DNA from: Pseudomonadota bacterium
GTDB lineage: Bacteria > Pseudomonadota > Alphaproteobacteria > Rickettsiales > UBA1997
Length of the DNA stretch: 59,723 nucleotides
Assembly (NCBI GenBank): GCA_040384945.1
Contig: JAZKII010000013.1
Coordinates: 1-59,723 of the forward strand
Direction: 5' to 3'
Positions 1-59,723 of the stretch are shown here, one piece after another (within the stretch, counting starts at the first letter, position 1; each line of letters starts with the position of its first letter). The notes beneath the pieces were generated by a model that had not been told where the DNA came from, ran no database searches, and saw only the letters and a program-made list of their open reading frames with translations. A program made the position numbers and the translations under genes.

Positions 1-43
1 CTACTTTTTGGGGAAAAGTAGCCTGGCCCCTTTTTCTTATTAA

Positions 44-1852
44 TTAATTATTGTGGCACAATTCCTCATTTTCTTGAACAACCTGCTGAACTTCGGGATG
101 AATTACGCAAGATCTCGGTATTTTATTCCACTCTATTGTACTTAAAATCACTTCAACCTCATCCTTAAAATCCCACATATATTCATTTTCAAACAATTGA
201 GGCAATGATTTTTGCAACTCAAAGTAAGTGGCAATTTTAGCTGCCGTCCCTTCGTAATAATGTGGATAATTCTGTAGAATATTTGCTGACAATTGCTGAG
301 ATTTTTCTTCTCCTATTGATTCTAAAATTACTTCCCACGCGTCAGATCTTTTAGAACCACCTTTAAACACCTCTTGCAATCCCAGAGCCAGGCCTTTCGG
401 CAAAATATAATTATCATTGATTATGCTACTATCAAAAATTTCCAAACCCATGGCATCAGCTCCCAAAGCATCTTCTTGGCTATCTAAAATCGGAATGGCA
501 ATTTTATCGACAAAAATAGAATAAAGATTTTGATCACATTTTTCTGCAAATAAAAATTTTCCGACCGCAATTCCGGTGCTGGTTCCGAGATTAGATACAC
601 AACCATCTTTTAATATTTGTCCTACAGAACCGACATATCTATCAATTCCGCCTTCTTCCGAGAAAATCAATGCCAACTTGAATTTATTAGCGGCAAAAGA
701 TTTATATAATTTTAACTCATTTTCCTCACTCAGATTAACGGAAGGATCAATTATTTCCTTGATAAAACTTGAAACTTCCTGCGCATTTTGCTGAAGCATC
801 ATTCTTCCCAAATTTGCAATTTCCTCCATGTTTTCCTCACCGGCGGAAAAAAGCCCATCTTGAAAATTACTAAAACTCAATAATTCCCGGAATTTCAGGT
901 TAATACGGGCTTTTCTGCTTTCAAAATCCTCACCATCTCCGCGATCGACCAGCAATGCACCGCTATAACCGTCAAAATTAATTTGATAATCATCAATTCT
1001 GCCCACAAGATCCAAAACTTTTCTTGATTTGGATTTCAAATAATTTGCCAATATTTCAATCTGCGGCAAATCAATTGGAATCACCGAAGCCAGCTTGCGA
1101 TTTTCTCTTTTAGTTAAGAAAAGCGCATTATCTTGTGAACAAATTTCTCTCTTTATTTCAGATAACATTTCCGGCTTTAACAATTCTGTAAAAGAGGGAT
1201 TTAGAGGTCTAACTTCAAGCCTATTTTTGAAATCATAATAGAAAAAAAGCGAAGATAATGTTATTTGTGGTGGTATTTCATCCAACTTAAACATTATTTT
1301 TACCTGGGCCAAACCGCGTTCATCTAATGATTCTTGCAAAGAGTGTCGCGAAAGCAATGAGGACAAACAAACATCATAACCGGCTCTAGCATTCGCGATA
1401 TGAAGAATATCATCTTCTCTACCCTGAAAAGCCTCCCTAATTTTACCAACTTGCAAGGTTAAAATAACCTTCTCTTCATCATTTAAATTATGTACAAAAT
1501 CCTTGGTTATTTCTACCAATTTATTTGGATTAATATCGGATTTTTCTACAAATTTTAAAAAAAGTTTAGTTCTGGCACCTTCTTTAAAATATAATTCGCG
1601 GCATAAATCTGGTATTTTATCTATCGGCAATCCTAGTTTTTGATATCTAAGAACAATGCTTTCATCACGATTAAGTATGCCAAACATCTCTGGCATACTT
1701 TCTTTTACGGCATCTTTTGCGATTGTGAGAAAATTATCATATCTTTGCTCATCACTACTACCAGTGTTAATCCAGTCATCTGCTGTATCATTCCACTTTT
1801 TTCCGCATAATTCTGACAGAGTTTCTTTTAAAGCTTCGTATTGTGTTGGCAT
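44..1852 (-). CDS. hypothetical protein (602 aa, ORFan)
   Basis: Long uninterrupted ORF with ATG start and AT-rich codon usage like its neighbours. No family motif, signal peptide or TM segment recognised. Acidic; ends ...EELCHNN. Confidence 0.6.
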   Translation of the reverse strand: MPTQYEALKETLSELCGKKWNDTADDWINTGSSDEQRYDNFLTIAKDAVKESMPEMFGILNRDESIVLRYQKLGLPIDKIPDLCRELYFKEGARTKLFLKFVEKSDINPNKLVEITKDFVHNLNDEEKVILTLQVGKIREAFQGREDDILHIANARAGYDVCLSSLLSRHSLQESLDERGLAQVKIMFKLDEIPPQITLSSLFFYYDFKNRLEVRPLNPSFTELLKPEMLSEIKREICSQDNALFLTKRENRKLASVIPIDLPQIEILANYLKSKSRKVLDLVGRIDDYQINFDGYSGALLVDRGDGEDFESRKARINLKFRELLSFSNFQDGLFSAGEENMEEIANLGRMMLQQNAQEVSSFIKEIIDPSVNLSEENELKLYKSFAANKFKLALIFSEEGGIDRYVGSVGQILKDGCVSNLGTSTGIAVGKFLFAEKCDQNLYSIFVDKIAIPILDSQEDALGADAMGLEIFDSSIINDNYILPKGLALGLQEVFKGGSKRSDAWEVILESIGEEKSQQLSANILQNYPHYYEGTAAKIATYFELQKSLPQLFENEYMWDFKDEVEVILSTIEWNKIPRSCVIHPEVQQVVQENEELCHNN

Positions 1853-1884
1853 AGCCTAGTTTTAAAAAACCAAGCGAGGCTTAA

Positions 1885-3150
1885 TCAAGCCTGATTACTT
1901 AAAACCTCGCTAATTTTGTTAGTGATTTTTTCTGCAATATTATCCGAATTTCCAATCACCTTTAAAGCCTTTTCGGACATCACTTGAACCGCATTTTCAT
2001 TTTGCAGAAATTCTTTTACTTGTGCCGATAATTGCTCTTTTGAATCAATCATGACGCAAGCATTTTGCGCTTCGAGATTCTCGTAAATTTCTTTAAAATT
2101 AAAAACTTTCCGCCCTGAAATTACGGCACATCCGAGTTTGATTGCCTCAAATGGATTATGCCCGCCAATCTCAAGTAAAGAGCCGCCGATAAAAGTAAAT
2201 TTTGCCAAACGGTAAAAAATACCAAGTTCACCTAAAGTGTCGGCGAGATAGAATTCTGTAGCATTTTCAATGTTTTGTCCTTGGCTGCGCTGTGAAATAT
2301 TCGCTGATCCAATCAATGATTTAATTTCATCAGCGCGATTCGGATGACGTGGAACTAGAATAGTAAGAAGATCAGGGGAAGTTTTTTTCAACTCACTGTG
2401 CGAAAATAATACAGCTTCTTCCTCACCTTTATGAGTGCTGGCAGCAAGCCAGAATTTGCGCGAACCGATTTGTGATTTTATTTTTTCAAGTTCGATAGCA
2501 TTAAAATCAAGGTTACGCGCTTGGGATTTTAAATTTCCGTAAAATAAAACTTCATTTTTTGTCAATTGTTCCAGACGTTTTTTATCATCATTGGTTTGGG
2601 CGAAAATTATCGAAAAAGAATCGAAAATTTTAAAGCCAATCATTCGAGCAATTTTCCATTTTTTTGCTGATTTTTCTGACATTCTGGCATTAACCAAAAA
2701 TGTTTCTATTCCACGTCGATAAGCGCTGTTAATAAGGTTGGGCCAGATTTCTGATTCTACAAAAATCGCTGCTTTTGGTTGCCAGAAATCGAAGAAATTT
2801 TGCACACAGTAATAAGAATCAATTGGCAAAAATTGATGAATCACGCGACCATTAAAATTAGGAATTTTAGATCCGATTATTGAGGCAGAAGTGAGTGTTG
2901 TTGTGGTAAAAAGAACTGTCGCCTGTGGAAATTTTTCAAGTAAATCATCCACCAAAACCAAAGAGGAATTTGCTTCACCAACACTAACGGCGTGAAGCCA
3001 GATTACATCACCTTCGGGACGGATTTGTTTGGTTTTTCCGAAACGCTCTCTCAAACGCGATTTATCTTCTTTTTTCTTGATAACGCGATAGATGAGATAG
3101 AGTTCAAGAACCGGAAAAAGCAGAACTGAAAAAATACGATAAAGAAACAT
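1885..3150 (-). CDS. waaA: 3-deoxy-D-manno-octulosonic acid (Kdo) transferase
   Basis: 421 aa. N-terminal membrane anchor followed by the ...VIWLHAVSVGEANSS... motif typical of KdtA/WaaA. Full length for the family. Confidence 0.85.
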   Translation of the reverse strand: MFLYRIFSVLLFPVLELYLIYRVIKKKEDKSRLRERFGKTKQIRPEGDVIWLHAVSVGEANSSLVLVDDLLEKFPQATVLFTTTTLTSASIIGSKIPNFNGRVIHQFLPIDSYYCVQNFFDFWQPKAAIFVESEIWPNLINSAYRRGIETFLVNARMSEKSAKKWKIARMIGFKIFDSFSIIFAQTNDDKKRLEQLTKNEVLFYGNLKSQARNLDFNAIELEKIKSQIGSRKFWLAASTHKGEEEAVLFSHSELKKTSPDLLTILVPRHPNRADEIKSLIGSANISQRSQGQNIENATEFYLADTLGELGIFYRLAKFTFIGGSLLEIGGHNPFEAIKLGCAVISGRKVFNFKEIYENLEAQNACVMIDSKEQLSAQVKEFLQNENAVQVMSEKALKVIGNSDNIAEKITNKISEVLSNQA

Positions 3151-3188
3151 TTGTAACGAATTAAATTTATAGAAAAATTGCGATTCTC

Positions 3189-3249
3189 AGGTCATCGAGC
3201 AAAGCACGTTAGTGCTTTGCTCGATGACCTAAATTATTTTCTTTGCGAC
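3189..3249. repeat. family-2 palindromic repeat, simple form (perfect 19-bp stem AGGTCATCGAGCAAAGCAC / loop GTTA) plus conserved flank AAATTATTTTCTTTGCGAC
   Basis: Perfect hairpin at 3189..3230. The arms and right flank recur at 4478..4593, and the left arm recurs at 59680..59723. Intergenic between the ubiH-like stop and the waaA start. Confidence 0.85.
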
Positions 3250-3269
3250 AAAAATAAAATAATATCCTC

Positions 3270-4451
3270 TTAAAACCCACCGGCACTTTTAATAAAAAAG
3301 CTTTTTAACTTAGTAAATTTATTTACCAATCCCAATCCCAAGTCACGCGCCACGCCTATTGACAGGCTTTTAGTTTCAAACAAAGAATTTAAAATATCAG
3401 TCGCAACCAACATTTTTTTAGCTTCGAATTTGGCTTTTTTATTGTAACCGTTAATCAAGCTTGGACTGGAAATATCAAAGCCACAAAGCAGGTTATTTTT
3501 TATTAATTCACAAAGAATATTAATTCCGGAAATTGCCAGATTAAATCCCTGTCCCGCAATTGGATGCACGCCGCATGAAGCGTCGCCGATCAAAAGCATT
3601 TTTTCGTGATAGAATTTTTCCGCTTCAATTAAAGTTAGCGGATAAGAAAATTTATCAGAAACCAAATGAGTTTTTCCTAAAGAATTTTCCATTTTTTTGG
3701 TTAATTGCTGGATAAAATTTTCTTCATCTAAACTTAAAATTGCTTGTGCCAACTGATCCGGCGCGATCCAAACAATTGAAGATTGATGCGGATTTTTCAG
3801 CGGCAAAATTGCCAGCGGACCGCCGGGAAGAAATTTTTCATAAGCAATATTTTCATGAGGTTTTTCATGTTCAATATTGAAAACTATTGCGGTTTGGAAA
3901 TATTTTTTTTGTGTCGTGTTGATTTGATAAAGCTCACGAAGCCTTGAAAATCGGCCATCGCAAGCAAGTAATAATTTTGAATGCAGAATTTTTCCATCAT
4001 CAAGTTTTACACTAACCAAATCACCAAACTTAATTTCTTCATAAGAATTAGGAGAAAAAACTGTGATATTTTCACGCTTTAAAACTTGATCACGCAGCGC
4101 ATTATGAATGTGATAATTTTCAATAATCATACCCAGCTGGCCTTCTGCGGCATCGACCTCGCGCCCAATGAAATCAAGGATAAAAGATGATTTATAGTCG
4201 GTGATTTTTATATCAGAAATTTTTCCACCATGCGGCGCAACTTCATCATAAATTCCGATTTCTTTGAATAATTTTAATGAAGCTGCGGAAATTGCATAAG
4301 CGCGACCATCGCGTTTTCTGTCTTGGGTTAAAATATCTAATTTTTCAACAATGGCGATTTTCAAATTTGGCGAAACATTACTTAATGCAAGCGCTGTAGT
4401 CATGCCAGCAAATGATCCGCCAATGATTGTGATGTCGAAATTTTGTAGCAT
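3270..4451 (-). CDS. UbiH/UbiF/VisC/Coq6-family FAD-dependent ubiquinone-biosynthesis hydroxylase
   Basis: 393 aa. N-terminal dinucleotide fold ITIIGGSFAGMTTALAL, plus DGRFSRLRE and GDASCGVHPIAGQGFNL motifs of this flavin monooxygenase family. Confidence 0.8.
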   Translation of the reverse strand: MLQNFDITIIGGSFAGMTTALALSNVSPNLKIAIVEKLDILTQDRKRDGRAYAISAASLKLFKEIGIYDEVAPHGGKISDIKITDYKSSFILDFIGREVDAAEGQLGMIIENYHIHNALRDQVLKRENITVFSPNSYEEIKFGDLVSVKLDDGKILHSKLLLACDGRFSRLRELYQINTTQKKYFQTAIVFNIEHEKPHENIAYEKFLPGGPLAILPLKNPHQSSIVWIAPDQLAQAILSLDEENFIQQLTKKMENSLGKTHLVSDKFSYPLTLIEAEKFYHEKMLLIGDASCGVHPIAGQGFNLAISGINILCELIKNNLLCGFDISSPSLINGYNKKAKFEAKKMLVATDILNSLFETKSLSIGVARDLGLGLVNKFTKLKSFFIKSAGGF

Positions 4452-4477
4452 TAAATTTTTAAAAAATTTTGTTTTTT

Positions 4478-4593
4478 AGGTCGTCGAGCAAAGCACGAAG
4501 TGCGTCGTCGAGACGCTAGCGTGATGATCCAGCTAGCGTCTCGACGACGGCCTAAAGGCCTTTGCTCGACGACCTAAAATTTTTCTTTGCGAC
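4478..4593. repeat. family-2 palindromic repeat, compound nested form
   Basis: Outer arms AGGTCGTCGAGCAAAG...CTTTGCTCGACGACCT enclose three inner elements: hairpin GCAC-GAA-GTGC, a 17-bp stem GTCGTCGAGACGCTAGC/GCTAGCGTCTCGACGAC, and hairpin GGCC-TAAA-GGCC. The conserved flank AAAATTTTTCTTTGCGAC follows. Intergenic between the fumC stop and the ubiH-like start. Confidence 0.85.
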
Positions 4594-4603
4594 TGCTGAA
4601 AAA

Positions 4604-6154
4604 CTAAATCATATTTTTCGGATCAACCCATTGATCGAATTGTTCCGATGTAACAAGGCCGGAAGCTAGAGCAGCAGCCTTTAAAGTCGTGCCTTCTTTA
4701 TGGGCTTTTTTAGCAATTTTAGCCGCATTATCATAACCGATATAAGGATTTAACGCCGTTACCAACATCAAAGACTGATCCAATAATTGCGTAATGCGTT
4801 CGCGATTAGCTTCGATTCCAACTAAACATTGATCGATGAAACTGTTAATTCCATCCGACAAAAGATTAATCGATTCCATGATATTTCTGATAATCATTGG
4901 ACGAAAAACATTTAGTTCGAAATGTCCATTAGAACCCCCAACCGTAACAGCCACATGATTTCCCATAATTTGGCACGCAATCATTGTTAAAGCTTCGCAT
5001 TGCGTTGGATTTACTTTTCCCGGCATGATTGAAGAACCAGGTTCATTTTCCGGAAGTGAAATTTCACCGAGTCCGGAACGTGGACCGGAAGCTAAAAAGC
5101 GAATATCATTAGCGATTTTCATGCAGGAAGTGGCGAGAGAATTTAATGAACCGGAGAAATTCACCAATTCATCATTACAGGCCAAAGCGAAAAATTTATT
5201 TTTGCTGGTGACGAAGCTGTCAGCCTGGTTCAGACCTAGTTTTGCAAGGTTAGAATCTTTTACTTTCCAAACTCCATCTGCCAAAGTTGTGCGGCCTAAA
5301 TCAAGGTTTAAAAGTTTTTGATGTAACTCTTTTAAACCGGAAACTTCGGTAATTTTTTTAGCAAAATTTTCTGCAAATTTTGGATGACAATTTAATCCCG
5401 TACCAACTGCCGTACCACCTTGCGCTAAATGAGAGACATAAGAAATTGATTGAGAAATGAAAACTGCCGCAGTTTGAATTTGCACTTTATAGGCCGAAAA
5501 TTCTTGTCCTAAAGTTACTGGCGTTGCGTCTTGCGTGTGGGTGCGGCCGATTTTGATTATATCATTAAACTCAGCTTCTTTTTTGCCTAATTCATTAGAA
5601 AATCTAACCAGAGTCGGAAGCAATTTCTCATACGTTGTAAGTACAGCCGCAACATGCATTGCAGTTGGGAAAGTGTCGTTAGAACTTTGTCCCAAATTCA
5701 CATGATCATTGGGATGAACCGGAGATTTTCCGCCTTTTTGGCCTGATACTTTTTCATTAGCAACTGAAGCAATAACTTCGTTAGTATTCATGTTGGTTTG
5801 AGTACCGGAGCCGGTTTGCCAAACCACTAATGGAAAATGGTTTTCGTAAAACCAATCAAATTTTGCTAAAATTATATCAACAGCATCAACAATTTTATCT
5901 GCTAAATCGGGAGAGAATTTTTTGAATTCATCAGATTTTGGATCAGCCGCCATTAAATCTTTATTGGTAAGCGCTGCCGCTTTTTTTACTAACAACATCG
6001 CTTTCACAACTTCCTTGGGCATTTTATGGCCCGGATTATCATTGCAGATTGGAAAGTTTTGTACGGAGCGCTGAGTTTGCGCGGCGTAATATGCTTGTGC
6101 CGGAACTTTGATTTCACCGAAAGAATCGGATTCGATGCGGAAATTTTCTGTCAT
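4604..6154 (-). CDS. fumC: fumarate hydratase, class II
   Basis: 516 aa. Signature [15 protein letters not shown], plus [12 protein letters not shown] and HPNDHVN. Collinear with E. coli FumC as I recall it, except for extra in-frame segments. Confidence 0.95.
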
Positions 6155-6170
6155 GATTTTATAAATTTAG

Positions 6171-7016
6171 TTAAGAAATACTGATTTTAATAAACTCTTC
6201 AACATCAAGGCTAGCTTTGCCCACAAGCAATCCGCTAACACCTTCAATTTCTAAAATTTCTTTGGCATTTTGCGATGTTACTGAGCCGCCATAAAGCATA
6301 AAAAATTCTTTGGCGCGGCTGCTAAGTTTTTCATTAAAAATTTTACCAAGTAATTTTGCCATTTCGGCGATCTGCGCTACTGTTGGAGTTTGGCCAGTTC
6401 CAATTGACCAAATTGGTTCATAAGCAATTACCAGTTTGGTGAAATTTGCTTCTTCCGGAATTGAAGTTTTGATTTGCTTATAAACAAATTCTAAATGTTT
6501 TCCTTCATCTCTGGTTTCTTTGCTTTCGCCAACACAAATGATTGGTGTCAGGCTTTGACTCAAAGCTGCTTGTACTTTTTTTGCGACAATTTCGCTGCTT
6601 TCAAAATGAGTTTCGCGACGTTCGGAATGGCCGATAATAACATATTCACAACCAACTTTTTTTAACATTGTCGCGCTGATATCGCCGGTAAATGAACCTG
6701 CTAATTCATAATGACAATCTTGCCCACCAAGTTTGATTGGGCGCTGTTCCAACATGATTGCACTTAATTCTTCGGCAGAAAAATCTTCCACTTTTTTATG
6801 ATCGCGTTTCATGATATCTTCAAGGTCATCGAAAGAATCATCCATCAATTCGCTATCAATATAATCAAGCAAAAAAGCGGGCGGACAAAGCACCATTTCC
6901 ACTTTTTGCAACTCGTCATATTTAGCAGAATAATTTTTAAAAAAACCGTCCATCCAGGCATCAGCTTCGTCGAAAGCGTGATTCATTTTCCAGTTGGCAG
7001 CGATGATTTTTTTCAT
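6171..7016 (-). CDS. tpiA: triosephosphate isomerase
   Basis: 281 aa. AANWKMN, IIGHSERR and AYEPIWSIGTG motifs. About 32 extra acidic residues between strands beta2 and beta3. Confidence 0.9.
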   Translation of the reverse strand: MKKIIAANWKMNHAFDEADAWMDGFFKNYSAKYDELQKVEMVLCPPAFLLDYIDSELMDDSFDDLEDIMKRDHKKVEDFSAEELSAIMLEQRPIKLGGQDCHYELAGSFTGDISATMLKKVGCEYVIIGHSERRETHFESSEIVAKKVQAALSQSLTPIICVGESKETRDEGKHLEFVYKQIKTSIPEEANFTKLVIAYEPIWSIGTGQTPTVAQIAEMAKLLGKIFNEKLSSRAKEFFMLYGGSVTSQNAKEILEIEGVSGLLVGKASLDVEEFIKISIS

Positions 7017-7027
7017 GATTTTAATTT

Positions 7028-8065
7028 TTAGAAATTAAGAATTAACTGCTCAAGCTCTTTTCCGAAGAGCTGATAACGCCATCCGCTGGCGATTTTGTCA
7101 AAAAGTTTTTTATCGCAAACTGCTTTTTTTAAATCAGAAGCGGTGATCAAAAATTGTTCTTGGAATTTTTCACGACTCGCAATTCCAGCAATAAAATTTT
7201 TAGCTTCAGCGTAACAAAGTTTTTGCGATTCACGCATGGCAAAAGTTTTTTCTTCTTTCTTTGGTTTATCCAGCACTTCTTCATTTTCATCAAGAATTTT
7301 TTGCGCTTCTGCTTTCATTTCTGCCGTAAAACTTGAAGGAAATTTCTGCGCCATTAGGATTTTCTCAATTGCTTCATCTTTTATAAAATGTTGGCGCGGA
7401 ACATCCTTTTTCTTGGCCCAACCTTCGCGCCAGGAAATTAAAGCTTTAATTTGAGCAATCTGTTTTTCGTTTTTACCACGGAAAGAATAATCGCGACTCA
7501 AACTTTCATCCGATTTAAAAAGGCTTTTATTGATGAAACTTTCCATTTCTTCCAAAAGCCATTCGAAACGGTTTTTTGATTTTAAAACTGTGCAAAGTTC
7601 ATCGTAAATTTCTTCTAAAAAAAGCACATCTAAAAGCGCATATTCAATTTGTTTGGCGCTAAGCGGTCGTAGTTGCCAATCGCTTCTTTGTTGATCTTTA
7701 TCAAGTTGCCAATCGCATATTTTATCAACCAAAGGCGAATAGCCGATATTAAAACCATAACCACAAAAATTGGCCATTAATTGTGTGTCAATAATACCTT
7801 GCGGTAGCAAGCCAGATTTGTGGTGAAAAATCTGCAAATCCTGAGTGCAGGAATGCAAAATTTTTATGATTTTTGGGTCAGCAATAACTGCAAATAACTC
7901 GGTTAAATCAATATCGGTCATGCAATCGACGATAAAAGATTCCTTTTTTTTGGGAGAGGTTTTTACGGCGACTTGTATGATTGACAAAATCGGATAATAA
8001 GTTGTTTGGCGCGTGAATTCAGTATCCAGCGCTGCAACTCCTGCTGTCTTAATCAGGCCAACCAT
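7028..8065 (-). CDS. rnd: ribonuclease D (DEDD 3'-5' exonuclease)
   Basis: 345 aa. Exonuclease motifs ALDTEF, HSCTQDLQIF and YALLDVLFL, followed by an HRDC-like region. Confidence 0.8.
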   Translation of the reverse strand: MVGLIKTAGVAALDTEFTRQTTYYPILSIIQVAVKTSPKKKESFIVDCMTDIDLTELFAVIADPKIIKILHSCTQDLQIFHHKSGLLPQGIIDTQLMANFCGYGFNIGYSPLVDKICDWQLDKDQQRSDWQLRPLSAKQIEYALLDVLFLEEIYDELCTVLKSKNRFEWLLEEMESFINKSLFKSDESLSRDYSFRGKNEKQIAQIKALISWREGWAKKKDVPRQHFIKDEAIEKILMAQKFPSSFTAEMKAEAQKILDENEEVLDKPKKEEKTFAMRESQKLCYAEAKNFIAGIASREKFQEQFLITASDLKKAVCDKKLFDKIASGWRYQLFGKELEQLILNF

Positions 8066-8115
8066 ACGGTTTAATTCTGCCTGAGAATTGATGTAAAAAT
8101 TTTCCTGACTAATGA

Positions 8116-10560
8116 TTATTTCCCTCCCACTGTTATTGTGTTATTCTGAAATAAAGGATCTCTGGTTAAAGGCATGGCTTTTGGTTCAGAAATTGCGCCA
8201 TTTGGAATTTTGGTTTTAGCCAGATCAAGAAGATATTTGGTATCAAGATCTTTCAATCTCTTTTCTAATATTTCACAAATCTGGGTTTCACCTTTATTCT
8301 TATCTATACCTTGAGCTACCATTTCCTTCCTTATTTCTGCCAGCTTTTCCGGGGTAGTAAGATTTAATTTTATCGCCGACTGAATTATAAATTTATCATT
8401 TAAATCTTTGATCGATTTATCGCATAATTTTTTCTTATCTGCTGCTGATCTTTCTTGACGAAATACGGCTAAATTTTCCGCAAAAGGTTTGGTGCTATCT
8501 TGAACTGCACTAAAGAGTAAAAACCGATCCAAAGCTTCTTTTTTGGCATCACTATTTACATCATATAAAATCTCAAAAAACTTCTCCTTGCCACCATTAC
8601 CCAAAATTTGTGACATTGATTGCGTTGACGGGTTACCAACTTCATCTTTGACCTTGAATTGCAGACCGCCAAATAACGCATCTAATGTCTCAGAATTAGC
8701 ATTGGAAATAAACTCTACTAACTTTGCATCCAGATTAGCTTCTTTAAGCGTAGCCATTCTTCTATCAGAAAATGCGTTGATTCGCTTTTCAAGTCCGGTA
8801 TGATGTCCTTTTTCAAATCCTTTGAACACCTCCTCTAAAGCCTTATGTTGGCTTACTTCATAAGCTGAAATTTTTTGCCATTGCGTCATTTCGGCATCAG
8901 CACGAAATAATGAATATACGCCAAAAATCATTAATGGAGCTATTGGTGAAAATTGCAGAGGAGCTGCTGCACCAAGCGCATTTTGTACCAAATCATTATC
9001 GGTTGCGAAATCAAATATTTCACAAAGATCACTGACTATCGGCATTTTCTCAAAAAATAATTCTATGCCATCATCAATTCTAAAAGCTTCCGCAATTTTA
9101 CCAAAGGGACCAAGAACATCGCTGGTAGCCATAGCGCCCAAACCTTCACCTAAAGTTTTACCGGCATCAAATAAAGGCCCGATTAATTCCATAAAGGGAT
9201 CGATATAGCTAAATACATGGCCGGCAATTGAGAATGCTCCAAGCGGCGTGAGCAATAAAAACACCTGCATACAACGATATTTCCACAATCTGTCATCTTC
9301 ATCAACATGCTTCTGTAAACCTGTGAGCATTGTATCATTCATGTCGTTGAGCTTTTTATTAAAAGCTTCGAATTCGGCTTTAGTCGCAGTATTTTCTACT
9401 TTAATTTCATCAGTAATCAGCTTCTGCATTTTTTGGAAAGTTGCCTGATCCATTACATCATCACTTTCAGACAAAGCACTATTTACCTTATTCAAAACCT
9501 TAAGATAAAAACTGGCATCTTGCGCATTAGGTCCAGCCTTCCACAGCATGTTGGCAATCAGCTCATTTCTTCTGGTCAAAAAATCTTTATATTTCTGGCT
9601 ATCTGATGCTTTAGAGCTACTGAGAACACCGCGTCCTGCCCAGTTTGTTAGTTTGTGAACTGAATCACCAAAACTTTCAGCAAGGTTACTGGCTCTGTGC
9701 CAAGCCTTACTCCTGGTTTTAATCCCCGCTCTTTCTTGCGGCGTTAAATCTTCACGACCTTCTTCAAGAAAAACTTTGAGCCGGTTATCATTAACTTTTA
9801 TATCATCGAGAACACTAATCCGACTATCAAAAACAATATTACGATAGGCTCTTGGCGGCATTGAAGTATGAACCACCGGGTAATCACGATATTTAACCCT
9901 ATCAATCTCAGTCTGACTGCCACCTACAAAACTGTAGGGATTTAGCCCAACCCCTGCTTCACCATCACCATAACCATGATAAGAGCCGACACTAGTTCTG
10001 CCACTGGCGTAATCTCCATTTTCATTAAATAATATAGATGTTTTTAAAGCATGTTGAGGAACTCCTCCCGGCCCGCCTATCTGATTTCCATCTTCATCAA
10101 CAAATGGCATATTGTTGCCCATTTGAGTCATCAAATTACCCAGCTTAACCTGCCCCGGTTTTAACTCAAATCTTCTGATTTCATATTCCTGACGTTTAAC
10201 ATTTGTCCAGCATCTGATATTATCACTTCTTTCATCAAAAATTTTCTTGGCAATTTCAAGTTGTTTTGCAATTGCCTTTGCGTTTGCTTCATTTGATTCC
10301 TTGGCTCCATCACCACCACATTTTTTAACAAAATTATCCCGCAATTTTCCCCTGATGAGATCAAGATGTTCTTTTTGATAAAGCTCCGGAATTTTATATA
10401 ACTGACCATTTCTCTTCTGATTCCTATCTTCATCTGTTACAACAACTGCGTGCTCTTGTTCAAAAAATTGTTTTAGCTTTGCATCAACCAATTCTGCTAC
10501 AGAAGTTGGTTTATTTGCGGCAGCATTTGGTGGTGAAAGTGGTTGTATTGGTTTAGTCAT
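8116..10560 (-). CDS. hypothetical protein (814 aa ORFan with central hydrophobic segments)
   Basis: Long ORF with ATG start. No family recognised and no signal peptide. Central hydrophobic stretches are ...CMQVFLLLTPLGAFSIAGHVFSYI... and ...APLQFSPIAPLMIFGVYSLF..., flanked by Lys/Glu-rich, probably helical regions. Confidence 0.6.
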   Translation of the reverse strand: MTKPIQPLSPPNAAANKPTSVAELVDAKLKQFFEQEHAVVVTDEDRNQKRNGQLYKIPELYQKEHLDLIRGKLRDNFVKKCGGDGAKESNEANAKAIAKQLEIAKKIFDERSDNIRCWTNVKRQEYEIRRFELKPGQVKLGNLMTQMGNNMPFVDEDGNQIGGPGGVPQHALKTSILFNENGDYASGRTSVGSYHGYGDGEAGVGLNPYSFVGGSQTEIDRVKYRDYPVVHTSMPPRAYRNIVFDSRISVLDDIKVNDNRLKVFLEEGREDLTPQERAGIKTRSKAWHRASNLAESFGDSVHKLTNWAGRGVLSSSKASDSQKYKDFLTRRNELIANMLWKAGPNAQDASFYLKVLNKVNSALSESDDVMDQATFQKMQKLITDEIKVENTATKAEFEAFNKKLNDMNDTMLTGLQKHVDEDDRLWKYRCMQVFLLLTPLGAFSIAGHVFSYIDPFMELIGPLFDAGKTLGEGLGAMATSDVLGPFGKIAEAFRIDDGIELFFEKMPIVSDLCEIFDFATDNDLVQNALGAAAPLQFSPIAPLMIFGVYSLFRADAEMTQWQKISAYEVSQHKALEEVFKGFEKGHHTGLEKRINAFSDRRMATLKEANLDAKLVEFISNANSETLDALFGGLQFKVKDEVGNPSTQSMSQILGNGGKEKFFEILYDVNSDAKKEALDRFLLFSAVQDSTKPFAENLAVFRQERSAADKKKLCDKSIKDLNDKFIIQSAIKLNLTTPEKLAEIRKEMVAQGIDKNKGETQICEILEKRLKDLDTKYLLDLAKTKIPNGAISEPKAMPLTRDPLFQNNTITVGGK

Positions 10561-10632
10561 GATTATATTTAATTTGGGTGTAAAAATTTATCACGTCTTT
10601 AAAATAACTTGTAATTTGTCGCACCTGTTTTC

Positions 10633-10660
10633 TTGACATTAGGTAAGCAAAAAATAAATT
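10633..10660 (+). promoter_or_regulatory. candidate sigma70-type promoter for pal
   Basis: TTGACA (10633..10638), a 16-nt spacer, then TAAATT (10655..10660). This lies ~50 nt upstream of the pal ATG, which has GAGG 5 nt upstream. Sequence pattern only. Confidence 0.3.
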
Positions 10661-10712
10661 CCAAACCGATCTTTTTCAAAAAACTAATTTCCAACAATAT
10701 TTCGAGGTTGCA

Positions 10713-11231
10713 ATGCTTAAAAAATTCCTAACTTTATCCGCTGTTCTTTTGCTGGTTTCTTGCCAAAGCAAAACTAAAAGCGACGATTTAAGAACTGAGG
10801 ATAAAGCCGCCACTCAAGTTGACACTAAAGGTTCTTATCAAACTATTGAAGGCGAGCAACAAGCTAATGCTTTAAATCAACAAGTTCCAGTACAAGAAAT
10901 CGAAGTTCAAGACCGCGTACTTTTTGGTTATGATTCAGCTGATTTAACTGACGATGCTAAAAAAATCCTTGATACCCAAGTTTCTTGGTTAAAAAGCGAT
11001 GCCGGAATCAAAATCACAATCGAAGGCCATTGCGACGAACGCGGAACCCGCGAATATAACATCGCACTTGGTGAAAAAAGAGCTAATGCTGCTAAAAAAT
11101 ATTTAACTTCCAACGGTGTTGATGCCGCAAGAATTAAAATTATTTCTTACGGTAAAGAACGTCCAGCTTTCTTTGGAACTAGCGAAGAAGTTTTAGCTAA
11201 AAATAGAAGAGCAGTAACTGTAGTTAACTAA
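10713..11231 (+). CDS. pal: peptidoglycan-associated lipoprotein (OmpA-family)
   Basis: 172 aa. Lipobox LLVSC. OmpA-like domain ...FGYDSADLT...IEGHCDERGTREYNIALGEKRA.... Confidence 0.9.
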   Translation: MLKKFLTLSAVLLLVSCQSKTKSDDLRTEDKAATQVDTKGSYQTIEGEQQANALNQQVPVQEIEVQDRVLFGYDSADLTDDAKKILDTQVSWLKSDAGIKITIEGHCDERGTREYNIALGEKRANAAKKYLTSNGVDAARIKIISYGKERPAFFGTSEEVLAKNRRAVTVVN

Positions 11232-11241
11232 AAGTATAAAA

Positions 11242-11994
11242 ATGGCTGTAACATTACCTTATTCAAATCCAATTGGTTCTAGTTACAGCCATTTAACCCC
11301 CGAAAGACCTCTTCTTACCCGCGAAGAAATCGCCGCAAACAAAAAGCTCGCAAGATATCATCTCACAATAACGCAATCTTTAAATGATGAACAATTTAGA
11401 GCAATGGGCGTTCATACTGGATTCAAACAAGAAGAAAGCGCATTTACCCAAGCATTAGAAGTTGGGGGGAAAGTTTCTGGATTAATTCCAGTTCCAGTTG
11501 CAAGTCAAATAGCAGAACTAGCTTTCATGAGCGCACATTTTGCATCGGGCAAAGTTGAAGATCACATTAATCAGGTTAAGTCTGATAAAATTTTAGCAAT
11601 AAATCCTACTCACGATCCGGTTGAATGGAAAAAATTCACTGAAGAATTAGCAATAAAATTAACCAGTGAAAAACAAGATGAAATTAAAGCCTGCGAAGCT
11701 CCGGCTAAAGGAGATCATTTTGCTCAACGTATTAAAAACATCCTTTATCCTAACCGAACTCCGAAAGATTCCTCATTAGCCGTAAAATCTTTAGCTGTTA
11801 GAGATTGCTCAAAAATGATTCAAACAATTTTAAATAAAGAATTGGATGAAAATGCTCCAGGAATTGAAAATGAAAATAGCAGAAAATCATTAGTTTCAGA
11901 GCTAGTATCCTCAACGAAAGCGCCTTCCAAACATATTGAACCAGAAGGAGCAAAAACTGTTTTTGCCTTCAATCATTTAGTTACTTCGCATTAA
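11242..11994 (+). CDS. hypothetical protein (250 aa)
   Basis: ORF starting 10 nt after the pal stop. No signal peptide or recognisable domain, and not CpoB/YbgF-like. Its 3' end overlaps the convergent 1098-aa gene by 14 nt. Confidence 0.5.
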   Translation: MAVTLPYSNPIGSSYSHLTPERPLLTREEIAANKKLARYHLTITQSLNDEQFRAMGVHTGFKQEESAFTQALEVGGKVSGLIPVPVASQIAELAFMSAHFASGKVEDHINQVKSDKILAINPTHDPVEWKKFTEELAIKLTSEKQDEIKACEAPAKGDHFAQRIKNILYPNRTPKDSSLAVKSLAVRDCSKMIQTILNKELDENAPGIENENSRKSLVSELVSSTKAPSKHIEPEGAKTVFAFNHLVTSH

Positions 11995-14900
11995 CCCACA
12001 TTTTCGCAATTTTCTCGCCTAAAGAATTTTGCTCACAGCGATTATGTAAATGCCCAAAATCCAATTTATCCATATTCTGGTCTTGATTGGCACAAGCATA
12101 AAAATATTCCTTCTCACCTTTTTCATTCACTCTTTTTTGCAAACATTGCGAACAAACACCTTTCAACATACATTGCATTGGTGCGTTCAAACTAGTGATG
12201 GCAATAGGTGCTTCACTAATTGAAGGCACTAAATTTTGATGACGCAACTTGGCAATTTCATGCATCATTTGATCATTTCCAATCGTAAAAATACGATCGA
12301 TTTTTTTAGGATTTTTCAAAAAGTAATCTGCTAAAACTTCAATAACCGAGCCATTTTCTTCATCAATTGCTATCTGCAAAACATCACAGGATTTTTGCAT
12401 TTTTTCCAAACGCACAATCTCCGATTTTTTGCGATAACCGGCAAAGAAAATCACTTCGCAACCATTTGTTTTACAAGCTTGCGCAATCGCAGTTAAAGGC
12501 TGATTTCCGCGGCCACCACCAACTAAAACTACAGTTTCATTTTTTGGAATTTCTGTTGGCGATCCGCTTGGACCCATAAAAACACAAGGCTCGCCCACTT
12601 TAAAATTTTTAATCAAATTAGTTGAAGCTCCAACTTCAACTACAACACCGCTAATAATTCCATTTTCACGATCAATCGAAAGTGCAGTTAATGGAACACC
12701 TTCCATAACTTGTAATTGATCGCCAATTTTCTGCGCCAAAGCGTGATAATTTTGTAACCTAAAAATATGCCCGATTTCAGTTTGTTTTGCCAACAGCGGA
12801 GCGCGCACCGACACTTCTAACACATAGTCAGAAAGCCTTTCGATTTTTTCGATTTTTACTAAAAATTCAGAATTTATTTTATCTAAAAAACCCTCTGCAA
12901 AATTCGCCGGTTTTTGTGCCAGAATTTTCGTAATTTGATCATGTCCTAATTTTGCACTCGCCATCGCCTTCACAACATTTCCTTCAAAATTCGGATGCAA
13001 ATCACCAAAAAAACTCACAGCTTTTCCTGAATTTTTATCAATTTTCGTAATCACGCTAAACTGCTGCGGACGCGCGCTGTGTGTGGCATCAAAATGTCTT
13101 TCCTTTTCATCAATTTCGGAAAAATATTTTCCATCCAATTTAAAATCCAAACCATCTTCCAAAGCCGGCGAAATATTTGGCGTAGTTCCTGCCGCAATCA
13201 AAAGCGCTTTGCATTTGAAATTTTTATCATCGGCGCATTTCAGGTTTTTAATATGACCAAATTCATCAATCTCAACTTCCAGCGGCGTAATATTTTCGAC
13301 AAATTCTACACCTTCTTCAAAAGCTTTATTCAACTCTTGATGATTCAGCCTGTAAGCTGGAGAATCTTGCAATTTTTTGCGGTAAATAATTTTTGCGCCA
13401 CCCCATTTTTTCAGCAATTCAAAAGCATTATTATTTTTTAATTCTTCAGCATGTTGCAAAAATTCTGCTGCAATAATTTTTTCTTCTTCATTTAAAATTG
13501 CCCAAATTTTTTCTTTGCCGATTGCCGCAACTTTCTTGGCAAATTTTTTAATCTGCACTAAATAATAAGCCTGCGCTTCACAAGCTGTATCGACAGCCGT
13601 AAGCCCCGCGCCAATTACCAAAATCGGCATACGAACTTGCAGATTGGTAAATAATTCTTCTTTGAAAGCGCCGGTTAATTGCAGCGACATCAAAAAATCT
13701 GAAGCTGAACGCACGCCTTTGGCAAAGTTATTTTTTAAATTAATGATGTTGGGCCGACCTGCGCCAATACAAAGTGCAACATGATCAAAACCGTAATTCT
13801 CAAAAGCAGTTTTATCAGTAATTGACGAACCAAAACGAATGCCGCCAAACATGCGGAAATTTTTTCGGCGCTCTAAAAGCAAGCGAATAACTTTTAAGAA
13901 ATTTTTGTCAAAACGCACCGTAATTCCATATTCCGCAACGCCGCCAAAGCCATGAATCAAGCGGCTTGAAAGCGGTTCATAAATTTCATCTAAATATTTG
14001 ATCGGCTTAAATTTTTGACGATTTCCAAATTCATCGATTCCAGAAATTTGTGAATTTAATGGCTCAATTTTTAAACCATCAATTGCTACAATTTCATGAC
14101 CGTCATTTAGCAAATGATGCGCTAAAGTATAGCCTGCAGGCCCGAGTCCAGCGATCAAGATTTTTTTACCTGTCTTTTTTTGCGGCAAATTTTTAGCAAT
14201 ATTTAACGGATTCCAGCGCGTTAAAAGTGAATAAATTTCAAAGCCAAACGGCAGAGCTAAAACATCTTTTAAAGTACGCGTTTCAATTTGCGGAATATCA
14301 ACAGGATCTTGTTTTTGGTAAATGCACGATTTCATGCAATCATTGCAAATACGGTGTCCGGTGCCAGCAATCATTGGATTATCAACCACAGCAACCGCAA
14401 AAGCAGCGAGTGAAAAACCTTCAGATTTTAACAAATTCATTTCCGAGATTTTTTCATCTAGCGGACAACCATGAAGTTCAACACCGAGAGGATCAATTTT
14501 TAAATTATTACCGGAATTTGCCGGCGTATGTACAGTGTGTGGTGGTGCTTTAATTCCGGTTTTACAGGAATCTTTTTCCTGCTTGTGGCAGAAAATGCAA
14601 TAATTGGCCTCAGCCAACACACGATTGAGTCCAAAGCCATCATCAGTTAAATTAAAACCATCTCTTTTTGATTTTTCATGAGTTGGATTTAACAGGTTTT
14701 GGTGATCGATTTTTTTCGGCAAAATAAAAAGCGCACCATTTTTGTGAAGACGGCGACCTTGCTCTGAATAAAGCGCCCAAACTGAATAAAGCGTTAATTC
14801 TTCTAAATTTTTTTCTTGAGAAATTTCTTCGGCGAGTTGTTTTTCCAGATCATCAACATCATCAAAAGGAATATTTAATTTCTTGAGAATGCTTATCCCA

Positions 14901-15277
14901 TCAATATCCGGCGCAATTGTGGTAATTTTTTTTGCCACTTCCCGCTGCACAAATTCGCGGCGAATTTGATAGATTTTCTTTAAATCTTCGTGACGTTTTT
15001 TTAAGTCGGAATTTTCTTTTTCAATGTTGAAAAGCTCCGCAATAAAATCTTCTAGAATTCGCGCGACATCAATTAAAACCTGTGATTTCTGTGGATTGGT
15101 CATAAATTCCAGACCACTTTCCACTTTTTTTAATGTCAAAAAACGCGCCGCAATTTCCGGGTTTTTTTCGTTTAAATATTCTTCAAATTTTTTGTTTAAT
15201 TTTTCCAGCCCTTCACGCTCGTAAAGATCTTTAAAAGTAACGCCGAATGTGGGTTTAAGAAAATTTTCTGAGGGCAT
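11981..15277 (-). CDS. large fusion oxidoreductase: GltD-like (Fe-S + two FAD/NAD(P) Rossmann folds) fused to a PyrK/ferredoxin-reductase-like C-terminal module
   Basis: 1098 aa. Cys clusters CIFCHKQEKDSC...CPLDE...CNDCMKSC. Rossmann folds KILIAGLGPAGYTLAHHL and ILVIGAGLTAVDTA. C-terminal FRLQNYH, VLVGGGRGNQPL and CX..CSQC..C-type cluster. Matches my recollection of the Rickettsia protein annotated as bifunctional glutamate synthase subunit beta/2-polyprenylphenol hydroxylase. Confidence 0.7.
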   Translation of the reverse strand: MPSENFLKPTFGVTFKDLYEREGLEKLNKKFEEYLNEKNPEIAARFLTLKKVESGLEFMTNPQKSQVLIDVARILEDFIAELFNIEKENSDLKKRHEDLKKIYQIRREFVQREVAKKITTIAPDIDGISILKKLNIPFDDVDDLEKQLAEEISQEKNLEELTLYSVWALYSEQGRRLHKNGALFILPKKIDHQNLLNPTHEKSKRDGFNLTDDGFGLNRVLAEANYCIFCHKQEKDSCKTGIKAPPHTVHTPANSGNNLKIDPLGVELHGCPLDEKISEMNLLKSEGFSLAAFAVAVVDNPMIAGTGHRICNDCMKSCIYQKQDPVDIPQIETRTLKDVLALPFGFEIYSLLTRWNPLNIAKNLPQKKTGKKILIAGLGPAGYTLAHHLLNDGHEIVAIDGLKIEPLNSQISGIDEFGNRQKFKPIKYLDEIYEPLSSRLIHGFGGVAEYGITVRFDKNFLKVIRLLLERRKNFRMFGGIRFGSSITDKTAFENYGFDHVALCIGAGRPNIINLKNNFAKGVRSASDFLMSLQLTGAFKEELFTNLQVRMPILVIGAGLTAVDTACEAQAYYLVQIKKFAKKVAAIGKEKIWAILNEEEKIIAAEFLQHAEELKNNNAFELLKKWGGAKIIYRKKLQDSPAYRLNHQELNKAFEEGVEFVENITPLEVEIDEFGHIKNLKCADDKNFKCKALLIAAGTTPNISPALEDGLDFKLDGKYFSEIDEKERHFDATHSARPQQFSVITKIDKNSGKAVSFFGDLHPNFEGNVVKAMASAKLGHDQITKILAQKPANFAEGFLDKINSEFLVKIEKIERLSDYVLEVSVRAPLLAKQTEIGHIFRLQNYHALAQKIGDQLQVMEGVPLTALSIDRENGIISGVVVEVGASTNLIKNFKVGEPCVFMGPSGSPTEIPKNETVVLVGGGRGNQPLTAIAQACKTNGCEVIFFAGYRKKSEIVRLEKMQKSCDVLQIAIDEENGSVIEVLADYFLKNPKKIDRIFTIGNDQMMHEIAKLRHQNLVPSISEAPIAITSLNAPMQCMLKGVCSQCLQKRVNEKGEKEYFYACANQDQNMDKLDFGHLHNRCEQNSLGEKIAKMWVNAK

Positions 15278-16730
15278 TTTTTACGATTGATTCTTCATCA
15301 AATTCAAATTTTGTAGCACCGATTATCTGATATTTTTCATGTCCTTTTCCGGCCAAAATCAGAATGTCATTGGGCTGCAACATTGCCAGCGCTTTTTCAA
15401 TTGCGGTTTTACGATTATCAATTTCAACAGTTTTTGCCATGTCGCAATAAGTTAAAATTTCGGCGCGAATATTTTCGGCTTTTTCACTGCGCGGATTATC
15501 ATCGGTGACAATTACAAAATCCGCCATTTCACTAGCAATTCCGCCCATTATCGGCCTTTTTTTAGCATCACGATCTCCTCCGCAACCAAACAAAACCAAC
15601 ACCCGCGCTTTGCTGATTTCGCGCGCCAATTTTAAAACATTAATTAAAGCATCCGGCGAATGAGCAAAATCGATAAAAACTTGGGCTTTGTTTGGTAAGA
15701 TTGCGACACGTTGCATTCTTCCCGGCGCGGGCTGCAATTGATCAAAATTTTGGAAAAGATTTTGTAATTCTGCTTCTGTTAAATTGTACTTTGTAAGTAC
15801 ATTTCCTAAAGCACAAAGCGCGTTAAAAGCCTGAAAATCTCCATTTACTGACAATTCAAATTGATAGTTTTTTTGCTGAAATTCAAAAAAAACTTTTTGA
15901 CCATTTTCAATATGTTCAATTTTTTGCAGCCTTAAATCGCGTGCTTTAAAGCCATATTCGATGATATTATATTTTTTTTCAGTACAGATTTTTTTGATTT
16001 CCGCGAACTCTTCTAAATCACTATTTAAAACCGCCGATCCGTTTTTTTGTAGCACATCAGAAAATAAAATCATTTTACAGCGGAAATATTCTGCCATCGA
16101 TTTGTGATAATCTAAATGATCTTGCGTGAAATTTGTAAAAGCACCGACATCAATTTTTAAACCTGCGATGCGCCCTTGTTCCAAGCCGATCGAGCTCACT
16201 TCAATTGCCACATCGTTAACTGCGAATTTTTTCAAATTGTACAGGTTTTTGTACAATGAAACTATATCGGGAGTTGTGAGTGAAGAATTTTGCAAATGAT
16301 CTTTTATTTCATCATCGCACATTACACCGAGAGTTCCAACTGATGCCGATTTTTTGCCTAAAAATTGTAAAATCTGGCGCGTAAATTCTGCGGTGGATGT
16401 TTTGCCGTTAGTGCCGGTAATGGCGTAAATATTGGCTGGAAGCGGTGCGTAAAAAATTTGTAAAAATTCAACAAGGAGCTGAAATGGATTTGAAGATTTT
16501 ATGGAATTTTCATCATTTTCTGAAATCGCAATTGCGGCACCACTGGCTAAAGCGCTGGCGATAAATTTCGAACCATCATTTATTTTCCCCGGAAGTGCGA
16601 AAAAAACTGAATTTTTTTTCACTAAACGTGAATCAATCGCAATATCTTCAATCTCGATTGAGTCAATTAACACGCCATTTGGCACGCTAAAATCAGTTTT
16701 AACCTGAGATAGAATTTGTGAAAGTTTCAC
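15255..16730 (-). CDS. murE: UDP-N-acetylmuramoyl-L-alanyl-D-glutamate--2,6-diaminopimelate ligase
   Basis: 491 aa. Mur ligase P-loop GTNGKTS, IDSRLV and TDDNPRSE motifs. GTG start overlaps the pyrF stop (GTGA). Confidence 0.9.
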   Translation of the reverse strand: MKLSQILSQVKTDFSVPNGVLIDSIEIEDIAIDSRLVKKNSVFFALPGKINDGSKFIASALASGAAIAISENDENSIKSSNPFQLLVEFLQIFYAPLPANIYAITGTNGKTSTAEFTRQILQFLGKKSASVGTLGVMCDDEIKDHLQNSSLTTPDIVSLYKNLYNLKKFAVNDVAIEVSSIGLEQGRIAGLKIDVGAFTNFTQDHLDYHKSMAEYFRCKMILFSDVLQKNGSAVLNSDLEEFAEIKKICTEKKYNIIEYGFKARDLRLQKIEHIENGQKVFFEFQQKNYQFELSVNGDFQAFNALCALGNVLTKYNLTEAELQNLFQNFDQLQPAPGRMQRVAILPNKAQVFIDFAHSPDALINVLKLAREISKARVLVLFGCGGDRDAKKRPIMGGIASEMADFVIVTDDNPRSEKAENIRAEILTYCDMAKTVEIDNRKTAIEKALAMLQPNDILILAGKGHEKYQIIGATKFEFDEESIVKNALRKFS

Positions 16731-17419
16731 GAAAAATTGGCAATCAATTGATTAAATTTATGCGCCGCATTTTTGGGATTGGCGTCGCGCGTGATTGGCC
16801 TTCCAACCACTAAATGCGAACTGCCATTTGTAAGCGCGGTTTTTACATCGGCAACACGTTTTTGATCATCATTGGCGATTGCTTCAAGCCTGATTCCCGG
16901 GCTTACGATTAAAAAATCAGAGCCGAATTTCTGGCGCAAAAGCGGCGCTTCTAAAGCAGAAGCAACAATGCCGTTTAAGCCGGCATTTAAAGCCATTTGG
17001 GTTTTTTTAAGAACTAAATTTTCCAGCGAAATATTGGGGTCAAAACCCATTTCATTTAAATCTTTGGCATCGAGATTAGTTAAAACCGTAACGCCGATAA
17101 TCTGCATTTTACCCTTATTTTCCGCGGCTTGCTGCATGATTTGGTGGCTGGCAGTATGAATTGTGAGTAAATCAATTTCATATTGCGCCAGATTTTTTAC
17201 GGCGCGGGCAACAGTTTCGGAAATATCGTAAAGTTTGAGATCGGCGAAAACTTTTTTGCCTTTATTTTTGAGCCATTTTACCAATTCAAAATATTGGCCG
17301 CCCATCATTAATTCGAGGCCGATTTTATAGAAAATTACTTCGTCACCCAGCTCTTCAACCAGTTTTTTAGCGGCGGAAATATCAGGAACATCGAGGGCAA
17401 CAATTAATTTTTCTGACAT
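16727..17419 (-). CDS. pyrF: orotidine 5'-phosphate decarboxylase
   Basis: 230 aa. LIVALDV, FADLKLYDI and VVGRPIT motifs. Confidence 0.9.
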   Translation of the reverse strand: MSEKLIVALDVPDISAAKKLVEELGDEVIFYKIGLELMMGGQYFELVKWLKNKGKKVFADLKLYDISETVARAVKNLAQYEIDLLTIHTASHQIMQQAAENKGKMQIIGVTVLTNLDAKDLNEMGFDPNISLENLVLKKTQMALNAGLNGIVASALEAPLLRQKFGSDFLIVSPGIRLEAIANDDQKRVADVKTALTNGSSHLVVGRPITRDANPKNAAHKFNQLIANFS

Positions 17420-17427
17420 GTCTTATG

Positions 17428-18027
17428 TTACAATTTTTTTTCTTCGCCGGTGATCAAGCGAATAATATTTTCTTTATGTCTGACCAAAATCAAAATCGAT
17501 AAAAACCAGCAAAAGCCTATTTGCGAACCAGGAGCGCCGAAAGATGTTGAAATAATAATTGAAGAAAAAATGGCGATTATTGACGAAATTGAAGAAATGC
17601 GAAACAAGCAAAATGATAAAATCCAGAAACAAACTACTAAAAATCCGACTGAGGCATCAAGTGCAAATAAAACCGCAATCGCGGTTGCAACACCTTTGCC
17701 GCCTTTGAAATTTAGATAGACCGGATAAACGTGACCAAGCACCGCCACTGCTGCGACTAATACTAAAAATAAATGTAAATTTTCCAGATCATAAAAAGCA
17801 AAGCGCGCGATAATCACCATAATTGCGCCTTTTAACCCGTCTAAAACCAAAGTTGCAAAACCGAGTTTTTTTCCGATAACGCGGGCAACGTTTGTAGCAC
17901 CAATATTTTTGGAGCCAAATTCACGAATATCTTTTCCGGCATAAATTTTGGCCAAAACTAAACCGAAAGGAATTGCGGCTATTGCATAGGTCAGACCTAA
18001 AAACAAAAGCTGATAGATAATATTCAT
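17428..18027 (-). CDS. plsY: glycerol-3-phosphate acyltransferase PlsY
   Basis: 199 aa polytopic membrane protein with GSKNIGATNV motif. Confidence 0.9.
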   Translation of the reverse strand: MNIIYQLLFLGLTYAIAAIPFGLVLAKIYAGKDIREFGSKNIGATNVARVIGKKLGFATLVLDGLKGAIMVIIARFAFYDLENLHLFLVLVAAVAVLGHVYPVYLNFKGGKGVATAIAVLFALDASVGFLVVCFWILSFCLFRISSISSIIAIFSSIIISTSFGAPGSQIGFCWFLSILILVRHKENIIRLITGEEKKL

Positions 18028-18545
18028 GAATTGTCGTTGGTATTGTTATTTTGATTCTTGCGGAAGGCATCAAGGGAAATCACTTTTGCCGACAAGTCAA
18101 TTCCTGCCGCCCCTTTTTCTTTCTTGCCGATTTTATTGGCCTGATTTGACTCACCGAAATCCCCACCTTCGCTTAATTCTTCAATATCGCCATAACTCAT
18201 GCTGAATTTTAAAGCAAAATTCATTGAAGGATCGGCGAAGGAAGTTACTGCTTTGTAAGGGATTGTGAGTTTTTCATATTTGCCGGCGAAGCTTAGGGAA
18301 ATCTTGAAGGAATCATGTTCAACCACCAAACTTTTATATTGGTATTGCACAGCGATGGTCATTTCTTCGTGATATTTTTCGAGCAGGGATTTTGGAATGA
18401 AAACACCAGGAAAGCGCGTCAGGAAAGTGACAATAAAATAATGTTTACCGGGAAGACCGGTTTTTTCGATTTTTTTTAAAGTTTCATAAATTACCGAACG
18501 CATTGAATTTTCGATAATTTCGTCATATCCGATTAAATCTTGCAT
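18024..18545 (-). CDS. sspB: ClpXP specificity-enhancing adaptor SspB (alpha-proteobacterial type)
   Basis: 173 aa. The ...TGLPGKHYFIVTFLT..PGV...EMTIAVQYQY...LSF...FADPSMNF.LKF pattern matches alpha SspB as I recall it. The acidic/flexible C-terminal tail ends in a short basic/polar stretch. Lies immediately downstream of ssrA. Confidence 0.75.
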   Translation of the reverse strand: MQDLIGYDEIIENSMRSVIYETLKKIEKTGLPGKHYFIVTFLTRFPGVFIPKSLLEKYHEEMTIAVQYQYKSLVVEHDSFKISLSFAGKYEKLTIPYKAVTSFADPSMNFALKFSMSYGDIEELSEGGDFGESNQANKIGKKEKGAAGIDLSAKVISLDAFRKNQNNNTNDNS

Positions 18546-18574
18546 GAGAATTTTTACTTGAATCCGTTTATGGA

Positions 18575-19065
18575 AAGTTGCCCGGCTTCTGTTGACAGGC
18601 GCCGGGCGGCCCCGATAAAATCACTTATACTAAGCAGCTAATGCCACTGGAGTAAATTCGAAGTTATCATTAGCAAAGTTGTCGTTTGCATTTACTGTTT
18701 TGAACGGATATTGCGTAAGGCTTGCGCCTCTAGCAACCGGCAGTTTCTCAACCGGGTAAAATCTAGTCCTTTATCGCATGTCGAAAGCTGTGTCACCCCC
18801 CAGGTGCCTAGAACATTCTTTGCCTGCGGCAAAAGAAGATTTTGTAGCGTGGGATGGCCCGCTCCGCCGTCGCCCTTTGGGCTATGGCGGACAGGCAGTC
18901 TTCGCCCTAACGATCTCCGTCTAACAGTCCAGGACAAGCCTGGCCTGCCAGCCGAAGCCCGCAAGGGCGAAGGCTGGAGGTGCTGGGTACTGCCCCCAGG
19001 TCCATGTACGTTTATTACGAAAAGAGTTTATCACCATATTTGGCGAACGAATCCGCCAACGGGAA
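18575..19065 (-). ncRNA. ssrA: tmRNA (ssrA), circularly permuted two-piece type; ends approximate
   Basis: The minus strand shows the tmRNA 5' end GGGGGUGACACAGCUUUCGACAUGCG (from ~18800). It also carries the tag frame GCA AAC GAC AAC TTT GCT AAT GAT AAC TTC GAA TTT ACT CCA GTG GCA TTA GCT GCT TAG, which reads ANDNFANDNFEFTPVALAA-stop (18689->18630). Upstream in the gene is the arm CTGGG-GGCAGTA-CCCAG followed by CACCTCC-A (18999->18975). That 3' strand pairs perfectly with GGGGGTG, including a G3:U70 pair. A TATAAT box lies at 19079->19074. The terminal hairpin is GCCCGGC...GCCGGGC (18607->18580). Confidence 0.85.
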
Positions 19066-19207
19066 TTAATTTAATTATAAAAAAATTTTAAACAAGCTTG
19101 AGGGTGGTTTATTGTAATAAAAATCTGGTATGGCTCAAATCCTTATGAATCACACCGTGAAGATGGGGTGACAAATTTAGAGTTAGTTGGATGAACTATA
19201 ATCATTG

Positions 19208-19328
19208 TCACCGTCGAGAGACCTAGCGCTGGATGGGGTTTGCAACCCCGTCCACATGTTCATGTCATAATTAAAGTTGAACTGAACGTGAAGACGGAGT
19301 TACAAACCTCATCTTGCTCAAGTGGGTC
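19208..19328. repeat. family-1 double-hairpin (REPIN-like) repeat, copy A, partly decayed
   Basis: GCGCTGGATGGGGTTTGCAACCCCGTCCACATGTTCATGTCATAATTAAAGTTGAACTGAACGTGAAGACGGAGTTACAAACCTCATCTT. Same architecture as copies at 32096, 37988 and 50075. An extra degenerate half-copy (CGTGAAGATGGGGTGACAAATTTAG) lies at 19156..19180. Confidence 0.75.
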
Positions 19329-19442
19329 TTTATGTAATAATCCAACTTTCTGCGAGAATAAATTAGAAAATAAATTTTCTTTATTTTAATCTAGCCTCAA
19401 GAAACAAAATCCATTTTTTAAAATTTCCAAAAAACAGCAAAA

Positions 19443-21047
19443 ATGTCTAACGCCAACCTATCTTCCTGCGAATCAAATCCGACCAACAGAAAAAAAGTTA
19501 TTATTCTGGGATCAGGCCCCAACCGTATCGGGCAAGGAATTGAATTTGATTATACCTGCGTTCACGCCGCTTTTGCTTTTAAGGCAGTTGGCATTGAAGC
19601 GATTATGGTAAATTGCAATCCCGAAACAGTGTCAACAGATTATGACACTTCTGATCGTCTTTATTTTGAACCGCTCACCGCTGAAGATACAATCGAGTTG
19701 ATCAAAAAAGAAATGAGCAACGGTGAATTGCTTGGTGTAAACGTACAGTTCGGCGGCCAAACGCCTCTAAGCTTGGCGAAGTTCTTGCAAGATGAAAATA
19801 TTCCAATTATCGGCACTTCTCCCGACATGATTGATTTAGCTGAAGATCGCGATCGCTTCAAAAAACTTTTACAAAAACTGGAATTAAACCAACCCCAAAA
19901 TTACATCGCTTATTCTGCAAAACAGGTAATCGATCAAGTTAATGAAGTGGGATTTCCGGTTGTAGTTCGCCCTTCTTACGTCCTTGGTGGACGCGGCATG
20001 GCGATTGTTTATGATGAAGCTTATTTGATGAAATATTTAGCCGAATATTCTGATGTTTTTGAATCTGGCCCGCTTCTTCTCGATAAATTTTTAACCGATG
20101 CAATCGAAGTTGACGTTGATGCTTTATGCGACGGCGAAGAAGTTTTTGTTGCCGGAATTATGCAACATATCGAAGAAGCCGGAATTCACTCAGGCGACTC
20201 AGCCTGTTCAATTCCGCCATATTCACTTTCACAAAAAATGATTGATGAAGTAAAAGCTGCAACCGTGAAAATGGCTTTGGCTCTAAATGTAAAAGGCTTG
20301 ATGAACGTGCAATATGCCATTCAAAATGACAGGCTTTTTGTTTTAGAAGTTAACCCGCGCGCCTCACGCACCGTGCCTTTCGTGGCTAAAGCAACTAACA
20401 CGCCAATCGCAAAATATGCCTCATTAATTATGATCGGAAAAAAACTTTCCGAGTTTAATTTGAAAGAAAAAAAGTTGGATTATTTCTCAGTAAAAGAAGT
20501 GGTTTTCCCTTTCGCGCGCTTTTCAAATACCGATACAATTTTAGGACCGGAAATGAAATCAACCGGCGAAGTTATGGGAATTGACAAAACTTTCCCACTG
20601 GCTTTCGCCAAGGCACAAATGGCTGCAGGCGTGAAACTTTTAACTGAAGGTTTGGTGTTTTTGTCAGTTAAAGATTCCGATAAAAAATATTTACCTGAGC
20701 TGGCGCAAAAATTAATTAATGTCGGATTTAAAATTGTCGCAACTCGCGGAACCGCGAAATTCCTGGCTGAAAATGATATTGCGGTAACAATCGTAAATAA
20801 AATTACCGAAGATAAACCGCATGTTGTTGATATGATTGATCGCAAAGAAATTGCACTAGTTATCAACACAACTGAAGGCGCGCAAGCAACTAAAGACAGC
20901 TTCTCAATTCGCAGAACTTCTTTGATGCGCGGCGTGAATTATTCAACCACAATTTCTGGCGCTAGAGCTTTAATTGACGCACTTCAAGCCTATAAAGACC
21001 AAGGCTGCAAATTTGAAGTTCGCGCTTTGCAAGATATGAATTCTTAA
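19443..21047 (+). CDS. carB: carbamoyl-phosphate synthase large subunit, C-terminal half only (second ATP-grasp + allosteric/MGS-like domain)
   Basis: 534 aa. Collinear with E. coli CarB from about residue 550 to the end, as I recall the sequence (KVIILGSGPNRIGQGIEFDY, MVNCNPETVSTDYDTSDRLYFEPLT, GPEMKSTGEVMG). No N-terminal half lies upstream; the tmRNA and a repeat are there instead. Confidence 0.9.
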   Translation: MSNANLSSCESNPTNRKKVIILGSGPNRIGQGIEFDYTCVHAAFAFKAVGIEAIMVNCNPETVSTDYDTSDRLYFEPLTAEDTIELIKKEMSNGELLGVNVQFGGQTPLSLAKFLQDENIPIIGTSPDMIDLAEDRDRFKKLLQKLELNQPQNYIAYSAKQVIDQVNEVGFPVVVRPSYVLGGRGMAIVYDEAYLMKYLAEYSDVFESGPLLLDKFLTDAIEVDVDALCDGEEVFVAGIMQHIEEAGIHSGDSACSIPPYSLSQKMIDEVKAATVKMALALNVKGLMNVQYAIQNDRLFVLEVNPRASRTVPFVAKATNTPIAKYASLIMIGKKLSEFNLKEKKLDYFSVKEVVFPFARFSNTDTILGPEMKSTGEVMGIDKTFPLAFAKAQMAAGVKLLTEGLVFLSVKDSDKKYLPELAQKLINVGFKIVATRGTAKFLAENDIAVTIVNKITEDKPHVVDMIDRKEIALVINTTEGAQATKDSFSIRRTSLMRGVNYSTTISGARALIDALQAYKDQGCKFEVRALQDMNS

Positions 21048-21340
21048 TGTCTTTTTTACAAAAAAATTCGGGGCATTTTTTACTTTATGTAAAAGTTACC
21101 CCGAATTCTGCGAAGAATAAAATTGGTGAAAAAGTTATTGATGAAAAAGGTCAGGAATATTTGAAGATTAATGTAACTGCGGTTCCTGAAGATGGTAAAG
21201 CCAATGAAGAAGTAATAAAATTTTTGGCAAAAATTTTAAAAATTCCTAAATCGAAAATTGAAATTTTGCGCGGCGAAACTGCGCGGATAAAAGTAGTAAA
21301 AATTTGTGCAGAAATTGATGAAAATTTTCTAAAAAATTAA
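21047..21340 (+). CDS. DUF167 (YggU) family protein
   Basis: 97 aa. ...VKVTPNSAKNKI...VTAVPEDGKANEEVIKFLAK... pattern. ATG overlaps the carB stop (TAATG). Confidence 0.75.
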   Translation: MSFLQKNSGHFLLYVKVTPNSAKNKIGEKVIDEKGQEYLKINVTAVPEDGKANEEVIKFLAKILKIPKSKIEILRGETARIKVVKICAEIDENFLKN

Positions 21341-22161
21341 ACCTCAATTGTCACTATAACCGGACAATGATCTGAAGCCTTTTCCTGATCTCGCACACCA
21401 CGATCTTCAATCGCAGTTGCAATAATTTTATCCGCTGCTTGTGGCGAAGTTAAAAGATAATCAATTCGCATTCCTTTATTATGCTGCCATGAACCACCGC
21501 GATAATCCCACCAGGAAAATGCCTGGCTGCGCGGGTTTTTAGCGCGATAAGAATCAACAATTCCCATATTTAAAATCGAACGAAATTTTTTGCGCTCATC
21601 AGGATGAAAACAAACTGTTCCATTTAAACTTACAGGATCAAAAACATCAATTTCCTCAACCGCAACATTATAATCACCACCAAAAATCTGCATTTCATCA
21701 AGCTCGAGAAGCTTAGAAAAATGAGACTTCAAGCGCTCAAGAAACTTCATTTTATAAATAAATTTCTGGCTGTTTTCGCGCGCTTCATCAAGCAATAAAT
21801 CTCCACCACCATTGGGTACATAAATTGAAGCAATACGAATTGCTGAATTTCCGACTGAAATTACACCTTCAATATAACGCGCTTGCTCATCAACTTCTCC
21901 ATCCAACATTGGCAAGGCTTTAACTACATCTTCAATTTTAAATTTTGAAAGAATTGCCACGCCATTATAACTTTTTTGTCCTACAACTGCGGCGTTATAA
22001 CCGGCATCAAATATGGCTTCATAAGGAAATTCCGTTTCCACACATTTTAATTCCTGCAATAAAACTACATCAGGATTGGACATTTTTAACCACTCCAAAA
22101 GCCTTGGCAGACGGGCTTTTACAGAGTTTACATTGAAACTAGCAATTTTGATTTGAGGCAT
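21337..22161 (-). CDS. xthA: exodeoxyribonuclease III (AP endonuclease)
   Basis: 274 aa. IASFNVNS, LLQELK and C-terminal SDHCPV motifs of the ExoIII/EEP family. Confidence 0.9.
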   Translation of the reverse strand: MPQIKIASFNVNSVKARLPRLLEWLKMSNPDVVLLQELKCVETEFPYEAIFDAGYNAAVVGQKSYNGVAILSKFKIEDVVKALPMLDGEVDEQARYIEGVISVGNSAIRIASIYVPNGGGDLLLDEARENSQKFIYKMKFLERLKSHFSKLLELDEMQIFGGDYNVAVEEIDVFDPVSLNGTVCFHPDERKKFRSILNMGIVDSYRAKNPRSQAFSWWDYRGGSWQHNKGMRIDYLLTSPQAADKIIATAIEDRGVRDQEKASDHCPVIVTIEV

Positions 22162-22179
22162 TGTTTTTAGTTTATAATT

Positions 22180-24018
22180 CTACGAAATAACGCAACACCC
22201 TCTTGAATTAGCTGCCGATACTGCTGCAGACTCAACCGAAGAACTTGGATGTCTTTCTCTCTCTTGCTCGATCATGAGGTTAATAGTTGCTCTAGCATTA
22301 GCTATTCTCTCTGGATTATTGGAGTGGTCATCAGGCTCTAGCTCATTTAGATAACCTTCAATCGCTTCAAGAAAGGTTTCAACCTTCACTTCCAGAGAAA
22401 CACAATGACTCAATTCTTCTTTTGCGATATTTCCATAGAGTGCATAAAAATCTTGCGAATTCTCATCCATCGGAACAATTCTGATGCCATGCATTTTATC
22501 TCTATCCTCAATCTGTAATATCTCTGGATTTTCAGCAAAACTCTGACTATTACCCTCTGTAACTTTAATACCATTATCTAGAAAAATTTTCTTTAGAACC
22601 TTGATAACACTACCTCTTCCCATAAGCAATCCATCCTCTACTTCTTTCGGAGTCCAGTGAAAACTAAAGCCACTCTCTTTGTGACGAGGTAAAATTTCAC
22701 TCTCATAATTTGGCAATAGTTTCATCAATTGCAAAGTTGGTAATTCAGTAGTTTGGCATCCAGCCGCCATTACATGAAAAACCTTTCCATCTTCATCCAA
22801 AGATTGCAAAGGCCACAACATAATTGAACCTGGCTTCAGAGAAAAATCTTTGACTAATTTCAAAATGCTACCTTCATTTCTGTAGCCAGAATATATAGGA
22901 TTTAATTGCAGAATCGAATCGAGATTCTCTGCGGAAATATTGAATTTATATTCGATTACATCGCCTAACTCGCCCGGCTTTATCTCCAAAAAATCTTTTC
23001 CACTTAATTTCTTGAATCCCAATTGCCTTGACTGAAACTTCAACTGCTCAACAAAATAGCCCGCCTCAATAGAGCTTATAAAACTATGATTATGATCTGG
23101 GTAATAAGATCTGGACTTCTCATAAGTCTCAGTCGAAACAAAAAATGAAACTGAATTATCAGCAAGATTTGAAAGTGCTCGAGGATATTTATTCAGATCC
23201 TTATTCTGAACGCCTTCAGTAATAGAACTCACAAATTGATACCATTCACTTCTGTCATCATGAATATTTCTGCGATCCTGCTGATCATTTAAATATTTAT
23301 ATTCAGGATCTAAAATCTTTAACTCAAACTCATTAGCGCCAGCCTGCAATAAAACATCAACCATCTCCTCATCTCTTCTGTCATGTGCAATAACTAATGC
23401 CGATTTTCCTTCTCTGTCTAATTCATCAATATCAACTCCCGCTTTCAGTAGCGCTTTGATAACCTTGCTTGCGTTACTTTTTTTTTGCTCGCGCAGAGAT
23501 TCTTTTGCCTCATCCATAAATTCTTTCTCATCTTCTTCTTTAAATCTTGTCCAAACGCTAATACTACTACCCTCATCACGCACAATCTTTTCAGGAACAT
23601 CTTCTTCTTTAAACGTTACCTGCTCTCTTTCTATAGTATATGTTCTCACTTGCTCGCCCACAATTTTTCTCTCTCGCTTTGCATCCTGCATTCTCTCGTC
23701 TGCATAATGGTAAATCAGGCTATTTACTCTACCAAATAGCTCCATCAAAGCATTGCGCCCTTGAAGATTTTTAATATCGAGATTTGCACCTTGTTCTAGA
23801 AGCTGTTCTACATATTTCAAATGCTGCAATTGCACAATTGGTAAATGACCTATTTGGTAATCCGCACCAAATTCCCGACAAGCTCTAATCAGCTTAGTAT
23901 CACCATTTTCATCGCATTCATTTATATCGCCTACAACCTCTCCGGTAGAGGAAATCAATTTATTTATAAGAAATTTTCTGTCTCTATCTATTAAATAATC
24001 ATCCGCATATCTAGACAT
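22180..24018 (-). CDS. ankyrin-repeat protein with C-terminal CaaX box (candidate host-prenylated effector)
   Basis: The ORF track starts at TTG 24030; ATG at 24018 is preferred (MSRYADDY...). ANK-like repeats: GDTKLIRACREFG..., LLEQGANLDIKNLQGRNALMEL, LLKAGVDIDELDREGKSALVIAHDRRDEEMVDVLLQAGAN. A ~350-aa C-terminal region is unassigned. The last codons TGT TGC GTT ATT TCG TAG encode C-C-V-I-S-stop. Confidence 0.8.
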   Translation of the reverse strand: MSRYADDYLIDRDRKFLINKLISSTGEVVGDINECDENGDTKLIRACREFGADYQIGHLPIVQLQHLKYVEQLLEQGANLDIKNLQGRNALMELFGRVNSLIYHYADERMQDAKRERKIVGEQVRTYTIEREQVTFKEEDVPEKIVRDEGSSISVWTRFKEEDEKEFMDEAKESLREQKKSNASKVIKALLKAGVDIDELDREGKSALVIAHDRRDEEMVDVLLQAGANEFELKILDPEYKYLNDQQDRRNIHDDRSEWYQFVSSITEGVQNKDLNKYPRALSNLADNSVSFFVSTETYEKSRSYYPDHNHSFISSIEAGYFVEQLKFQSRQLGFKKLSGKDFLEIKPGELGDVIEYKFNISAENLDSILQLNPIYSGYRNEGSILKLVKDFSLKPGSIMLWPLQSLDEDGKVFHVMAAGCQTTELPTLQLMKLLPNYESEILPRHKESGFSFHWTPKEVEDGLLMGRGSVIKVLKKIFLDNGIKVTEGNSQSFAENPEILQIEDRDKMHGIRIVPMDENSQDFYALYGNIAKEELSHCVSLEVKVETFLEAIEGYLNELEPDDHSNNPERIANARATINLMIEQERERHPSSSVESAAVSAANSRGCCVIS

Positions 24019-24026
24019 AACTTTTC

Positions 24027-24473
24027 TCAAATAATTTCTTTCATGAAGTGAAAGCCGCGAATGTGAAAGTCTTCTTTAAAATAGAGAGAATGTGATTTTT
24101 TATTTTCGGTGAATGAATCAAGAACCATCTTTTCACAATTTAATTTTTTGCCGATTTTTTCGATTTCGCGCAGGATTTTTTTACCAATTCCAAATCCTCT
24201 TTTGTCTTCATCAACAATAAAACTTGAAACCTGAATATAACGGCCGCAATAAAGCATACGTAGCACCCAATAACCGGCAACTCCGATTATTTCATCATTC
24301 AAAAAAGCACCGATCATTTTAAAATCATTCATCGCAATCATTTCAGAAATCTGGCTTTGAAAATTTTCCAAAGTCATTTCGCGATATCTTTGCTTGATAA
24401 TCGAATAAGCCAGCAGCATTTCATCCAAATTATTCAGCTCTTTAATCGTGATTTCTTCCGCAATTTTTTCCAT
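24027..24473 (-). CDS. GNAT-family N-acetyltransferase
   Basis: About 148 aa from ATG 24473 (the track starts one codon earlier at TTG). Acetyl-CoA binding motif ...RGFGIGKKILREIEKIGKK.... Confidence 0.8.
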   Translation of the reverse strand: MEKIAEEITIKELNNLDEMLLAYSIIKQRYREMTLENFQSQISEMIAMNDFKMIGAFLNDEIIGVAGYWVLRMLYCGRYIQVSSFIVDEDKRGFGIGKKILREIEKIGKKLNCEKMVLDSFTENKKSHSLYFKEDFHIRGFHFMKEII

Positions 24474-24477
24474 CAAA

Positions 24478-25890
24478 CTAAACTGTTTTTAATTGATCTG
24501 CCAAAGCTGCAGCCCAATAAGTTACTGTTCCGGCGCCGGTACAAAATATGATGTCTCCGGAAGAAATTTGTGGTTTCACAATTTTCGCCAAATCTTTTTC
24601 GGAAGTTAATTTTATCACATTTTTATGACCGGCTTTAGAAATTCCCGTCACTAAATCATCTTGCGTTGCGCCTATAATTGGCGCTTGTCCTGCTGAATAA
24701 ACATCAGCGACGATTACACAATCTGCATCAGAAAATGCGCCACAAAATTCGTTAAATAAATCATGCACGCGCGAATATTTATGTGGTTGGAAAACGCAGA
24801 TAATTTTATGCTTTCCAGCCAATGAACGCGCAGCTTTAAGCGTTGCGGCAATTTCAGTTGGGTGATGGCCATAATCATCAATAATTGCTACACCTTCATA
24901 TTCACCAACTTTGGTGAAACGACGTTTTACACCGTTAAAAGTGTGAAGCGCTTCTTTGATTTTTTCTTCTTTGATTCCTAAAAAATCACCAATCGCAACT
25001 GCCACTAAAGCATTGCTGGCATTGTGTTCGCCATAAATCGGCATTTGGATATCTTGGATTTCGCGACCATCTTTAAACTCAACATCGAACTTAATTCCGC
25101 TGACATCCATTTTAATATTTTTGGCCATCAAATCAGCTTTTTTGCTGATGGAATAAGTAACCAGATTTTTCTTTTCTGATTTTAATTTTTCGTAAATTTT
25201 TTCAACTTCCGGACTGTCAATACAAACTACACAAATTCCCTCATTTGGAATTTGTTTTACATATCTTTCAAAACAGTCTTTTTGCTTGTCAAAACTTCCG
25301 GCATAACCGCTAAATTCAAGATGTTCCGGTTCAATGTTGGTAACCGCGCCAATAAAGCTTGGAAGCTCAACAAAACTGGCATCAGATTCATCAGATTCTG
25401 CAACTAAATATTGGCCTTTTCCGATTTTAGAATTGCTGCCGAAATAATGAATTACGCCGCCATTAATCACCGTTGGATCAAGCCCGCCAATTTCAAGCAT
25501 TAAAGAAACCATGCCGGTAGTGCTGGTTTTGCCATGAGTTCCGGCGATTGTAATGCCTTTATATTCTTTCATAATCAGGCCCAAAAGCTGTGCGCGCGTA
25601 ATCACGGGAATGTTTCTTTCCTGCGCGACTAAAATTTCCGGATTTTCACTTTTGATGATTGAAGTCTGTACAATCAAAGAAACATCGTCAGAAATATTTT
25701 CTCTTTTATGGCCAACAAAATATTCGGCACCTTTATCGCGCAATTTTGGGGTAAGATAATTTTCTGATAAATCTGAGCCTTGAACCGGAATATTTAATTC
25801 GCGCAAAACAAACGCCAGCGCGCTCATGCCGATGCCGCCAAGACCAATAAAGTGGACTTTGCTTTGTTTTTTTAGATCCTGAAAATTCAT
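24478..25890 (-). CDS. murC: UDP-N-acetylmuramate--L-alanine ligase
   Basis: 470 aa. N-terminal GLGGIGMSALA fold and Mur ligase P-loop GTHGKTST. Confidence 0.9.
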   Translation of the reverse strand: MNFQDLKKQSKVHFIGLGGIGMSALAFVLRELNIPVQGSDLSENYLTPKLRDKGAEYFVGHKRENISDDVSLIVQTSIIKSENPEILVAQERNIPVITRAQLLGLIMKEYKGITIAGTHGKTSTTGMVSLMLEIGGLDPTVINGGVIHYFGSNSKIGKGQYLVAESDESDASFVELPSFIGAVTNIEPEHLEFSGYAGSFDKQKDCFERYVKQIPNEGICVVCIDSPEVEKIYEKLKSEKKNLVTYSISKKADLMAKNIKMDVSGIKFDVEFKDGREIQDIQMPIYGEHNASNALVAVAIGDFLGIKEEKIKEALHTFNGVKRRFTKVGEYEGVAIIDDYGHHPTEIAATLKAARSLAGKHKIICVFQPHKYSRVHDLFNEFCGAFSDADCVIVADVYSAGQAPIIGATQDDLVTGISKAGHKNVIKLTSEKDLAKIVKPQISSGDIIFCTGAGTVTYWAAALADQLKTV

Positions 25891-25991
25891 TGGAAATTTT
25901 ATTTTAAATAAGATGATGCGACCACAAGAGGCGCTTGATTTGGCGCAACGTAAAAGTAATGAGTTTATTTGTAAAACTAAAATTCCAAAAA

Positions 25992-26627
25992 ATGGATAAA
26001 AAGAAAATCGATAAAATCTTTGAAATTTGGCAAAAAGCTGAGCCTTATCCTAAAACTGAATTGATTTTTACCAATCATTACACGCTTTTGGTTGCTGTAG
26101 TTTTATCGGCGCAAAGTACCGATGTTGGCGTTAATAAAGCGACTAAAGCACTTTTTGCAATTGCCGATACGCCGGAAAAAATGCTGAAACTTGGTGAAGC
26201 AAAATTAAAAAAACACATCAATACAATCGGGCTTTATAATGGCAAAGCAGCCAATATTATCAAGCTTTCCCAGATTTTGATCGATAAATTTAATTCAGAA
26301 GTTCCTGAGAATTTTGAAGCCTTAAAATCACTTCCCGGTGTTGGACAAAAAACGGCAAATGTGGTTTTAAATTGCGCTTTTGGACATCCGACAATTGCAG
26401 TTGATACGCATGTTTTTCGGGTGGGAAACCGCATTGGTTTTATTAATGAAACAACGCCAGAAAAAGCTGAGATTGCTTTATTGAAGGCAATTCCCAAAAA
26501 ATGGCAAAATCACGCACATCACTGGATGATTCTGCATGGACGCTATATTTGTCAGGCGAGAAAACCTAAATGCAAAGCATGTAATATTGAGAAGTTTTGT
26601 GAGTTTGAACATAAAAATTTTAGTTAA
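25992..26627 (+). CDS. nth: endonuclease III
   Basis: HhH-GPD motif LPGVGQKTANVVL. C-terminal 4Fe-4S ligands CQARKPKCKACNIEKFC. The track ORF begins at TTG 25935; ATG 25992 gives 211 aa, the usual Nth length. Confidence 0.9.
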   Translation: MDKKKIDKIFEIWQKAEPYPKTELIFTNHYTLLVAVVLSAQSTDVGVNKATKALFAIADTPEKMLKLGEAKLKKHINTIGLYNGKAANIIKLSQILIDKFNSEVPENFEALKSLPGVGQKTANVVLNCAFGHPTIAVDTHVFRVGNRIGFINETTPEKAEIALLKAIPKKWQNHAHHWMILHGRYICQARKPKCKACNIEKFCEFEHKNFS

Positions 26628-26672
26628 TGCAATGTATGTACAAAATAAATATTAACCAAAATCCCCAAATAT

Positions 26673-28109
26673 ATGAAATTAAAAAATAAAAACCTTTTCA
26701 TCGAAAAATGTTTTATCAACGGAAAATTGGTGGATAAAAAAGAAAAAATGGCGGTTTTTAATCCATCAAATGAAGCCTTGATTGGCAAGGTTCCAAGCCT
26801 TGATGAAACTGATGTCAGAAAGGCAGTTGATGCCGCAGAAAAAGCGATGCCGAAATGGGCAAAATTAACCGGAAAAGAACGCAGCAAAATTCTTCGCGAA
26901 TGGTATGATTTAATTCTAAAAAATCAGGATGATTTAGCAGTAATTTTAACCACAGAACAAGGAAAACCACTTGAAGAAGCACGTGGTGAAATCATTTACG
27001 GCGCTTCGTTTATTGAATGGTTTGCCGAAGAAGCAAAACGCGTTTTAGGCGATGTAATTTTAGCACCAAAAACTGATCAAAAAATTATCACAACTTTGGA
27101 ACCGGTGGGAATTGTTGCAGCAATTACGCCCTGGAATTTTCCTAATGCCATGATAACCAGAAAAGCTTCTGCTGCTTTGGCTGCGGGCTGCGCCGTAATT
27201 TTAAAACCTTCAGAATTAACGCCTTTTTCGGCACTGGCTTTAGCGGTTTTAGCGAAAGAAGCGGGAATTCCTGACGGTATTTTCAATGTACTTACAGGTG
27301 ATGCACAAACTATTGGCGCTGAATTTTGTGAAAATAAAAAAATCCGTAAATTAAGTTTTACCGGCTCAACAAAAGTTGGAAAATTACTCAGCAAACAAAG
27401 TTCGGAAGATTTAAAGCGCGTCTCGCTTGAACTTGGCGGCAACGCGCCTTTCATCGTTTTTGCTGATGCCGATTTGGATAAAGCTGTTGAAGGTCTGATT
27501 CATGGCAAATTCAGAAATGCCGGACAGGCTTGCACTTGCGTTAACCGTATTTTAGTTGATGAAAAAATTTATAAAAAATTCCTCGCTAAATTTTTGGTTG
27601 AAGCAAAAAAATTAAAAGTTGGCGATGGTTTTGATAAATCATCAAAACTTGGCCCACTTATTTCCAAACCAGCTCTGGATAAGGTTGAACGCCTGGTTGC
27701 AAATGCCATAAAACTTGGCGCAAAATGTGAAATCGGTGGCAAAAAAATGAAGGGAACTTTTTATCCGGTTACAGTTTTAAGCAATACAACTCATGAAATG
27801 GATTTAGCCAAAGAAGAAATTTTCGGGCCAGTTGCCGCTTTTTATAAATTCAAAACTGAAGCAGAGGCAATTGAACTTTCCAACAGCACGATTTACGGGC
27901 TTGGTTCATATCTTTACAGCAATGATAATGGCACAATCTGGCGCGTTTCCAGCGCTTTAAAATTTGGAATGGTAGCAATTAATAATGCTTCTTTTGCGAC
28001 TGAAGTTGCGCCATTTGGTGGAATAAAACATTCGGGATATGGCCGCGAAGGTTCGCATTTGGGAATTGAAGAATTCTGCCAGGTTAAGGCGTTACATTTG
28101 AGTTATTAA
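26673..28109 (+). CDS. gabD: NAD(P)-dependent succinate-semialdehyde dehydrogenase
   Basis: 478 aa. Collinear with E. coli GabD as I recall it (...EQGKPLEEARGEIIYGASFIEWFAEEAKR..., ELGGNAP, catalytic Cys context GQACTCVNR). Confidence 0.85.
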   Translation: MKLKNKNLFIEKCFINGKLVDKKEKMAVFNPSNEALIGKVPSLDETDVRKAVDAAEKAMPKWAKLTGKERSKILREWYDLILKNQDDLAVILTTEQGKPLEEARGEIIYGASFIEWFAEEAKRVLGDVILAPKTDQKIITTLEPVGIVAAITPWNFPNAMITRKASAALAAGCAVILKPSELTPFSALALAVLAKEAGIPDGIFNVLTGDAQTIGAEFCENKKIRKLSFTGSTKVGKLLSKQSSEDLKRVSLELGGNAPFIVFADADLDKAVEGLIHGKFRNAGQACTCVNRILVDEKIYKKFLAKFLVEAKKLKVGDGFDKSSKLGPLISKPALDKVERLVANAIKLGAKCEIGGKKMKGTFYPVTVLSNTTHEMDLAKEEIFGPVAAFYKFKTEAEAIELSNSTIYGLGSYLYSNDNGTIWRVSSALKFGMVAINNASFATEVAPFGGIKHSGYGREGSHLGIEEFCQVKALHLSY

Positions 28110-28125
28110 TTTTCTTTAAGAACAC

Positions 28126-28175
28126 AAAACCCCCCGATGGTTTTAAAGCCAGTTTTAAAGCCATTGGGGGGTTTT
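28126..28175. terminator. bidirectional intrinsic terminator hairpin between convergent gabD and the pilin-like gene
   Basis: AAAA-ACCCCCCGATGG...(loop)...CCATTGGGGGGT-TTTT. The 13-bp stem has one G:T pair and is flanked by an A-run and a T-run. Confidence 0.6.
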
Positions 28176-28199
28176 ATTTAACCCACTTTATTCACGCCG

Positions 28200-30122
28200 T
28201 TAATTAGTATAACGAACAATCACAATTCCAGATCCTCCCGCTGCTGCTCCTCCTCCAGGACCACCTGCGGCAGCACCGCCGCCACCACCCGTGTTAGCAG
28301 TTCCAGCAACTGCAGCAGAATTTGAAGCAGCACCGCCTCCAGCACCGCCGCCGCCGGAGCCACCGGCTGCTATATTATTTGCACCCTGATTTGAACCGCC
28401 ACCGCCACCAGCATAAGTTAGAGTTGTTCCACTAATTGAATTTGTAGCACCATCACCTCCGGCACCTCCCAACTCAGAAGCTGCACTACCATTTCCGAAT
28501 CCCCTTACACCAGCACCGCCAGCACCGCCGCCGCCGCCGCCGCCATCCCAGCCAACACCCATACCACCACCACCAACATTACCTGAAGAAACTCCACCCA
28601 CCCCGGCAATTACAGCTCCTCCAGTTGTCATGTTATAATCACGACTAGCACCACCACCAGAACCACCTGCCATTGGCAATACATTTGTTGCACCACCACT
28701 ACCTCCTCCATAAGCAATTATCGCAGTATCAAAAGATGAATTGCCTCCACTACTTCCTGCTCCACTACTTCCACCACCAGCACCACCGGCACCTACTGTG
28801 ATTGCATAAGATTGCGCAGTTAGAGAATAAGAAGAATTATAAACAAATCCGCCACCGCCTCCGCCTCCGCCAAACCAACTACCACCACCACCACCAGCTA
28901 CCACCAATATTTGTGCGTTAGTATTTTGACTGCAGGTAAGTGTTTGAGTTGATGTAAATACATGAATTATTTCTCCAGCAACAGTATACATCGTGGTGTT
29001 ACCTCCACTACATTTAGGATTTACACAAACTCCACCAAGTAAATAATATCCGGTGTCACAGGCACACATAGTCGGGGAAGCTGAAAGGACAAGGGTTCCA
29101 GCTGAACAGCCTAATGTTACAGTTCCAACATAACCTGTTCCGCAAGTCCCGGTTACACCGCTTGCTCCTTGTGTTACTATCGATGGAGAAGAAAGACCAA
29201 CTACACTCGCTGTTGAACAATCCATTGTGCAGCCATCTGTTGTCACAATACCATTAATGCAAGAGCCACTCGCATTTGAAGTTCTATTTACTTTAGTAGA
29301 GTATTTTTTACCCAAATAATCTTCCGTGGTTTTTCTTTCATCAGATTTTAAAGCTCTGGTGAAAATAGCAATTTCTCCGATTTCGCCAGTGTAACCTTTA
29401 CCAATAGCCAGTGTTGTTATATTTGACAGTTTTGTAGTATCAGAGTTTTGAGCAGCGAGAATGCCGTTAATGTAAGTTTTTTTACCATTTACGGAATCAG
29501 AAACAAAAGTGAAAATTCTTGGAGTATCAGTTGATGAACTGTAAGTACTTATGCTCGAAGTATAAGCATTCCCAGTTCCCTGAGAATGGGAAATTTGAGC
29601 ATCGGCTGTGTAACCTAATAATAAGGTTTGGTTCGCTGTTGATACTGTACTATCACCAATAAAATACCCAGCTGAGGCGCTTTGGCGCTTTTCTAAAACT
29701 ACAATCGTGTAATCGGTGTTATTTAAAAAACTTGCGTCAGAAACTTGTAAATAATTGGCAGCACTACCACTGAACTTTACAGAGTGAATATAATTAATCG
29801 TATTGGAATAAGTTGGACCAGTCCCTACTGCAACTATAGTAGATTTATTAACCGCATTCTTTTGGTCATACCAAGTTGTTACAGCATCTCCAGTAGAAGT
29901 TTCTGCATCTTTAAAACTTTCTTCTAAGCTACTTTCTAACCAGATAGCATTGTCCTGAATTCCAGCAATTGGAGAGGTTTTAGTTAAATTTTGAGCTGCG
30001 GTAATCTTGGATTTTTTTACTAACCCAGTAGCTCCCATTATACCGGCAATTAAAATTCCGATGATTACGATTACAGCGGAAAGTTCGATTAGGGTGAAAG
30101 CAGAAGGCGTTTTTTTAATCAT
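28200..30122 (-). CDS. prepilin-type N-terminal domain protein with LamG-like domain, Cys-rich spacer and polyglycine-rich C-terminal domain
   Basis: 640 aa. N-terminus MIKKTPSA/FTLIELSAVIVIIGILIAGI is a class-III signal (Glu at +5). The LamG-like region ends ...GYTGEIGEIAIFTRALKSDERKTTEDYLGKKY. A ~100-aa segment contains 11 Cys. The C-terminal ~240 aa is dominated by Gly runs and ends ...GGSGIVIVRYTN. Confidence 0.75.
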   Translation of the reverse strand: MIKKTPSAFTLIELSAVIVIIGILIAGIMGATGLVKKSKITAAQNLTKTSPIAGIQDNAIWLESSLEESFKDAETSTGDAVTTWYDQKNAVNKSTIVAVGTGPTYSNTINYIHSVKFSGSAANYLQVSDASFLNNTDYTIVVLEKRQSASAGYFIGDSTVSTANQTLLLGYTADAQISHSQGTGNAYTSSISTYSSSTDTPRIFTFVSDSVNGKKTYINGILAAQNSDTTKLSNITTLAIGKGYTGEIGEIAIFTRALKSDERKTTEDYLGKKYSTKVNRTSNASGSCINGIVTTDGCTMDCSTASVVGLSSPSIVTQGASGVTGTCGTGYVGTVTLGCSAGTLVLSASPTMCACDTGYYLLGGVCVNPKCSGGNTTMYTVAGEIIHVFTSTQTLTCSQNTNAQILVVAGGGGGSWFGGGGGGGGFVYNSSYSLTAQSYAITVGAGGAGGGSSGAGSSGGNSSFDTAIIAYGGGSGGATNVLPMAGGSGGGASRDYNMTTGGAVIAGVGGVSSGNVGGGGMGVGWDGGGGGGGAGGAGVRGFGNGSAASELGGAGGDGATNSISGTTLTYAGGGGGSNQGANNIAAGGSGGGGAGGGAASNSAAVAGTANTGGGGGAAAGGPGGGAAAGGSGIVIVRYTN

Positions 30123-30271
30123 TTAGAAAAAAGGGTTTTTCTTAAAAAATTAAGATAAAATTTATTAATAACTAAAATTGCTATTCATCATTAAAACAAA
30201 ACCATGTCAAGAATTAGTCTTGGCATTTAAGATAATTATCCCTTGAAGCACAATTATTAGATATTTATTTT

Positions 30272-32059
30272 TCAAATCAATAAATCTTCTATCAACATCT
30301 GCACTTTTTCAACACCCATCCAACTGTTGATATTCAAGGTTCCAACTAGATTTAATGGTTTGGTGAATTTCGGATCCAGTAAAATTTCTCCCAGTGGAGT
30401 ATTAGTACTTCGAAAAGCAACTGCCTGAATTTGTCCGGTAAAACCTACTGCGGATTTTGTACAAAAAATACCACTAATATGTTCACCGGTTTTTCCGATT
30501 ATATTGGCTTTTACTTTTTGCACATCGCGCAAAATAAATTTTGGCCGTGCATTGCCAACACCAAATGGTTCTAGCTTAGAAAGCTCTTTTAATAGTTCGA
30601 TATTTACCTGCGGCAAATCAAGAGCAATATCAAATTCCATTTTCTTATGAGCTGAAAGTTCCATAATTTTTTCACCTAAATTTTGGTTAAAAAATTGGTG
30701 AAGCTCAGAAATTTTCTCCGGTAAAACTGAAAATCCACCCGCCATTGCGTGACCACCGCCTTCAAGCAACAATCCTTCCAAACGCGCTTTTAAAATTTCT
30801 CCGCCAAAATCAATTCCGGAAATTGAACGACATGAAGCCTTGCCTTTCTTACCTTCATCATCAATTGCGATTACTGCGACCGGCTTGTTGTACAAATCTT
30901 TTAAGCGCGATGCCACAATTCCGATCACGCCTTGATGCCAATATTTTGAAACCGCAAAAATCACCGGATCTGTAGTTTTAAAGCCACCAACACCTGATTC
31001 TAAAGCTTTCACCGCCTCTTCTAAAACCTGCACTTCAATTTCTTTTCTTTGTTTATTTAAAATTTCCAACTGCGCTGCAATTTCTTTTACCTCACCTTCA
31101 TCTTCACTTGATAAAATTCTGGCACCTAAATCTGATTTTCCGACACGCCCTCCAGCATTGATTCGCGGGCCAATTATAAATCCTAAATGATAAGCACTTG
31201 GCTCTTCATCAAGACCCGCCAAATCACAAATTTCGCGCAGTCCTAAATTTTTTCGCTGCTTTAAAATTTTTAAGCCCGCACTTACGAAAGCACGATTTAA
31301 GCCGGTTAAAGACATTACGTCGCACACAGTTCCAAGCGCAACGAGATCTAAAAGATTTAATAAATTCGGTTCTTTTCTTTGCGCATAATAATTTTCTTCA
31401 CGAAGTTTTTTATTAATCGCCACCGCGAATAAAAATGAAACTCCGGCAGCACAAAGATTTTTATGAGGAAAAATTTCATTTAAAAGATTGGGATTGATAA
31501 CCGCGATGGCATCAGGCTTTTCAAGCACTCCCAAATGATGGTCAATTACAATTATTTCTAAACCAACCGCCGCGGCATCTTCTAAAGGCTTGAAAGCAAC
31601 GGTTCCGCAATCAACTGTAATTACAAGGTCAGTACCGTTTTTTTTGAGGTTTAAAAGCGCTTGCGAATTGGGGCCATATCCTTCCAAAACACGGTCAGGA
31701 ATGTAAATTCCGACATCAATTCCAACTTCACGAAAAAAGCGTTTTAGCGTTGCAGCAGAGGTTGCGCCATCAACGTCATAATCAGCAAAAATGGTGATTT
31801 TTTTATTCTTTTTAACTGCTTCAATAACGTGAGCGACAGCTTTATCCATATCGCCTAATTCAAAAGGATTGGGCAGCGCGGTTTTGATTTTTGGTTCTAA
31901 AAAATTTTCAATTTCATCTAAAGAAATTTCGCGACTGGAAAGTAAGTTACTTAAAACTTCAGAAAGTTGAAAACGCTGATAAATAGTGCTGGCGTGGCGT
32001 TCATCAAAAGTTTTTTGTTGCCAGTTGAGACCGAGAATTGAGGTTTTTTGTTGGGTCAT
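30272..32059 (-). CDS. recJ: single-stranded-DNA-specific exonuclease RecJ
   Basis: 595 aa. DHH motifs IFADYDVDGATSAA and VIDHH. DHHA1 motif GGHAMAGG. Confidence 0.9.
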   Translation of the reverse strand: MTQQKTSILGLNWQQKTFDERHASTIYQRFQLSEVLSNLLSSREISLDEIENFLEPKIKTALPNPFELGDMDKAVAHVIEAVKKNKKITIFADYDVDGATSAATLKRFFREVGIDVGIYIPDRVLEGYGPNSQALLNLKKNGTDLVITVDCGTVAFKPLEDAAAVGLEIIVIDHHLGVLEKPDAIAVINPNLLNEIFPHKNLCAAGVSFLFAVAINKKLREENYYAQRKEPNLLNLLDLVALGTVCDVMSLTGLNRAFVSAGLKILKQRKNLGLREICDLAGLDEEPSAYHLGFIIGPRINAGGRVGKSDLGARILSSEDEGEVKEIAAQLEILNKQRKEIEVQVLEEAVKALESGVGGFKTTDPVIFAVSKYWHQGVIGIVASRLKDLYNKPVAVIAIDDEGKKGKASCRSISGIDFGGEILKARLEGLLLEGGGHAMAGGFSVLPEKISELHQFFNQNLGEKIMELSAHKKMEFDIALDLPQVNIELLKELSKLEPFGVGNARPKFILRDVQKVKANIIGKTGEHISGIFCTKSAVGFTGQIQAVAFRSTNTPLGEILLDPKFTKPLNLVGTLNINSWMGVEKVQMLIEDLLI

Positions 32060-32095
32060 TTTGATGTTTTGTAATTGTGTTAGCCGTATATTATT

Positions 32096-32205
32096 TTAGG
32101 TCTTAAGCAAGACGGGGTTTGTAACCCCGTCTTCACATTCATGTCAAAATTTAATTGAACTGAACATGTGGACTGGGTTACAAACCCAGTCCAGCGCGGA
32201 CCTCA
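32096..32205. repeat. family-1 double-hairpin (REPIN-like) repeat, copy B
   Basis: AGGTC..AAGACGGGG-TTTGTAA-CCCCGTCTT, a ~38-nt AT-rich imperfect palindrome, then GGACTGGG-TTACAAA-CCCAGTCC..GACCT. 32155..32195 is identical over 41 nt to 50123..50163. Confidence 0.85.
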
Positions 32206-32213
32206 AAAATTTC

Positions 32214-33959
32214 CTAAATTTTATCGTAAGAAATTTTTTCTTTTTTCGCACCAGGATGAGTAACCGCACCAAGTCTGGCATTACCTACAGTTTGCGCATA
32301 TTTCCACAACGCACCGCTTTGGTAATCATTTTCTCTTGGCTTCCACGCCGCTTTACGCGCCGCAATTTCAGACTCACTTAAAGCAACATCAATTGTACCT
32401 TTAATCGCATCAATCGTAATTTGATCACCATCTTTTAAAAGCGCGATCATGCCGCCAACCGCGGCTTCCGGGCTTACGTGGCCGATGCAAAATCCTCTGG
32501 TTCCGCCAGAAAATCTGCCGTCAGTAATTAAAGCGACTTTACCGCCCATCCCTTGTCCGTAAATTGCCGCAGTTGTTGCTAACATTTCGCGCATTCCAGG
32601 TCCGCCGCGTGGGCCTTCGTAGCGAATAATTAAAACATCACCGGCTTTATATTTTTTATGCTCAACGGCACTAAAACATTCTTCTTCCGAATCAAAACAC
32701 AAAGCGCTGCCAGTGAAAACCAAGGCATCATTTTGCATTCCGGCAACTTTTACAACTGCGCCGTCTTCAGCTAAATTACCGCGCAAAACTACAACGCCGC
32801 CACTTTTGGAAAGTGGTTTTTCCGGACGATAAACTACATCTTGATCTTCGTTGAATTTTATATCGGCTAAATTTTCGGCCATGGTTTTGCCGGTTACAGT
32901 TAAGCAATCACCGTGGATGTAGCCCGCATCAAGCAAAACTTTTAGAATCATTTGCACGCCACCAACTTCAAATAAATCTTTGGCGACATATTTTCCGCCT
33001 GGTTTCATATCGGCGATATAAGGAGTTTTTTTGAAAATTTTCTCGATTTCAAAAATATCAAAATCAATTCCGCATTCATTAGCCATTGCCGGCAAATGTA
33101 GAACAGCATTGGTTGAGCCGCCAGTTGCCGCAACAATCGCCGCAGCATTTTCCAAAGATTTACGAGTCACGATGTCGCGAGGTTTAATGCCTTTTGCGAT
33201 CAAATTCATCACCGCTTTTCCTGATTGGTAAGCATATTCATCACGCGATTCATAAGGAGCCGGAGCGCCTGAAGAACCAGGAAGCGCCAGGCCGATTGCC
33301 TCGCTTACACAGGCCATAGTGTTAGCGGTGAATTGACCGCCACATGCGCCAGCGCTTGGACAAGCAGCTTTAGTTAAAATTTTCAAATCTTCTTCTGACA
33401 TTTTTCCGGCATCTCTTTGGCCTACGGCTTCAAATACATCAACGATTGTCACATCTTTTCCTTTAAATCTGCCCGGCAAAATTGAACCGCCATACATAAA
33501 AACAGATGGCACATTTAAACGACACATTGCCATCATCATTCCCGGTAATGATTTATCGCAACCTGCTATTCCGACTAGTGCGTCATAGCAATGTCCGCGC
33601 ACTGTCACTTCAATTGAATCTGCGATAACTTCGCGCGAAACTAATGAAGATTTCATGCCTTGATGACCGTTGGCAATGCCATCTGTAACTGTGATTGTAG
33701 TGAATTCGCGTGGCGTTCCGCCTGCATCTTTAACCCCTTTTTTAGCTGGTTGGGCTTGACGTTGTAAAGCGATATTACACGGCGCTGCTTCATTCCAGGC
33801 GCTTACAACGCCAACGAATGGTGATGATAAATCTTCATCATTCAAACCTTGCGGATAAAGGTCTGTTTTGATGTTATAAAGCATGGTTTTACGACCTTCG
33901 CAACCGTGAGAATTGGTAACATAACGCGATGGCAATTTTGATTTATCGAATTTTGGCAT
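32214..33959 (-). CDS. ilvD: IlvD/Edd-family dehydratase (dihydroxy-acid dehydratase-like, short type)
   Basis: 581 aa. ...[12 protein letters not shown]..., [12 protein letters not shown] and [11 protein letters not shown] motifs of the IlvD/Edd family. Substrate cannot be assigned from sequence alone. Confidence 0.8.
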
Positions 33960-34119
33960 GAGAATTTTTAAAAATTTGGGAAGAAAGAGTTAGAATAAAA
34001 ATAAAAATTATGAAAACAAACATGCTTTGCATTTTGTTACGTAACCAAACAAAACTTTTGTAAAACAAAATTAGATCAACTTAAAAAGAATCATCTTTTC
34101 TAAAATAAATTTCAAAACC

Positions 34120-34986
34120 ATGAATTCCAAAAAAGCCTATTCTTTATTTGAAACTTCATTAGCCATAGTAATTCTCGCCATTGTGATTGGAGGCACTATA
34201 CAAGGCAGTCGCCTGGTTGCTCTGTATCGCCTGCAAACTGCGCAAAGCCTAACTCAAAGTTCACCGGTTAGTGCAATGAAAAATCTTGTTACCTGGCTGG
34301 AAGCAACATCGGAAACCAGTCTTGATGATGAAGAAGAAATAGATGGCTCTAAGATCACCAATTGGTATGATCTAAACCAGCAAACAAATGTAAAAAATAA
34401 TGCGGTAAATAATTCTGCCACCGTAAGCGACCATCCAACTTATAAAAGCAAATGCATCAACAACCTTCCCTGCCTTCAGTTTAACGGCACTTCGCAATAT
34501 ATGGATATAACACAAAATGCCGGTTATACTAATGAATTAACCATATTTGTGGTGTTTCTTTCATCCAATGATGCTTCTGACTTCCATACCATTATCGGAG
34601 CAGATGGCACATGGAGCAGCGGCATCAGTTTTCGGTTTAAGCGTTCTACCGCTGTAAATTATCAAACTCCGGATTTCAATAATGACACCTCAACTGGCGC
34701 ACTTTTAGCCAATAAAAATTATATAGCTGCTGTAGTCGATGGCTCTAGCACTATTACCAATTACCTAAATGGAACTGCGGGCACAACCACAACCGTACTG
34801 CCCGCCAACCGCCTGACAAAACGCTTATCTGCGCTTAACATTGCATCTTCAACAATGGGCACTCGCAGTAATTTCTTCGACGGCAATATTGGCGAAATAA
34901 TAATTTTTGATCGTGCTTTGAAAAATTATGAAAGACAAAATGTTGAAAAATATCTAAGCCAAAAATGGCAGATTCCGCTTTCTTAA
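34120..34986 (+). CDS. pseudopilin-like protein with LamG-like domain (paralog of the 640-aa protein N-terminal half)
   Basis: 288 aa. N-terminus MNSKKA/YSLFETSLAIVILAIVIGG (Glu at +5 if cleaved after Ala). Shares ...AQ.LT..SP......WLE.., ..WYD.. and ...G.IGEI.IF.RALK..ER...E.YL..K... with the 28200..30122 product. Confidence 0.65.
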   Translation: MNSKKAYSLFETSLAIVILAIVIGGTIQGSRLVALYRLQTAQSLTQSSPVSAMKNLVTWLEATSETSLDDEEEIDGSKITNWYDLNQQTNVKNNAVNNSATVSDHPTYKSKCINNLPCLQFNGTSQYMDITQNAGYTNELTIFVVFLSSNDASDFHTIIGADGTWSSGISFRFKRSTAVNYQTPDFNNDTSTGALLANKNYIAAVVDGSSTITNYLNGTAGTTTTVLPANRLTKRLSALNIASSTMGTRSNFFDGNIGEIIIFDRALKNYERQNVEKYLSQKWQIPLS

Positions 34987-34988
34987 AT

Positions 34989-36095
34989 CTATATTTTTAA
35001 CGCCACTTTACCAAAATTAATCACGATTTTATCCGCCAGTTCCAACTGCACCAAGGCAATATTTACCAGTTTAGTCGGAATTTGCAGCTGGTTAATAATT
35101 TCATCAATCGCGATTGGTGCTACACTTAGTTTTGAAAAAATTTCCTGACGTATTTTTTTCACATCATCATCGCTTGGTAATTTTGCAATTGGAGCTACGA
35201 ATTCTTCCAAATCAGGTTCACGCAATATCCTAGAACTTCGCAATCGTGATTTTAATTTTGGCAATTCATCTAAAATATCAGTAATCGATTCAATCATTTT
35301 CGCCCCATCTTTTATCAAGCGATTTGTGCCGTGACAGCGCGGATCAAAGGGCGAACCTGGCATGGCAAAAACTTCGCGGCCTTGTTCTTGAGCAAATCTG
35401 GCCGTAATCAAACTTCCGGAACGCAAGCCAGCTTCCAGCACAATTACACCAAGTGAAAGCCCGGAAATTATGCGATTACGCTGCACAAAATTTCCTCCTT
35501 TTGGTGGCATGCCAAAAGCATTTTCCGAAACCAGCAAACCATGTTTCAAAATTTCGCTGTAAAGATGTTCATTTTCTTTGGGATAAATATGATTAATTCC
35601 ACCCGCAATCACCGCAATTGTGCCACTTAAAATCGAAGCTTCGTGCGCTGCAGAATCAACGCCACGCGCCATTCCCGAAACTGTAACGATAGAATTTTGT
35701 CCCAACTCTAATGCTAGTTTTTTGGCAAAAGTAATTGCATTAAATGAAGCATTTCTTGGGCCCACAATAGCAATTGTATCGCGGTTAAAAAACTCGACAT
35801 CACCATGCACAGTTAGAACTGGCGCCGGATCAGGAATTTTTTGCAATAATTTGGGATATTTTTCTTCAGAAAAAATCAGGATTTCGGCGCCGAAATTTTC
35901 GGTATTTATCATCTCATTTTCAGCATCTTCAATCGTGCAAACCTTGATTTTGCGTTTTAATCCTCCCGCCGCCGCATAATCAGCAACTTGCTCGAGAGCA
36001 TTTTCAACTGAGCCGAAAATTTCAATTAAACGGAAAAAAGTTGATTTGCCGATATTTTCACTGCGGGCAAGACGCAGCCAGTTTATTTTATTCAT
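34989..36095 (-). CDS. dprA: DNA-processing protein DprA (Smf)
   Basis: 368 aa. Rossmann-like DprA core with GMARGVDSAAHEASI and PGSPFDPRCHGTN motifs. Confidence 0.85.
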   Translation of the reverse strand: MNKINWLRLARSENIGKSTFFRLIEIFGSVENALEQVADYAAAGGLKRKIKVCTIEDAENEMINTENFGAEILIFSEEKYPKLLQKIPDPAPVLTVHGDVEFFNRDTIAIVGPRNASFNAITFAKKLALELGQNSIVTVSGMARGVDSAAHEASILSGTIAVIAGGINHIYPKENEHLYSEILKHGLLVSENAFGMPPKGGNFVQRNRIISGLSLGVIVLEAGLRSGSLITARFAQEQGREVFAMPGSPFDPRCHGTNRLIKDGAKMIESITDILDELPKLKSRLRSSRILREPDLEEFVAPIAKLPSDDDVKKIRQEIFSKLSVAPIAIDEIINQLQIPTKLVNIALVQLELADKIVINFGKVALKI

Positions 36096-36132
36096 GGTGT
36101 TGGTTTAATTTTTGGTGAAAATTTAAAACTTT

Positions 36133-36900
36133 TTAGCTTTTGATTCTGTAACCTTTTTTGATCAGGAAATATAGAATAATTCCTAAAATCAGGTTAATGC
36201 TGACAATGTAGATAATACCTGTCAACAAATTTCCGTCATGATGTCCGGTTAAACCAAAACGAAATCCGTCAATCATGTAGAAAAAAGGATTAAAATGCGA
36301 AACGCCGCGCCAAAATTCCGGCAAAGCATTGGTTGAATAAAAAGTTCCGGAAAGGAAGGTTAAAGGCGTGATTACATAGCTGGTCATCGCCGACATGTGA
36401 TCGAAAGTTTCCGACATAACGCCGCATAAAACACCGAGCAAACCAAGAAACATGCAGGCGGCAAAAAGATAGAAAAAGGCGTAGGAAAATGAATAAAAAC
36501 TCAGCGGCACAAAAATCAGAATTGCTAAAAATGCTACAATGCCAACGCAAATTCCACGCAGAATCGCGCCAAAAGTAAAAGCAAAAAGCAGTTCAAAAGC
36601 GCCGAGCGGCGGAATTAAATAATCAATCAAATGCCCCATAACTTTTCCCATCACAAAAGAGGAAGAAGAATTGGCAAAAGCATTTTGCATTGATGCCATC
36701 ATGATTAGACCTGCAGCCATGAAAACAGCGAATGGAACACCTTCAATCTCGGCAATATGATTGCCCACTGAAAGTGAAAAAACCGCTAAAAAAAGAATGA
36801 TATTTACTACCGGCGAAAATAAAGTTTGATGATAAACTTTCAAAAAACGCCATACTTCTTTTTTCAACAGCGTAAAGGCTCCAAACCAATTTATTGACAT
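36133..36900 (-). CDS. ABC-2 type transporter permease (YadH-like)
   Basis: 255 aa with ~6 TM segments. The general ABC-2 membrane-protein pattern starts MSINWFGAFTLLKKEVWRFLKVYHQTLFSP. No cognate ATPase is adjacent. Confidence 0.7.
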   Translation of the reverse strand: MSINWFGAFTLLKKEVWRFLKVYHQTLFSPVVNIILFLAVFSLSVGNHIAEIEGVPFAVFMAAGLIMMASMQNAFANSSSSFVMGKVMGHLIDYLIPPLGAFELLFAFTFGAILRGICVGIVAFLAILIFVPLSFYSFSYAFFYLFAACMFLGLLGVLCGVMSETFDHMSAMTSYVITPLTFLSGTFYSTNALPEFWRGVSHFNPFFYMIDGFRFGLTGHHDGNLLTGIIYIVSINLILGIILYFLIKKGYRIKS

Positions 36901-36956
36901 AGAATTGTTGTTAAGTTTTGATTAGAGGTTCAATTCAATTTTCAGATTTTTAAATC

Positions 36957-37979
36957 ATGACCAACTTAGAAACACTTTTATCCGATTTCAATTCGCAAAT
37001 TTCAAAAATTGAAAACAAGCAGCAATTAGAAGAAATCCGCATTAATTTTTTAGGCAAAAAAGGTTTTGTTACCGAACTTTTTTCGCAGTTAAAGAACGTT
37101 GCCAATGAAGAGAAAAAAGCTTTTGGTGCAGCGATTAATCAGGTTCGCGATGAAGTTACCAAAAAAATCGATGCCGCAAAAAACGATTTTGAAAATGCTG
37201 AATTAAATGAAAAATTATCCGGTGAAAAAATTGATTTAAGCGCGCCAACACGTAAGCAAAATCAAGGATTGATTCACCCAATCAATAAAGTGATGCAGGA
37301 AATTGAAGAAATTTTCGGTGAGCTTGGATTTGATTTTGCCCAAGGCCCGGAAATTGAAGATGATTTTCATAATTTCACGGCGCTGAATATGCCGAAAGAC
37401 CATCCGGCGCGCCAAATGCAGGATACTTTTTATCTGGAAAATTCTGAACTTTTACTTCGTACGCACACTTCAAATACGCAAATCAGGAAAATGTTAAATT
37501 CGCAACCGCCTTTGAAAGTTGCGGCTTTAGGTCGAGTTTTCCGTCGCGATTCTGATCAAACTCACACGCCGATGTTTCATCAATTTGAAGGTTTTGTAGT
37601 TGATGAAAATGTGAATATGGGTCACTTGAAATGGACCTTGGAAAATTTTTTAGAAAAGTTTTTTGAAGTGAAAAATGTGGAATTGCGTTTTAGACCGAGC
37701 TTCTTTCCTTTTACCGAGCCGTCAGCGGAAGTTGATATAAATTATTCGGTGGAAAATGGTCGTATTAAGATTGGCAAAGGAGATAAGTTTATGGAAATTT
37801 TAGGCTGCGGAATGATTCATCCAAATGTTCTAAAAAACTGCAATATTGATCCGGAAAAATATCAGGGCTTCGCCTTTGGAATCGGGATTGAACGCCTTGC
37901 GATGTTAAAATATGGCATCACCGATTTACGCATGTTTTTTGAAAATGATGTCAGGTTTTTGAAGCATTACGGGTTTTAG
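36957..37979 (+). CDS. pheS: phenylalanine--tRNA ligase alpha subunit
   Basis: 340 aa. Class II aaRS motifs (HPARQMQDTFY, FRRDSDQTHTPMFHQFEG, GFAFGIGIERL). pheT does not follow. Confidence 0.95.
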   Translation: MTNLETLLSDFNSQISKIENKQQLEEIRINFLGKKGFVTELFSQLKNVANEEKKAFGAAINQVRDEVTKKIDAAKNDFENAELNEKLSGEKIDLSAPTRKQNQGLIHPINKVMQEIEEIFGELGFDFAQGPEIEDDFHNFTALNMPKDHPARQMQDTFYLENSELLLRTHTSNTQIRKMLNSQPPLKVAALGRVFRRDSDQTHTPMFHQFEGFVVDENVNMGHLKWTLENFLEKFFEVKNVELRFRPSFFPFTEPSAEVDINYSVENGRIKIGKGDKFMEILGCGMIHPNVLKNCNIDPEKYQGFAFGIGIERLAMLKYGITDLRMFFENDVRFLKHYGF

Positions 37980-37987
37980 TTTTTTTT

Positions 37988-38115
37988 AGTATCGAGCGCG
38001 CACTTGCGCTGGACTGGGTTTGTAACCCAGTCCACACGTTCAGTTCATTTTAATTAGGCATGAACGTGAGGACGGGATTACAAATCCCGTCCTGCTCCGA
38101 GTCCACTTCCGACCT
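37988..38115. repeat. family-1 double-hairpin (REPIN-like) repeat, copy C (inverted relative to B/D)
   Basis: ...TCGAGCGCGCACTTGCGCTGGACTGGG-TTTGTAA-CCCAGTCCACACGTTCAGTTCATTTTAATTAGGCATGAACGTGAGGACGGGA-TTACAAA-TCCCGTCCTGC...GACCT. By eye, its reverse complement matches copy D closely outside the AT-rich central spacer. Confidence 0.85.
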
Positions 38116-38129
38116 ACTGCCGACTTATT

Positions 38130-40880
38130 CTAAAACATCTGTTTCACCTTTGCCGCCATATAATGCGATTGAAAAGTTGCCCTTTTTTCGAAACCATATT
38201 CCAAACTAAAAATTATATCTTCCACATGATGTGCTTCGATTTCCGCGCCAAGTTTTAAACTGCTGCGATCAACGTGGTAAATTTGTGTAGTGAAGTTTGT
38301 TGTTTGTCCATCAAAGCTACTTACTGTAACCGGTGCATCATTTATAAAACTATAGCCGTAAGAAATTTTCAAAAGCGAATCTACTTTATTTAACTCGGGA
38401 AATTCCGGAATTTTTGTGGTTACAAAACCTAAATTCGTACCAATTCTGCCTTCTAAAAAATTCGCCGAAATATTTTTTACACTTAAATTCAAACTATCCG
38501 CACCTTTCTCGCTGTAGCCTTGAATATTAGTTCGAACAAAACTCATCGCAACTTCCGGGCCAAAATTAAAACCATGTTTTAGCTTCTGCGAAAACCCAGC
38601 TTTGGTTTTGGCGATATAAGTTTGACCATTAAATTTTGCTGTCGCATTTGCATCAACCGCAGTAATTGAACGATTAGAATTATATTGATTCCAGGCAATA
38701 CCAGCAAGGCTGTCGAAGAAATATTTATTAAAATTACAACCGCTGTAAAAATTAATTTGGTAAGTATCAATGACATTATTTTTTGATGAATCGAGTGATT
38801 TTAAATTTGAGCGTGCATAGCTTAAAGCCGCGCCGATTGTGCTTGAATTAGAAAGTTCGCGATCTGCACCAACAGACAATCCGATTGTATTTACTTTGTA
38901 ACCCTCATCATCTTCTATCGCATTTTGGGTTGCAGAATTGCCAAAAGCCTGAGTCCAAATTCCACTTTTTAAATCGGTATTGGCATGAATTTTCCGCAGT
39001 CGGGTTTCAGCGGTTTTTATGGAATTTGTGGCAAGATTGATATTATTGGCGATCATTGCCTTGCTTGATTGTGGAGCTAATTGATTTAGTGATTTTGTGA
39101 TTTCATCACTACTTCCCAAATATTCCTGAAATGCCAATAATTGACCCGTAGAATCAACCCCAATTTCATTAAGATTTTGGTAAATATTTTGGGAATTTTT
39201 ATTACTCGTAACTTCAGAAGCCGCAAGTCGATCAATGTTTAAAATCAAATTATTGGCGCTTGATTGTGTGGTGAATTTTAACAAGCCGTAAATATTTGAA
39301 CTTGCTCCATTTACTGAAATATTTGCATCATTAATTGCATTTATTGATCCACTTCCAGCACTTATGATTGTAAGCTGTGTGCCATCTGCAATATATCCTT
39401 GATCGGCACTTGTAGTAATTTCTAAATTGGAATTTGAATCAATATTTGCCGCACCTAAAACTGTAAAATTTCCGACAGCATTTTCTTTTAATGTAACTGA
39501 TAAAGTATCACCACTTAATAAAGAAAAATCGCCGCTGATTATTTGATTATTGGAACCAATATTAATCACTCCCGAACCACTGCCAGAAAGGCTTCCAAAA
39601 ATTTCTAAATTATCAGTCGCAGAAAAATCAAAATCTCCACCAACTAAAATATTATCGGCATAAATATTGTCAGAATATGTCAAAGAAGAGCCGGAATTTA
39701 TATTTAAATTAGCGAGAGAATTTCCTGAAATTCCAAGTGAATTGGTAGACGTAAAATCAATTCCTGAAATATTTAAAGTTCCATTAGAATCAGATAGGCC
39801 TTGAATTGCGGCGCTAACGGAAGAACCATCACTTAAAGTTAATGTAGAATTTGCATCAAGAAAAACTGTCGCAACTTCAATTTCATTTTCTGAATTTAAA
39901 GTTGCGCCGGAAGTTACGGTTAAATTTGTTAAATCAGAAAATACTGAAGTTTGATTAAAATCTGCAGCGATATTTACATTTCCTAAATCGCCTACAACCT
40001 CGCCACTTATACTTCCGCCGTAAATGTTTAAAGTGCCACCACCCAAATGAATGCCGCCGTTTAAAGTGCCGGAATTATTAATTATTGAATTGGCACCGGA
40101 ATTATAAATCGCATATTTCGTCGCAGTTATCGTGCCGGAATTGGTGATTGCTGAATTGTCGCCTTCTGTAATTATTCCGTAAATACTTGTGCTGCTTTCC
40201 GGCGTGATTGCGCCTGAATTCGTAATTTGAGTGTAATTATCTTTGGCATAAATTCCATGCGAATTGCTGGTAATTGTTCCGGAATTATTGACAGTGCTAA
40301 AATTTGTGGAACTAGCGCCGGAGCCACTTCCGGCGCTAACATAAATTCCGTAAGTTTGCGAAGTTGTAATCGAACCGGAATTGGTAACTGAGTTATTATC
40401 GCCATTTAAATATATGCCGTAAGATGTGCTATTTACTGTAGAAATTATACCGGAATTATTGGCGGAATTACTATTGCCACCCAAATAAATTCCATAAGAA
40501 GTTGTGCCTTGCGTGCTGATGTTTCCTGCATTTATGACATCCGAAAAATTACCAACACTAATGCCACGCCCTGAACTTCCGGTAGTTAAAATTGTGGCGC
40601 CGGAAGAATTTGTAATTTGGTTGTAATTGCCGCTCGACCTAATGCCATAAGCGCTGGAAGTGGCTCCGGAATTTCCGGTTGTGATGGTGAAACTGTTAGT
40701 GATTTTATTGAAAGATGAACTGGTTCCAACGAGAGAACTGATGATTCCGCTGGCACTGGTGGTGATGTCGGAAGGAGTTGTATAATCAGTTTGGCCGGAA
40801 GTTAGAGTAACGGCTCTTGCAGAGTTAGTAATAAATAGCAGACAGCAAAATGCTGAAAAGCGGTGACTTTTTTTAGGCAT
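38130..40880 (-). CDS. autotransporter outer-membrane protein (beta-helical passenger + C-terminal beta-barrel)
   Basis: 916 aa. Signal peptide ...LFITNSARA. The passenger has periodic rungs NSG.I.T....YGIY (SYGIYLGG, SYGIYLNG, TYGIYVSAG, HGIYAKDN...). The C-terminal ~280 aa has alternating-hydrophobic barrel strands and ends ...KVKQMF. Confidence 0.8.
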   Translation of the reverse strand: MPKKSHRFSAFCCLLFITNSARAVTLTSGQTDYTTPSDITTSASGIISSLVGTSSSFNKITNSFTITTGNSGATSSAYGIRSSGNYNQITNSSGATILTTGSSGRGISVGNFSDVINAGNISTQGTTSYGIYLGGNSNSANNSGIISTVNSTSYGIYLNGDNNSVTNSGSITTSQTYGIYVSAGSGSGASSTNFSTVNNSGTITSNSHGIYAKDNYTQITNSGAITPESSTSIYGIITEGDNSAITNSGTITATKYAIYNSGANSIINNSGTLNGGIHLGGGTLNIYGGSISGEVVGDLGNVNIAADFNQTSVFSDLTNLTVTSGATLNSENEIEVATVFLDANSTLTLSDGSSVSAAIQGLSDSNGTLNISGIDFTSTNSLGISGNSLANLNINSGSSLTYSDNIYADNILVGGDFDFSATDNLEIFGSLSGSGSGVINIGSNNQIISGDFSLLSGDTLSVTLKENAVGNFTVLGAANIDSNSNLEITTSADQGYIADGTQLTIISAGSGSINAINDANISVNGASSNIYGLLKFTTQSSANNLILNIDRLAASEVTSNKNSQNIYQNLNEIGVDSTGQLLAFQEYLGSSDEITKSLNQLAPQSSKAMIANNINLATNSIKTAETRLRKIHANTDLKSGIWTQAFGNSATQNAIEDDEGYKVNTIGLSVGADRELSNSSTIGAALSYARSNLKSLDSSKNNVIDTYQINFYSGCNFNKYFFDSLAGIAWNQYNSNRSITAVDANATAKFNGQTYIAKTKAGFSQKLKHGFNFGPEVAMSFVRTNIQGYSEKGADSLNLSVKNISANFLEGRIGTNLGFVTTKIPEFPELNKVDSLLKISYGYSFINDAPVTVSSFDGQTTNFTTQIYHVDRSSLKLGAEIEAHHVEDIIFSLEYGFEKRATFQSHYMAAKVKQMF

Positions 40881-41001
40881 GGGTTTTCGGGTTTTTGTTG
40901 TGTGATGTTTGGTATTGCGGGGCGGTTTTTAAGAAAGGTTTTTAGAAAATGCTAGTAAATTTTATTTTGAGTTTGGCTCAAAAACTCAACTTCACCTCGA
41001 A

Positions 41002-41877
41002 CTAACAAAACTCCGGCTGCTCAGTTTCAATTTTCAGCTTCTTGCCAAAATAATCATCGATCTCAACTTTATAAGCATGTAAGCAAAGTCGTTTACAAAT
41101 ATCTTTGCGTAAAACTTCTTTTCCACCATATTTCACATCATTAATAATCGCATGGCCGATTTCTTTGCAATGAACTCGCAATTGGTGTGTACGGCCAGTT
41201 AATGGTTTTAATTCGAGCAGAGAATGATCAAAAAAACTGCGCAATAATTTATAATCAGTAATCGCTTCTTTTCCTTCCGCAAAATCGGGTTGAACTTTTT
41301 CATTTTTGCCCAAAAGTTTTTTGCGCAACGGAATATTAATTGTGCCTTCCGGTTTTTTTACAATGCCGCGAACTAGCGCCAGATAAGTCTTTTTGATGGT
41401 TTTATTTTTGAAAGCATCAGTCAAAAATTCGGCGGCTTTAGCATTTTTGGCAATTAGTAAAATGCCGCTAGTATCTTTATCCAAACGATGAACCAATTGT
41501 AATTCAGTACCAGCTAAAAAATCATCAACCGAAATTTCAATTCCGCTACCACCTTGAGTAGCAAGGCCCGATGGCTTATTGATGGCGATTAAATTTTCAT
41601 CTTGAAAAATTATCCAGGAAGAAAATTTCTTTAATTTTTCTGAGGAAACTTTCGGTTTTTTGTTTTCCGTGGCGTATCTTTTATTTAATTCGGTGAAAAC
41701 TTCAATCTGGTCTGCTTCATGAGTTTTGTAGGCTGCATCGACTCTCGCGCCGTTTACTTTTATTTTTTTTTCGCGAATTACTTTTTGCGCCAGCCCAAAA
41801 GAAATATCGAATTTTTTGCAAAGATATTTATCAAGACGAAGTCCGGCGAGATCTTTTGTTACCTGAAATAAAGACAC
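41002..41877 (-). CDS. RluA-family 23S rRNA pseudouridine synthase (RluC/RluD-like)
   Basis: 291 aa. N-terminal S4-like domain and catalytic motif HRLDKDTSGILL. Apparent GTG start. Confidence 0.85.
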   Translation of the reverse strand: MSLFQVTKDLAGLRLDKYLCKKFDISFGLAQKVIREKKIKVNGARVDAAYKTHEADQIEVFTELNKRYATENKKPKVSSEKLKKFSSWIIFQDENLIAINKPSGLATQGGSGIEISVDDFLAGTELQLVHRLDKDTSGILLIAKNAKAAEFLTDAFKNKTIKKTYLALVRGIVKKPEGTINIPLRKKLLGKNEKVQPDFAEGKEAITDYKLLRSFFDHSLLELKPLTGRTHQLRVHCKEIGHAIINDVKYGGKEVLRKDICKRLCLHAYKVEIDDYFGKKLKIETEQPEFC

Positions 41878-41878
41878 T

Positions 41879-42277
41879 TTATGAAATGATTAATTTTGTT
41901 GAATAAAAGCCAAAAAATAAGGCCATGATTGAGATTGTGACTGATGCAAATGCATAAAGCAAAGCCTGAGAATATTGTCCGGCGCTGGCGAGGCGGAAAA
42001 AGTCTAAAGAAAAAGCAGAAAAAGTTGTGAAACCGCCGAGGAAGCCGACGAATAAAAATGCTTTTAATCGTGGGTCGAAATTATCGAAATTTTTAATGAC
42101 GAAATAATAGAGAATACCGGCGATCATTGAGCCGAGGACGTTGACAAAAAAAACTCCCCAAGGAAATTTTGCGACTAAAGAATTGTTGGTTTTGACGAGG
42201 GAAGTTATGGCCTCACAAGAAAGATAACGGGCGATGGAACCAAGAGCGCCGCCGATTGCGATTAAAAGAAGGTTCAT
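41879..42277 (-). CDS. crcB: fluoride ion channel CrcB/FluC
   Basis: 132 aa with 4 TM segments. GGALGSIARY and GFLGGFTTFSAF motifs. Confidence 0.85.
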   Translation of the reverse strand: MNLLLIAIGGALGSIARYLSCEAITSLVKTNNSLVAKFPWGVFFVNVLGSMIAGILYYFVIKNFDNFDPRLKAFLFVGFLGGFTTFSAFSLDFFRLASAGQYSQALLYAFASVTISIMALFFGFYSTKLIIS

Positions 42278-42324
42278 AATTTAATGAAGTTTGTGATTTA
42301 AGGATCTATCCTACTCGAAAAAAA

Positions 42325-43482
42325 TTACGCCAGTTTTTTTAACTGCTCAGCTAAATCAGTTTTTTCCCATGAAAAACCGCCATCTGCATCAGGAGTTCTG
42401 CCGAAGTGGCCGTAGGTTGCAGTGCGTTTATAAATCGGGCGGTTTAAAGCCAAATGATTTCTGATTCCACGCGGACTTAAATCAACTAATTCATTAATAA
42501 TTTTCACTAAATCTTCACCGGCAACACCGGTTTTGTGATTATTGACATAAAGTGATAAAGGCTTGGAAACGCCGATTGCGTAAGCGATTTGAATTGTGCA
42601 ACGCTCAGCTAAACCTGCTGCGACCACATTCTTCGCCAAATAGCGCGCCATGTAAGCTGCGGAGCGATCAACTTTAGTCGGATCTTTTCCGGAAAATGCA
42701 CCGCCACCATGTGGAGCTGCGCCGCCGTAAGTATCAACGATAATTTTTCTTCCGGTTAAACCAGCATCGCCGTCGGGTCCACCAATTACGAATTTTCCAG
42801 TCGGATTAACCAAAAACTTTTCTTCATCGCACATCCAACCTTTCGGCAAAGATTTTTCAACATAAGGACGGATTAATTCACGCACTTGCTGCTGCGTAAC
42901 GCCTTCTTTGTGCTGGATTGAAACTAACACCGTTTCAGCGCGAATCGGCAAACCATTTTCATACCATAAAGTCACCTGGCTTTTAGCATCTGAACCCAAG
43001 CCTTTAAGCTCACCAGATCTAACTGCATCCATGATATTGTGTAAAATGCGGTGGGCATAATAAATTGCCGCTGGCATTAAAACTTCAGTTTCGCGGCAGG
43101 CATATCCAAACATAATTCCCTGATCTCCGGCCCCTTCATCTTTAGCGCCTGCAGCATCAACACCGATTGCAATATCAGGAGATTGACCATGAATTAAATT
43201 GGTAATTTCTAACTTGTCATAATGAAAACCATCTTGCTCATAACCGATTTCTTTAACGGCGCGGCGAATAATATTTTCGACATCTTTTTTTAAAATTTCC
43301 GGAGCGCGAATTTCGCCGCCAATTATGACACGATTAGTTGTAGCAAAGGTTTCAATGGCTAAACGGGAATAAGGATCTTTGGCTAAATAAGCATCAACTA
43401 GGGCATCTGAAATTTGATCGCAGATTTTGTCAGGATGGCCTTCCGAAACTGATTCCGAAGTAAATAAAAAGTTTTTTGGCAT
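42325..43482 (-). CDS. metK: S-adenosylmethionine synthetase
   Basis: 385 aa. [14 protein letters not shown] and [19 protein letters not shown] signatures. Confidence 0.95.
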
Positions 43483-43545
43483 TGCTTGTAACGAACTTAG
43501 ATATTTCGGAAGGCTTTCCTAAAAAGATAAATAATTTTGAAATCC

Positions 43546-44172
43546 TTAAAAGGCTTTCATGTAACCAATACGAACCGTTGTCAATTGGGCATTTAACAAA
43601 CCCATTCTGCCGGCGTATTTTTGGAAACTTAAACGAATTGCATCGTCTGACATTGGACATGGTTTAAATTGTAAACCAAGACCATAAACCATTTTGGTTT
43701 CGTGAGCTTTGTAGCTTGCACCAACTCCGACTGCTGTGGCATAATGCAATCTGGAATTAATATCTGCAACCCCAAGTTCAGCAAAAGCTTCAAAAGCTTC
43801 ACTCAATGGCACATAACCAAGAGCGGTTAAATTAATTTGGTTCATTTTAAAACGCGCTTCTTGCGACAAAGCGCCGATATTTTGCAAAGTATCATTTTTC
43901 AACTCGGTTTTAGCCCAGTTCAAATTGAAACCTAAATTTTTATGAACACGAAGACTGCCACCGATGGCGATATTTTCAAAATGTCTTAATTGCTGACCAA
44001 AATTATTGGTTTCAAATTCGGAATTAGTGCCGCCATTCGTGATAGTTGGCGCACTATATTCAATAGTTGCGAATGGTTTTAGATAAAAATTATCTGAAAC
44101 TTTAGCTAAAGCCGGAGATGAAAAAAGTGATAAAATCGCGGCGCAATAAGTAACTTTTTTTAATATTTTCAT
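43546..44172 (-). CDS. small outer-membrane beta-barrel protein
   Basis: 208 aa. Signal peptide ...SSPALA, alternating-hydrophobic strands, and a C-terminal ...IGYMKAF with aromatic terminus. Confidence 0.6.
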   Translation of the reverse strand: MKILKKVTYCAAILSLFSSPALAKVSDNFYLKPFATIEYSAPTITNGGTNSEFETNNFGQQLRHFENIAIGGSLRVHKNLGFNLNWAKTELKNDTLQNIGALSQEARFKMNQINLTALGYVPLSEAFEAFAELGVADINSRLHYATAVGVGASYKAHETKMVYGLGLQFKPCPMSDDAIRLSFQKYAGRMGLLNAQLTTVRIGYMKAF

Positions 44173-44245
44173 ATGAGTATTTATTGGTTGTTAAGGGATT
44201 CTTAAAACTTACTTCATAGAACTTTTAGGAGATATTTTTCCCAAA

Positions 44246-45637
44246 TTAAGTTTTGGAAATAACATAATCAATTCTTCTTTCCACTTCTGATTTTCCTAAA
44301 ATTTCAATCACGTCAAAAATCCCGCCAGCTGAGGCTTGGGAGAAAGTTAGAATGATGCGCAAAAGCGGGCCGAAATCTTTAATTTTTAAATTTTTCTGCG
44401 TCGCAAATTCATTTAAAGAATTTTTAATTCCGTCGTGGCTCCAATCATTTAAATCAGCAAAAACTTTTTTCAGATCGGAAATTAATAATTTTTTTTCTGT
44501 GATTATTTTTTGGTTTTCTTCATCAAATTCACCGCAAAAATTATCAAAATAAATTTCCAGATTTGTCGCTAATTCATTTAAAACAGAAGCTCTTTCTTTC
44601 ACGAATTTCAAGGCACGCGCGATTTTAATTTCTTCTGCAGCTGATGGTTTTTTACTAAAAAATTCTTCAACTAATTTTAATAATTCCGCTTCGTCTTTTT
44701 CTTTGATGTAATGTTTATTAACTGATTTCAGTTTAGTAAAATCAAAACGCGACGGCGATTTTCCGACTTTGTCAAGTGAAAACCATTCAATTGCCTGCGC
44801 ATCAGAAATCAGTTCAGAATCGCCATGCGACCAGCCCAAACGCAGTAAATAATTACGCATTGCTTCCGGCAAATATCCCATTTCCTTATATTCAATTACC
44901 GAAGTTGCACCGTGGCGTTTGGAAAGTTTTGAGCCGTCAGGTCCGTGAATTAGCGGGATATGTGCAAATTCAGGAACTTTCCAACCCATCGCTTCATAAA
45001 TAACTTTCTGGCGGAAAGCATTGGTTAAATGATCGTCACCACGAATAATATGCGAAACATTCATGTCATAATCATCAACTACAACCGCTAGCATGTAGGT
45101 TGGAGTTCCATCACCGCGCAGCATCACCAAATCATCCAGTTCCGAATTTTTGACGCGAATTTCACCTTGCACTAAATCACGAATTACCATGTCACCTTCA
45201 AGCGGCGCTTTAATGCGGATTACCGGTTTTACATTTGAAGATTGCGATTGCGCTTTGTCACGCCATTCACTTTTAAAACGAAAAACTTCTTTTTTAGCTT
45301 CAGCTTTTTCGCGCAAGTCCGCCAACTCTTCCGCCGCAGTATAACATAAATAAGCCTGATTTTTTTCGAGCAATTTTTCGGCAACTTCTTTATGACGCGC
45401 TAAATTTTTTGACTGCAAAATAAAATCGCCATCATGTTTTAATTCTAACCAATTTAGACCTTGTAAAATTGCATCGATCGCTTCCTTGGTCGATCTTTTT
45501 TCGTCGGTATCTTCAATTCTCAGTAAAAATTTTCCGCCCATATTTTTGGCAAAAAGATAATTGAACAGCGCAGTTCTAGCGCCGCCAATATGTAAATATC
45601 CGGTTGGAGATGGTGCAAAACGAGTAACTATAGACAT
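44246..45637 (-). CDS. gltX: glutamate--tRNA ligase
   Basis: 463 aa. HIGH motif (PTGYLHIGGARTALFN) and KMSKS variant KLSKR. Confidence 0.95.
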   Translation of the reverse strand: MSIVTRFAPSPTGYLHIGGARTALFNYLFAKNMGGKFLLRIEDTDEKRSTKEAIDAILQGLNWLELKHDGDFILQSKNLARHKEVAEKLLEKNQAYLCYTAAEELADLREKAEAKKEVFRFKSEWRDKAQSQSSNVKPVIRIKAPLEGDMVIRDLVQGEIRVKNSELDDLVMLRGDGTPTYMLAVVVDDYDMNVSHIIRGDDHLTNAFRQKVIYEAMGWKVPEFAHIPLIHGPDGSKLSKRHGATSVIEYKEMGYLPEAMRNYLLRLGWSHGDSELISDAQAIEWFSLDKVGKSPSRFDFTKLKSVNKHYIKEKDEAELLKLVEEFFSKKPSAAEEIKIARALKFVKERASVLNELATNLEIYFDNFCGEFDEENQKIITEKKLLISDLKKVFADLNDWSHDGIKNSLNEFATQKNLKIKDFGPLLRIILTFSQASAGGIFDVIEILGKSEVERRIDYVISKT

Positions 45638-45753
45638 AAGATTAAATTATTGAGTTTGCTTTCTTGACAATGAAACAAGCCAAAACATGATTTGGAAATG
45701 ATTTAAAAATCAATCTTACTTCAAGACAATCAAAAAGACTGAAAAAATAAAAG

Positions 45754-47460
45754 ATGGTAACATCATCAGCTAATGTCGATATTGGCGCTCGACTCATAGA
45801 AAAGAAGGTTATCTCCGAAGATCAACTAACCATTGCCCTAAAGGAACAAGCGCGTCTGAAAGGCGCGAAGACCGTTGGTGCTATCTTGGTCGAAATGGGA
45901 TTTATCTCCGAGGGTGCGCTAGGAGAAATTTTAAATGAATCAACCGGTATCAAAAAATTTGATATTAAGGCTTCGATCATTGATGCAAAATTAGTAAAAA
46001 AAGTTCCTAAAGAATTCGCCGTTCACAATAAATTAATTCCGGTTTCATACACTCACGATTCAATCACTCTCGGCATGTCCGACGTTTTTGATATTGTAGC
46101 GATTGATCAAGTACGTCGTTATTTCCCGCCAAATTTCCGCATTAATCCGGTTTACGTTGCCGAAGTAGATATCTTGCAAGCGATCGATCAATATTACGAT
46201 TACGAGATGTCGATCGAAGGTATTTTAAAAGAGATCGAAGGCAGTGCCGGTAAAACTAATATTAATGACGAAACGCAACTTCGCGGTGACTATAAATCCC
46301 CGATGGTACGTTTAGTAGATGCGATTTTAACTGACGCGGTACACCGTGGCGCATCGGATTTACACTTTGAGCCGGAAAATCTTTTCCTTAGAATTCGTTA
46401 CAGAATTGACGGAAAAATGGTGCAAGTGCGTTCGGTTCACAAAGATTATTGGTCAGCAATTGCGGTTCGTATTAAAATCATGTCGGGCATGAACATCGCA
46501 GAAAGCCGCAAAGCACAAGATGGCCGTATCAACTCAGAAATTTTGGGCAGAAAAATCGACTTTCGTGTTTCAACTCAGCCCACAATTTATAGTGAAAATA
46601 TCGTAATGCGTATTTTGGATGAAAAATCGTCCATTTTGTCGCTCGATAAACTTGGTTTTTCGGAACATAGTATCAATTTGTTAAAGAAAGTGGTGCAACG
46701 TCCAGAAGGCGTAATCATTCTTACCGGTCCGACAGGTTCTGGTAAAACCACTACTCTTTACACGATTTTAAATCACATCAACTCGATCGATAAAAATATC
46801 ATGACTTTGGAAGATCCGGTGGAATATCACATTCCCCTGATTCGCCAGTCAAATATCAGAACTGACGTGGGTATGGATTTCGCATCAGGTATCAAAGCCT
46901 TGCTACGTCAAGATCCCGACGTAATTCTAGTCGGTGAGATTCGTGATAAAGATACCGCAATCGCCGCAATTCAAGCTGCGATGACTGGTCACCAAGTATA
47001 TAGCTCGCTGCACACTAACGACGCTTTAGCAGCAATTCCGCGTTTGATGAATATCGGTGTACCAAATTATTTAATGGCCGGATCCTTGATTTGTATAGTT
47101 GGACAACGTCTTGCTAGAAAATTATGTCCACATTGTAAAAAAGAACATCCTCTTGATAGTTTCGAAAAAAGACTTTTAGGTCCAAAACACAGTAATATTG
47201 ATAAAATCTTTAAAGCCGTGGGCTGCGAAAAATGTCGCGGTGGTTATAAAGGTCGTATAGTAGTTTGCGAACTCCTGCCTTTTGACCGCGAACTCGACGA
47301 ACTAGTTGTAAACGAAGCCAGTCGTAAAGAATTGTTAACTCATGCTTTGAAAGAAGGCTTTGTACCAATGGTTGAAGACGGTATTCAAAAAGTACTAGCC
47401 GGAATTACTGATTTAAAAGAATTGATGAGGGTGGTTGATATGACGGATAGGATGAACTAA
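45754..47460 (+). CDS. GspE/PilB-family type II secretion / type IV pilus assembly ATPase
   Basis: 568 aa. N-terminal GSPII_E_N-like domain, Walker A GPTGSGKTTT, Asp box and Walker B (ILVGEIRD), and tetracysteine CPHC...CEKC. Confidence 0.85.
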   Translation: MVTSSANVDIGARLIEKKVISEDQLTIALKEQARLKGAKTVGAILVEMGFISEGALGEILNESTGIKKFDIKASIIDAKLVKKVPKEFAVHNKLIPVSYTHDSITLGMSDVFDIVAIDQVRRYFPPNFRINPVYVAEVDILQAIDQYYDYEMSIEGILKEIEGSAGKTNINDETQLRGDYKSPMVRLVDAILTDAVHRGASDLHFEPENLFLRIRYRIDGKMVQVRSVHKDYWSAIAVRIKIMSGMNIAESRKAQDGRINSEILGRKIDFRVSTQPTIYSENIVMRILDEKSSILSLDKLGFSEHSINLLKKVVQRPEGVIILTGPTGSGKTTTLYTILNHINSIDKNIMTLEDPVEYHIPLIRQSNIRTDVGMDFASGIKALLRQDPDVILVGEIRDKDTAIAAIQAAMTGHQVYSSLHTNDALAAIPRLMNIGVPNYLMAGSLICIVGQRLARKLCPHCKKEHPLDSFEKRLLGPKHSNIDKIFKAVGCEKCRGGYKGRIVVCELLPFDRELDELVVNEASRKELLTHALKEGFVPMVEDGIQKVLAGITDLKELMRVVDMTDRMN

Positions 47461-47501
47461 ATAATATCCGTATTCTTCTTTAAAAATTCAAAATTCCAAA
47501 A

Positions 47502-47969
47502 ATGACCAGACTTTCAAAATCTAATAAACCTCTCGAAGAAAAATTTTCTGACTTCTCAAAAACATTCATCGGCAAGCCTTATGTTGCAAGAACTGATGAC
47601 ATTATCGTTACAGTTTGGCCGGAATTTATCGACAGCAAATCCAGCATAATCGGCGATCTTTATATTTGGGCTTATCATGTGCGCCTCGACAATAAAAGAA
47701 CTGAGTCAGTTAAATTAACCAGCCGCTATTGGCGCATTATTGATGAGCAAGGTATTGTACAAGAAGTTAATGGTGAAGGTGTTGTCGGCGAACAGCCTAC
47801 AATCGCTCCGGGCGCTTCTTACCAATATTCCAGCGGCGTACATTTGCGTTGCCCTTCTGGAATCATGACCGGAACTTATCAAATGCAAAAAAATAACCTC
47901 GAAAATTTTGAAGTTAAAATTCCGACTTTTTCTTTGGATGTTCCAAGCGTTAAAAGCGTAATCAATTAA
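47502..47969 (+). CDS. apaG: ApaG (DUF525) protein
   Basis: 155 aa. ...YIWAYHVRLDNKRTESVKLTSRYWRIIDEQG...GEGVVGEQPTIAPGASYQYSSG... matches the ApaG pattern. ~25-aa N-terminal extension. Confidence 0.8.
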   Translation: MTRLSKSNKPLEEKFSDFSKTFIGKPYVARTDDIIVTVWPEFIDSKSSIIGDLYIWAYHVRLDNKRTESVKLTSRYWRIIDEQGIVQEVNGEGVVGEQPTIAPGASYQYSSGVHLRCPSGIMTGTYQMQKNNLENFEVKIPTFSLDVPSVKSVIN

Positions 47970-47973
47970 TTTT

Positions 47974-48624
47974 GTGACCCTGATTCTAGCCTTTGATACC
48001 AGCGCTTCCGGCTTTTCTGTTGCTTTGCTTGCGGATAAAAAAATCCTGTCCAAAACTGTAATTTCTGAAAGTGGAAAACAAGCAGAATTATTAATTCCGG
48101 AAATCGAAAAAATTCTGCTTAAAAATAAAATCTGGTATCAGGATTTAGATTTAATCGCTACAACCAACGGTCCCGGCAGTTTCACCGGCACCAGAATTGG
48201 CCTTTCCGCCGCCCGCACTTTAAAACTTTCAACCAATCTGCCTTTAATTTTAGTAAATTCCTGCGCGGCAATTGCTTATAAATATCGTGAAAAAAGTGAG
48301 AAAGTTTTTGTGTTGCTTGACGCAAAAGCCGGTGATTTTTTTTACTCAAGATATGGAGAACATCCTAGTCTGGCAAGGTTCGAAGATTTAGCACAAATAT
48401 TTCCCCAAGAAAAATTCTTTCTTTGCGGTTCCGGTAAAAAAATCGCCGCCGAAATTTTAGAAAAAGAAAATTTCGATTTTGAAATGTCGGATGAAACAGA
48501 TGAAATTGAAGCTGATTTAATTGCACTTTTGGCGTTAGAAAAATTTACCGAAAATCAAAAAGATTCGGAAAGTTTAGAACCAATTTACCTTAGAGCGCCA
48601 AGAGTTACGGAGAGGAAGAAATAA
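47974..48624 (+). CDS. tsaB: tRNA t6A37 biosynthesis protein TsaB (YeaZ)
   Basis: 216 aa. GTG start. ILAFDTS...S.AL, ...TNGPGSFTGTRIGLSAAR... motif. Confidence 0.8.
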   Translation: MTLILAFDTSASGFSVALLADKKILSKTVISESGKQAELLIPEIEKILLKNKIWYQDLDLIATTNGPGSFTGTRIGLSAARTLKLSTNLPLILVNSCAAIAYKYREKSEKVFVLLDAKAGDFFYSRYGEHPSLARFEDLAQIFPQEKFFLCGSGKKIAAEILEKENFDFEMSDETDEIEADLIALLALEKFTENQKDSESLEPIYLRAPRVTERKK

Positions 48625-48630
48625 AAGAAG

Positions 48631-48705
48631 TGGAGGCCGGGGTCGGAATCGAACCGACGGATAAAAGCTTTGCAGGCTCTTGCATTACCACTTTGCTACC
48701 CAGCC
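48631..48705 (-). tRNA. tRNA-Cys (anticodon GCA)
   Basis: Hand-folded 75-nt cloverleaf. Acceptor stem GGCTGGG/CCCGGCC. Anticodon stem AGAGC/GCTTT with loop CT-GCA-AA. T arm GTCGG-TTCGATT-CCGAC. Discriminator U and encoded CCA. Confidence 0.9.
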
Positions 48706-48842
48706 ACTTTTGAAATGGAGATTTTTTTGTAAAACGAAGAAAAGACAATCTAAGAATCAATTCCAAGATTACAAGTTCTTCACTTTAAAAAGTTCAAAAG
48801 TAAAAATGCTGCATCAATTTATAAAATAAAAATAAATCCTAA

Positions 48843-50063
48843 ATGGCTCACAATTTATACTCGCAATCTTTCAAAAATATTTCTGCGGCGAAAAATTTAA
48901 AAAAATTTGAAACTGCCTGCAAAAAACCAACCGAGGTTTTACGCAGTGAAATCAAGGCTTCGAAGCTGGCTTCAATTGATGTTATTTTTGATAAAAACGA
49001 TTTACAACAATTTACAAAATTCTCTAAACAAATTTCCTCTTACAAAAAAATCCTTGTTTTAGGTGTAGGCGGATCAAGCTTGGGCGGCAAAACTTTAAGT
49101 GCGCTAAAATTTCAAAATAAACTGGAATTTCTGGAATCAATTGATTCGACAACCGTTAAAAACTGCCTGACTAAAATTGATTTAAGAAATACATTTTTTT
49201 TGGTTATCAGCAAGTCTGGTGAAACCATCGAAACTATCTGCCAAACCTTGATAATATTGGATGAAATCAAAAAAGCCAAAATACAAAACTTCGCTTCCCA
49301 ATTTTTATTTATCACCGAATCTGAAACCAATTCTTTAGCTAAAATTGCCAAAAAAATCGGCGCTGAAATTACTTCCCATTCCAACAAAATCGGCGGCAGA
49401 TATTCTTGTTTCTCAATCGTCGGCCTTTTACCGGCACTTCTTGCCGGACTTGATGCTAAAAAAATCAGAACTGGCGCTAAAAAAGTTTTAGAAGATTTTT
49501 TGAATCACAATGAAATCAGCAATTCCTGCGCCATTCAATTAGACCTTTATGAGCAAGGCTTCACCAATAATGTTATCATGCCTTACATCGATAATTTAAA
49601 AAATTTCACCGATTGGTATCGCCAACTTTGGGCCGAATCTTTAGGAAAAAATAATTTTGGTTCAGTTCCGATTAATTCAATGGGAACCATTGACCAGCAT
49701 AGTCAATTACAACTTTATCTCGAAGGCCCGAAAGATAAATTTTTCACTTTTTTAACTGAAAAAAATTCTCCTCATAATTTTGCGATCAAGGATTTACCAG
49801 GTTGCGGAACCTTGTTTGGCGGCAAAAAATTAAGTGACATTGTGAAAGTTGAACAAGAAACCACGATTGAAGTTTTAAACCGCAAAAAATTACCGATTCG
49901 GATTTTTGAAATTGAAAATCTCGATGAAGAAGTGTTGGGCGGATTGATGATGCAAATGTTTTTGGAAACGATTTTGATTGCTTACGTAAAAGAAATTAAT
50001 CCATTTGACCAGCCAGCGGTGGAGTTGCGTAAGGAATTAGCGAAGAAGATTTTGGATAAATAA
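48843..50063 (+). CDS. pgi: glucose-6-phosphate isomerase (short form)
   Basis: 406 aa. SIS fold (GVGGSSLG, VISKSGETIET). PGI signatures IGGRYSCFSIVGL and FDQPAVELRK. Confidence 0.85.
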   Translation: MAHNLYSQSFKNISAAKNLKKFETACKKPTEVLRSEIKASKLASIDVIFDKNDLQQFTKFSKQISSYKKILVLGVGGSSLGGKTLSALKFQNKLEFLESIDSTTVKNCLTKIDLRNTFFLVISKSGETIETICQTLIILDEIKKAKIQNFASQFLFITESETNSLAKIAKKIGAEITSHSNKIGGRYSCFSIVGLLPALLAGLDAKKIRTGAKKVLEDFLNHNEISNSCAIQLDLYEQGFTNNVIMPYIDNLKNFTDWYRQLWAESLGKNNFGSVPINSMGTIDQHSQLQLYLEGPKDKFFTFLTEKNSPHNFAIKDLPGCGTLFGGKKLSDIVKVEQETTIEVLNRKKLPIRIFEIENLDEEVLGGLMMQMFLETILIAYVKEINPFDQPAVELRKELAKKILDK

Positions 50064-50074
50064 CGAATAGTTTA

Positions 50075-50171
50075 GCAGGACGGAATTTGTAATCCCGTCC
50101 TCACGTTCATGTCAAAAATAATTTGAACTGAACATGTGGACTGGGTTACAAACCCAGTCCAGCAGGAGATC
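50075..50171. repeat. family-1 double-hairpin (REPIN-like) repeat, copy D
   Basis: GCAGGACGGAA-TTTGTAA-TCCCGTCCTCACGTTCATGTCAAAAATAATTTGAACTGAACATGTGGACTGGG-TTACAAA-CCCAGTCCAGC. Lies between the pgi stop and the dsbB start. Confidence 0.85.
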
Positions 50172-50209
50172 CAGCATAGATCAAACAAAAAATTTAGATC
50201 ATCAAGCAA

Positions 50210-50740
50210 ATGAAAAATATAAAAAAAGAACCACTATTATTTCTTTTATTAGGCTCAATTTTTGCCCTCACTTTCGCCTACATCTCGCAATATGTTTTCG
50301 ATTACCAGCCTTGCATTTTATGTCTTTACCAACGCAAACCTTTTTTCGCTGTAATCGCTCTGAGCCTTATCACGCTTACTTTCCTAAAAACCAAACAAGC
50401 AAAAAAAATCTCATTTTTCTGCTGCATAATTTTTCTGTTAATTAATTGCTGCATCGCTTTCTACCACGTCGGAGTTGAGAAAAAAATATTCCGTGGCCCA
50501 ACTACTTGCTCATCAGCAGAAAATTTAAATGAAATCGACAATCTGCAAGACTTAGAAAAAGCCTTGCTAAAAACCAAAGCCATCAGATGCGATCAACCCA
50601 GCTTTGTATTTCTTAGCCTTTCAATGGCAGCGTGGAATTTTATTTACTGCCTGGCGTTGATTCTATTAGGTTTAACTTTTTATCGATCACTTGTTTCGGC
50701 TTCGCCAAAGTTGTACAAGAACGTTTCGAACAATCAGTAA
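50210..50740 (+). CDS. dsbB: disulfide bond formation protein DsbB family
   Basis: 176 aa with 4 TM segments. First periplasmic CxxC (CILCLYQR) and a second Cys pair in the large loop (TTCSS...IRCDQ). Confidence 0.75.
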   Translation: MKNIKKEPLLFLLLGSIFALTFAYISQYVFDYQPCILCLYQRKPFFAVIALSLITLTFLKTKQAKKISFFCCIIFLLINCCIAFYHVGVEKKIFRGPTTCSSAENLNEIDNLQDLEKALLKTKAIRCDQPSFVFLSLSMAAWNFIYCLALILLGLTFYRSLVSASPKLYKNVSNNQ

Positions 50741-51626
50741 GCAAGGCATTAACCGTTGTTTCAAAAAGCTGAAAAATATCGCCGCTATTAGCTCCAGCGC
50801 CAACTGTGAAAGGCAGCCAAACCACTCTGATTTTTGTTCGATCTCTTATCCAAAGTAATGTTTGTTTATCTTCATATCCTCCAAAAATTATCGCCTCAAC
50901 CGGATTAGTTTTAAGATTTTTAATCACTTCATTTAAAGCAACCTGATTAGGTTTAGCGCCGGTTGTAGCGTCGCGAAGCGTGATTATTTTTAGCCCCAGC
51001 CATTCTGCTAAAGTTGACCATGAATTATCATTAGCGATAAAACTTAAGCCTTTAAGTGGCTCAGCTTTTAACTCCCATCTTAAAATCGCCTTGTCCCATT
51101 TTTTTATGAAACTGTCATAATTAGTTTGATAGGCTATGGAATTGAGCGGATCAATAATCTTGATGCGACGCGTAAATTCAGCAGCAATTAACGCAATATA
51201 ATGCGGATTTAAATGTACGCGCTCGCCTTTCCACAAATAGCCTAATTGATTAGGACGATCGACCACCATTCCTTTCGGAATCTGCTTCTTTCCCACATAA
51301 TCAGCTGCATAAAACATAGTAATTTCACCCGACAAAAATTTTAAATTAGCACTGCTTTTTATCAAATAAGTAAGCCATTTTGATTCCAAATCATTGCCAC
51401 TGCAAAACATCATGTCGGCATCACGCGCAATCGCAACCAATGGCGGTTTAACCAATAATTTTTGGGGATTTTGGCTCGAATTTGTGGCGATTACAACATC
51501 GGCTTTGGTCTTGACAATTTGCTTGGCGACGCCCGCCCATTCTGGCTCGCAGGCTAAAATCGTCACTCTCGCTTCGGCATTGGCGCAGACCAAAATAAAG
51601 CCCAAAATTAAAAGAATTTTTTTCAT
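50640..51626 (-). CDS. TroA/ZnuA-like periplasmic metal-binding protein (orphan, divergent ligand positions)
   Basis: 328 aa. Signal peptide ...CANAEA. ZnuA-like layout (V.ILA.EP....A..I......V..., DADMMFCSGNDLESKWL, HLNPHY..., ...PNQVALNEVIK.L....V.AIIF). The first DPH-type position reads NPQ. No ABC permease or ATPase is adjacent. The 3' end overlaps dsbB by 101 nt. Confidence 0.65.
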   Translation of the reverse strand: MKKILLILGFILVCANAEARVTILACEPEWAGVAKQIVKTKADVVIATNSSQNPQKLLVKPPLVAIARDADMMFCSGNDLESKWLTYLIKSSANLKFLSGEITMFYAADYVGKKQIPKGMVVDRPNQLGYLWKGERVHLNPHYIALIAAEFTRRIKIIDPLNSIAYQTNYDSFIKKWDKAILRWELKAEPLKGLSFIANDNSWSTLAEWLGLKIITLRDATTGAKPNQVALNEVIKNLKTNPVEAIIFGGYEDKQTLLWIRDRTKIRVVWLPFTVGAGANSGDIFQLFETTVNALLTDCSKRSCTTLAKPKQVIDKKLNLIESTPGSK

Positions 51627-52130
51627 CTATTCTACCGAAAAATTAACTCGAATATCTTGCGTAGAATTAGTTGTGCTAGTTGCAAATTTCCAATTCTTCA
51701 AGCTCTTTAAAAGCAAGTGGTTGAGTCTGGGATTGGCGCAGGGCTTGATTAATTCAACCCGCAAAACCTGGCCGTCATTTGCAATGTAAAACCGCGCCAC
51801 GGCGCTGCTTGCAAAGGCTTCTTGCCGCAAATCATCAGGAATTTGCGGCAAGGGATTATAGATTGGCACAACTTTTTGCGAAGCCGCGTCACGTGAATCT
51901 TGCGCCGCTTTTTCATGAAAATGCAGCAAAGTTTCTTTCTGGTTTTTTTGCGGTTTTAAATCGTGATGTTTAGTTGATTTTTTTTCCTGCGCCGCCTGAT
52001 CAAGATTGATGACATTTATAACCGACACCGGTGGAATTTCAGTTTTTTTGGCCAACGAAAAAAACAGCGCCGCAAAAAGCAGCGCATGAATTATCAATGC
52101 CGATAAAAAACTGAAAAAATTATTTCGCAT
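51627..52130 (-). CDS. TonB-family energy transducer (short)
   Basis: About 167 aa from ATG 52130 (the track uses TTG 52136). It has an N-terminal TM anchor, a polar linker, and a C-terminal TonB-like domain ...ARFYIANDGQVLRVELIKPCANPRLNHLLLKSLKNWKF. It abuts the receptor gene. Confidence 0.65.
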   Translation of the reverse strand: MRNNFFSFLSALIIHALLFAALFFSLAKKTEIPPVSVINVINLDQAAQEKKSTKHHDLKPQKNQKETLLHFHEKAAQDSRDAASQKVVPIYNPLPQIPDDLRQEAFASSAVARFYIANDGQVLRVELIKPCANPRLNHLLLKSLKNWKFATSTTNSTQDIRVNFSVE

Positions 52131-52132
52131 TA

Positions 52133-54211
52133 TCAAAATGATTTTGAAGCAATTAAATAAAGCGTGCGTCTTGGCCCATATTGCGAAGCAGCAACACCAA
52201 TTCCGGAACCATCGTGAAGCTGATAAACTTGATCAAACAAATTTACCACCGCAACTCGAACATTAAATTTCCCGGCCGCAAATAAATTTATATCACGCGC
52301 CGCACTGAAATTTACCTGCAAGTAAGATGGCATTGCATTCAAATTATTATCTCCGGTACGAAGCCCCGAACCGTAAATTGCATCAGCGCTATATTTAGTT
52401 CCTAAAAATAAATAAGAAGCGCCGGCAGAAGCGGTGTAGCTTTGCGAGTGATCGAGTTTTACCCAATTATTGGCGATATAATTTAACTCATCATTTCCCA
52501 GTAAATATTGGCCGGAAACTACGTTTTTGCCGTAAGCTTCCTGCGCTGCAAAATTGAAAAAAGATGAAAAATTATCGCGCTGATAATCTGCTGTAAATTC
52601 AACGCCGTAAGCCTTTCCCTGCTGATAATTAAATGGTGTATAAATTACAGCATTGCCAAATTGGCCTTCATCTAAAAGGTTACGAATCTGCTTGTAATAA
52701 GCATCCACGCCCAAATTTAAATGTGACGTAACTTTATGCGAAACACCCAAATCATAATAACTGGTGCGCTCGGATTTCACTTTTCCATTAGTTAAATTTT
52801 CTGACGCATTGGTAGTATTTTGAAAATTACTCAAAGTCGTTGATGAAATTAAGGCAGTTGGCGGCGGCGTAAAATAACGCGAAAATCCGGCATGAATTTT
52901 GGTTTTTTCACTTAAATCATAAACCGCGCCAAACCTTGGGCTGAGCTGTTTCTCACTAACATAAGATTTCGAAACATCAAAACGCGCACCGTAATTTATG
53001 GTTAATTTTTTAAGTACTTTCCATTCATTTTGTATGTACGCACCATAAAGCTGGGAATGTTTGCTGCTGCTTTCATAAATACGAAATGGATCACTGGAAA
53101 GCTGTGTCCCATCAGTATCGGCAGCAAAAACTGCATTATTGCTTTGGCGTTTTGTGGCATCATCGCTGAAGAAAAAACCGGAACGTAAAATATTTTTTTC
53201 ATTGAGATTGTAACTGAAATCACCTTGAAAACCATTGGCGAAACTACTGCGGTCAATGTCGGAAGCCAGACCATTAAACATTAAATCTCCCGCATAATCC
53301 GAACGAAATTTCATGTCGCTGTAACGCGTGAAAGCTGAAACTTGATAATCAACATCGGAGCTGGAAACACCTTGCAGCGAAACAACTGCGTATTTATTGG
53401 ATTCACTTTGCTTCTCATTTAAAGCCGCAGAATTAAATCCATCAAAACCATTCAAAGTATAATTTGTTGATTGATTTGGATTGTTCGGAATTTGGAAACG
53501 ATTATCCGCATTAGCCACAATCACGTTCAAACGAGTTGTCGCATCCAGCAAATAAGAAAAATAACCAAATAATTTATCTTGGCCGGTATCGTCGTGAATT
53601 GGATTTCTGCCCGCTGTTGGCGATTCAATGCCGCGGTTATTTTGTAAGTACGAAGCACTGACATAGTAATTTAAATTTCCGCTGGCACCGCTTACTTGCT
53701 GGTTTAAACCTAGAGTATCATTTCCTCCAACCATAATTTCTGACCTGCCGCCTTTTTGAAAAGCGCCGCTTTTGGTTTTGATGTCAACCACACCTGCAGT
53801 TCTAAAACCATATTGCGCCGGCATTGCGCCGGTTAGAAAATCAATTTTATCGGCAAAATGCGTATCCAACGCCTGACCAAAACCAGAAACACCTTCAGGC
53901 AACATTACACCATTAATGCGATATTGCAGATTGGCGTGATCGCCGCGCACGTGAAGCTGTCCGTAAGAATTTTGCACAACGCCGGGAGCGCGCAATAACA
54001 CTTGATTTAGCGAAGTCATTTGACCTTGCGGCAAATTTTCAACGTCTTTTTGATTGAAAGAAAATGAACTTCCTCCTGTTGCGGGAGATAGATTATTGCG
54101 GGAATTATCGAGTTTTTTTGCGGTAACTTCGTAGTTCCAAACATCGTCGGAACTAAATGCTGCTGTGGCTAAAAAGCCAAAAAAAGAGGCGAGAATAAAT
54201 AATTTTTTCAT
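52133..54211 (-). CDS. TonB-dependent outer-membrane receptor
   Basis: 692 aa. Signal peptide ...ATAAFS. Plug-domain motifs (...LLRAPGV...QLHVRGD..NLQYRINGV...). Long beta-barrel ending ...YLIASKSF. Confidence 0.85.
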   Translation of the reverse strand: MKKLFILASFFGFLATAAFSSDDVWNYEVTAKKLDNSRNNLSPATGGSSFSFNQKDVENLPQGQMTSLNQVLLRAPGVVQNSYGQLHVRGDHANLQYRINGVMLPEGVSGFGQALDTHFADKIDFLTGAMPAQYGFRTAGVVDIKTKSGAFQKGGRSEIMVGGNDTLGLNQQVSGASGNLNYYVSASYLQNNRGIESPTAGRNPIHDDTGQDKLFGYFSYLLDATTRLNVIVANADNRFQIPNNPNQSTNYTLNGFDGFNSAALNEKQSESNKYAVVSLQGVSSSDVDYQVSAFTRYSDMKFRSDYAGDLMFNGLASDIDRSSFANGFQGDFSYNLNEKNILRSGFFFSDDATKRQSNNAVFAADTDGTQLSSDPFRIYESSSKHSQLYGAYIQNEWKVLKKLTINYGARFDVSKSYVSEKQLSPRFGAVYDLSEKTKIHAGFSRYFTPPPTALISSTTLSNFQNTTNASENLTNGKVKSERTSYYDLGVSHKVTSHLNLGVDAYYKQIRNLLDEGQFGNAVIYTPFNYQQGKAYGVEFTADYQRDNFSSFFNFAAQEAYGKNVVSGQYLLGNDELNYIANNWVKLDHSQSYTASAGASYLFLGTKYSADAIYGSGLRTGDNNLNAMPSYLQVNFSAARDINLFAAGKFNVRVAVVNLFDQVYQLHDGSGIGVAASQYGPRRTLYLIASKSF

Positions 54212-54278
54212 GAGTTATTTCTTAAATTTAAAGAAGAAATCTTGCGGCAAAAAACCGAAAAGATTTATTTTGACTTAT

Positions 54279-54605
54279 TTAAGAAATAACAGGAGGAGCG
54301 CGCGGGGCTTTGGAGGCTAAAAGATAAGAAAGTTTTACGCGGTTAAATTTGCGTAAAGCAAAAACCATGAAAAAAAACGCCGTATAAAATGCTAACTTCG
54401 GCGCTAAAGAAATTTGGTTTTGAAAAGAGGAAAAACTGCACAAATAACAATCATGTGCTTTGCCAGAGGTTTTTTCATGCGAAACAACATCACTTTGGTG
54501 CGAAAAACTATGCACAAGCGAAATGCTTCCACCTGCTATAAAAATAGCGAGGAAGAAAAAAGCGCAGAGTTTTGTAAATTTGGATTGGATTTTTAACTTA
54601 AACAT
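54279..54605 (-). CDS. small membrane-anchored protein with His-rich/CxxC segment
   Basis: About 108 aa from ATG 54605. One N-terminal TM, then HSFSHQSDVVSHEKTSGKAHDCYLC, which is a possible metal ligand set. It is the first gene of the receptor operon. Family assignment is uncertain. Confidence 0.45.
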   Translation of the reverse strand: MFKLKIQSKFTKLCAFFFLAIFIAGGSISLVHSFSHQSDVVSHEKTSGKAHDCYLCSFSSFQNQISLAPKLAFYTAFFFMVFALRKFNRVKLSYLLASKAPRAPPVIS

Positions 54606-54650
54606 CAAAGCTGATTAAAATTATACCAATGTCAAAATCAATATAAAATT

Positions 54651-55436
54651 ATGCCTGCTCAAATTCTCACCCTTTTAGAAAAAGTCGGACATTTCACTTT
54701 GTCTAATTTAGCAAAGCTCGGCGAGATGGTTTTATTCATGCTCAACGCGGTTCGCCACTGTTTTACGCCACCATTTTATCCGCGATTAATTTTGCGCCAG
54801 TTTTTACAAATCGGTTATTTTTCTTTGCCAGTTGTTGGTTTAACCGCGATTTTTTCCGGCGCGGTTTTGGCGCTGCAAAGCTATTCCGGATTCTCGCGCT
54901 TTAACGCTGAAAGCACGATTGCAACAGTTGTAGTTCTTTCAATTACAAGAGAACTTGGACCGGTATTAGCCGGACTAATGGTCGCCGGAAGAGTTGGCGC
55001 TTCAATGGCCGCGGAAATCGGAACTATGAAAGTTACCGAACAAATTGATGCGCTGCGCACTCTTTCCACTAATCCTTTCAAATATTTAGTAGCACCGCGC
55101 GTAATCGCCGGAATTTTAATGTTGCCATTCTTAGTTTTAATTGCCGACATTATCGGCGTAATGGGCGGCTATTTGGTCAGCGTTCATTCTTTAGGATTTT
55201 CACCCGGGCCTTACATCAGCAACACTTTAAAATTTTTAGAAACAATCGACGTAGTTTCCGGCTTAGTAAAAGCAGCATTTTTTGGATTTGTAATTTCAAT
55301 TATGGGCTGTTATTTCGGCTATAATTCCAAAGGTGGCGCCGAAGGAGTTGGTATTGCTACAACCAATGCTGTCGTGGCTGCATCAATTGTGATTCTGCTT
55401 TTAAATTATATAATCACCGGCGTGTTTTTTGGATAG
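54651..55436 (+). CDS. mlaE: MlaE-family ABC transporter permease (phospholipid transport)
   Basis: 261 aa. ...REL.PVLAGLMVAGRVGASMAAEIGTMKVTEQIDAL... is the hallmark MlaE/Ttg2B motif. Confidence 0.85.
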   Translation: MPAQILTLLEKVGHFTLSNLAKLGEMVLFMLNAVRHCFTPPFYPRLILRQFLQIGYFSLPVVGLTAIFSGAVLALQSYSGFSRFNAESTIATVVVLSITRELGPVLAGLMVAGRVGASMAAEIGTMKVTEQIDALRTLSTNPFKYLVAPRVIAGILMLPFLVLIADIIGVMGGYLVSVHSLGFSPGPYISNTLKFLETIDVVSGLVKAAFFGFVISIMGCYFGYNSKGGAEGVGIATTNAVVAASIVILLLNYIITGVFFG

Positions 55437-55439
55437 TTC

Positions 55440-55820
55440 ATGACAAACGCAAAAAAACAAAAAAACGTCAGCTTCAATCCTGAAGTTCAGAATGAGAAGA
55501 AAAGTGAACCCTTAAAAACAGAATATAAAGAATCTTGGAAAAAGCGTCACCAAGTCCTGCTAGATAGGACAGAGTTTTCTGCAGAGTACTTAGATTTACA
55601 AACACAATACGCCAAAATCACCAAGGAACTTCGTCAAGAAAATAAAGCAGAAGATCACAAAAGATTTGAGGAAGAAACTAAAAATGAACCAAAAATAAAA
55701 CTTTCCAGAAATAAAACTTATAACAATCTTACAGGAATAAACCAAACACCAAACGCGGAAACTTCTCCTAATTGTTTCTACAGATTATGCACAACAATCG
55801 TTTCTCTCTTTAATAAGTAA
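55440..55820 (+). CDS. hypothetical Lys/Glu-rich protein (126 aa)
   Basis: ORF starting 3 nt after mlaE. Low-complexity and charged, with no recognisable domain. It occupies the position where an Mla partner would be expected. Confidence 0.4.
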   Translation: MTNAKKQKNVSFNPEVQNEKKSEPLKTEYKESWKKRHQVLLDRTEFSAEYLDLQTQYAKITKELRQENKAEDHKRFEEETKNEPKIKLSRNKTYNNLTGINQTPNAETSPNCFYRLCTTIVSLFNK

Positions 55821-55829
55821 TCATTCACG

Positions 55830-56711
55830 ATGAATTATCACCACATCTACCACGCCGGAAATTTTGCTGATGTTTTTAAGCATGTAATTCTCACACTTTG
55901 TTTGGAAAAAATGCATGAAAAACCGGCCTCTTTTTTTGCGCTCGATACTCACGCCGGCATTGGAAAATATGATCTTTTTGATGAGAAATCGCTGAAAACT
56001 TTTGAAGCTGATGAAGGCATAAAAAAACTTTTAGCCCAGAAAAATTTTGCTGATTTTTTGCCAACACGTTTTTTGCATATTTTAGCCAAAATTAATCGCT
56101 GTGAAATTTCGGAATTGCCAGAAAAACTTAAGGTTTACGCGGGTTCGCCGGTTTTAATTAAAGATTATTTACGTCGCGACGATAGCGCGATTTTTAACGA
56201 ATTAAACCGCGAAGATTTTTACCAATTGCGTAAAAGTTTCGCCGGAAGCGAGCGTTTTTCTTTATTTAATCTTGATGGTTTTTCGCTGTTAAAATCAAAA
56301 CTTCCACCACTTGAAAAACGGGGATTAATCGTGATTGATCCCGCTTTTGAAAAAGACCAAAATAAAATTTCCGATGATTATCAAAAAATTGTCGAGAACT
56401 TAGAAGAAGCTTACAAACGCTTTGCTCACGGCACTTATTTAATTTGGTATCCGATCATAAAAACTGATGGTGAAGTTTTAGCGAAATTTCACAAAGCGAT
56501 GGGAAATTTAAAATTTGAGAAAATTTTACACGCCACTTTTGATATTGGACAAAAAGAAGATGAAACTAAAATGCATGCCTGCGGAATGTTTATTTTCAAT
56601 GCTCCGTGGCAATTAGATGAAAAGCTAAATTTTTGTTTCCCGCAGATTTTGAAGATTTTGAAAAAAAGCGAAGCGGCGAATTTTGAAGTGAAGTGGATTA
56701 AGAATTCTTAA
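55830..56711 (+). CDS. rlmJ: 23S rRNA (adenine2030-N6)-methyltransferase RlmJ
   Basis: 293 aa. The N-terminus MNYHHIYHAGNFADVFKHVIL matches the RlmJ/YhiR hallmark (Y.H.FHAGN.ADV.KH). ...IDPAFE... motif present. Confidence 0.8.
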   Translation: MNYHHIYHAGNFADVFKHVILTLCLEKMHEKPASFFALDTHAGIGKYDLFDEKSLKTFEADEGIKKLLAQKNFADFLPTRFLHILAKINRCEISELPEKLKVYAGSPVLIKDYLRRDDSAIFNELNREDFYQLRKSFAGSERFSLFNLDGFSLLKSKLPPLEKRGLIVIDPAFEKDQNKISDDYQKIVENLEEAYKRFAHGTYLIWYPIIKTDGEVLAKFHKAMGNLKFEKILHATFDIGQKEDETKMHACGMFIFNAPWQLDEKLNFCFPQILKILKKSEAANFEVKWIKNS

Positions 56712-56722
56712 TTATATTTAAA

Positions 56723-57769
56723 CTACAGCCCCGTTCTCTCATCAATCTTCAAGACATCAACAATATCAAAAAGCAAGCTAATCTGCTCGATAATTTTTTT
56801 ACATTCTCCCGCCACATCCATTTTTTTCAGCAGCGAATTCGGCTCAAATAAATTTTTACTGCCGTGAAATATTAAAAGCAGGCTGCCTTGATGAAAACTG
56901 GCCTCAACTTTCTTACTTTCAAAATGGCAGGATAATTTTTTCAGACGCTCCATAAAGGCGGTTGTAAGGAGATAACGCGCTTCAATTTGGTCACTGGAAT
57001 AAACCTGAAACATTTTTTCAAACTCCGGATCTTCTAATTCAACCTGCGATAAATTGCCGAAATCATCACTATGCGAAGTTTTTTGGATCATATTTCCTAA
57101 GAAACCTTTATCATCTTTGACCAAAGTGTGACCCTTAAAATTTTTGTTAAAATCAAAAATCACCACTGCACCGCGAAAAACCTGTTTGATGTTTTTTCTG
57201 CCTTTTAGGTCTCTTGTTTCAACGGTAGCGCACAATTCAGAAAATCCCAAATCAACATTTTTATATTTCCCCAAAACCAAATCCTGCGAAATTACCTTAT
57301 CATAATAAGGCAAAATATTAAAACGCGGCAGAGCCCAACGATCAGCCTTTCCTTCCGGATCAAAAGAGAATTGAAAAAAACTGAAAATATTAATGAATAA
57401 TCCTGATTTTATTTTGCTTTTAAACTCGCTCCAAGCCCGATAAGGCATGTAAAAAAAACCGACGGAAATAATGCAGCAAAAACCAAAAAGATATTGATTA
57501 GCTTTGTTGCCGTAATTTGCTTGAAATGAACTTTTTTCAACATGATAAAATGCAATCCAGACAATAGCCGAAGCAATAGTTGCGATCGGCATCCAAATCA
57601 GAAAATTTTTGCGATATTTAAGGCGGATTTTTTCTAAATCTAAAGCGGCAGGCCTGATTTTTTCATCATAAAATTTGGCAAAACCGGCATCTCTTACGCC
57701 GGTTTCCACAAATTCTGCATCTATTGCGCAATCCTTGTTTTTACTATTCCCAAAAGAGAAAAATTTCAT
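56723..57769 (-). CDS. membrane protein, DUF3137-like (LemA-associated)
   Basis: 348 aa. Two TM segments after a ~60-aa N-terminal region, and tight coupling to the upstream lemA (3-nt gap). The domain call is from memory of the LemA/DUF3137 gene pairing and is unverified. Confidence 0.5.
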   Translation of the reverse strand: MKFFSFGNSKNKDCAIDAEFVETGVRDAGFAKFYDEKIRPAALDLEKIRLKYRKNFLIWMPIATIASAIVWIAFYHVEKSSFQANYGNKANQYLFGFCCIISVGFFYMPYRAWSEFKSKIKSGLFINIFSFFQFSFDPEGKADRWALPRFNILPYYDKVISQDLVLGKYKNVDLGFSELCATVETRDLKGRKNIKQVFRGAVVIFDFNKNFKGHTLVKDDKGFLGNMIQKTSHSDDFGNLSQVELEDPEFEKMFQVYSSDQIEARYLLTTAFMERLKKLSCHFESKKVEASFHQGSLLLIFHGSKNLFEPNSLLKKMDVAGECKKIIEQISLLFDIVDVLKIDERTGL

Positions 57770-57772
57770 TTT

Positions 57773-58339
57773 TTACAGAAAATTCTTCGCATCAACCGGC
57801 TGTTTGGCAGCTTCAGTTGCTTCATAAAGTGGCATGGTTTTTACACCGGCAATTGCGGCAATTATATTGCCCGGGAAAATCTGAATTGAATTTCTAAGTG
57901 AAGCCACTGCTGAATTATAAAATCTTCTTGATGCCGCAATTTGTGCCTCAACTTCATTATAAGTTTGTTGAGCCTGAAGCATGTTCTGACTTGATTTTAG
58001 CTCAGGATAATTTTCAGCACGCAACATAAAATTATTCATTTTTTGCGACAATTCCGCTGCAAGTTCTAAATGTTTTTTTAGCTCTGCCGGATTTTTGGAA
58101 TCATAATTTTGTGATAATTGTTCACGTAATTTAGTTACTTCGGTAAATATTTTTTCTTCATGCTCCATGAATTTTTTAGCGATGGTTAAAATATTCGGGA
58201 TTAATTCCAAACGGTTTTGCAATTGCACATCAACACCAGCTAAAGCTTCTAAAGCCTTGTTACGTCTGCTTATAACGATAGTATACCAGAAATAAAATAC
58301 CGCCAGAATCGCAATTATCAAAATCAAATTTACACTCAT
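57773..58339 (-). CDS. lemA: LemA family protein
   Basis: 188 aa. N-terminal TM then ...RRNKALEA...V.LQ.R..LIPN......KF..HE...F..V...R... and ...RRFYN.AV...N......FP pattern. Confidence 0.85.
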   Translation of the reverse strand: MSVNLILIIAILAVFYFWYTIVISRRNKALEALAGVDVQLQNRLELIPNILTIAKKFMEHEEKIFTEVTKLREQLSQNYDSKNPAELKKHLELAAELSQKMNNFMLRAENYPELKSSQNMLQAQQTYNEVEAQIAASRRFYNSAVASLRNSIQIFPGNIIAAIAGVKTMPLYEATEAAKQPVDAKNFL

Positions 58340-58355
58340 GTTACTACCAAAAAAA

Positions 58356-58967
58356 TTAATGAGAAAAATCTTCTAGATTCAGGCGCGAGCCCAAATCAAA
58401 AAACATTTCATCGTGAGTTACTATAATTACCAAACCATTTTCTTTGATCCTAGTTTGAATCAGGCCATGAAGCATTTCCTTTCCGGCCTTGTCAAGATTA
58501 TTGGAAGGTTCATCCAAAATCCAGACAGTTGCCGGACAGCATAACAGCTTGGCCAACATTACGCGTTTTTGCCAACCGGCGGAAAGATTTTTTACTTTTT
58601 CATTTGTTAAATTTGTGAGCTGGAAAAAACTTAAAGCGGAAGAAAGTGCTGCTTCAGTGGCAGAAAGTTTGGCGTAGAATTTTAGGTTTTCTGCAACTGT
58701 TAATTCCGGTTTGAGGAAATTTTTATGACCTAAAAACTGGCTGTCGCCGTTAAAATCATCGCGGAAATTTTCAATATTATTGCCACCCCATAAAATTTCG
58801 CCCTGCTTGGCCTTAGAAATTCCGGCGATAATTTTTAACAAACTGCTTTTGCCGCAACCATTGCGGCCAGTGATTATCAAGGCTGAACCAATGCCCACCG
58901 AAAAACCTAAATCGGAAAAAATTTTCTTGTGATCTTTGAAAAACGAAAGATTATTGACAGTAAGCAT
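58356..58967 (-). CDS. ccmA: heme exporter ATP-binding protein CcmA
   Basis: 203 aa short ABC ATPase. Walker A GRNGCGKSS, signature LSAGWQKR, Walker B ILDEP. Size and motifs are typical of CcmA. ccmB is not adjacent. Confidence 0.75.
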   Translation of the reverse strand: MLTVNNLSFFKDHKKIFSDLGFSVGIGSALIITGRNGCGKSSLLKIIAGISKAKQGEILWGGNNIENFRDDFNGDSQFLGHKNFLKPELTVAENLKFYAKLSATEAALSSALSFFQLTNLTNEKVKNLSAGWQKRVMLAKLLCCPATVWILDEPSNNLDKAGKEMLHGLIQTRIKENGLVIIVTHDEMFFDLGSRLNLEDFSH

Positions 58968-59007
58968 ATCCCTTTGGAACCCCTGATTTTACTGATTATT
59001 TTCAACT

Positions 59008-59667
59008 ATGTCGAACCTGAAATTTTACGAATATTCTGATGTCAAAGATCCCAAATATCTAGTGGTTTTCTTGCATGGCTACGGCGCAAATGGTGAAAAC
59101 TTGCTCGATCTTTCTTACGAATTTAAAAAGATTTTACCCGATGCTCACTTTATTTCTCCCAACGCGATTGAACCTTGGGAAGGCGGATTTCCGCATGCTT
59201 ACCAATGGTTTTCATTAAGCGCTGGAATGGAGCGCAGAAGCCTTAATGTAATGGCAGATTCAGTAAAAAATGCCAATAAAACTTTACAGCATTTTATTAA
59301 TTCGCAACTTGAGCGTTTTAAACTGACAGCTGAAAATCTTTTTTTGGTTGGCTTCTCGCAAGGCGCGATGATGGCGCTTTATCAGGGTTTTATTCAGGCC
59401 AAGAAACCTGCAGGCGTAATTTCATTTTCCGGCAAATTGGTTTTACCGGAAATGGTAAATGAAAAAACTTTATCCAAACCAGAAATTTGCCTGATTCACG
59501 GCGAATCTGATTCTGTCGTGCCTTTCTCAAGCCTTGCTGAAGCTGAGGCGACGCTTAAAGAAAATAATATTTCTTTTGAAGCCCATCCAATTCCAAATCT
59601 CGATCATTCGATTGATATTCATGCAATTCGCATCGCGCAAAATTTTATCAAGAAACAAATTTCTTAG
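59008..59667 (+). CDS. alpha/beta hydrolase, phospholipase/carboxylesterase family
   Basis: 219 aa. VVFLHGYGANG, nucleophile elbow GFSQGAMMAL, and a late ...HGESDSVVP...H... triad context. Confidence 0.8.
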   Translation: MSNLKFYEYSDVKDPKYLVVFLHGYGANGENLLDLSYEFKKILPDAHFISPNAIEPWEGGFPHAYQWFSLSAGMERRSLNVMADSVKNANKTLQHFINSQLERFKLTAENLFLVGFSQGAMMALYQGFIQAKKPAGVISFSGKLVLPEMVNEKTLSKPEICLIHGESDSVVPFSSLAEAEATLKENNISFEAHPIPNLDHSIDIHAIRIAQNFIKKQIS

Positions 59668-59679
59668 ATTTAGTAATTC

Positions 59680-59723
59680 AGATCATCGAGCAAAGCACGA
59701 AGTGCGTCGTCGAGATGCTGGCT
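59680..59723. repeat. family-2 palindromic repeat, compound form, truncated by window end
   Basis: AGATCATCGAGCAAAGCACGAAGTGCGTCGTCGAGATGCTGGCT aligns with the left 44 nt of the 4478 copy. It starts 13 nt after the esterase stop. Confidence 0.75.

Follow-up and report, generated by a model that had tools for sequence, protein, structure and literature searches.

A predicted Ras-type CaaX box on a fast-diverging ankyrin-repeat protein from an uncultured freshwater bacterium labelled Rickettsiales

Results

The ankyrin gene and its locus

The window, that is the whole 59.7-kb stretch of DNA that was analysed, carries on its minus strand a gene for an ankyrin-repeat (ANK) protein that runs from 24018 to 22183 and is closed by a TAG stop codon at 22180–22182. 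An open reading frame of 612–616 codons had been proposed at this position and proved to be real, encoding 612 aa from an ATG and 616 aa in its longest form, which begins at a TTG (22180..24030). The ATG at 24018 (MSRYADDY...) is the likely start, as it matches both the N-termini of homologs and the database's own gene call (P0001), and the interval 22180–24018 therefore spans exactly the 612 codons and the stop codon. The gene fills position X of an invariable slot, murC-GNAT-X-xth-carB, and synteny is conserved in loci L001–L006. Its neighbours point in the same direction: the GNAT gene (24027–24476) lies immediately upstream across an 8-nt gap, tightly packed against murC (24478–25890), and xth (21337–22161) follows after 18 nt. 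The ankyrin gene is probably co-transcribed with these surrounding housekeeping genes. The Pfam survey of the window yielded nothing beyond housekeeping and pilus/T2SS-like genes, one autotransporter and two orphan ORFs; type IV secretion system (T4SS) genes and eukaryote-like genes besides the ankyrin gene were both sought by Pfam in the window and none was found.

The source is an uncultured freshwater alphaproteobacterium that belongs to the Rickettsiales by depositors' labels and may fall in the GTDB family UBA1997. An alphaproteobacterial two-piece tmRNA is encoded in the window, and the relatives of its MurC, like the syntenic MAGs, bear the Rickettsiales label, more than 120 MurC clusters being found at 71% identity or higher. 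The T4SS is nearly universally conserved across this order (PMC10847448; PMC11077975), and it is from this conservation in the literature that we infer secretion of the ankyrin protein. Within the order, an abundant freshwater family is enriched in ANK proteins and attached to cryptophyte algae (preprint 10.1101/2023.01.31.526412).

Domain architecture

By its Pfam scores the protein belongs to the Ank clan, three models lying above their gathering thresholds: Ank_2 (33.9 bits, cut-off 27.3) and Ank_4 (31.7 bits, cut-off 22.7) at aa 186–233 and Ank (27.8 bits, cut-off 21.1) at aa 67–88. Counting by eye together with the helices of the AlphaFold model gave two full and two partial repeats at approximately aa 38–115 and 186–236. 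The preliminary description had spoken of at least three ANK-like repeats, which is roughly right. Repeats A and B (aa 38–115; 23674..23907, minus strand) comprise the AF2 helices 42–48, 60–75, 90–93 and 101–115, repeat A having an extended loop and repeat B being partial. The 70-aa insertion that splits the stack (aa 116–185; 23464..23673, minus strand) is modelled as a beta-hairpin followed by one more strand and a long charged helix (AF2 strands 121–129, 132–137 and 153–159, helix 161–192); judged by alignment gaps and divergence, no other part of the protein varies as much. The Ank_2 and Ank_4 matches belong to repeats C and D (aa 186–236; 23311..23463, minus strand), which consist of the second half of one repeat and one full repeat and terminate in a conserved GANEF(E/D)LK.

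The remainder of the folded body is an uncharacterised alpha/beta domain of 354 aa (aa 237–590; 22249..23310, minus strand) that was modelled by AF2 with a pLDDT of 85.9 and a pTM of 0.81. It had earlier been described as having no recognisable fold. This stands in so far as no relative was found in Pfam, NCBIfam, PDB sequences and folds or BFVD, and is refined in that the domain folds confidently in AlphaFold. Pfam left it unmatched for all 16 alignment members at E values up to 10, NCBIfam gave no match to it, and neither library matched it in ten distant members; a profile search of PDB sequences at E values up to 10 returned no relative. Because the fold search with the full-length model gave DARPins and ANK proteins only, the domain was re-modelled alone, and Foldseek with this pLDDT-86 model found no match among PDB folds (best E 0.58, TM ≤ 0.17) or in BFVD (best E 0.016, TM 0.10). 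A papain-like fold was considered and is unsupported by Foldseek.

Among 1.84 billion proteins, the domain has 100 representative relatives, uncultured and metagenomic throughout, and fusions of it with ANK, LRR_6, TPR or coiled coil occur among them. One distant family member has as neighbours an ANK protein of 1483 aa and a weak match to the Dot/Icm Ceg14 family. In the alignment, Cys421 (motif A-G-C-Q; codon 22756..22758, minus strand), which sits directly before the modelled helix 422–434, is invariant in 100 of 100 family members and is missing from three degenerate duplicates, found in P0034, P0054 and P0039. His454 (F-H-W-x-P; 22657..22659, minus strand) is 90% conserved; in the remaining members, which read G-H-H, the His lies one column away. 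Glu543 (S-L-E-V, on a beta-strand; 22390..22392, minus strand) is invariant family-wide and is kept even in the degenerate copies. On this pattern Cys421 is a candidate catalytic nucleophile and His454 its candidate partner, and the fold searches gave no match in support of a catalytic Cys421. A reading of His454, Tyr525 and Glu543 as the H-Y-E triad of an ADP-ribosyltransferase was rejected on account of wrong spacing and the lack of a fold match.

The confident fold and the invariant Cys indicate that the domain is probably the active part of the protein, and the effector activity is presumed to reside there. The family amounts to roughly 100 representative clusters, unannotated, and its confident predicted structure, its invariant cysteine and the lack of a known fold relative make it attractive for structural and enzymatic study.

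The C-terminal tail

Downstream of this domain the ORF ends in a Ser/Ala-rich linker, PSSSVESAAVSAANSRG (aa 591–607; 22198..22248, minus strand), and then C-C-V-I-S (aa 608–612; 22183..22197, minus strand), the C-terminal peptide reading ...SAANSRGCCVIS. Both elements had been noted in the preliminary description and were borne out: CCVIS, a Cys-x-x-x terminus with a second upstream Cys, stands directly before the TAG, and the flexibility ascribed to the linker agrees with the predicted disorder of aa 592–612 (pLDDT < 50). On the basis of family conservation and the literature, Cys609-Val-Ile-Ser is predicted to be a CaaX box with Cys609 as the farnesyl acceptor, and Cys608 is the predicted palmitoyl acceptor, the Cys608–Cys609 pair supplying the second Cys of a Ras-type CCaaX tail.

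The frequency of such endings was examined in the window and beyond. Of the 102 ORFs in the window that reach 60 aa, the ankyrin protein alone has a canonical CaaX ending, and the background frequency of Cys is 1.1%. A wider set combined the window with the fetched loci and comprised 198 ORFs of 100 aa or more; in it, the proteins outside the family that have a Cys at position −4 end only in CKNK, CYES or CHNN. A lone CaaX ending could be a product of chance, roughly one to two being expected per genome. Recurrence within the family could not be attributed to chance, an ending of the form C-[V/T/S]-[I/L]-[S/L/P] being present in 17 of its 112 proteins. A second Cys beside the CaaX Cys, another feature pointed out earlier, co-occurs in 10 of these 17, within two residues upstream (nine at −5, one at −6).

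Position a1 of the box is free (V, T or S). Only I or L occurs at a2, and X is either S or L except in P0010, which terminates in CVLP and has Pro at X. Set against the specificity of plant PFT and PGGT1 (PMC3017772) and a yeast Ras-reporter screen (PMC10320760), this variation matches prenyltransferase rules, by which X = S would direct a protein to farnesyltransferase (FTase) and X = L to GGTase-I. The reading of CCVIS as a CaaX box is, at the level of sequence, well supported.

CaaX endings are scattered over the crown of the family tree and recur in the deep members P0037 and P0067, and sister lineages end in RVIL, RIIS or VAIS, which are devoid of Cys. These relic endings speak for several losses of an ancestral box rather than for chance gain, and suggest that an ancestral CaaX motif has been under selection and repeatedly lost. 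Orthologs without the Cys occupy the very same slot (L003, L004, L006–8, P0014, P0016–19), which implies that some lineages can do without the anchor and that it is inessential to the protein. Conservation of the −4 Cys in orthologs had been named in the preliminary description as a check on lipidation, and the residue is indeed conserved in orthologs and distant paralogs (17/112), several syntenic orthologs lacking it; each part of that description that sequence analysis can address was borne out. The resulting natural series of tails (CCVIS, RCVIS, SCVIL and Cys-less) in proteins that are otherwise orthologous offers a test, already set up by nature, of how lipid codes determine where an effector localises.

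Divergence of the protein and explanations confined to bacteria

The ankyrin gene has a dN/dS of 0.34–0.46 compared to 0.02–0.11 for its neighbours, a 4–10-fold faster rate, and the protein is 57–69% identical between syntenic loci where the neighbouring proteins are 93–98% identical. In the N-terminal 226 aa, identity to the L001 ortholog is merely 30%. Rapid divergence in otherwise conserved synteny is effector-like behaviour and was counted in favour of an exported protein.

It also bears on the foremost alternative, namely that of an ordinary bacterial ANK protein that is never exported and whose C-terminal Cys serves inside the cell, in metal or redox binding, in a disulfide or in stability, the likeness to a CaaX box being coincidental. 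Several observations are in line with this: the window is without secretion genes, the gene lies inside a housekeeping cluster, and many family members, syntenic orthologs included, do without the Cys. Furthermore, the label Rickettsiales is no proof of host association, since basal lineages of the order are thought to be free-living (PMC11077975; preprint 10.1101/2023.01.31.526412). An internal role nonetheless leaves unexplained why the Cys falls exactly at −4 with I or L at a2, S or L at X and a1 free, why the disordered tail is set apart from the fold, why dN/dS so exceeds that of the neighbours, and why the domain has repeatedly been fused to interaction modules of eukaryotic type. We consider this explanation rather unlikely.

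The tail might alternatively act mainly as a secretion or processing signal that is read by bacterial machinery, either a T4SS coupling protein or a CPBP/Rce1-like protease, and not by host lipidation enzymes. T4SS signals are usually disordered and C-terminal, Rce1-like CPBP proteases are encoded by bacteria, and the tail does contain EQERERH, a Glu-rich stretch with small polar residues after it. The CaaX-less orthologs, however, have very different tails, indicating that the last four residues are unnecessary for export, and C-a-a-X is not known to be read by any bacterial system. In Legionella AnkB, mutation of the CaaX Cys leaves translocation unaffected (PMC13081727). As the main function of the tail, a bacterial signal appears very unlikely. 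A secretion signal and a site of host lipidation are compatible roles for one tail and do not exclude each other.

Scarcely credible is an antibacterial toxin sent to competitors by the rvh T4SS, as proposed for the basal free-living Mitibacteraceae and Athabascaceae (PMC11077975), as the invariant Cys of the domain and a small conserved upstream gene that could in principle protect the producer are outweighed by a CaaX box and Ras-type second Cys that would be functionless in a bacterial target, by ANK, LRR_6 and TPR fusions that indicate eukaryotic targets, and by the identity of the upstream gene as a GNAT acetyltransferase rather than a recognisable immunity protein.

Discussion

Taken together, the analysis indicates that the protein is most likely, with a probability of approximately 0.6, an effector that the bacterium injects into a eukaryotic host, whose own enzymes then attach it to host membranes. 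In such a scheme the protein, which is without a Sec signal, would be exported to the cytosol of a eukaryotic partner, most plausibly via the rvh T4SS. Going by the tail sequence and the literature, host farnesyltransferase would then farnesylate Cys609, Rce1 would cleave off VIS and ICMT would methylate the new C-terminus. A host DHHC palmitoyltransferase may subsequently acylate Cys608, as happens to the CCIIS tail of yeast Ras2, and the protein would thereby leave endomembranes for the plasma membrane or some other specific membrane. In orthologs whose tail has one Cys (RCVIS) or reads CVIL, a single farnesyl or geranylgeranyl group would be attached instead. The 17-aa linker, predicted to be disordered, would give the folded body free movement above the membrane. 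There the fast-diverging ANK module might bind a host protein, and the 354-aa domain might act on the bound target or on one associated with the membrane nearby. Given Cys421, His454 and Glu543, the chemistry could be that of a thiol enzyme, perhaps a protease, deamidase or transferase.

A more far-reaching version of the effector reading is doubtful. According to this version the domain is a thiol enzyme of new fold that freshwater Rickettsiales share with Legionellales-like bacteria through horizontal gene transfer, an epibiont injects the protein from outside into algal or protist cells, and the Ras2-type code of farnesyl plus palmitoyl brings it to the membrane of host small GTPases, which the domain modifies. 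Were this true, the protein would be the first host-lipidated effector of the Rickettsiales and would be evidence that effectors were injected before intracellularity evolved. If the effector role alone were confirmed, the hijacking of host prenylation would be extended to a freshwater lineage that is uncultured and very widespread. Such bacteria may stand where extracellular life gives way to intracellular life, and the protein would offer a handle on how they manipulate a protist or algal partner.

Bacterial effectors that exploit host prenylation are established in Legionella and Salmonella. In Legionella, AnkB (Lpg2144/LegAU13) likewise combines ANK repeats with a CaaX box, is processed by host FTase, RCE1 and ICMT and is anchored on the host membrane (PMC2916131; PMC13081727). 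AnkB differs in having an F-box and in terminating in CLVC, whereas the window protein has no F-box by Pfam, carries a different, 354-aa domain and a Ras2-type CC pair, and comes from another bacterial class. Homology to AnkB was found only in the ANK repeats, and the NCBIfam models AnkY, AnkH, AnkX and AnkG scored 19–27 bits against cut-offs of 500–1400. The Legionella Pel/CMP effectors (PelA, C, D, E, H, I and K) resemble the present case in that unrelated effector bodies have a C-terminal CaaX box as their sole common feature, the Cys being needed for vacuole localisation (PMC13081727). They are gammaproteobacterial Dot/Icm substrates whose localisation has been demonstrated experimentally, that of the window protein being predicted from sequence. 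Salmonella SifA (CLCCFL) is reportedly host-prenylated and S-acylated on neighbouring cysteines; it differs in being a T3SS effector, geranylgeranylated and of another fold.

The tail also resembles those of yeast Ras2 and of H- and N-Ras, the CCIIS of Ras2 being nearly identical to CCVIS. In CCIIS, palmitate is attached to the first Cys and farnesyl to the second; the signal can be transplanted and targets the plasma membrane, and the variant SCIIS leads to internal membranes (PMC2173492). Ras2 is a eukaryotic GTPase, and the window protein would mimic its lipidation signal alone. The tetrapeptide CVIS itself is identical to that of human ZAP-L (PARP13.1), where it has been proven to carry S-farnesyl and to bring the protein to endomembranes, its transplantation relocalising ZAP-S (PMC8568172); ZAP-L is, in contrast, a host antiviral protein without the upstream Cys. 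Within the same order, Rickettsia RARP-2 and Anaplasma AnkA are ANK-repeat effectors exported via the rvh T4SS, and neither is reported with a CaaX box; a review of rvh effectors leaves prenylation unmentioned (PMC11077975), and the literature that was searched reports no natural CaaX effector in the Rickettsiales. What is new here is a family and a lineage, the mechanism itself being already known from Legionella and Salmonella.

Gene model and protein layout

The gene lies on the minus strand, where its longest mechanical form (22180..24030) opens at a TTG codon and encodes 616 aa. Starting from the ATG at 24018 yields 612 aa (MSRYADDY...), in agreement with the N-termini of homologs and with the database gene call P0001. 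The C-terminus reads ...EQERERH-PSSSVESAAVSAANSRG-CCVIS-TAG. The Pfam families Ank_2, Ank_4 and Ank scored above gathering thresholds at aa 186–233 and 67–88, and a full-length AlphaFold2 model computed from 19 homologs (pLDDT 82, pTM 0.72) placed ANK-type helix pairs at approximately aa 38–115 and 186–236, split by a 70-aa insertion and followed by a compact alpha/beta body and a tail that is disordered from aa 592. The preliminary description of the ORF as carrying ANK repeats, a flexible linker and a CCVIS end was correct by Pfam, sequence and model, although it left the strand unstated.

CaaX endings within the family

At a Cys frequency of 1.1%, the protein was the only one among 102 window ORFs with a canonical CaaX ending. 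Chance alone would give roughly one such ending in each genome, and evidence for its significance must therefore come from relatives. A word-indexed search returned 20 true homologs, and a profile of the C-terminal domain (aa 237–590) gave 100 matches among 1.84 billion representatives. C-x-x-x endings were observed in 17 of 112 family sequences, namely CVIS (5), CTIS (4), CSIS (3), CVIL (2), CTIL (1), CVLP (1) and a further CVIS in a 737-aa multi-ANK paralog. Position a1 was V, T or S, a2 was I or L throughout, and X was S or L and once P. This variation is the specificity pattern of the prenyltransferases; an aliphatic a2 was also stressed by a yeast Ras-reporter screen (PMC10320760). A second Cys was found at -5 in nine of the 17 and at -6 in one more. 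Across 198 ORFs of the window and all fetched loci, Cys at -4 occurred outside the family only in the endings CKNK, CYES and CHNN.

In a neighbour-joining tree of the domain, CaaX forms were scattered through the crown clade and two deep members, P0037 and P0067. Several sisters without the Cys still carry the other box residues (R-VIL in P0017, R-IIS in P0012 and V-AIS in P0023), a distribution that points to an ancestral motif, kept by selection and lost repeatedly, and not to repeated accidents. Conservation in relatives, which had been proposed as a check of the CaaX box, thus held for part of the family, but Cys-less orthologs exist and show that the predicted lipid anchoring to membranes would be optional. 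Lipid anchoring is likewise optional for AnkB of Legionella strain Paris (PMC5506055).

The tail itself has close eukaryotic precedents. Human ZAP-L naturally ends in CVIS and is S-farnesylated there; C899S abolishes its membrane localisation, and ZAP-S was relocalised once CVIS was appended (PMC8568172). In yeast Ras2, CCIIS is a dual-lipidation signal whose distal Cys is farnesylated and whose adjacent Cys is palmitoylated; moved onto Yck2 it gave exclusive plasma-membrane localisation, whereas SCIIS led to internal membranes (PMC2173492; PMC9927470). Ras2-CIIS was 100% prenylated and PrePS-positive (PMC10320760). CCVIS is one conservative change away from CCIIS and, given the ZAP-L and Ras2 precedents, the tail closely copies a farnesyl and palmitoyl code that is proven in eukaryotes, and carries it on a predicted disordered linker.

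The conserved C-terminal domain

The domain alone was modelled with AlphaFold from 16 sequences (pLDDT 85.9, pTM 0.81). Foldseek found no fold match in PDB (best E 0.58, TM ≤0.17) or BFVD, and HMM searches found no profile match in PDB sequences, Pfam or NCBIfam, in line with the earlier statement that this region has no recognisable fold. The domain is an unannotated family and, going by the model, possibly a new fold.

Pro279, Tyr379, Pro403, Cys421, Gln430 and Glu543 were invariant in 100 aligned members, in which Tyr525 (99%), Ser541 (98%) and His454 (90%, the remainder having GHH one column off) were also conserved. Cys421 lies directly N-terminal of helix 422–434 in the AlphaFold2 model. 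In P0034, P0054 and P0039 the C-terminal half of the domain is present a second time in degenerate form, an arrangement with the intact domain that resembles an enzyme/pseudo-enzyme tandem. Since the degenerate copies have lost the Cys (3/3) and the His (2/3) yet keep Glu543, there is modest support for Cys421, with His454, as a candidate catalytic pair. Known thiol-enzyme folds did not match the domain.

In relatives the domain occurs alone or fused to N- or C-terminal ANK arrays, LRR_6, TPR or long coiled coils. P0067 (L009 10001–11353) is without ANK repeats and ends CSIS; its gene is embedded in a histidine-utilisation operon (hutH - X - hutU - ... - hutI - arginase-family gene), with another ANK protein 5 kb downstream. 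On contig L011 (1–4139 and 8001–9872), the distant member P0092 combines the domain with a long coiled coil. Its neighbours there are an ANK protein of 1483 aa and a protein of 499 aa weakly matching the Legionella Dot/Icm effector family Ceg14, which hints that the domain is also present in Legionellales-like bacteria.

Genomic slot and divergence

The window is ordinary alphaproteobacterial chromosome with genes for Kdo transferase, RecJ, DprA, IlvD, MetK, GltX and others, and its class-level assignment was confirmed by a two-piece (permuted) alphaproteobacterial tmRNA (18576–19095, minus strand, 134 bits). GC content was 38% in the window and 37% in the gene. The gene shares its strand with GNAT/murC on one side and xth/carB on the other and lies 18 nt from xth, and the order murC-GNAT-X-xth-carB is kept in six MAG contigs (L001–L006). 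Relative to L001 and L002, flanking genes were 93–98% identical in amino acids with dN/dS of 0.02–0.11 (dS 0.3–0.5), while the gene itself was 57% and 69% identical with dN/dS of 0.46 and 0.34. Against L001, identity fell to 30% over the N-terminal 226 aa and dS was saturated (1.5), which suggests that this module was replaced. Fast divergence in a fixed slot, fastest in the protein-binding module, would be typical of host-interaction factors.

The GNAT acetyltransferase (149 aa, 24027–24476, minus strand) lies 8 nt upstream of the gene and is syntenic with it in L001–L005. It was unusually diverged from L002 (74% aa identity, dS 1.17; other neighbours ~93–98% identical), so a divergent or recombined tract may span both genes; a functional link between them is possible. 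carB is apparently split, as the ORF at 19443–21047 (+) encodes only the C-terminal half (534 aa) of the carbamoyl-phosphate synthase large subunit, and the N-terminal half (CPSase_L_D1-D3) is a separate 550-aa gene at 19473–21125 of L009, the contig of a more distant family member.

Elsewhere, the minus-strand ORFs at 44–1852 (602 aa, with a CHNN end that has Cys at -4 but is no canonical CaaX) and 8116–10560 (814 aa) had no Pfam match at E ≤1e-5. They could be additional proteins of a lineage-specific or effector-like kind. An 1098-aa ORF (11981–15277, minus strand) matched Pyr_redox_2 over aa 372–724 only, leaving large N- and C-terminal parts without family match.

Lineage and export

None of the relatives comes from a cultured organism. 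Lake MAGs account for all eight genome-collection matches; their labels are Rickettsiales bacterium, uncultured Alphaproteobacteria or evident errors ('Rickettsia typhi', 'Rhizobium sp.'), and the more than 120 cluster relatives of MurC at ≥71% identity are named solely 'MAG: Rickettsiales/Alpha-/Proteobacteria bacterium'. A plausible identity is UBA1997, which a preprint presents as the most abundant freshwater Rickettsiales family; its members are small rods that live on cryptophyte algae and have reduced, ANK-enriched genomes (10.1101/2023.01.31.526412). The T4SS is a hallmark that is almost fully conserved in Rickettsiales, basal extracellular families included (PMC10847448; PMC11077975). 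No T4SS genes were found within the window, and export of the protein is an inference.

Present instead were a PilB/GspE-type ATPase, pseudopilin-like proteins and an autotransporter (916 aa, 38130–40880, minus strand; beta-domain aa 641–895, signal-peptide-like N-terminus). The genes at 28200–30122 (-), 34120–34986 (+) and 45754–47460 (+) encode the ATPase, with MshEN, and two prepilin-type N-termini on large domains, Gly_rich_2 in one and Laminin_G_3 in the other. Together they resemble a type IV pilus or a T2SS-like system whose pseudopilins are adhesin-like, and such a system could be used to attach to a partner cell.

Proposed function and comparison with known systems

We assign a probability of roughly 0.6 to an effector that would be translocated into the host, farnesylated at Cys609 and probably palmitoylated at Cys608, and whose body would be tethered to a host membrane by the flexible linker, with the ANK module picking a partner there and the conserved domain acting on site. 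It is unlikely that the protein works inside the bacterium and has a CaaX-like tail by coincidence; this reading accounts less well for the position-specific tail pattern, the second Cys and the fusions to eukaryote-type modules. Those three features are also less well explained if bacterial machinery reads the tail as a secretion or processing signal, which we consider improbable, or if the protein is an antibacterial toxin, a reading to which very little weight can be given.

The proposed effector follows functionally the same strategy as AnkB, Pel and SifA; it is not a homologous member of these families because the match is limited to ANK repeats. No natural CaaX effector of Rickettsiales was found in the literature searched. 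The idea itself will not surprise specialists and the comparative support is unusually clean; the strategy is known, and what is new is the protein family and the bacterial order using it.

Follow-up and report, generated by a model that had tools for sequence, protein, structure and literature searches.

A pilin-like protein with a LamG module, a cysteine-rich stalk, and a phage-like glycine-rich tip, and its large, fast-diverging family in Rickettsiales-labeled alphaproteobacterial genomes

RESULTS

The gene and its neighborhood

Our analysis concerned a stretch of DNA of 59,723 nucleotides (the window), in which an open reading frame (ORF) on the minus strand, taken from the ORF listing, codes for a protein of 640 amino acids (aa) and is surrounded by the housekeeping genes nth, a gabD-like gene, recJ, and ilvD. 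This gene and the other features of the window that bear on it are as follows:

28128..28173, no strand: palindromic hairpin (20-bp stem) separating the gene at 28200..30122 from the gabD-like gene, which converges on it
28200..30122, minus strand: whole gene for the 640-aa modular pilin-like protein (ORF, Pfam and NCBIfam matches, full-length AF2 model)
30253..30295, minus strand: two overlapping, weak sigma-70-like promoter matches just upstream of the gene, partly within the last stretch of recJ and partly intergenic
34120..34986, plus strand: short paralog of 288 aa with a class III-like signal (KKA/YSLFE) and LamG only, without stalk or tip
45754..47460, plus strand: type IV filament assembly ATPase of the PilB/MshE/GspE type, 568 aa (T2SSE, E = 3e-123, plus an MshEN domain)
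50210..50740, plus strand: DsbB, of the periplasmic disulfide-forming system (PF02600, E = 5e-31)

The hairpin is probably a bidirectional terminator, and no Shine-Dalgarno sequence is visible upstream of the 640-aa gene. Its GC3 lies ~3 standard deviations under that of neighboring genes; the raised GC of the gene is due to GGN glycine codons, GC3 being lower, not higher, than in the neighbors. By tblastn, the short paralog shares 30% identity with residues 8-324 of the 640-aa protein, and it matches PF13385 at E = 7e-9. A link between this paralog and the adjacent competence gene dprA was considered and dropped, as the two genes are convergent and their adjacency is not kept in locus L062. 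PADLOC defense models matched neither of the two proteins, an exact look-up of the 640-aa protein in the contig index returned no record, and the full-length protein had no phmmer match among PDB sequences; the PDB matches reported below came from the family profile and from fold search.

Four modules in one polypeptide

From the N to the C terminus, the protein consists of a class III signal with its alpha1 helix, a LamG module, a Cys-rich stalk, and a TNF-like/glycine-rich tip:

29973..30122, minus strand: residues 1-50, basic leader and alpha1 (PF07963 and TIGR02532 above cut-offs; AF2 helix; family conservation)
29283..29972, minus strand: residues 51-280, LamG/concanavalin-A-like jelly roll plus a C-terminal helix at 260-273 (AF2, Foldseek, PF13385 in homologs, identity statistics)
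29001..29282, minus strand: residues 281-374, predicted disulfide-rich stalk, built from small beta-hairpin modules and containing 9 of the 10 cysteines (Cys positions; AF2; insertions in homologs)
29025..29066, minus strand: residues 353-366, CACDTGYYLLGGVC, with the EGF_2-type signature C-x-C-x2-[GP]-[FYW]-x4-8-C (regex match)
28203..29000, minus strand: residues 375-640, TNF-like beta-sandwich and glycine-rich lattice, the hypervariable distal module (PF21722; AF2; Foldseek; BFVD; phrog_2295)

An earlier, sequence-only reading had proposed the same four parts (prepilin signal, LamG, Cys-rich stretch, and glycine-rich C terminus), and Pfam/NCBIfam, AF2, and Foldseek bear all of them out; the full-length AF2 model has a pLDDT of 93.0. 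Modular pilins are defined by a prepilin methylation motif together with at least one domain unspecific to pilus biology (Raynaud et al. 2021, PMC8179133), and the protein fits this definition, in that an N-terminal methylation motif (N_methyl) is joined to the non-pilus domains LamG and Gly_rich_2.

The N terminus reads MIKKTPSA/FTLIELSAVIVIIGILIAG, with predicted cleavage at A/F after a short, basic leader of 8 residues; Ala stands at -1, Phe at +1, and Glu at +5, followed by a hydrophobic alpha1N. Both Pfam N_methyl PF07963 (21.9 bits against a curated cut-off of 21.2) and TIGR02532 (22.3 bits against 16.3) scored above their cut-offs, which confirms the proposed class III signal with Glu+5 and Ala at -1, and AF2 placed the alpha1 helix at residues 11-48 (pLDDT 88-97), in keeping with the ~50-residue alpha1 of pilins. 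The hydrophobic +1 residue, Glu+5, alpha1N, and HMM signature of a type IV pilin are all present, and the Gly that marks the prepilin peptidase site at -1 is replaced by Ala. Across 87 family N termini in related loci, the -1 residue is Ala in 80 and Gly in 5; Glu+5 and Phe+1 are near invariant in the family. Gly at -1 is near-universal in prepilins, and Ala is the one -1 substitution reported to permit partial cleavage, in Pseudomonas. The Ala found in the protein and in 80/87 relatives thus leaves cleavage by a standard PilD-type peptidase uncertain. Beyond the generic motif, NCBIfam gave only weak matches confined to the N terminus, namely to GspH, GspG, and Verru_Chthon cassette protein D.

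The strands of the LamG module span residues 58-254 in the AF2 model (pLDDT ~95), and Foldseek matched this part to ConA-like lectin domains (E about 1e-7 to 1e-6) and to PilC of S. sanguinis (7oa8, E = 2e-6). Pfam PF13385 (Laminin_G_3) was below the reporting level in the 640-aa protein itself and was found in many homologs (E = 2e-9 to 4e-7) as well as in the window paralog. The jelly roll previously suggested from the sequence therefore stands, and the motif GEIGEIAIFTRALKSDERKTTEDYLGKKY quoted for it is present; profile and fold place the module in the LamG/ConA-like class, with sugar binding putative. The canonical pilin beta-sheet head is absent, and in the model the LamG sandwich, beginning at residue 58 straight after the helix, appears to stand where the usual pilin head would be. 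LamG is also the best-conserved module of the family, which fits a conserved docking role for this helix-proximal domain within a complex.

The Cys-rich stretch has 10 cysteines (residues 288, 298, 302, 327, 339, 353, 355, 366, 371, and 397), one fewer than the 11 previously counted in this region. AF2 folded the stalk into hairpins at residues 292-367 (pLDDT 79-92), and the number of stalk modules differs between homologs, with big insertions. The EGF_2-type signature was found by regex in 75 of 119 family members, and Pfam returned no EGF match in the 640-aa protein; judged from its sequence, the stalk appears EGF-like, with predicted disulfide bonds. A 10-Cys stalk would need disulfide formation, so DsbB provides supporting context rather than a dedicated part.

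A glycine-rich tip of the phage-fiber type

Pfam Gly_rich_2 (PF21722) matched residues 391-638 at E = 3e-20 over 222 of its 226 profile positions, and the fold of the tip begins at about residue 375-384 in the model; the glycine-rich domain formerly placed at ~400-640 is therefore real and starts earlier. Gly makes up 38.6% of residues 400-640, arranged in nine Gly-rich segments (~14 motifs by eye), and the domain ends in the strand GGSGIVIVRY. AF2 predicted the tip domain with a pLDDT of 93.2 and a pTM of 0.92; such a confident fold indicates that the glycine-rich part is not disordered, and the low-complexity disorder that had been raised as a possible objection is not borne out. DSSP assigned the Gly-rich segments of the model to neither helix nor strand, consistent with polyglycine-II/extended helices.

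In Foldseek, the tip matched the fiber of cyanophage Pam3 (7ypx) at E = 5e-6, the tail tip of Bxb1 (9d93) at E = 5e-5, and, remotely, ALK/LTK (7nx1, 7mzy, and 7lrz; E about 3e-3 to 2e-2, TM 0.23-0.28), in agreement with the likeness to phage fiber tips, and distantly to the ALK/LTK glycine-rich domain, that the sequence-only reading had proposed. Consistently, 239 viral models in BFVD, of "glycine-rich domain" proteins, matched the tip at E < 1e-3 (TM up to 0.85), phrog_2295 in PHROGs matched it at E = 5e-44, and the family profile matched the Pam3 fiber sequence at E = 6e-4, with the terminal strand GIVIVRY/GIIIVQY common to both. Although PHROGs and BFVD did show viral homologs, tblastn of the tip against 50,697 GenBank phage records gave no match, likely because of the BLAST low-complexity filter. 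At E ≤ 1, Pfam returned only PF21722 and PF07963 for the 640-aa protein, the ALK/LTK glycine-rich family being absent. We conclude that the protein is not a member of the ALK/LTK family, its structural likeness being remote, and that it is a member of Gly_rich_2 (PF21722), the phage-type TNF-like and glycine-rich fiber-tip domain; its distal domain is homologous to phage tail-fiber receptor-binding tips. In one such phage protein, Pam3 gp24, a conserved glycine stem carries a hypervariable distal tip proposed to recognize the host receptor (PMC9608196). Our literature search yielded nothing relevant on PF21722, or on pilin, prepilin, or LamG joined to glycine-rich or polyglycine domains.

A large family with diverging tips

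More than 2000 relatives of the 640-aa protein exist. In a genome scan, they were confined to alphaproteobacterial (Rickettsiales-labeled) MAGs from freshwater, groundwater, and the Black Sea, at up to 16 dispersed copies per MAG. The sequence-only reading had envisaged a novel architecture in an intracellular alphaproteobacterium. A family of >2000 proteins, with up to 16 paralogs per genome and a pilin + LamG combination already catalogued (PMC8179133), is no one-off, and the origin of the relatives in water-column and groundwater MAGs lends no support to an intracellular lifestyle. The gene family is large, fast-diverging, and undescribed. Its paralogs often lie at contig ends in MAGs and are thus probably under-counted in current assemblies.

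Among the ten nearest homologs, identity is 79-87% in the N module (pilin + LamG), 61-79% in the stalk, and 32-53% in the tip, where it amounts to 11-41% at non-Gly positions; in the tip alignment, 16 indel hot spots lie between conserved Gly cores. The tips of paralogs differ in kind as well: some have a single glycine-rich domain and some have two, others have Ig-like repeats or a possible SUEL-type lectin, and still others lack a tip. Tip domains in related loci were sought by profile search, single-sequence tblastn having missed them. As regards DGR-like or repeat-mediated diversification, self-blastn of the gene against the window gave only short internal Gly-codon repeats, and Pfam scans of 42 of the window's ORFs showed no reverse transcriptase.

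The family is cellular, and its placement is vertical: the order recJ-[gene]-gabD is kept in two other MAGs, in which the C-terminal modules of the gene differ. Family genes lie singly among housekeeping genes, outside pil operons. Neither 2.9 million viral contigs nor PHROGs contain the pilin + LamG module.

Pilus machinery

With E. coli HofB/HofC/PpdD and GspC-O as tblastn queries, we searched for machinery in the DNA at hand, namely the window plus 1.07 Mb of family-gene flanks rather than whole genomes. Only PilB was recovered, in the window and in L062; PilC/GspF (HofC), PilD/GspO, and the secretin (GspD) were found in neither the window nor the 1.07 Mb of flanks, so that in this DNA the machinery is represented by its ATPase but not by its peptidase, platform, or secretin. 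The window ATPase scored 522.6 bits with TIGR02538 PilB and 499.3 bits with GspE, and is the candidate motor of the apparatus by which these pilins would be assembled. L036 gave one weak match, a solitary 335-aa T2SSE-family ATPase that is VirB11- or PilT-like. Apart from the solitary PilB, no pil or gsp genes occur near 88 family genes, and a search of the window and the 1.07 Mb of related loci for ordinary short pilins bearing a class III signal was negative, every such signal there belonging to a family member.

DISCUSSION

A filament subunit, an export tag, or something else

We favor, with confidence only a little better than even, the explanation that the protein is a modular, minor-pilin-like subunit of a type IV filament, displaying a phage-like binding tip that is both swappable and hypervariable. 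The best explanation is thus still the pilus-displayed adhesin or ligand-binding module already proposed, joined now by a PilB-type ATPase in the window, while its display on a filament is something that we infer. The family probably serves to grip other cells or surfaces. The protein would be exported and its disulfides formed (DsbB is present), after which a prepilin peptidase would cut off the 8-residue leader and the helix would enter a pilus or pseudopilus, to be built by the PilB-type ATPase whose gene lies at a distance of 15.6 kb. The stalk would keep the glycine-rich domain clear of the filament, and variable loops on the conserved polyglycine scaffold could then bind a ligand on another cell or surface. 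By joining a common carrier module to differing tips, the dispersed paralogs would furnish a repertoire of binding specificities, like the exchangeable receptor-binding proteins of phages.

Pilus display is made less certain by the Ala at -1, the missing canonical head, the scattered genes, and the fact that no platform, peptidase, or secretin was found in the DNA searched. The low GC3 of the gene and its want of a visible Shine-Dalgarno sequence likewise count against it. To our knowledge, sixteen large "minor pilins" in one small genome have no precedent among characterized type IV pili. The pilin-like signal may instead be a mere inner-membrane signal anchor or T2S-like export tag, on a surface or released binding protein that is never polymerized, an alternative that we take seriously but consider unlikely. 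Large "prepilin-type N-terminal domain" families of Planctomycetes, Verrucomicrobia, and Lentisphaerae are suspected to act in this way. Ala at -1 throughout the family and the weak, N-terminal-only NCBIfam matches beyond the generic motif would suit such a tag, yet Glu+5 and Phe+1 are near invariant, and these residues serve filament assembly and N-methylation rather than membrane anchoring. The lack of a canonical pilin head points the same way, but the helix-proximal LamG is the best-conserved module, as a docking role would have it. Finally, although up to 16 copies per genome are scattered among housekeeping genes and no pil or gsp genes other than the solitary PilB accompany the 88 family genes, the small genome does keep a PilB-type ATPase, and a stalked receptor-binding tip makes little sense inside the periplasm.

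It is improbable, in our estimation, that the family members are self-polymerizing major subunits that build a thick "bottle-brush" filament with LamG, stalk, and tip on each subunit. Such a role would agree with the retention of Glu+5, which is typical of subunits having another subunit above them. Subunits without Glu5 are those at the very tip (PMC9934059). The want of an ordinary short class III pilin in the window and the 1.07 Mb of related loci would also agree with it, but the pilin search covered gene flanks only, and the extreme tip divergence of the paralogs speaks for alternative adhesins and against a structural polymer. Moreover, a head of ~60 kDa on every subunit would be hard to fit, because the axial rise of known type IV filaments is roughly 1 nm.

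That the gene is a prophage or phage-derived tail-fiber gene, encoding a remnant receptor-binding protein, is very improbable: its C-terminal domain is homologous to glycine-rich fiber domains of phages and giant viruses and its GC and GC3 differ from those of its neighbors, but the GC is accounted for by the GGN codons (with GC3 below the neighbors), and a prophage origin is largely refuted by the housekeeping neighbors (with no phage genes among the window ORFs scanned), the recJ/gabD position conserved in other MAGs, and the absence of the N module from viral contigs and PHROGs.

What pilus display would mean

If the protein is indeed a filament subunit displaying its tip on a pilus, the modular-pilin principle would extend to a module so far known from virus fibers and animal ALK/LTK receptors, and would be seen at work across a whole gene family that supplies a repertoire of binding specificities. 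It would also give a testable handle on partner or host recognition by uncultured, reduced-genome freshwater Rickettsiales-like bacteria, whose lifestyle (free-living, epibiotic, or intracellular) bears on the evolution of host association (PMC9352585, PMC10847448). In addition, a conserved scaffold with hypervariable loops could interest binder engineers, as phage receptor-binding proteins already do.

A bolder thought, which we put forward tentatively and hold to be doubtful, is that these bacteria may have grafted a phage receptor-binding tip onto a pilin, that the resulting hypervariable repertoire of 16 or more genes per genome sets host or prey range, and that the polyglycine TNF-like domain is a universal recognition module. 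If so, they would possess "tail fibers on pili" for attachment to algae, protists, or other bacteria, and the domain would occur in phages and giant algal viruses as well as on bacterial pili and in the ALK/LTK receptors of animals.

Comparison with known systems

Pilin + PF13385 is among the 15 commonest modular-pilin architectures (PMC8179133). PilC of S. sanguinis is a proven lectin adhesin that binds glycans and is predicted to sit at the pilus tip (PMC8179133, PMC9934059), its pilin moiety being atypical and reduced (PMC9934059). The 640-aa protein resembles PilC in having a class III signal/alpha1 carrier, a reduced pilin moiety, and extra modules including a ConA-like/LamG lectin. It differs in coming from a diderm alphaproteobacterium, in its Ala at -1, in being known by sequence and model, and in its LamG, which is here the conserved module and not the presumed specificity module; an EGF-like Cys stalk and a glycine-rich tip are added, and dozens of dispersed paralogs stand against a single gene in a pil operon.

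With the phage tips of Pam3 gp24 (7ypx/7yfw), Bxb1 (9d93), and, remotely, Salmonella S16 gp38, the protein shares its distal fold and detectable sequence homology (PMC9608196, PMC13243192). Common to both are ~39% glycine, conserved GGGGxGG-type motifs, a terminal G-I-V/I-I-V-x-Y strand, and a conserved glycine scaffold with variable loops, for which receptor recognition is proposed in phage. Whereas the phage domains sit on trimeric helical or fiber shafts and can need a chaperone, the glycine-rich domain here is carried by a pilin helix followed by LamG and a predicted disulfide stalk, in a neighborhood where no phage genes were seen.

CofB (ETEC), TcpB (Vibrio cholerae), and GspK (type II secretion) likewise follow a pilin N terminus with bulky beta-rich domains, which fit only at the filament tip. 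Unlike the 640-aa protein, they occur in a single copy per system, are encoded within pilus operons, keep a recognizable pilin head, and carry other extra domains. CofB and GspK have been discussed as likely modular pilins (PMC8179133).

The TG domain of ALK/LTK likewise has both a TNF-like beta-sandwich and glycine-rich extended helices arranged as a lattice, and an EGF-like module is adjacent there too, but on the other side; it belongs to an animal receptor kinase, and the resemblance is only remote and structural (TM 0.23-0.28). Set beside these systems, what is new is that a pilin bears a glycine-rich tip and that the family carrying it is expanded and hypervariable.

Domain architecture and predicted fold of the 640-aa protein

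Our analysis located the pilin gene at 28200..30122 on the minus strand, encoding 640 aa, as the sequence-only reading had proposed, and the N-terminus, MIKKTPSA/FTLIELSAVIVIIGILIAG, carries the class III signal described there (Ala at -1, Phe at +1 and Glu at +5). Two Pfam families were reported for the protein, namely, N_methyl (PF07963; residues 7-28, 21.9 bits, cut-off 21.2) and Gly_rich_2 (PF21722; residues 391-638, E=3e-20, 222/226 profile positions), and the NCBIfam prepilin-type cleavage/methylation domain TIGR02532 was also matched (22.3 bits, cut-off 16.3). The full-length AlphaFold2 model, built on an 85-sequence family alignment, had a mean pLDDT of 93.0 and a pTM of 0.62, and is composed of the following parts:

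Residues 11-48: single long helix
Residues 58-254: beta-sandwich, then a closing helix (260-273)
Residues 292-367: small beta-hairpin modules (pLDDT 79-92)
Residues 384-639: final, C-terminal domain

The proposed LamG/concanavalin-like jelly roll was supported by matches of this model to ConA-like lectin domains (clostridial neurotoxin binding domains, the trans-sialidase lectin domain and a cyanopodophage tailspike), with Streptococcus sanguinis PilC, a modular minor pilin (7oa8), at rank 45 (E=2e-6). The 640-aa protein itself did not reach the Pfam threshold for PF13385, which is reached by many homologues and, at E=7e-9, by the short paralogue in the window. Within the Cys-rich stretch we counted 10 Cys rather than 11 (residues 288, 298, 302, 327, 339, 353, 355, 366, 371, and 397). 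An EGF_2-type signature, CACDTGYYLLGGVC, lies at residues 353-366 and recurs in 75/119 relatives, among which the number of such modules differs; in some, insertions exceed 100 residues. LamG domains closely akin to those of the family also occur, without N-terminal placement, in three giant proteins of 3,100-4,600 aa (P0188, P0236, and P0244) with up to 11 tandem copies; the module may have come from these proteins, or they may put it to a further use.

The GC content of the pilin gene (44% vs ~38%) is raised because of its GGN codons, and its GC3 (0.236) lies below that of neighbouring genes (0.314 +/- 0.025). Promoter-like matches were found 5' of the gene, and no clear Shine-Dalgarno sequence was visible upstream. 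Its 3' side is marked by the following element, which is probably a bidirectional terminator:

28128-28173: strong palindromic hairpin with a 20-bp stem and T-runs on either side, in the gap where the gabD-like and pilin genes converge

The glycine-rich tip is homologous to phage fibre tips

The start of the C-terminal domain falls at about residue 375-390, somewhat before the ~400 first suggested; of residues 400-640, 38.6% are glycine. When the C-terminal 266 residues were modelled separately (49 sequences), pLDDT was 93.2 and pTM 0.92, ruling out disordered low complexity. DSSP assigned most of the modelled tip to neither helix nor strand, an appearance such as would be expected of polyglycine-II segments.

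In Foldseek searches of the PDB, the tip matched the fibre of cyanophage Pam3 (7ypx_A, E=5e-6) and the tail tip of mycobacteriophage Bxb1 (9d93, chains Qb and Qa), with a block of ALK/LTK TNF-like/glycine-rich entries ranking next (E ~3e-3 to 2e-2, TM ~0.25), so that the likeness to phage fibre tips and, distantly, to ALK/LTK noted from sequence was borne out. Predicted viral structures gave 239 hits at E<1e-3, with identities of 30-44% and query-normalised TM values reaching 0.85; most are named 'glycine-rich domain-containing protein', and their sources are cyanophages, a Pelagibacter phage, uncultured tailed phages, prasinoviruses, and Halorubrum phage HF2. Likewise, the family profile matched the Pam3 fibre sequence (E=6e-4) up to and including the terminal strand (GIVIVRY in the 640-aa protein, GIIIVQY in Pam3), and the tip was matched by PHROGs family 2295 (E=5e-44) and by a tail-category family (2e-8). 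The Pam3 domain comprises a lattice of conserved GGGGxGG motifs and a hypervariable distal tip (PMC9608196), and a like glycine-rich bundle is present in S16 gp38, Bxb1 gp33, and ALK (PMC13243192). We rejected membership of the ALK/LTK family for the 640-aa protein, for which there was no profile match to that family and only remote fold similarity.

An expanded family with a conserved carrier and a variable distal end

In a word-indexed search, >2093 proteins matched (E<=1e-3), and the best-scoring ones almost all share the architecture of the 640-aa protein. Exhaustive phmmer with the N module (residues 1-285, i.e., helix and LamG) against 1.84 billion cluster representatives yielded 272 clusters at E<=1e-30 and 1644 at E<=1e-10, with total lengths of ~270 to ~1290 aa where the N module is N-terminal. 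Members are annotated only as 'prepilin-type N-terminal cleavage/methylation domain-containing protein', 'LamG-like jellyroll fold domain-containing protein' or 'hypothetical protein'. Across 185,579 species genomes we found 77 family loci, all in 19 MAGs labelled Rickettsiales, Alphaproteobacteria, Pelagibacterales, Rhizobium or Rickettsia (the last two evidently auto-labels); such origins as could be recognised pointed to lakes, groundwater, and the Black Sea. These MAGs hold 88 N modules in all (two lake MAGs have 16 apiece, and others 9, 8, and 7), which are minimum counts because many copies lie at contig ends (loci L001, L012, L034, L055, L068, L069, L072, L075, and L077), where the paralogues seem to break assemblies. 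The window itself is alphaproteobacterial, since it carries a permuted two-piece alphaproteobacterial tmRNA (18576-19095, minus strand) adjoining sspB, and MAG Loc080925_bin-0125 represents nearly the same organism (neighbouring genes 93-97% identical in protein). Its second family member is:

34120..34986, plus strand: short paralogue, 288 aa, with a class III-like signal (KKA/YSLFE) and LamG only

This gene is convergent with dprA, with 3 bp between their ends, an adjacency not kept in the syntenic locus L062.

Complete ORFs in the loci comprised 39 with an N module and one tip, 2 with two tips, and 29 with no tip detected at the length threshold used; the latter are short forms of ~290 aa or carry other C-terminal modules, including Ig-like repeats and, once, a match to a SUEL-type lectin (E=1.5e-6) that falls short of the Pfam cut-off. 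The position of the family gene between recJ and the gabD-like gene is kept in two other MAGs (RecJ 86-87% identical), in one of which (L062) the resident gene encodes an 886-aa protein that combines a divergent tip with two Ig-like repeats. Downstream of this gene, two orphan ORFs (L062 13272-14616, plus strand), one resembling a piece of the Cys-rich stalk and the other a piece of LamG, have the look of leftovers from module shuffling or of paralogues that have decayed. N module and tip lie in adjacent ORFs, or in different frames of a presumably single gene, in L021 (4192-6685, plus strand), L008, and L070; these frameshifts or stops could reflect pseudogenes, phase variation or assembly errors.

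The ten nearest homologues diverge increasingly along the protein: identity is 79-87% over helix and LamG, 61-79% over the stalk, and 32-53% over the tip (11-41% at its non-glycine positions). Inside the tip, conserved glycine cores are separated by variable segments, which contain 16 insertion/deletion hot spots. Thus, a conserved carrier is joined to a hypervariable and exchangeable distal end, as would be expected of a recognition module; the pattern also suggests that LamG may be conserved for structure or docking instead of supplying specificity.

Genomic context and assembly machinery

The pilin gene lies among housekeeping genes (nth, the gabD-like aldehyde dehydrogenase gene, recJ, and ilvD), and a homologue on another contig is likewise single among core genes. 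As to machinery, the window encodes:

45754..47460, plus strand: PilB/MshE/GspE-type ATPase, 568 aa (T2SSE, E=3e-123, plus MshEN domain)
50210-50740, plus strand: DsbB

The ATPase scored 523 bits with TIGR02538 PilB versus 499 bits with GspE. It is solitary, between gltX and apaG and outside any pil operon, and its MshEN domain is of the c-di-GMP-binding type. The gltX-pilB arrangement recurs in L062, where ~11 kb encompasses pilB and two family genes, one long and one short. In tblastn searches with E. coli queries, covering the window and 1.07 Mb of family-gene flanks, no HofC, GspF, GspO, GspD or other Gsp component was detected. All class III-type signals found in the same sequences belong to family members.

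As listed, DsbB overlaps a convergent ZnuA-like ORF (50640-51626, minus strand) by ~100 nt, and one start or stop assignment may be wrong. Three further sizeable ORFs went unmatched in both Pfam (E<=1e-5) and NCBIfam (E<=1e-3) (44-1852, minus strand, 602 aa; 8116-10560, minus strand, 814 aa; 11242-11994, plus strand, 250 aa). The description of the bacterium as intracellular was unsupported; the window's only hints of lifestyle are a 916-aa autotransporter (38130-40880, minus strand) and a 616-aa ankyrin-repeat protein (22180-24030, minus strand), both typical of host-interacting bacteria.

Interpretation and relation to known systems

We lean modestly towards the 640-aa protein being a modular type IV filament subunit that presents a phage-type receptor-binding tip. 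The gene would be expressed, the leader cleaved, and the N-terminal helix inserted into a pilus or pseudopilus, with the stalk holding out the tip towards a putative ligand from a presumed place in the filament; family members would then form a repertoire of alternative adhesins. The main rival, in which the pilin-like segment is an anchor or export tag only and the protein a surface protein outside any filament, draws on Ala at -1, the number of copies, and the absence of pil-gene linkage; we consider it unlikely, and the near-invariance of Glu+5 and Phe+1 and the strong conservation of the helix-proximal module speak against it. That the protein is a self-polymerising major subunit appears improbable. 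Least credible is a prophage fibre remnant: neither 2.9 million viral contigs nor PHROGs contain the N module, and bacteria share synteny at the locus.

The claim of a novel architecture held in part. Modular pilins have a published definition, within which the 640-aa protein falls, and pilin plus PF13385 is a catalogued architecture (PMC8179133); we found no description in the literature of a pilin bearing a TNF-like/glycine-rich domain, nor of the expanded family. In design, the closest characterised relative is S. sanguinis PilC (PMC9934059).
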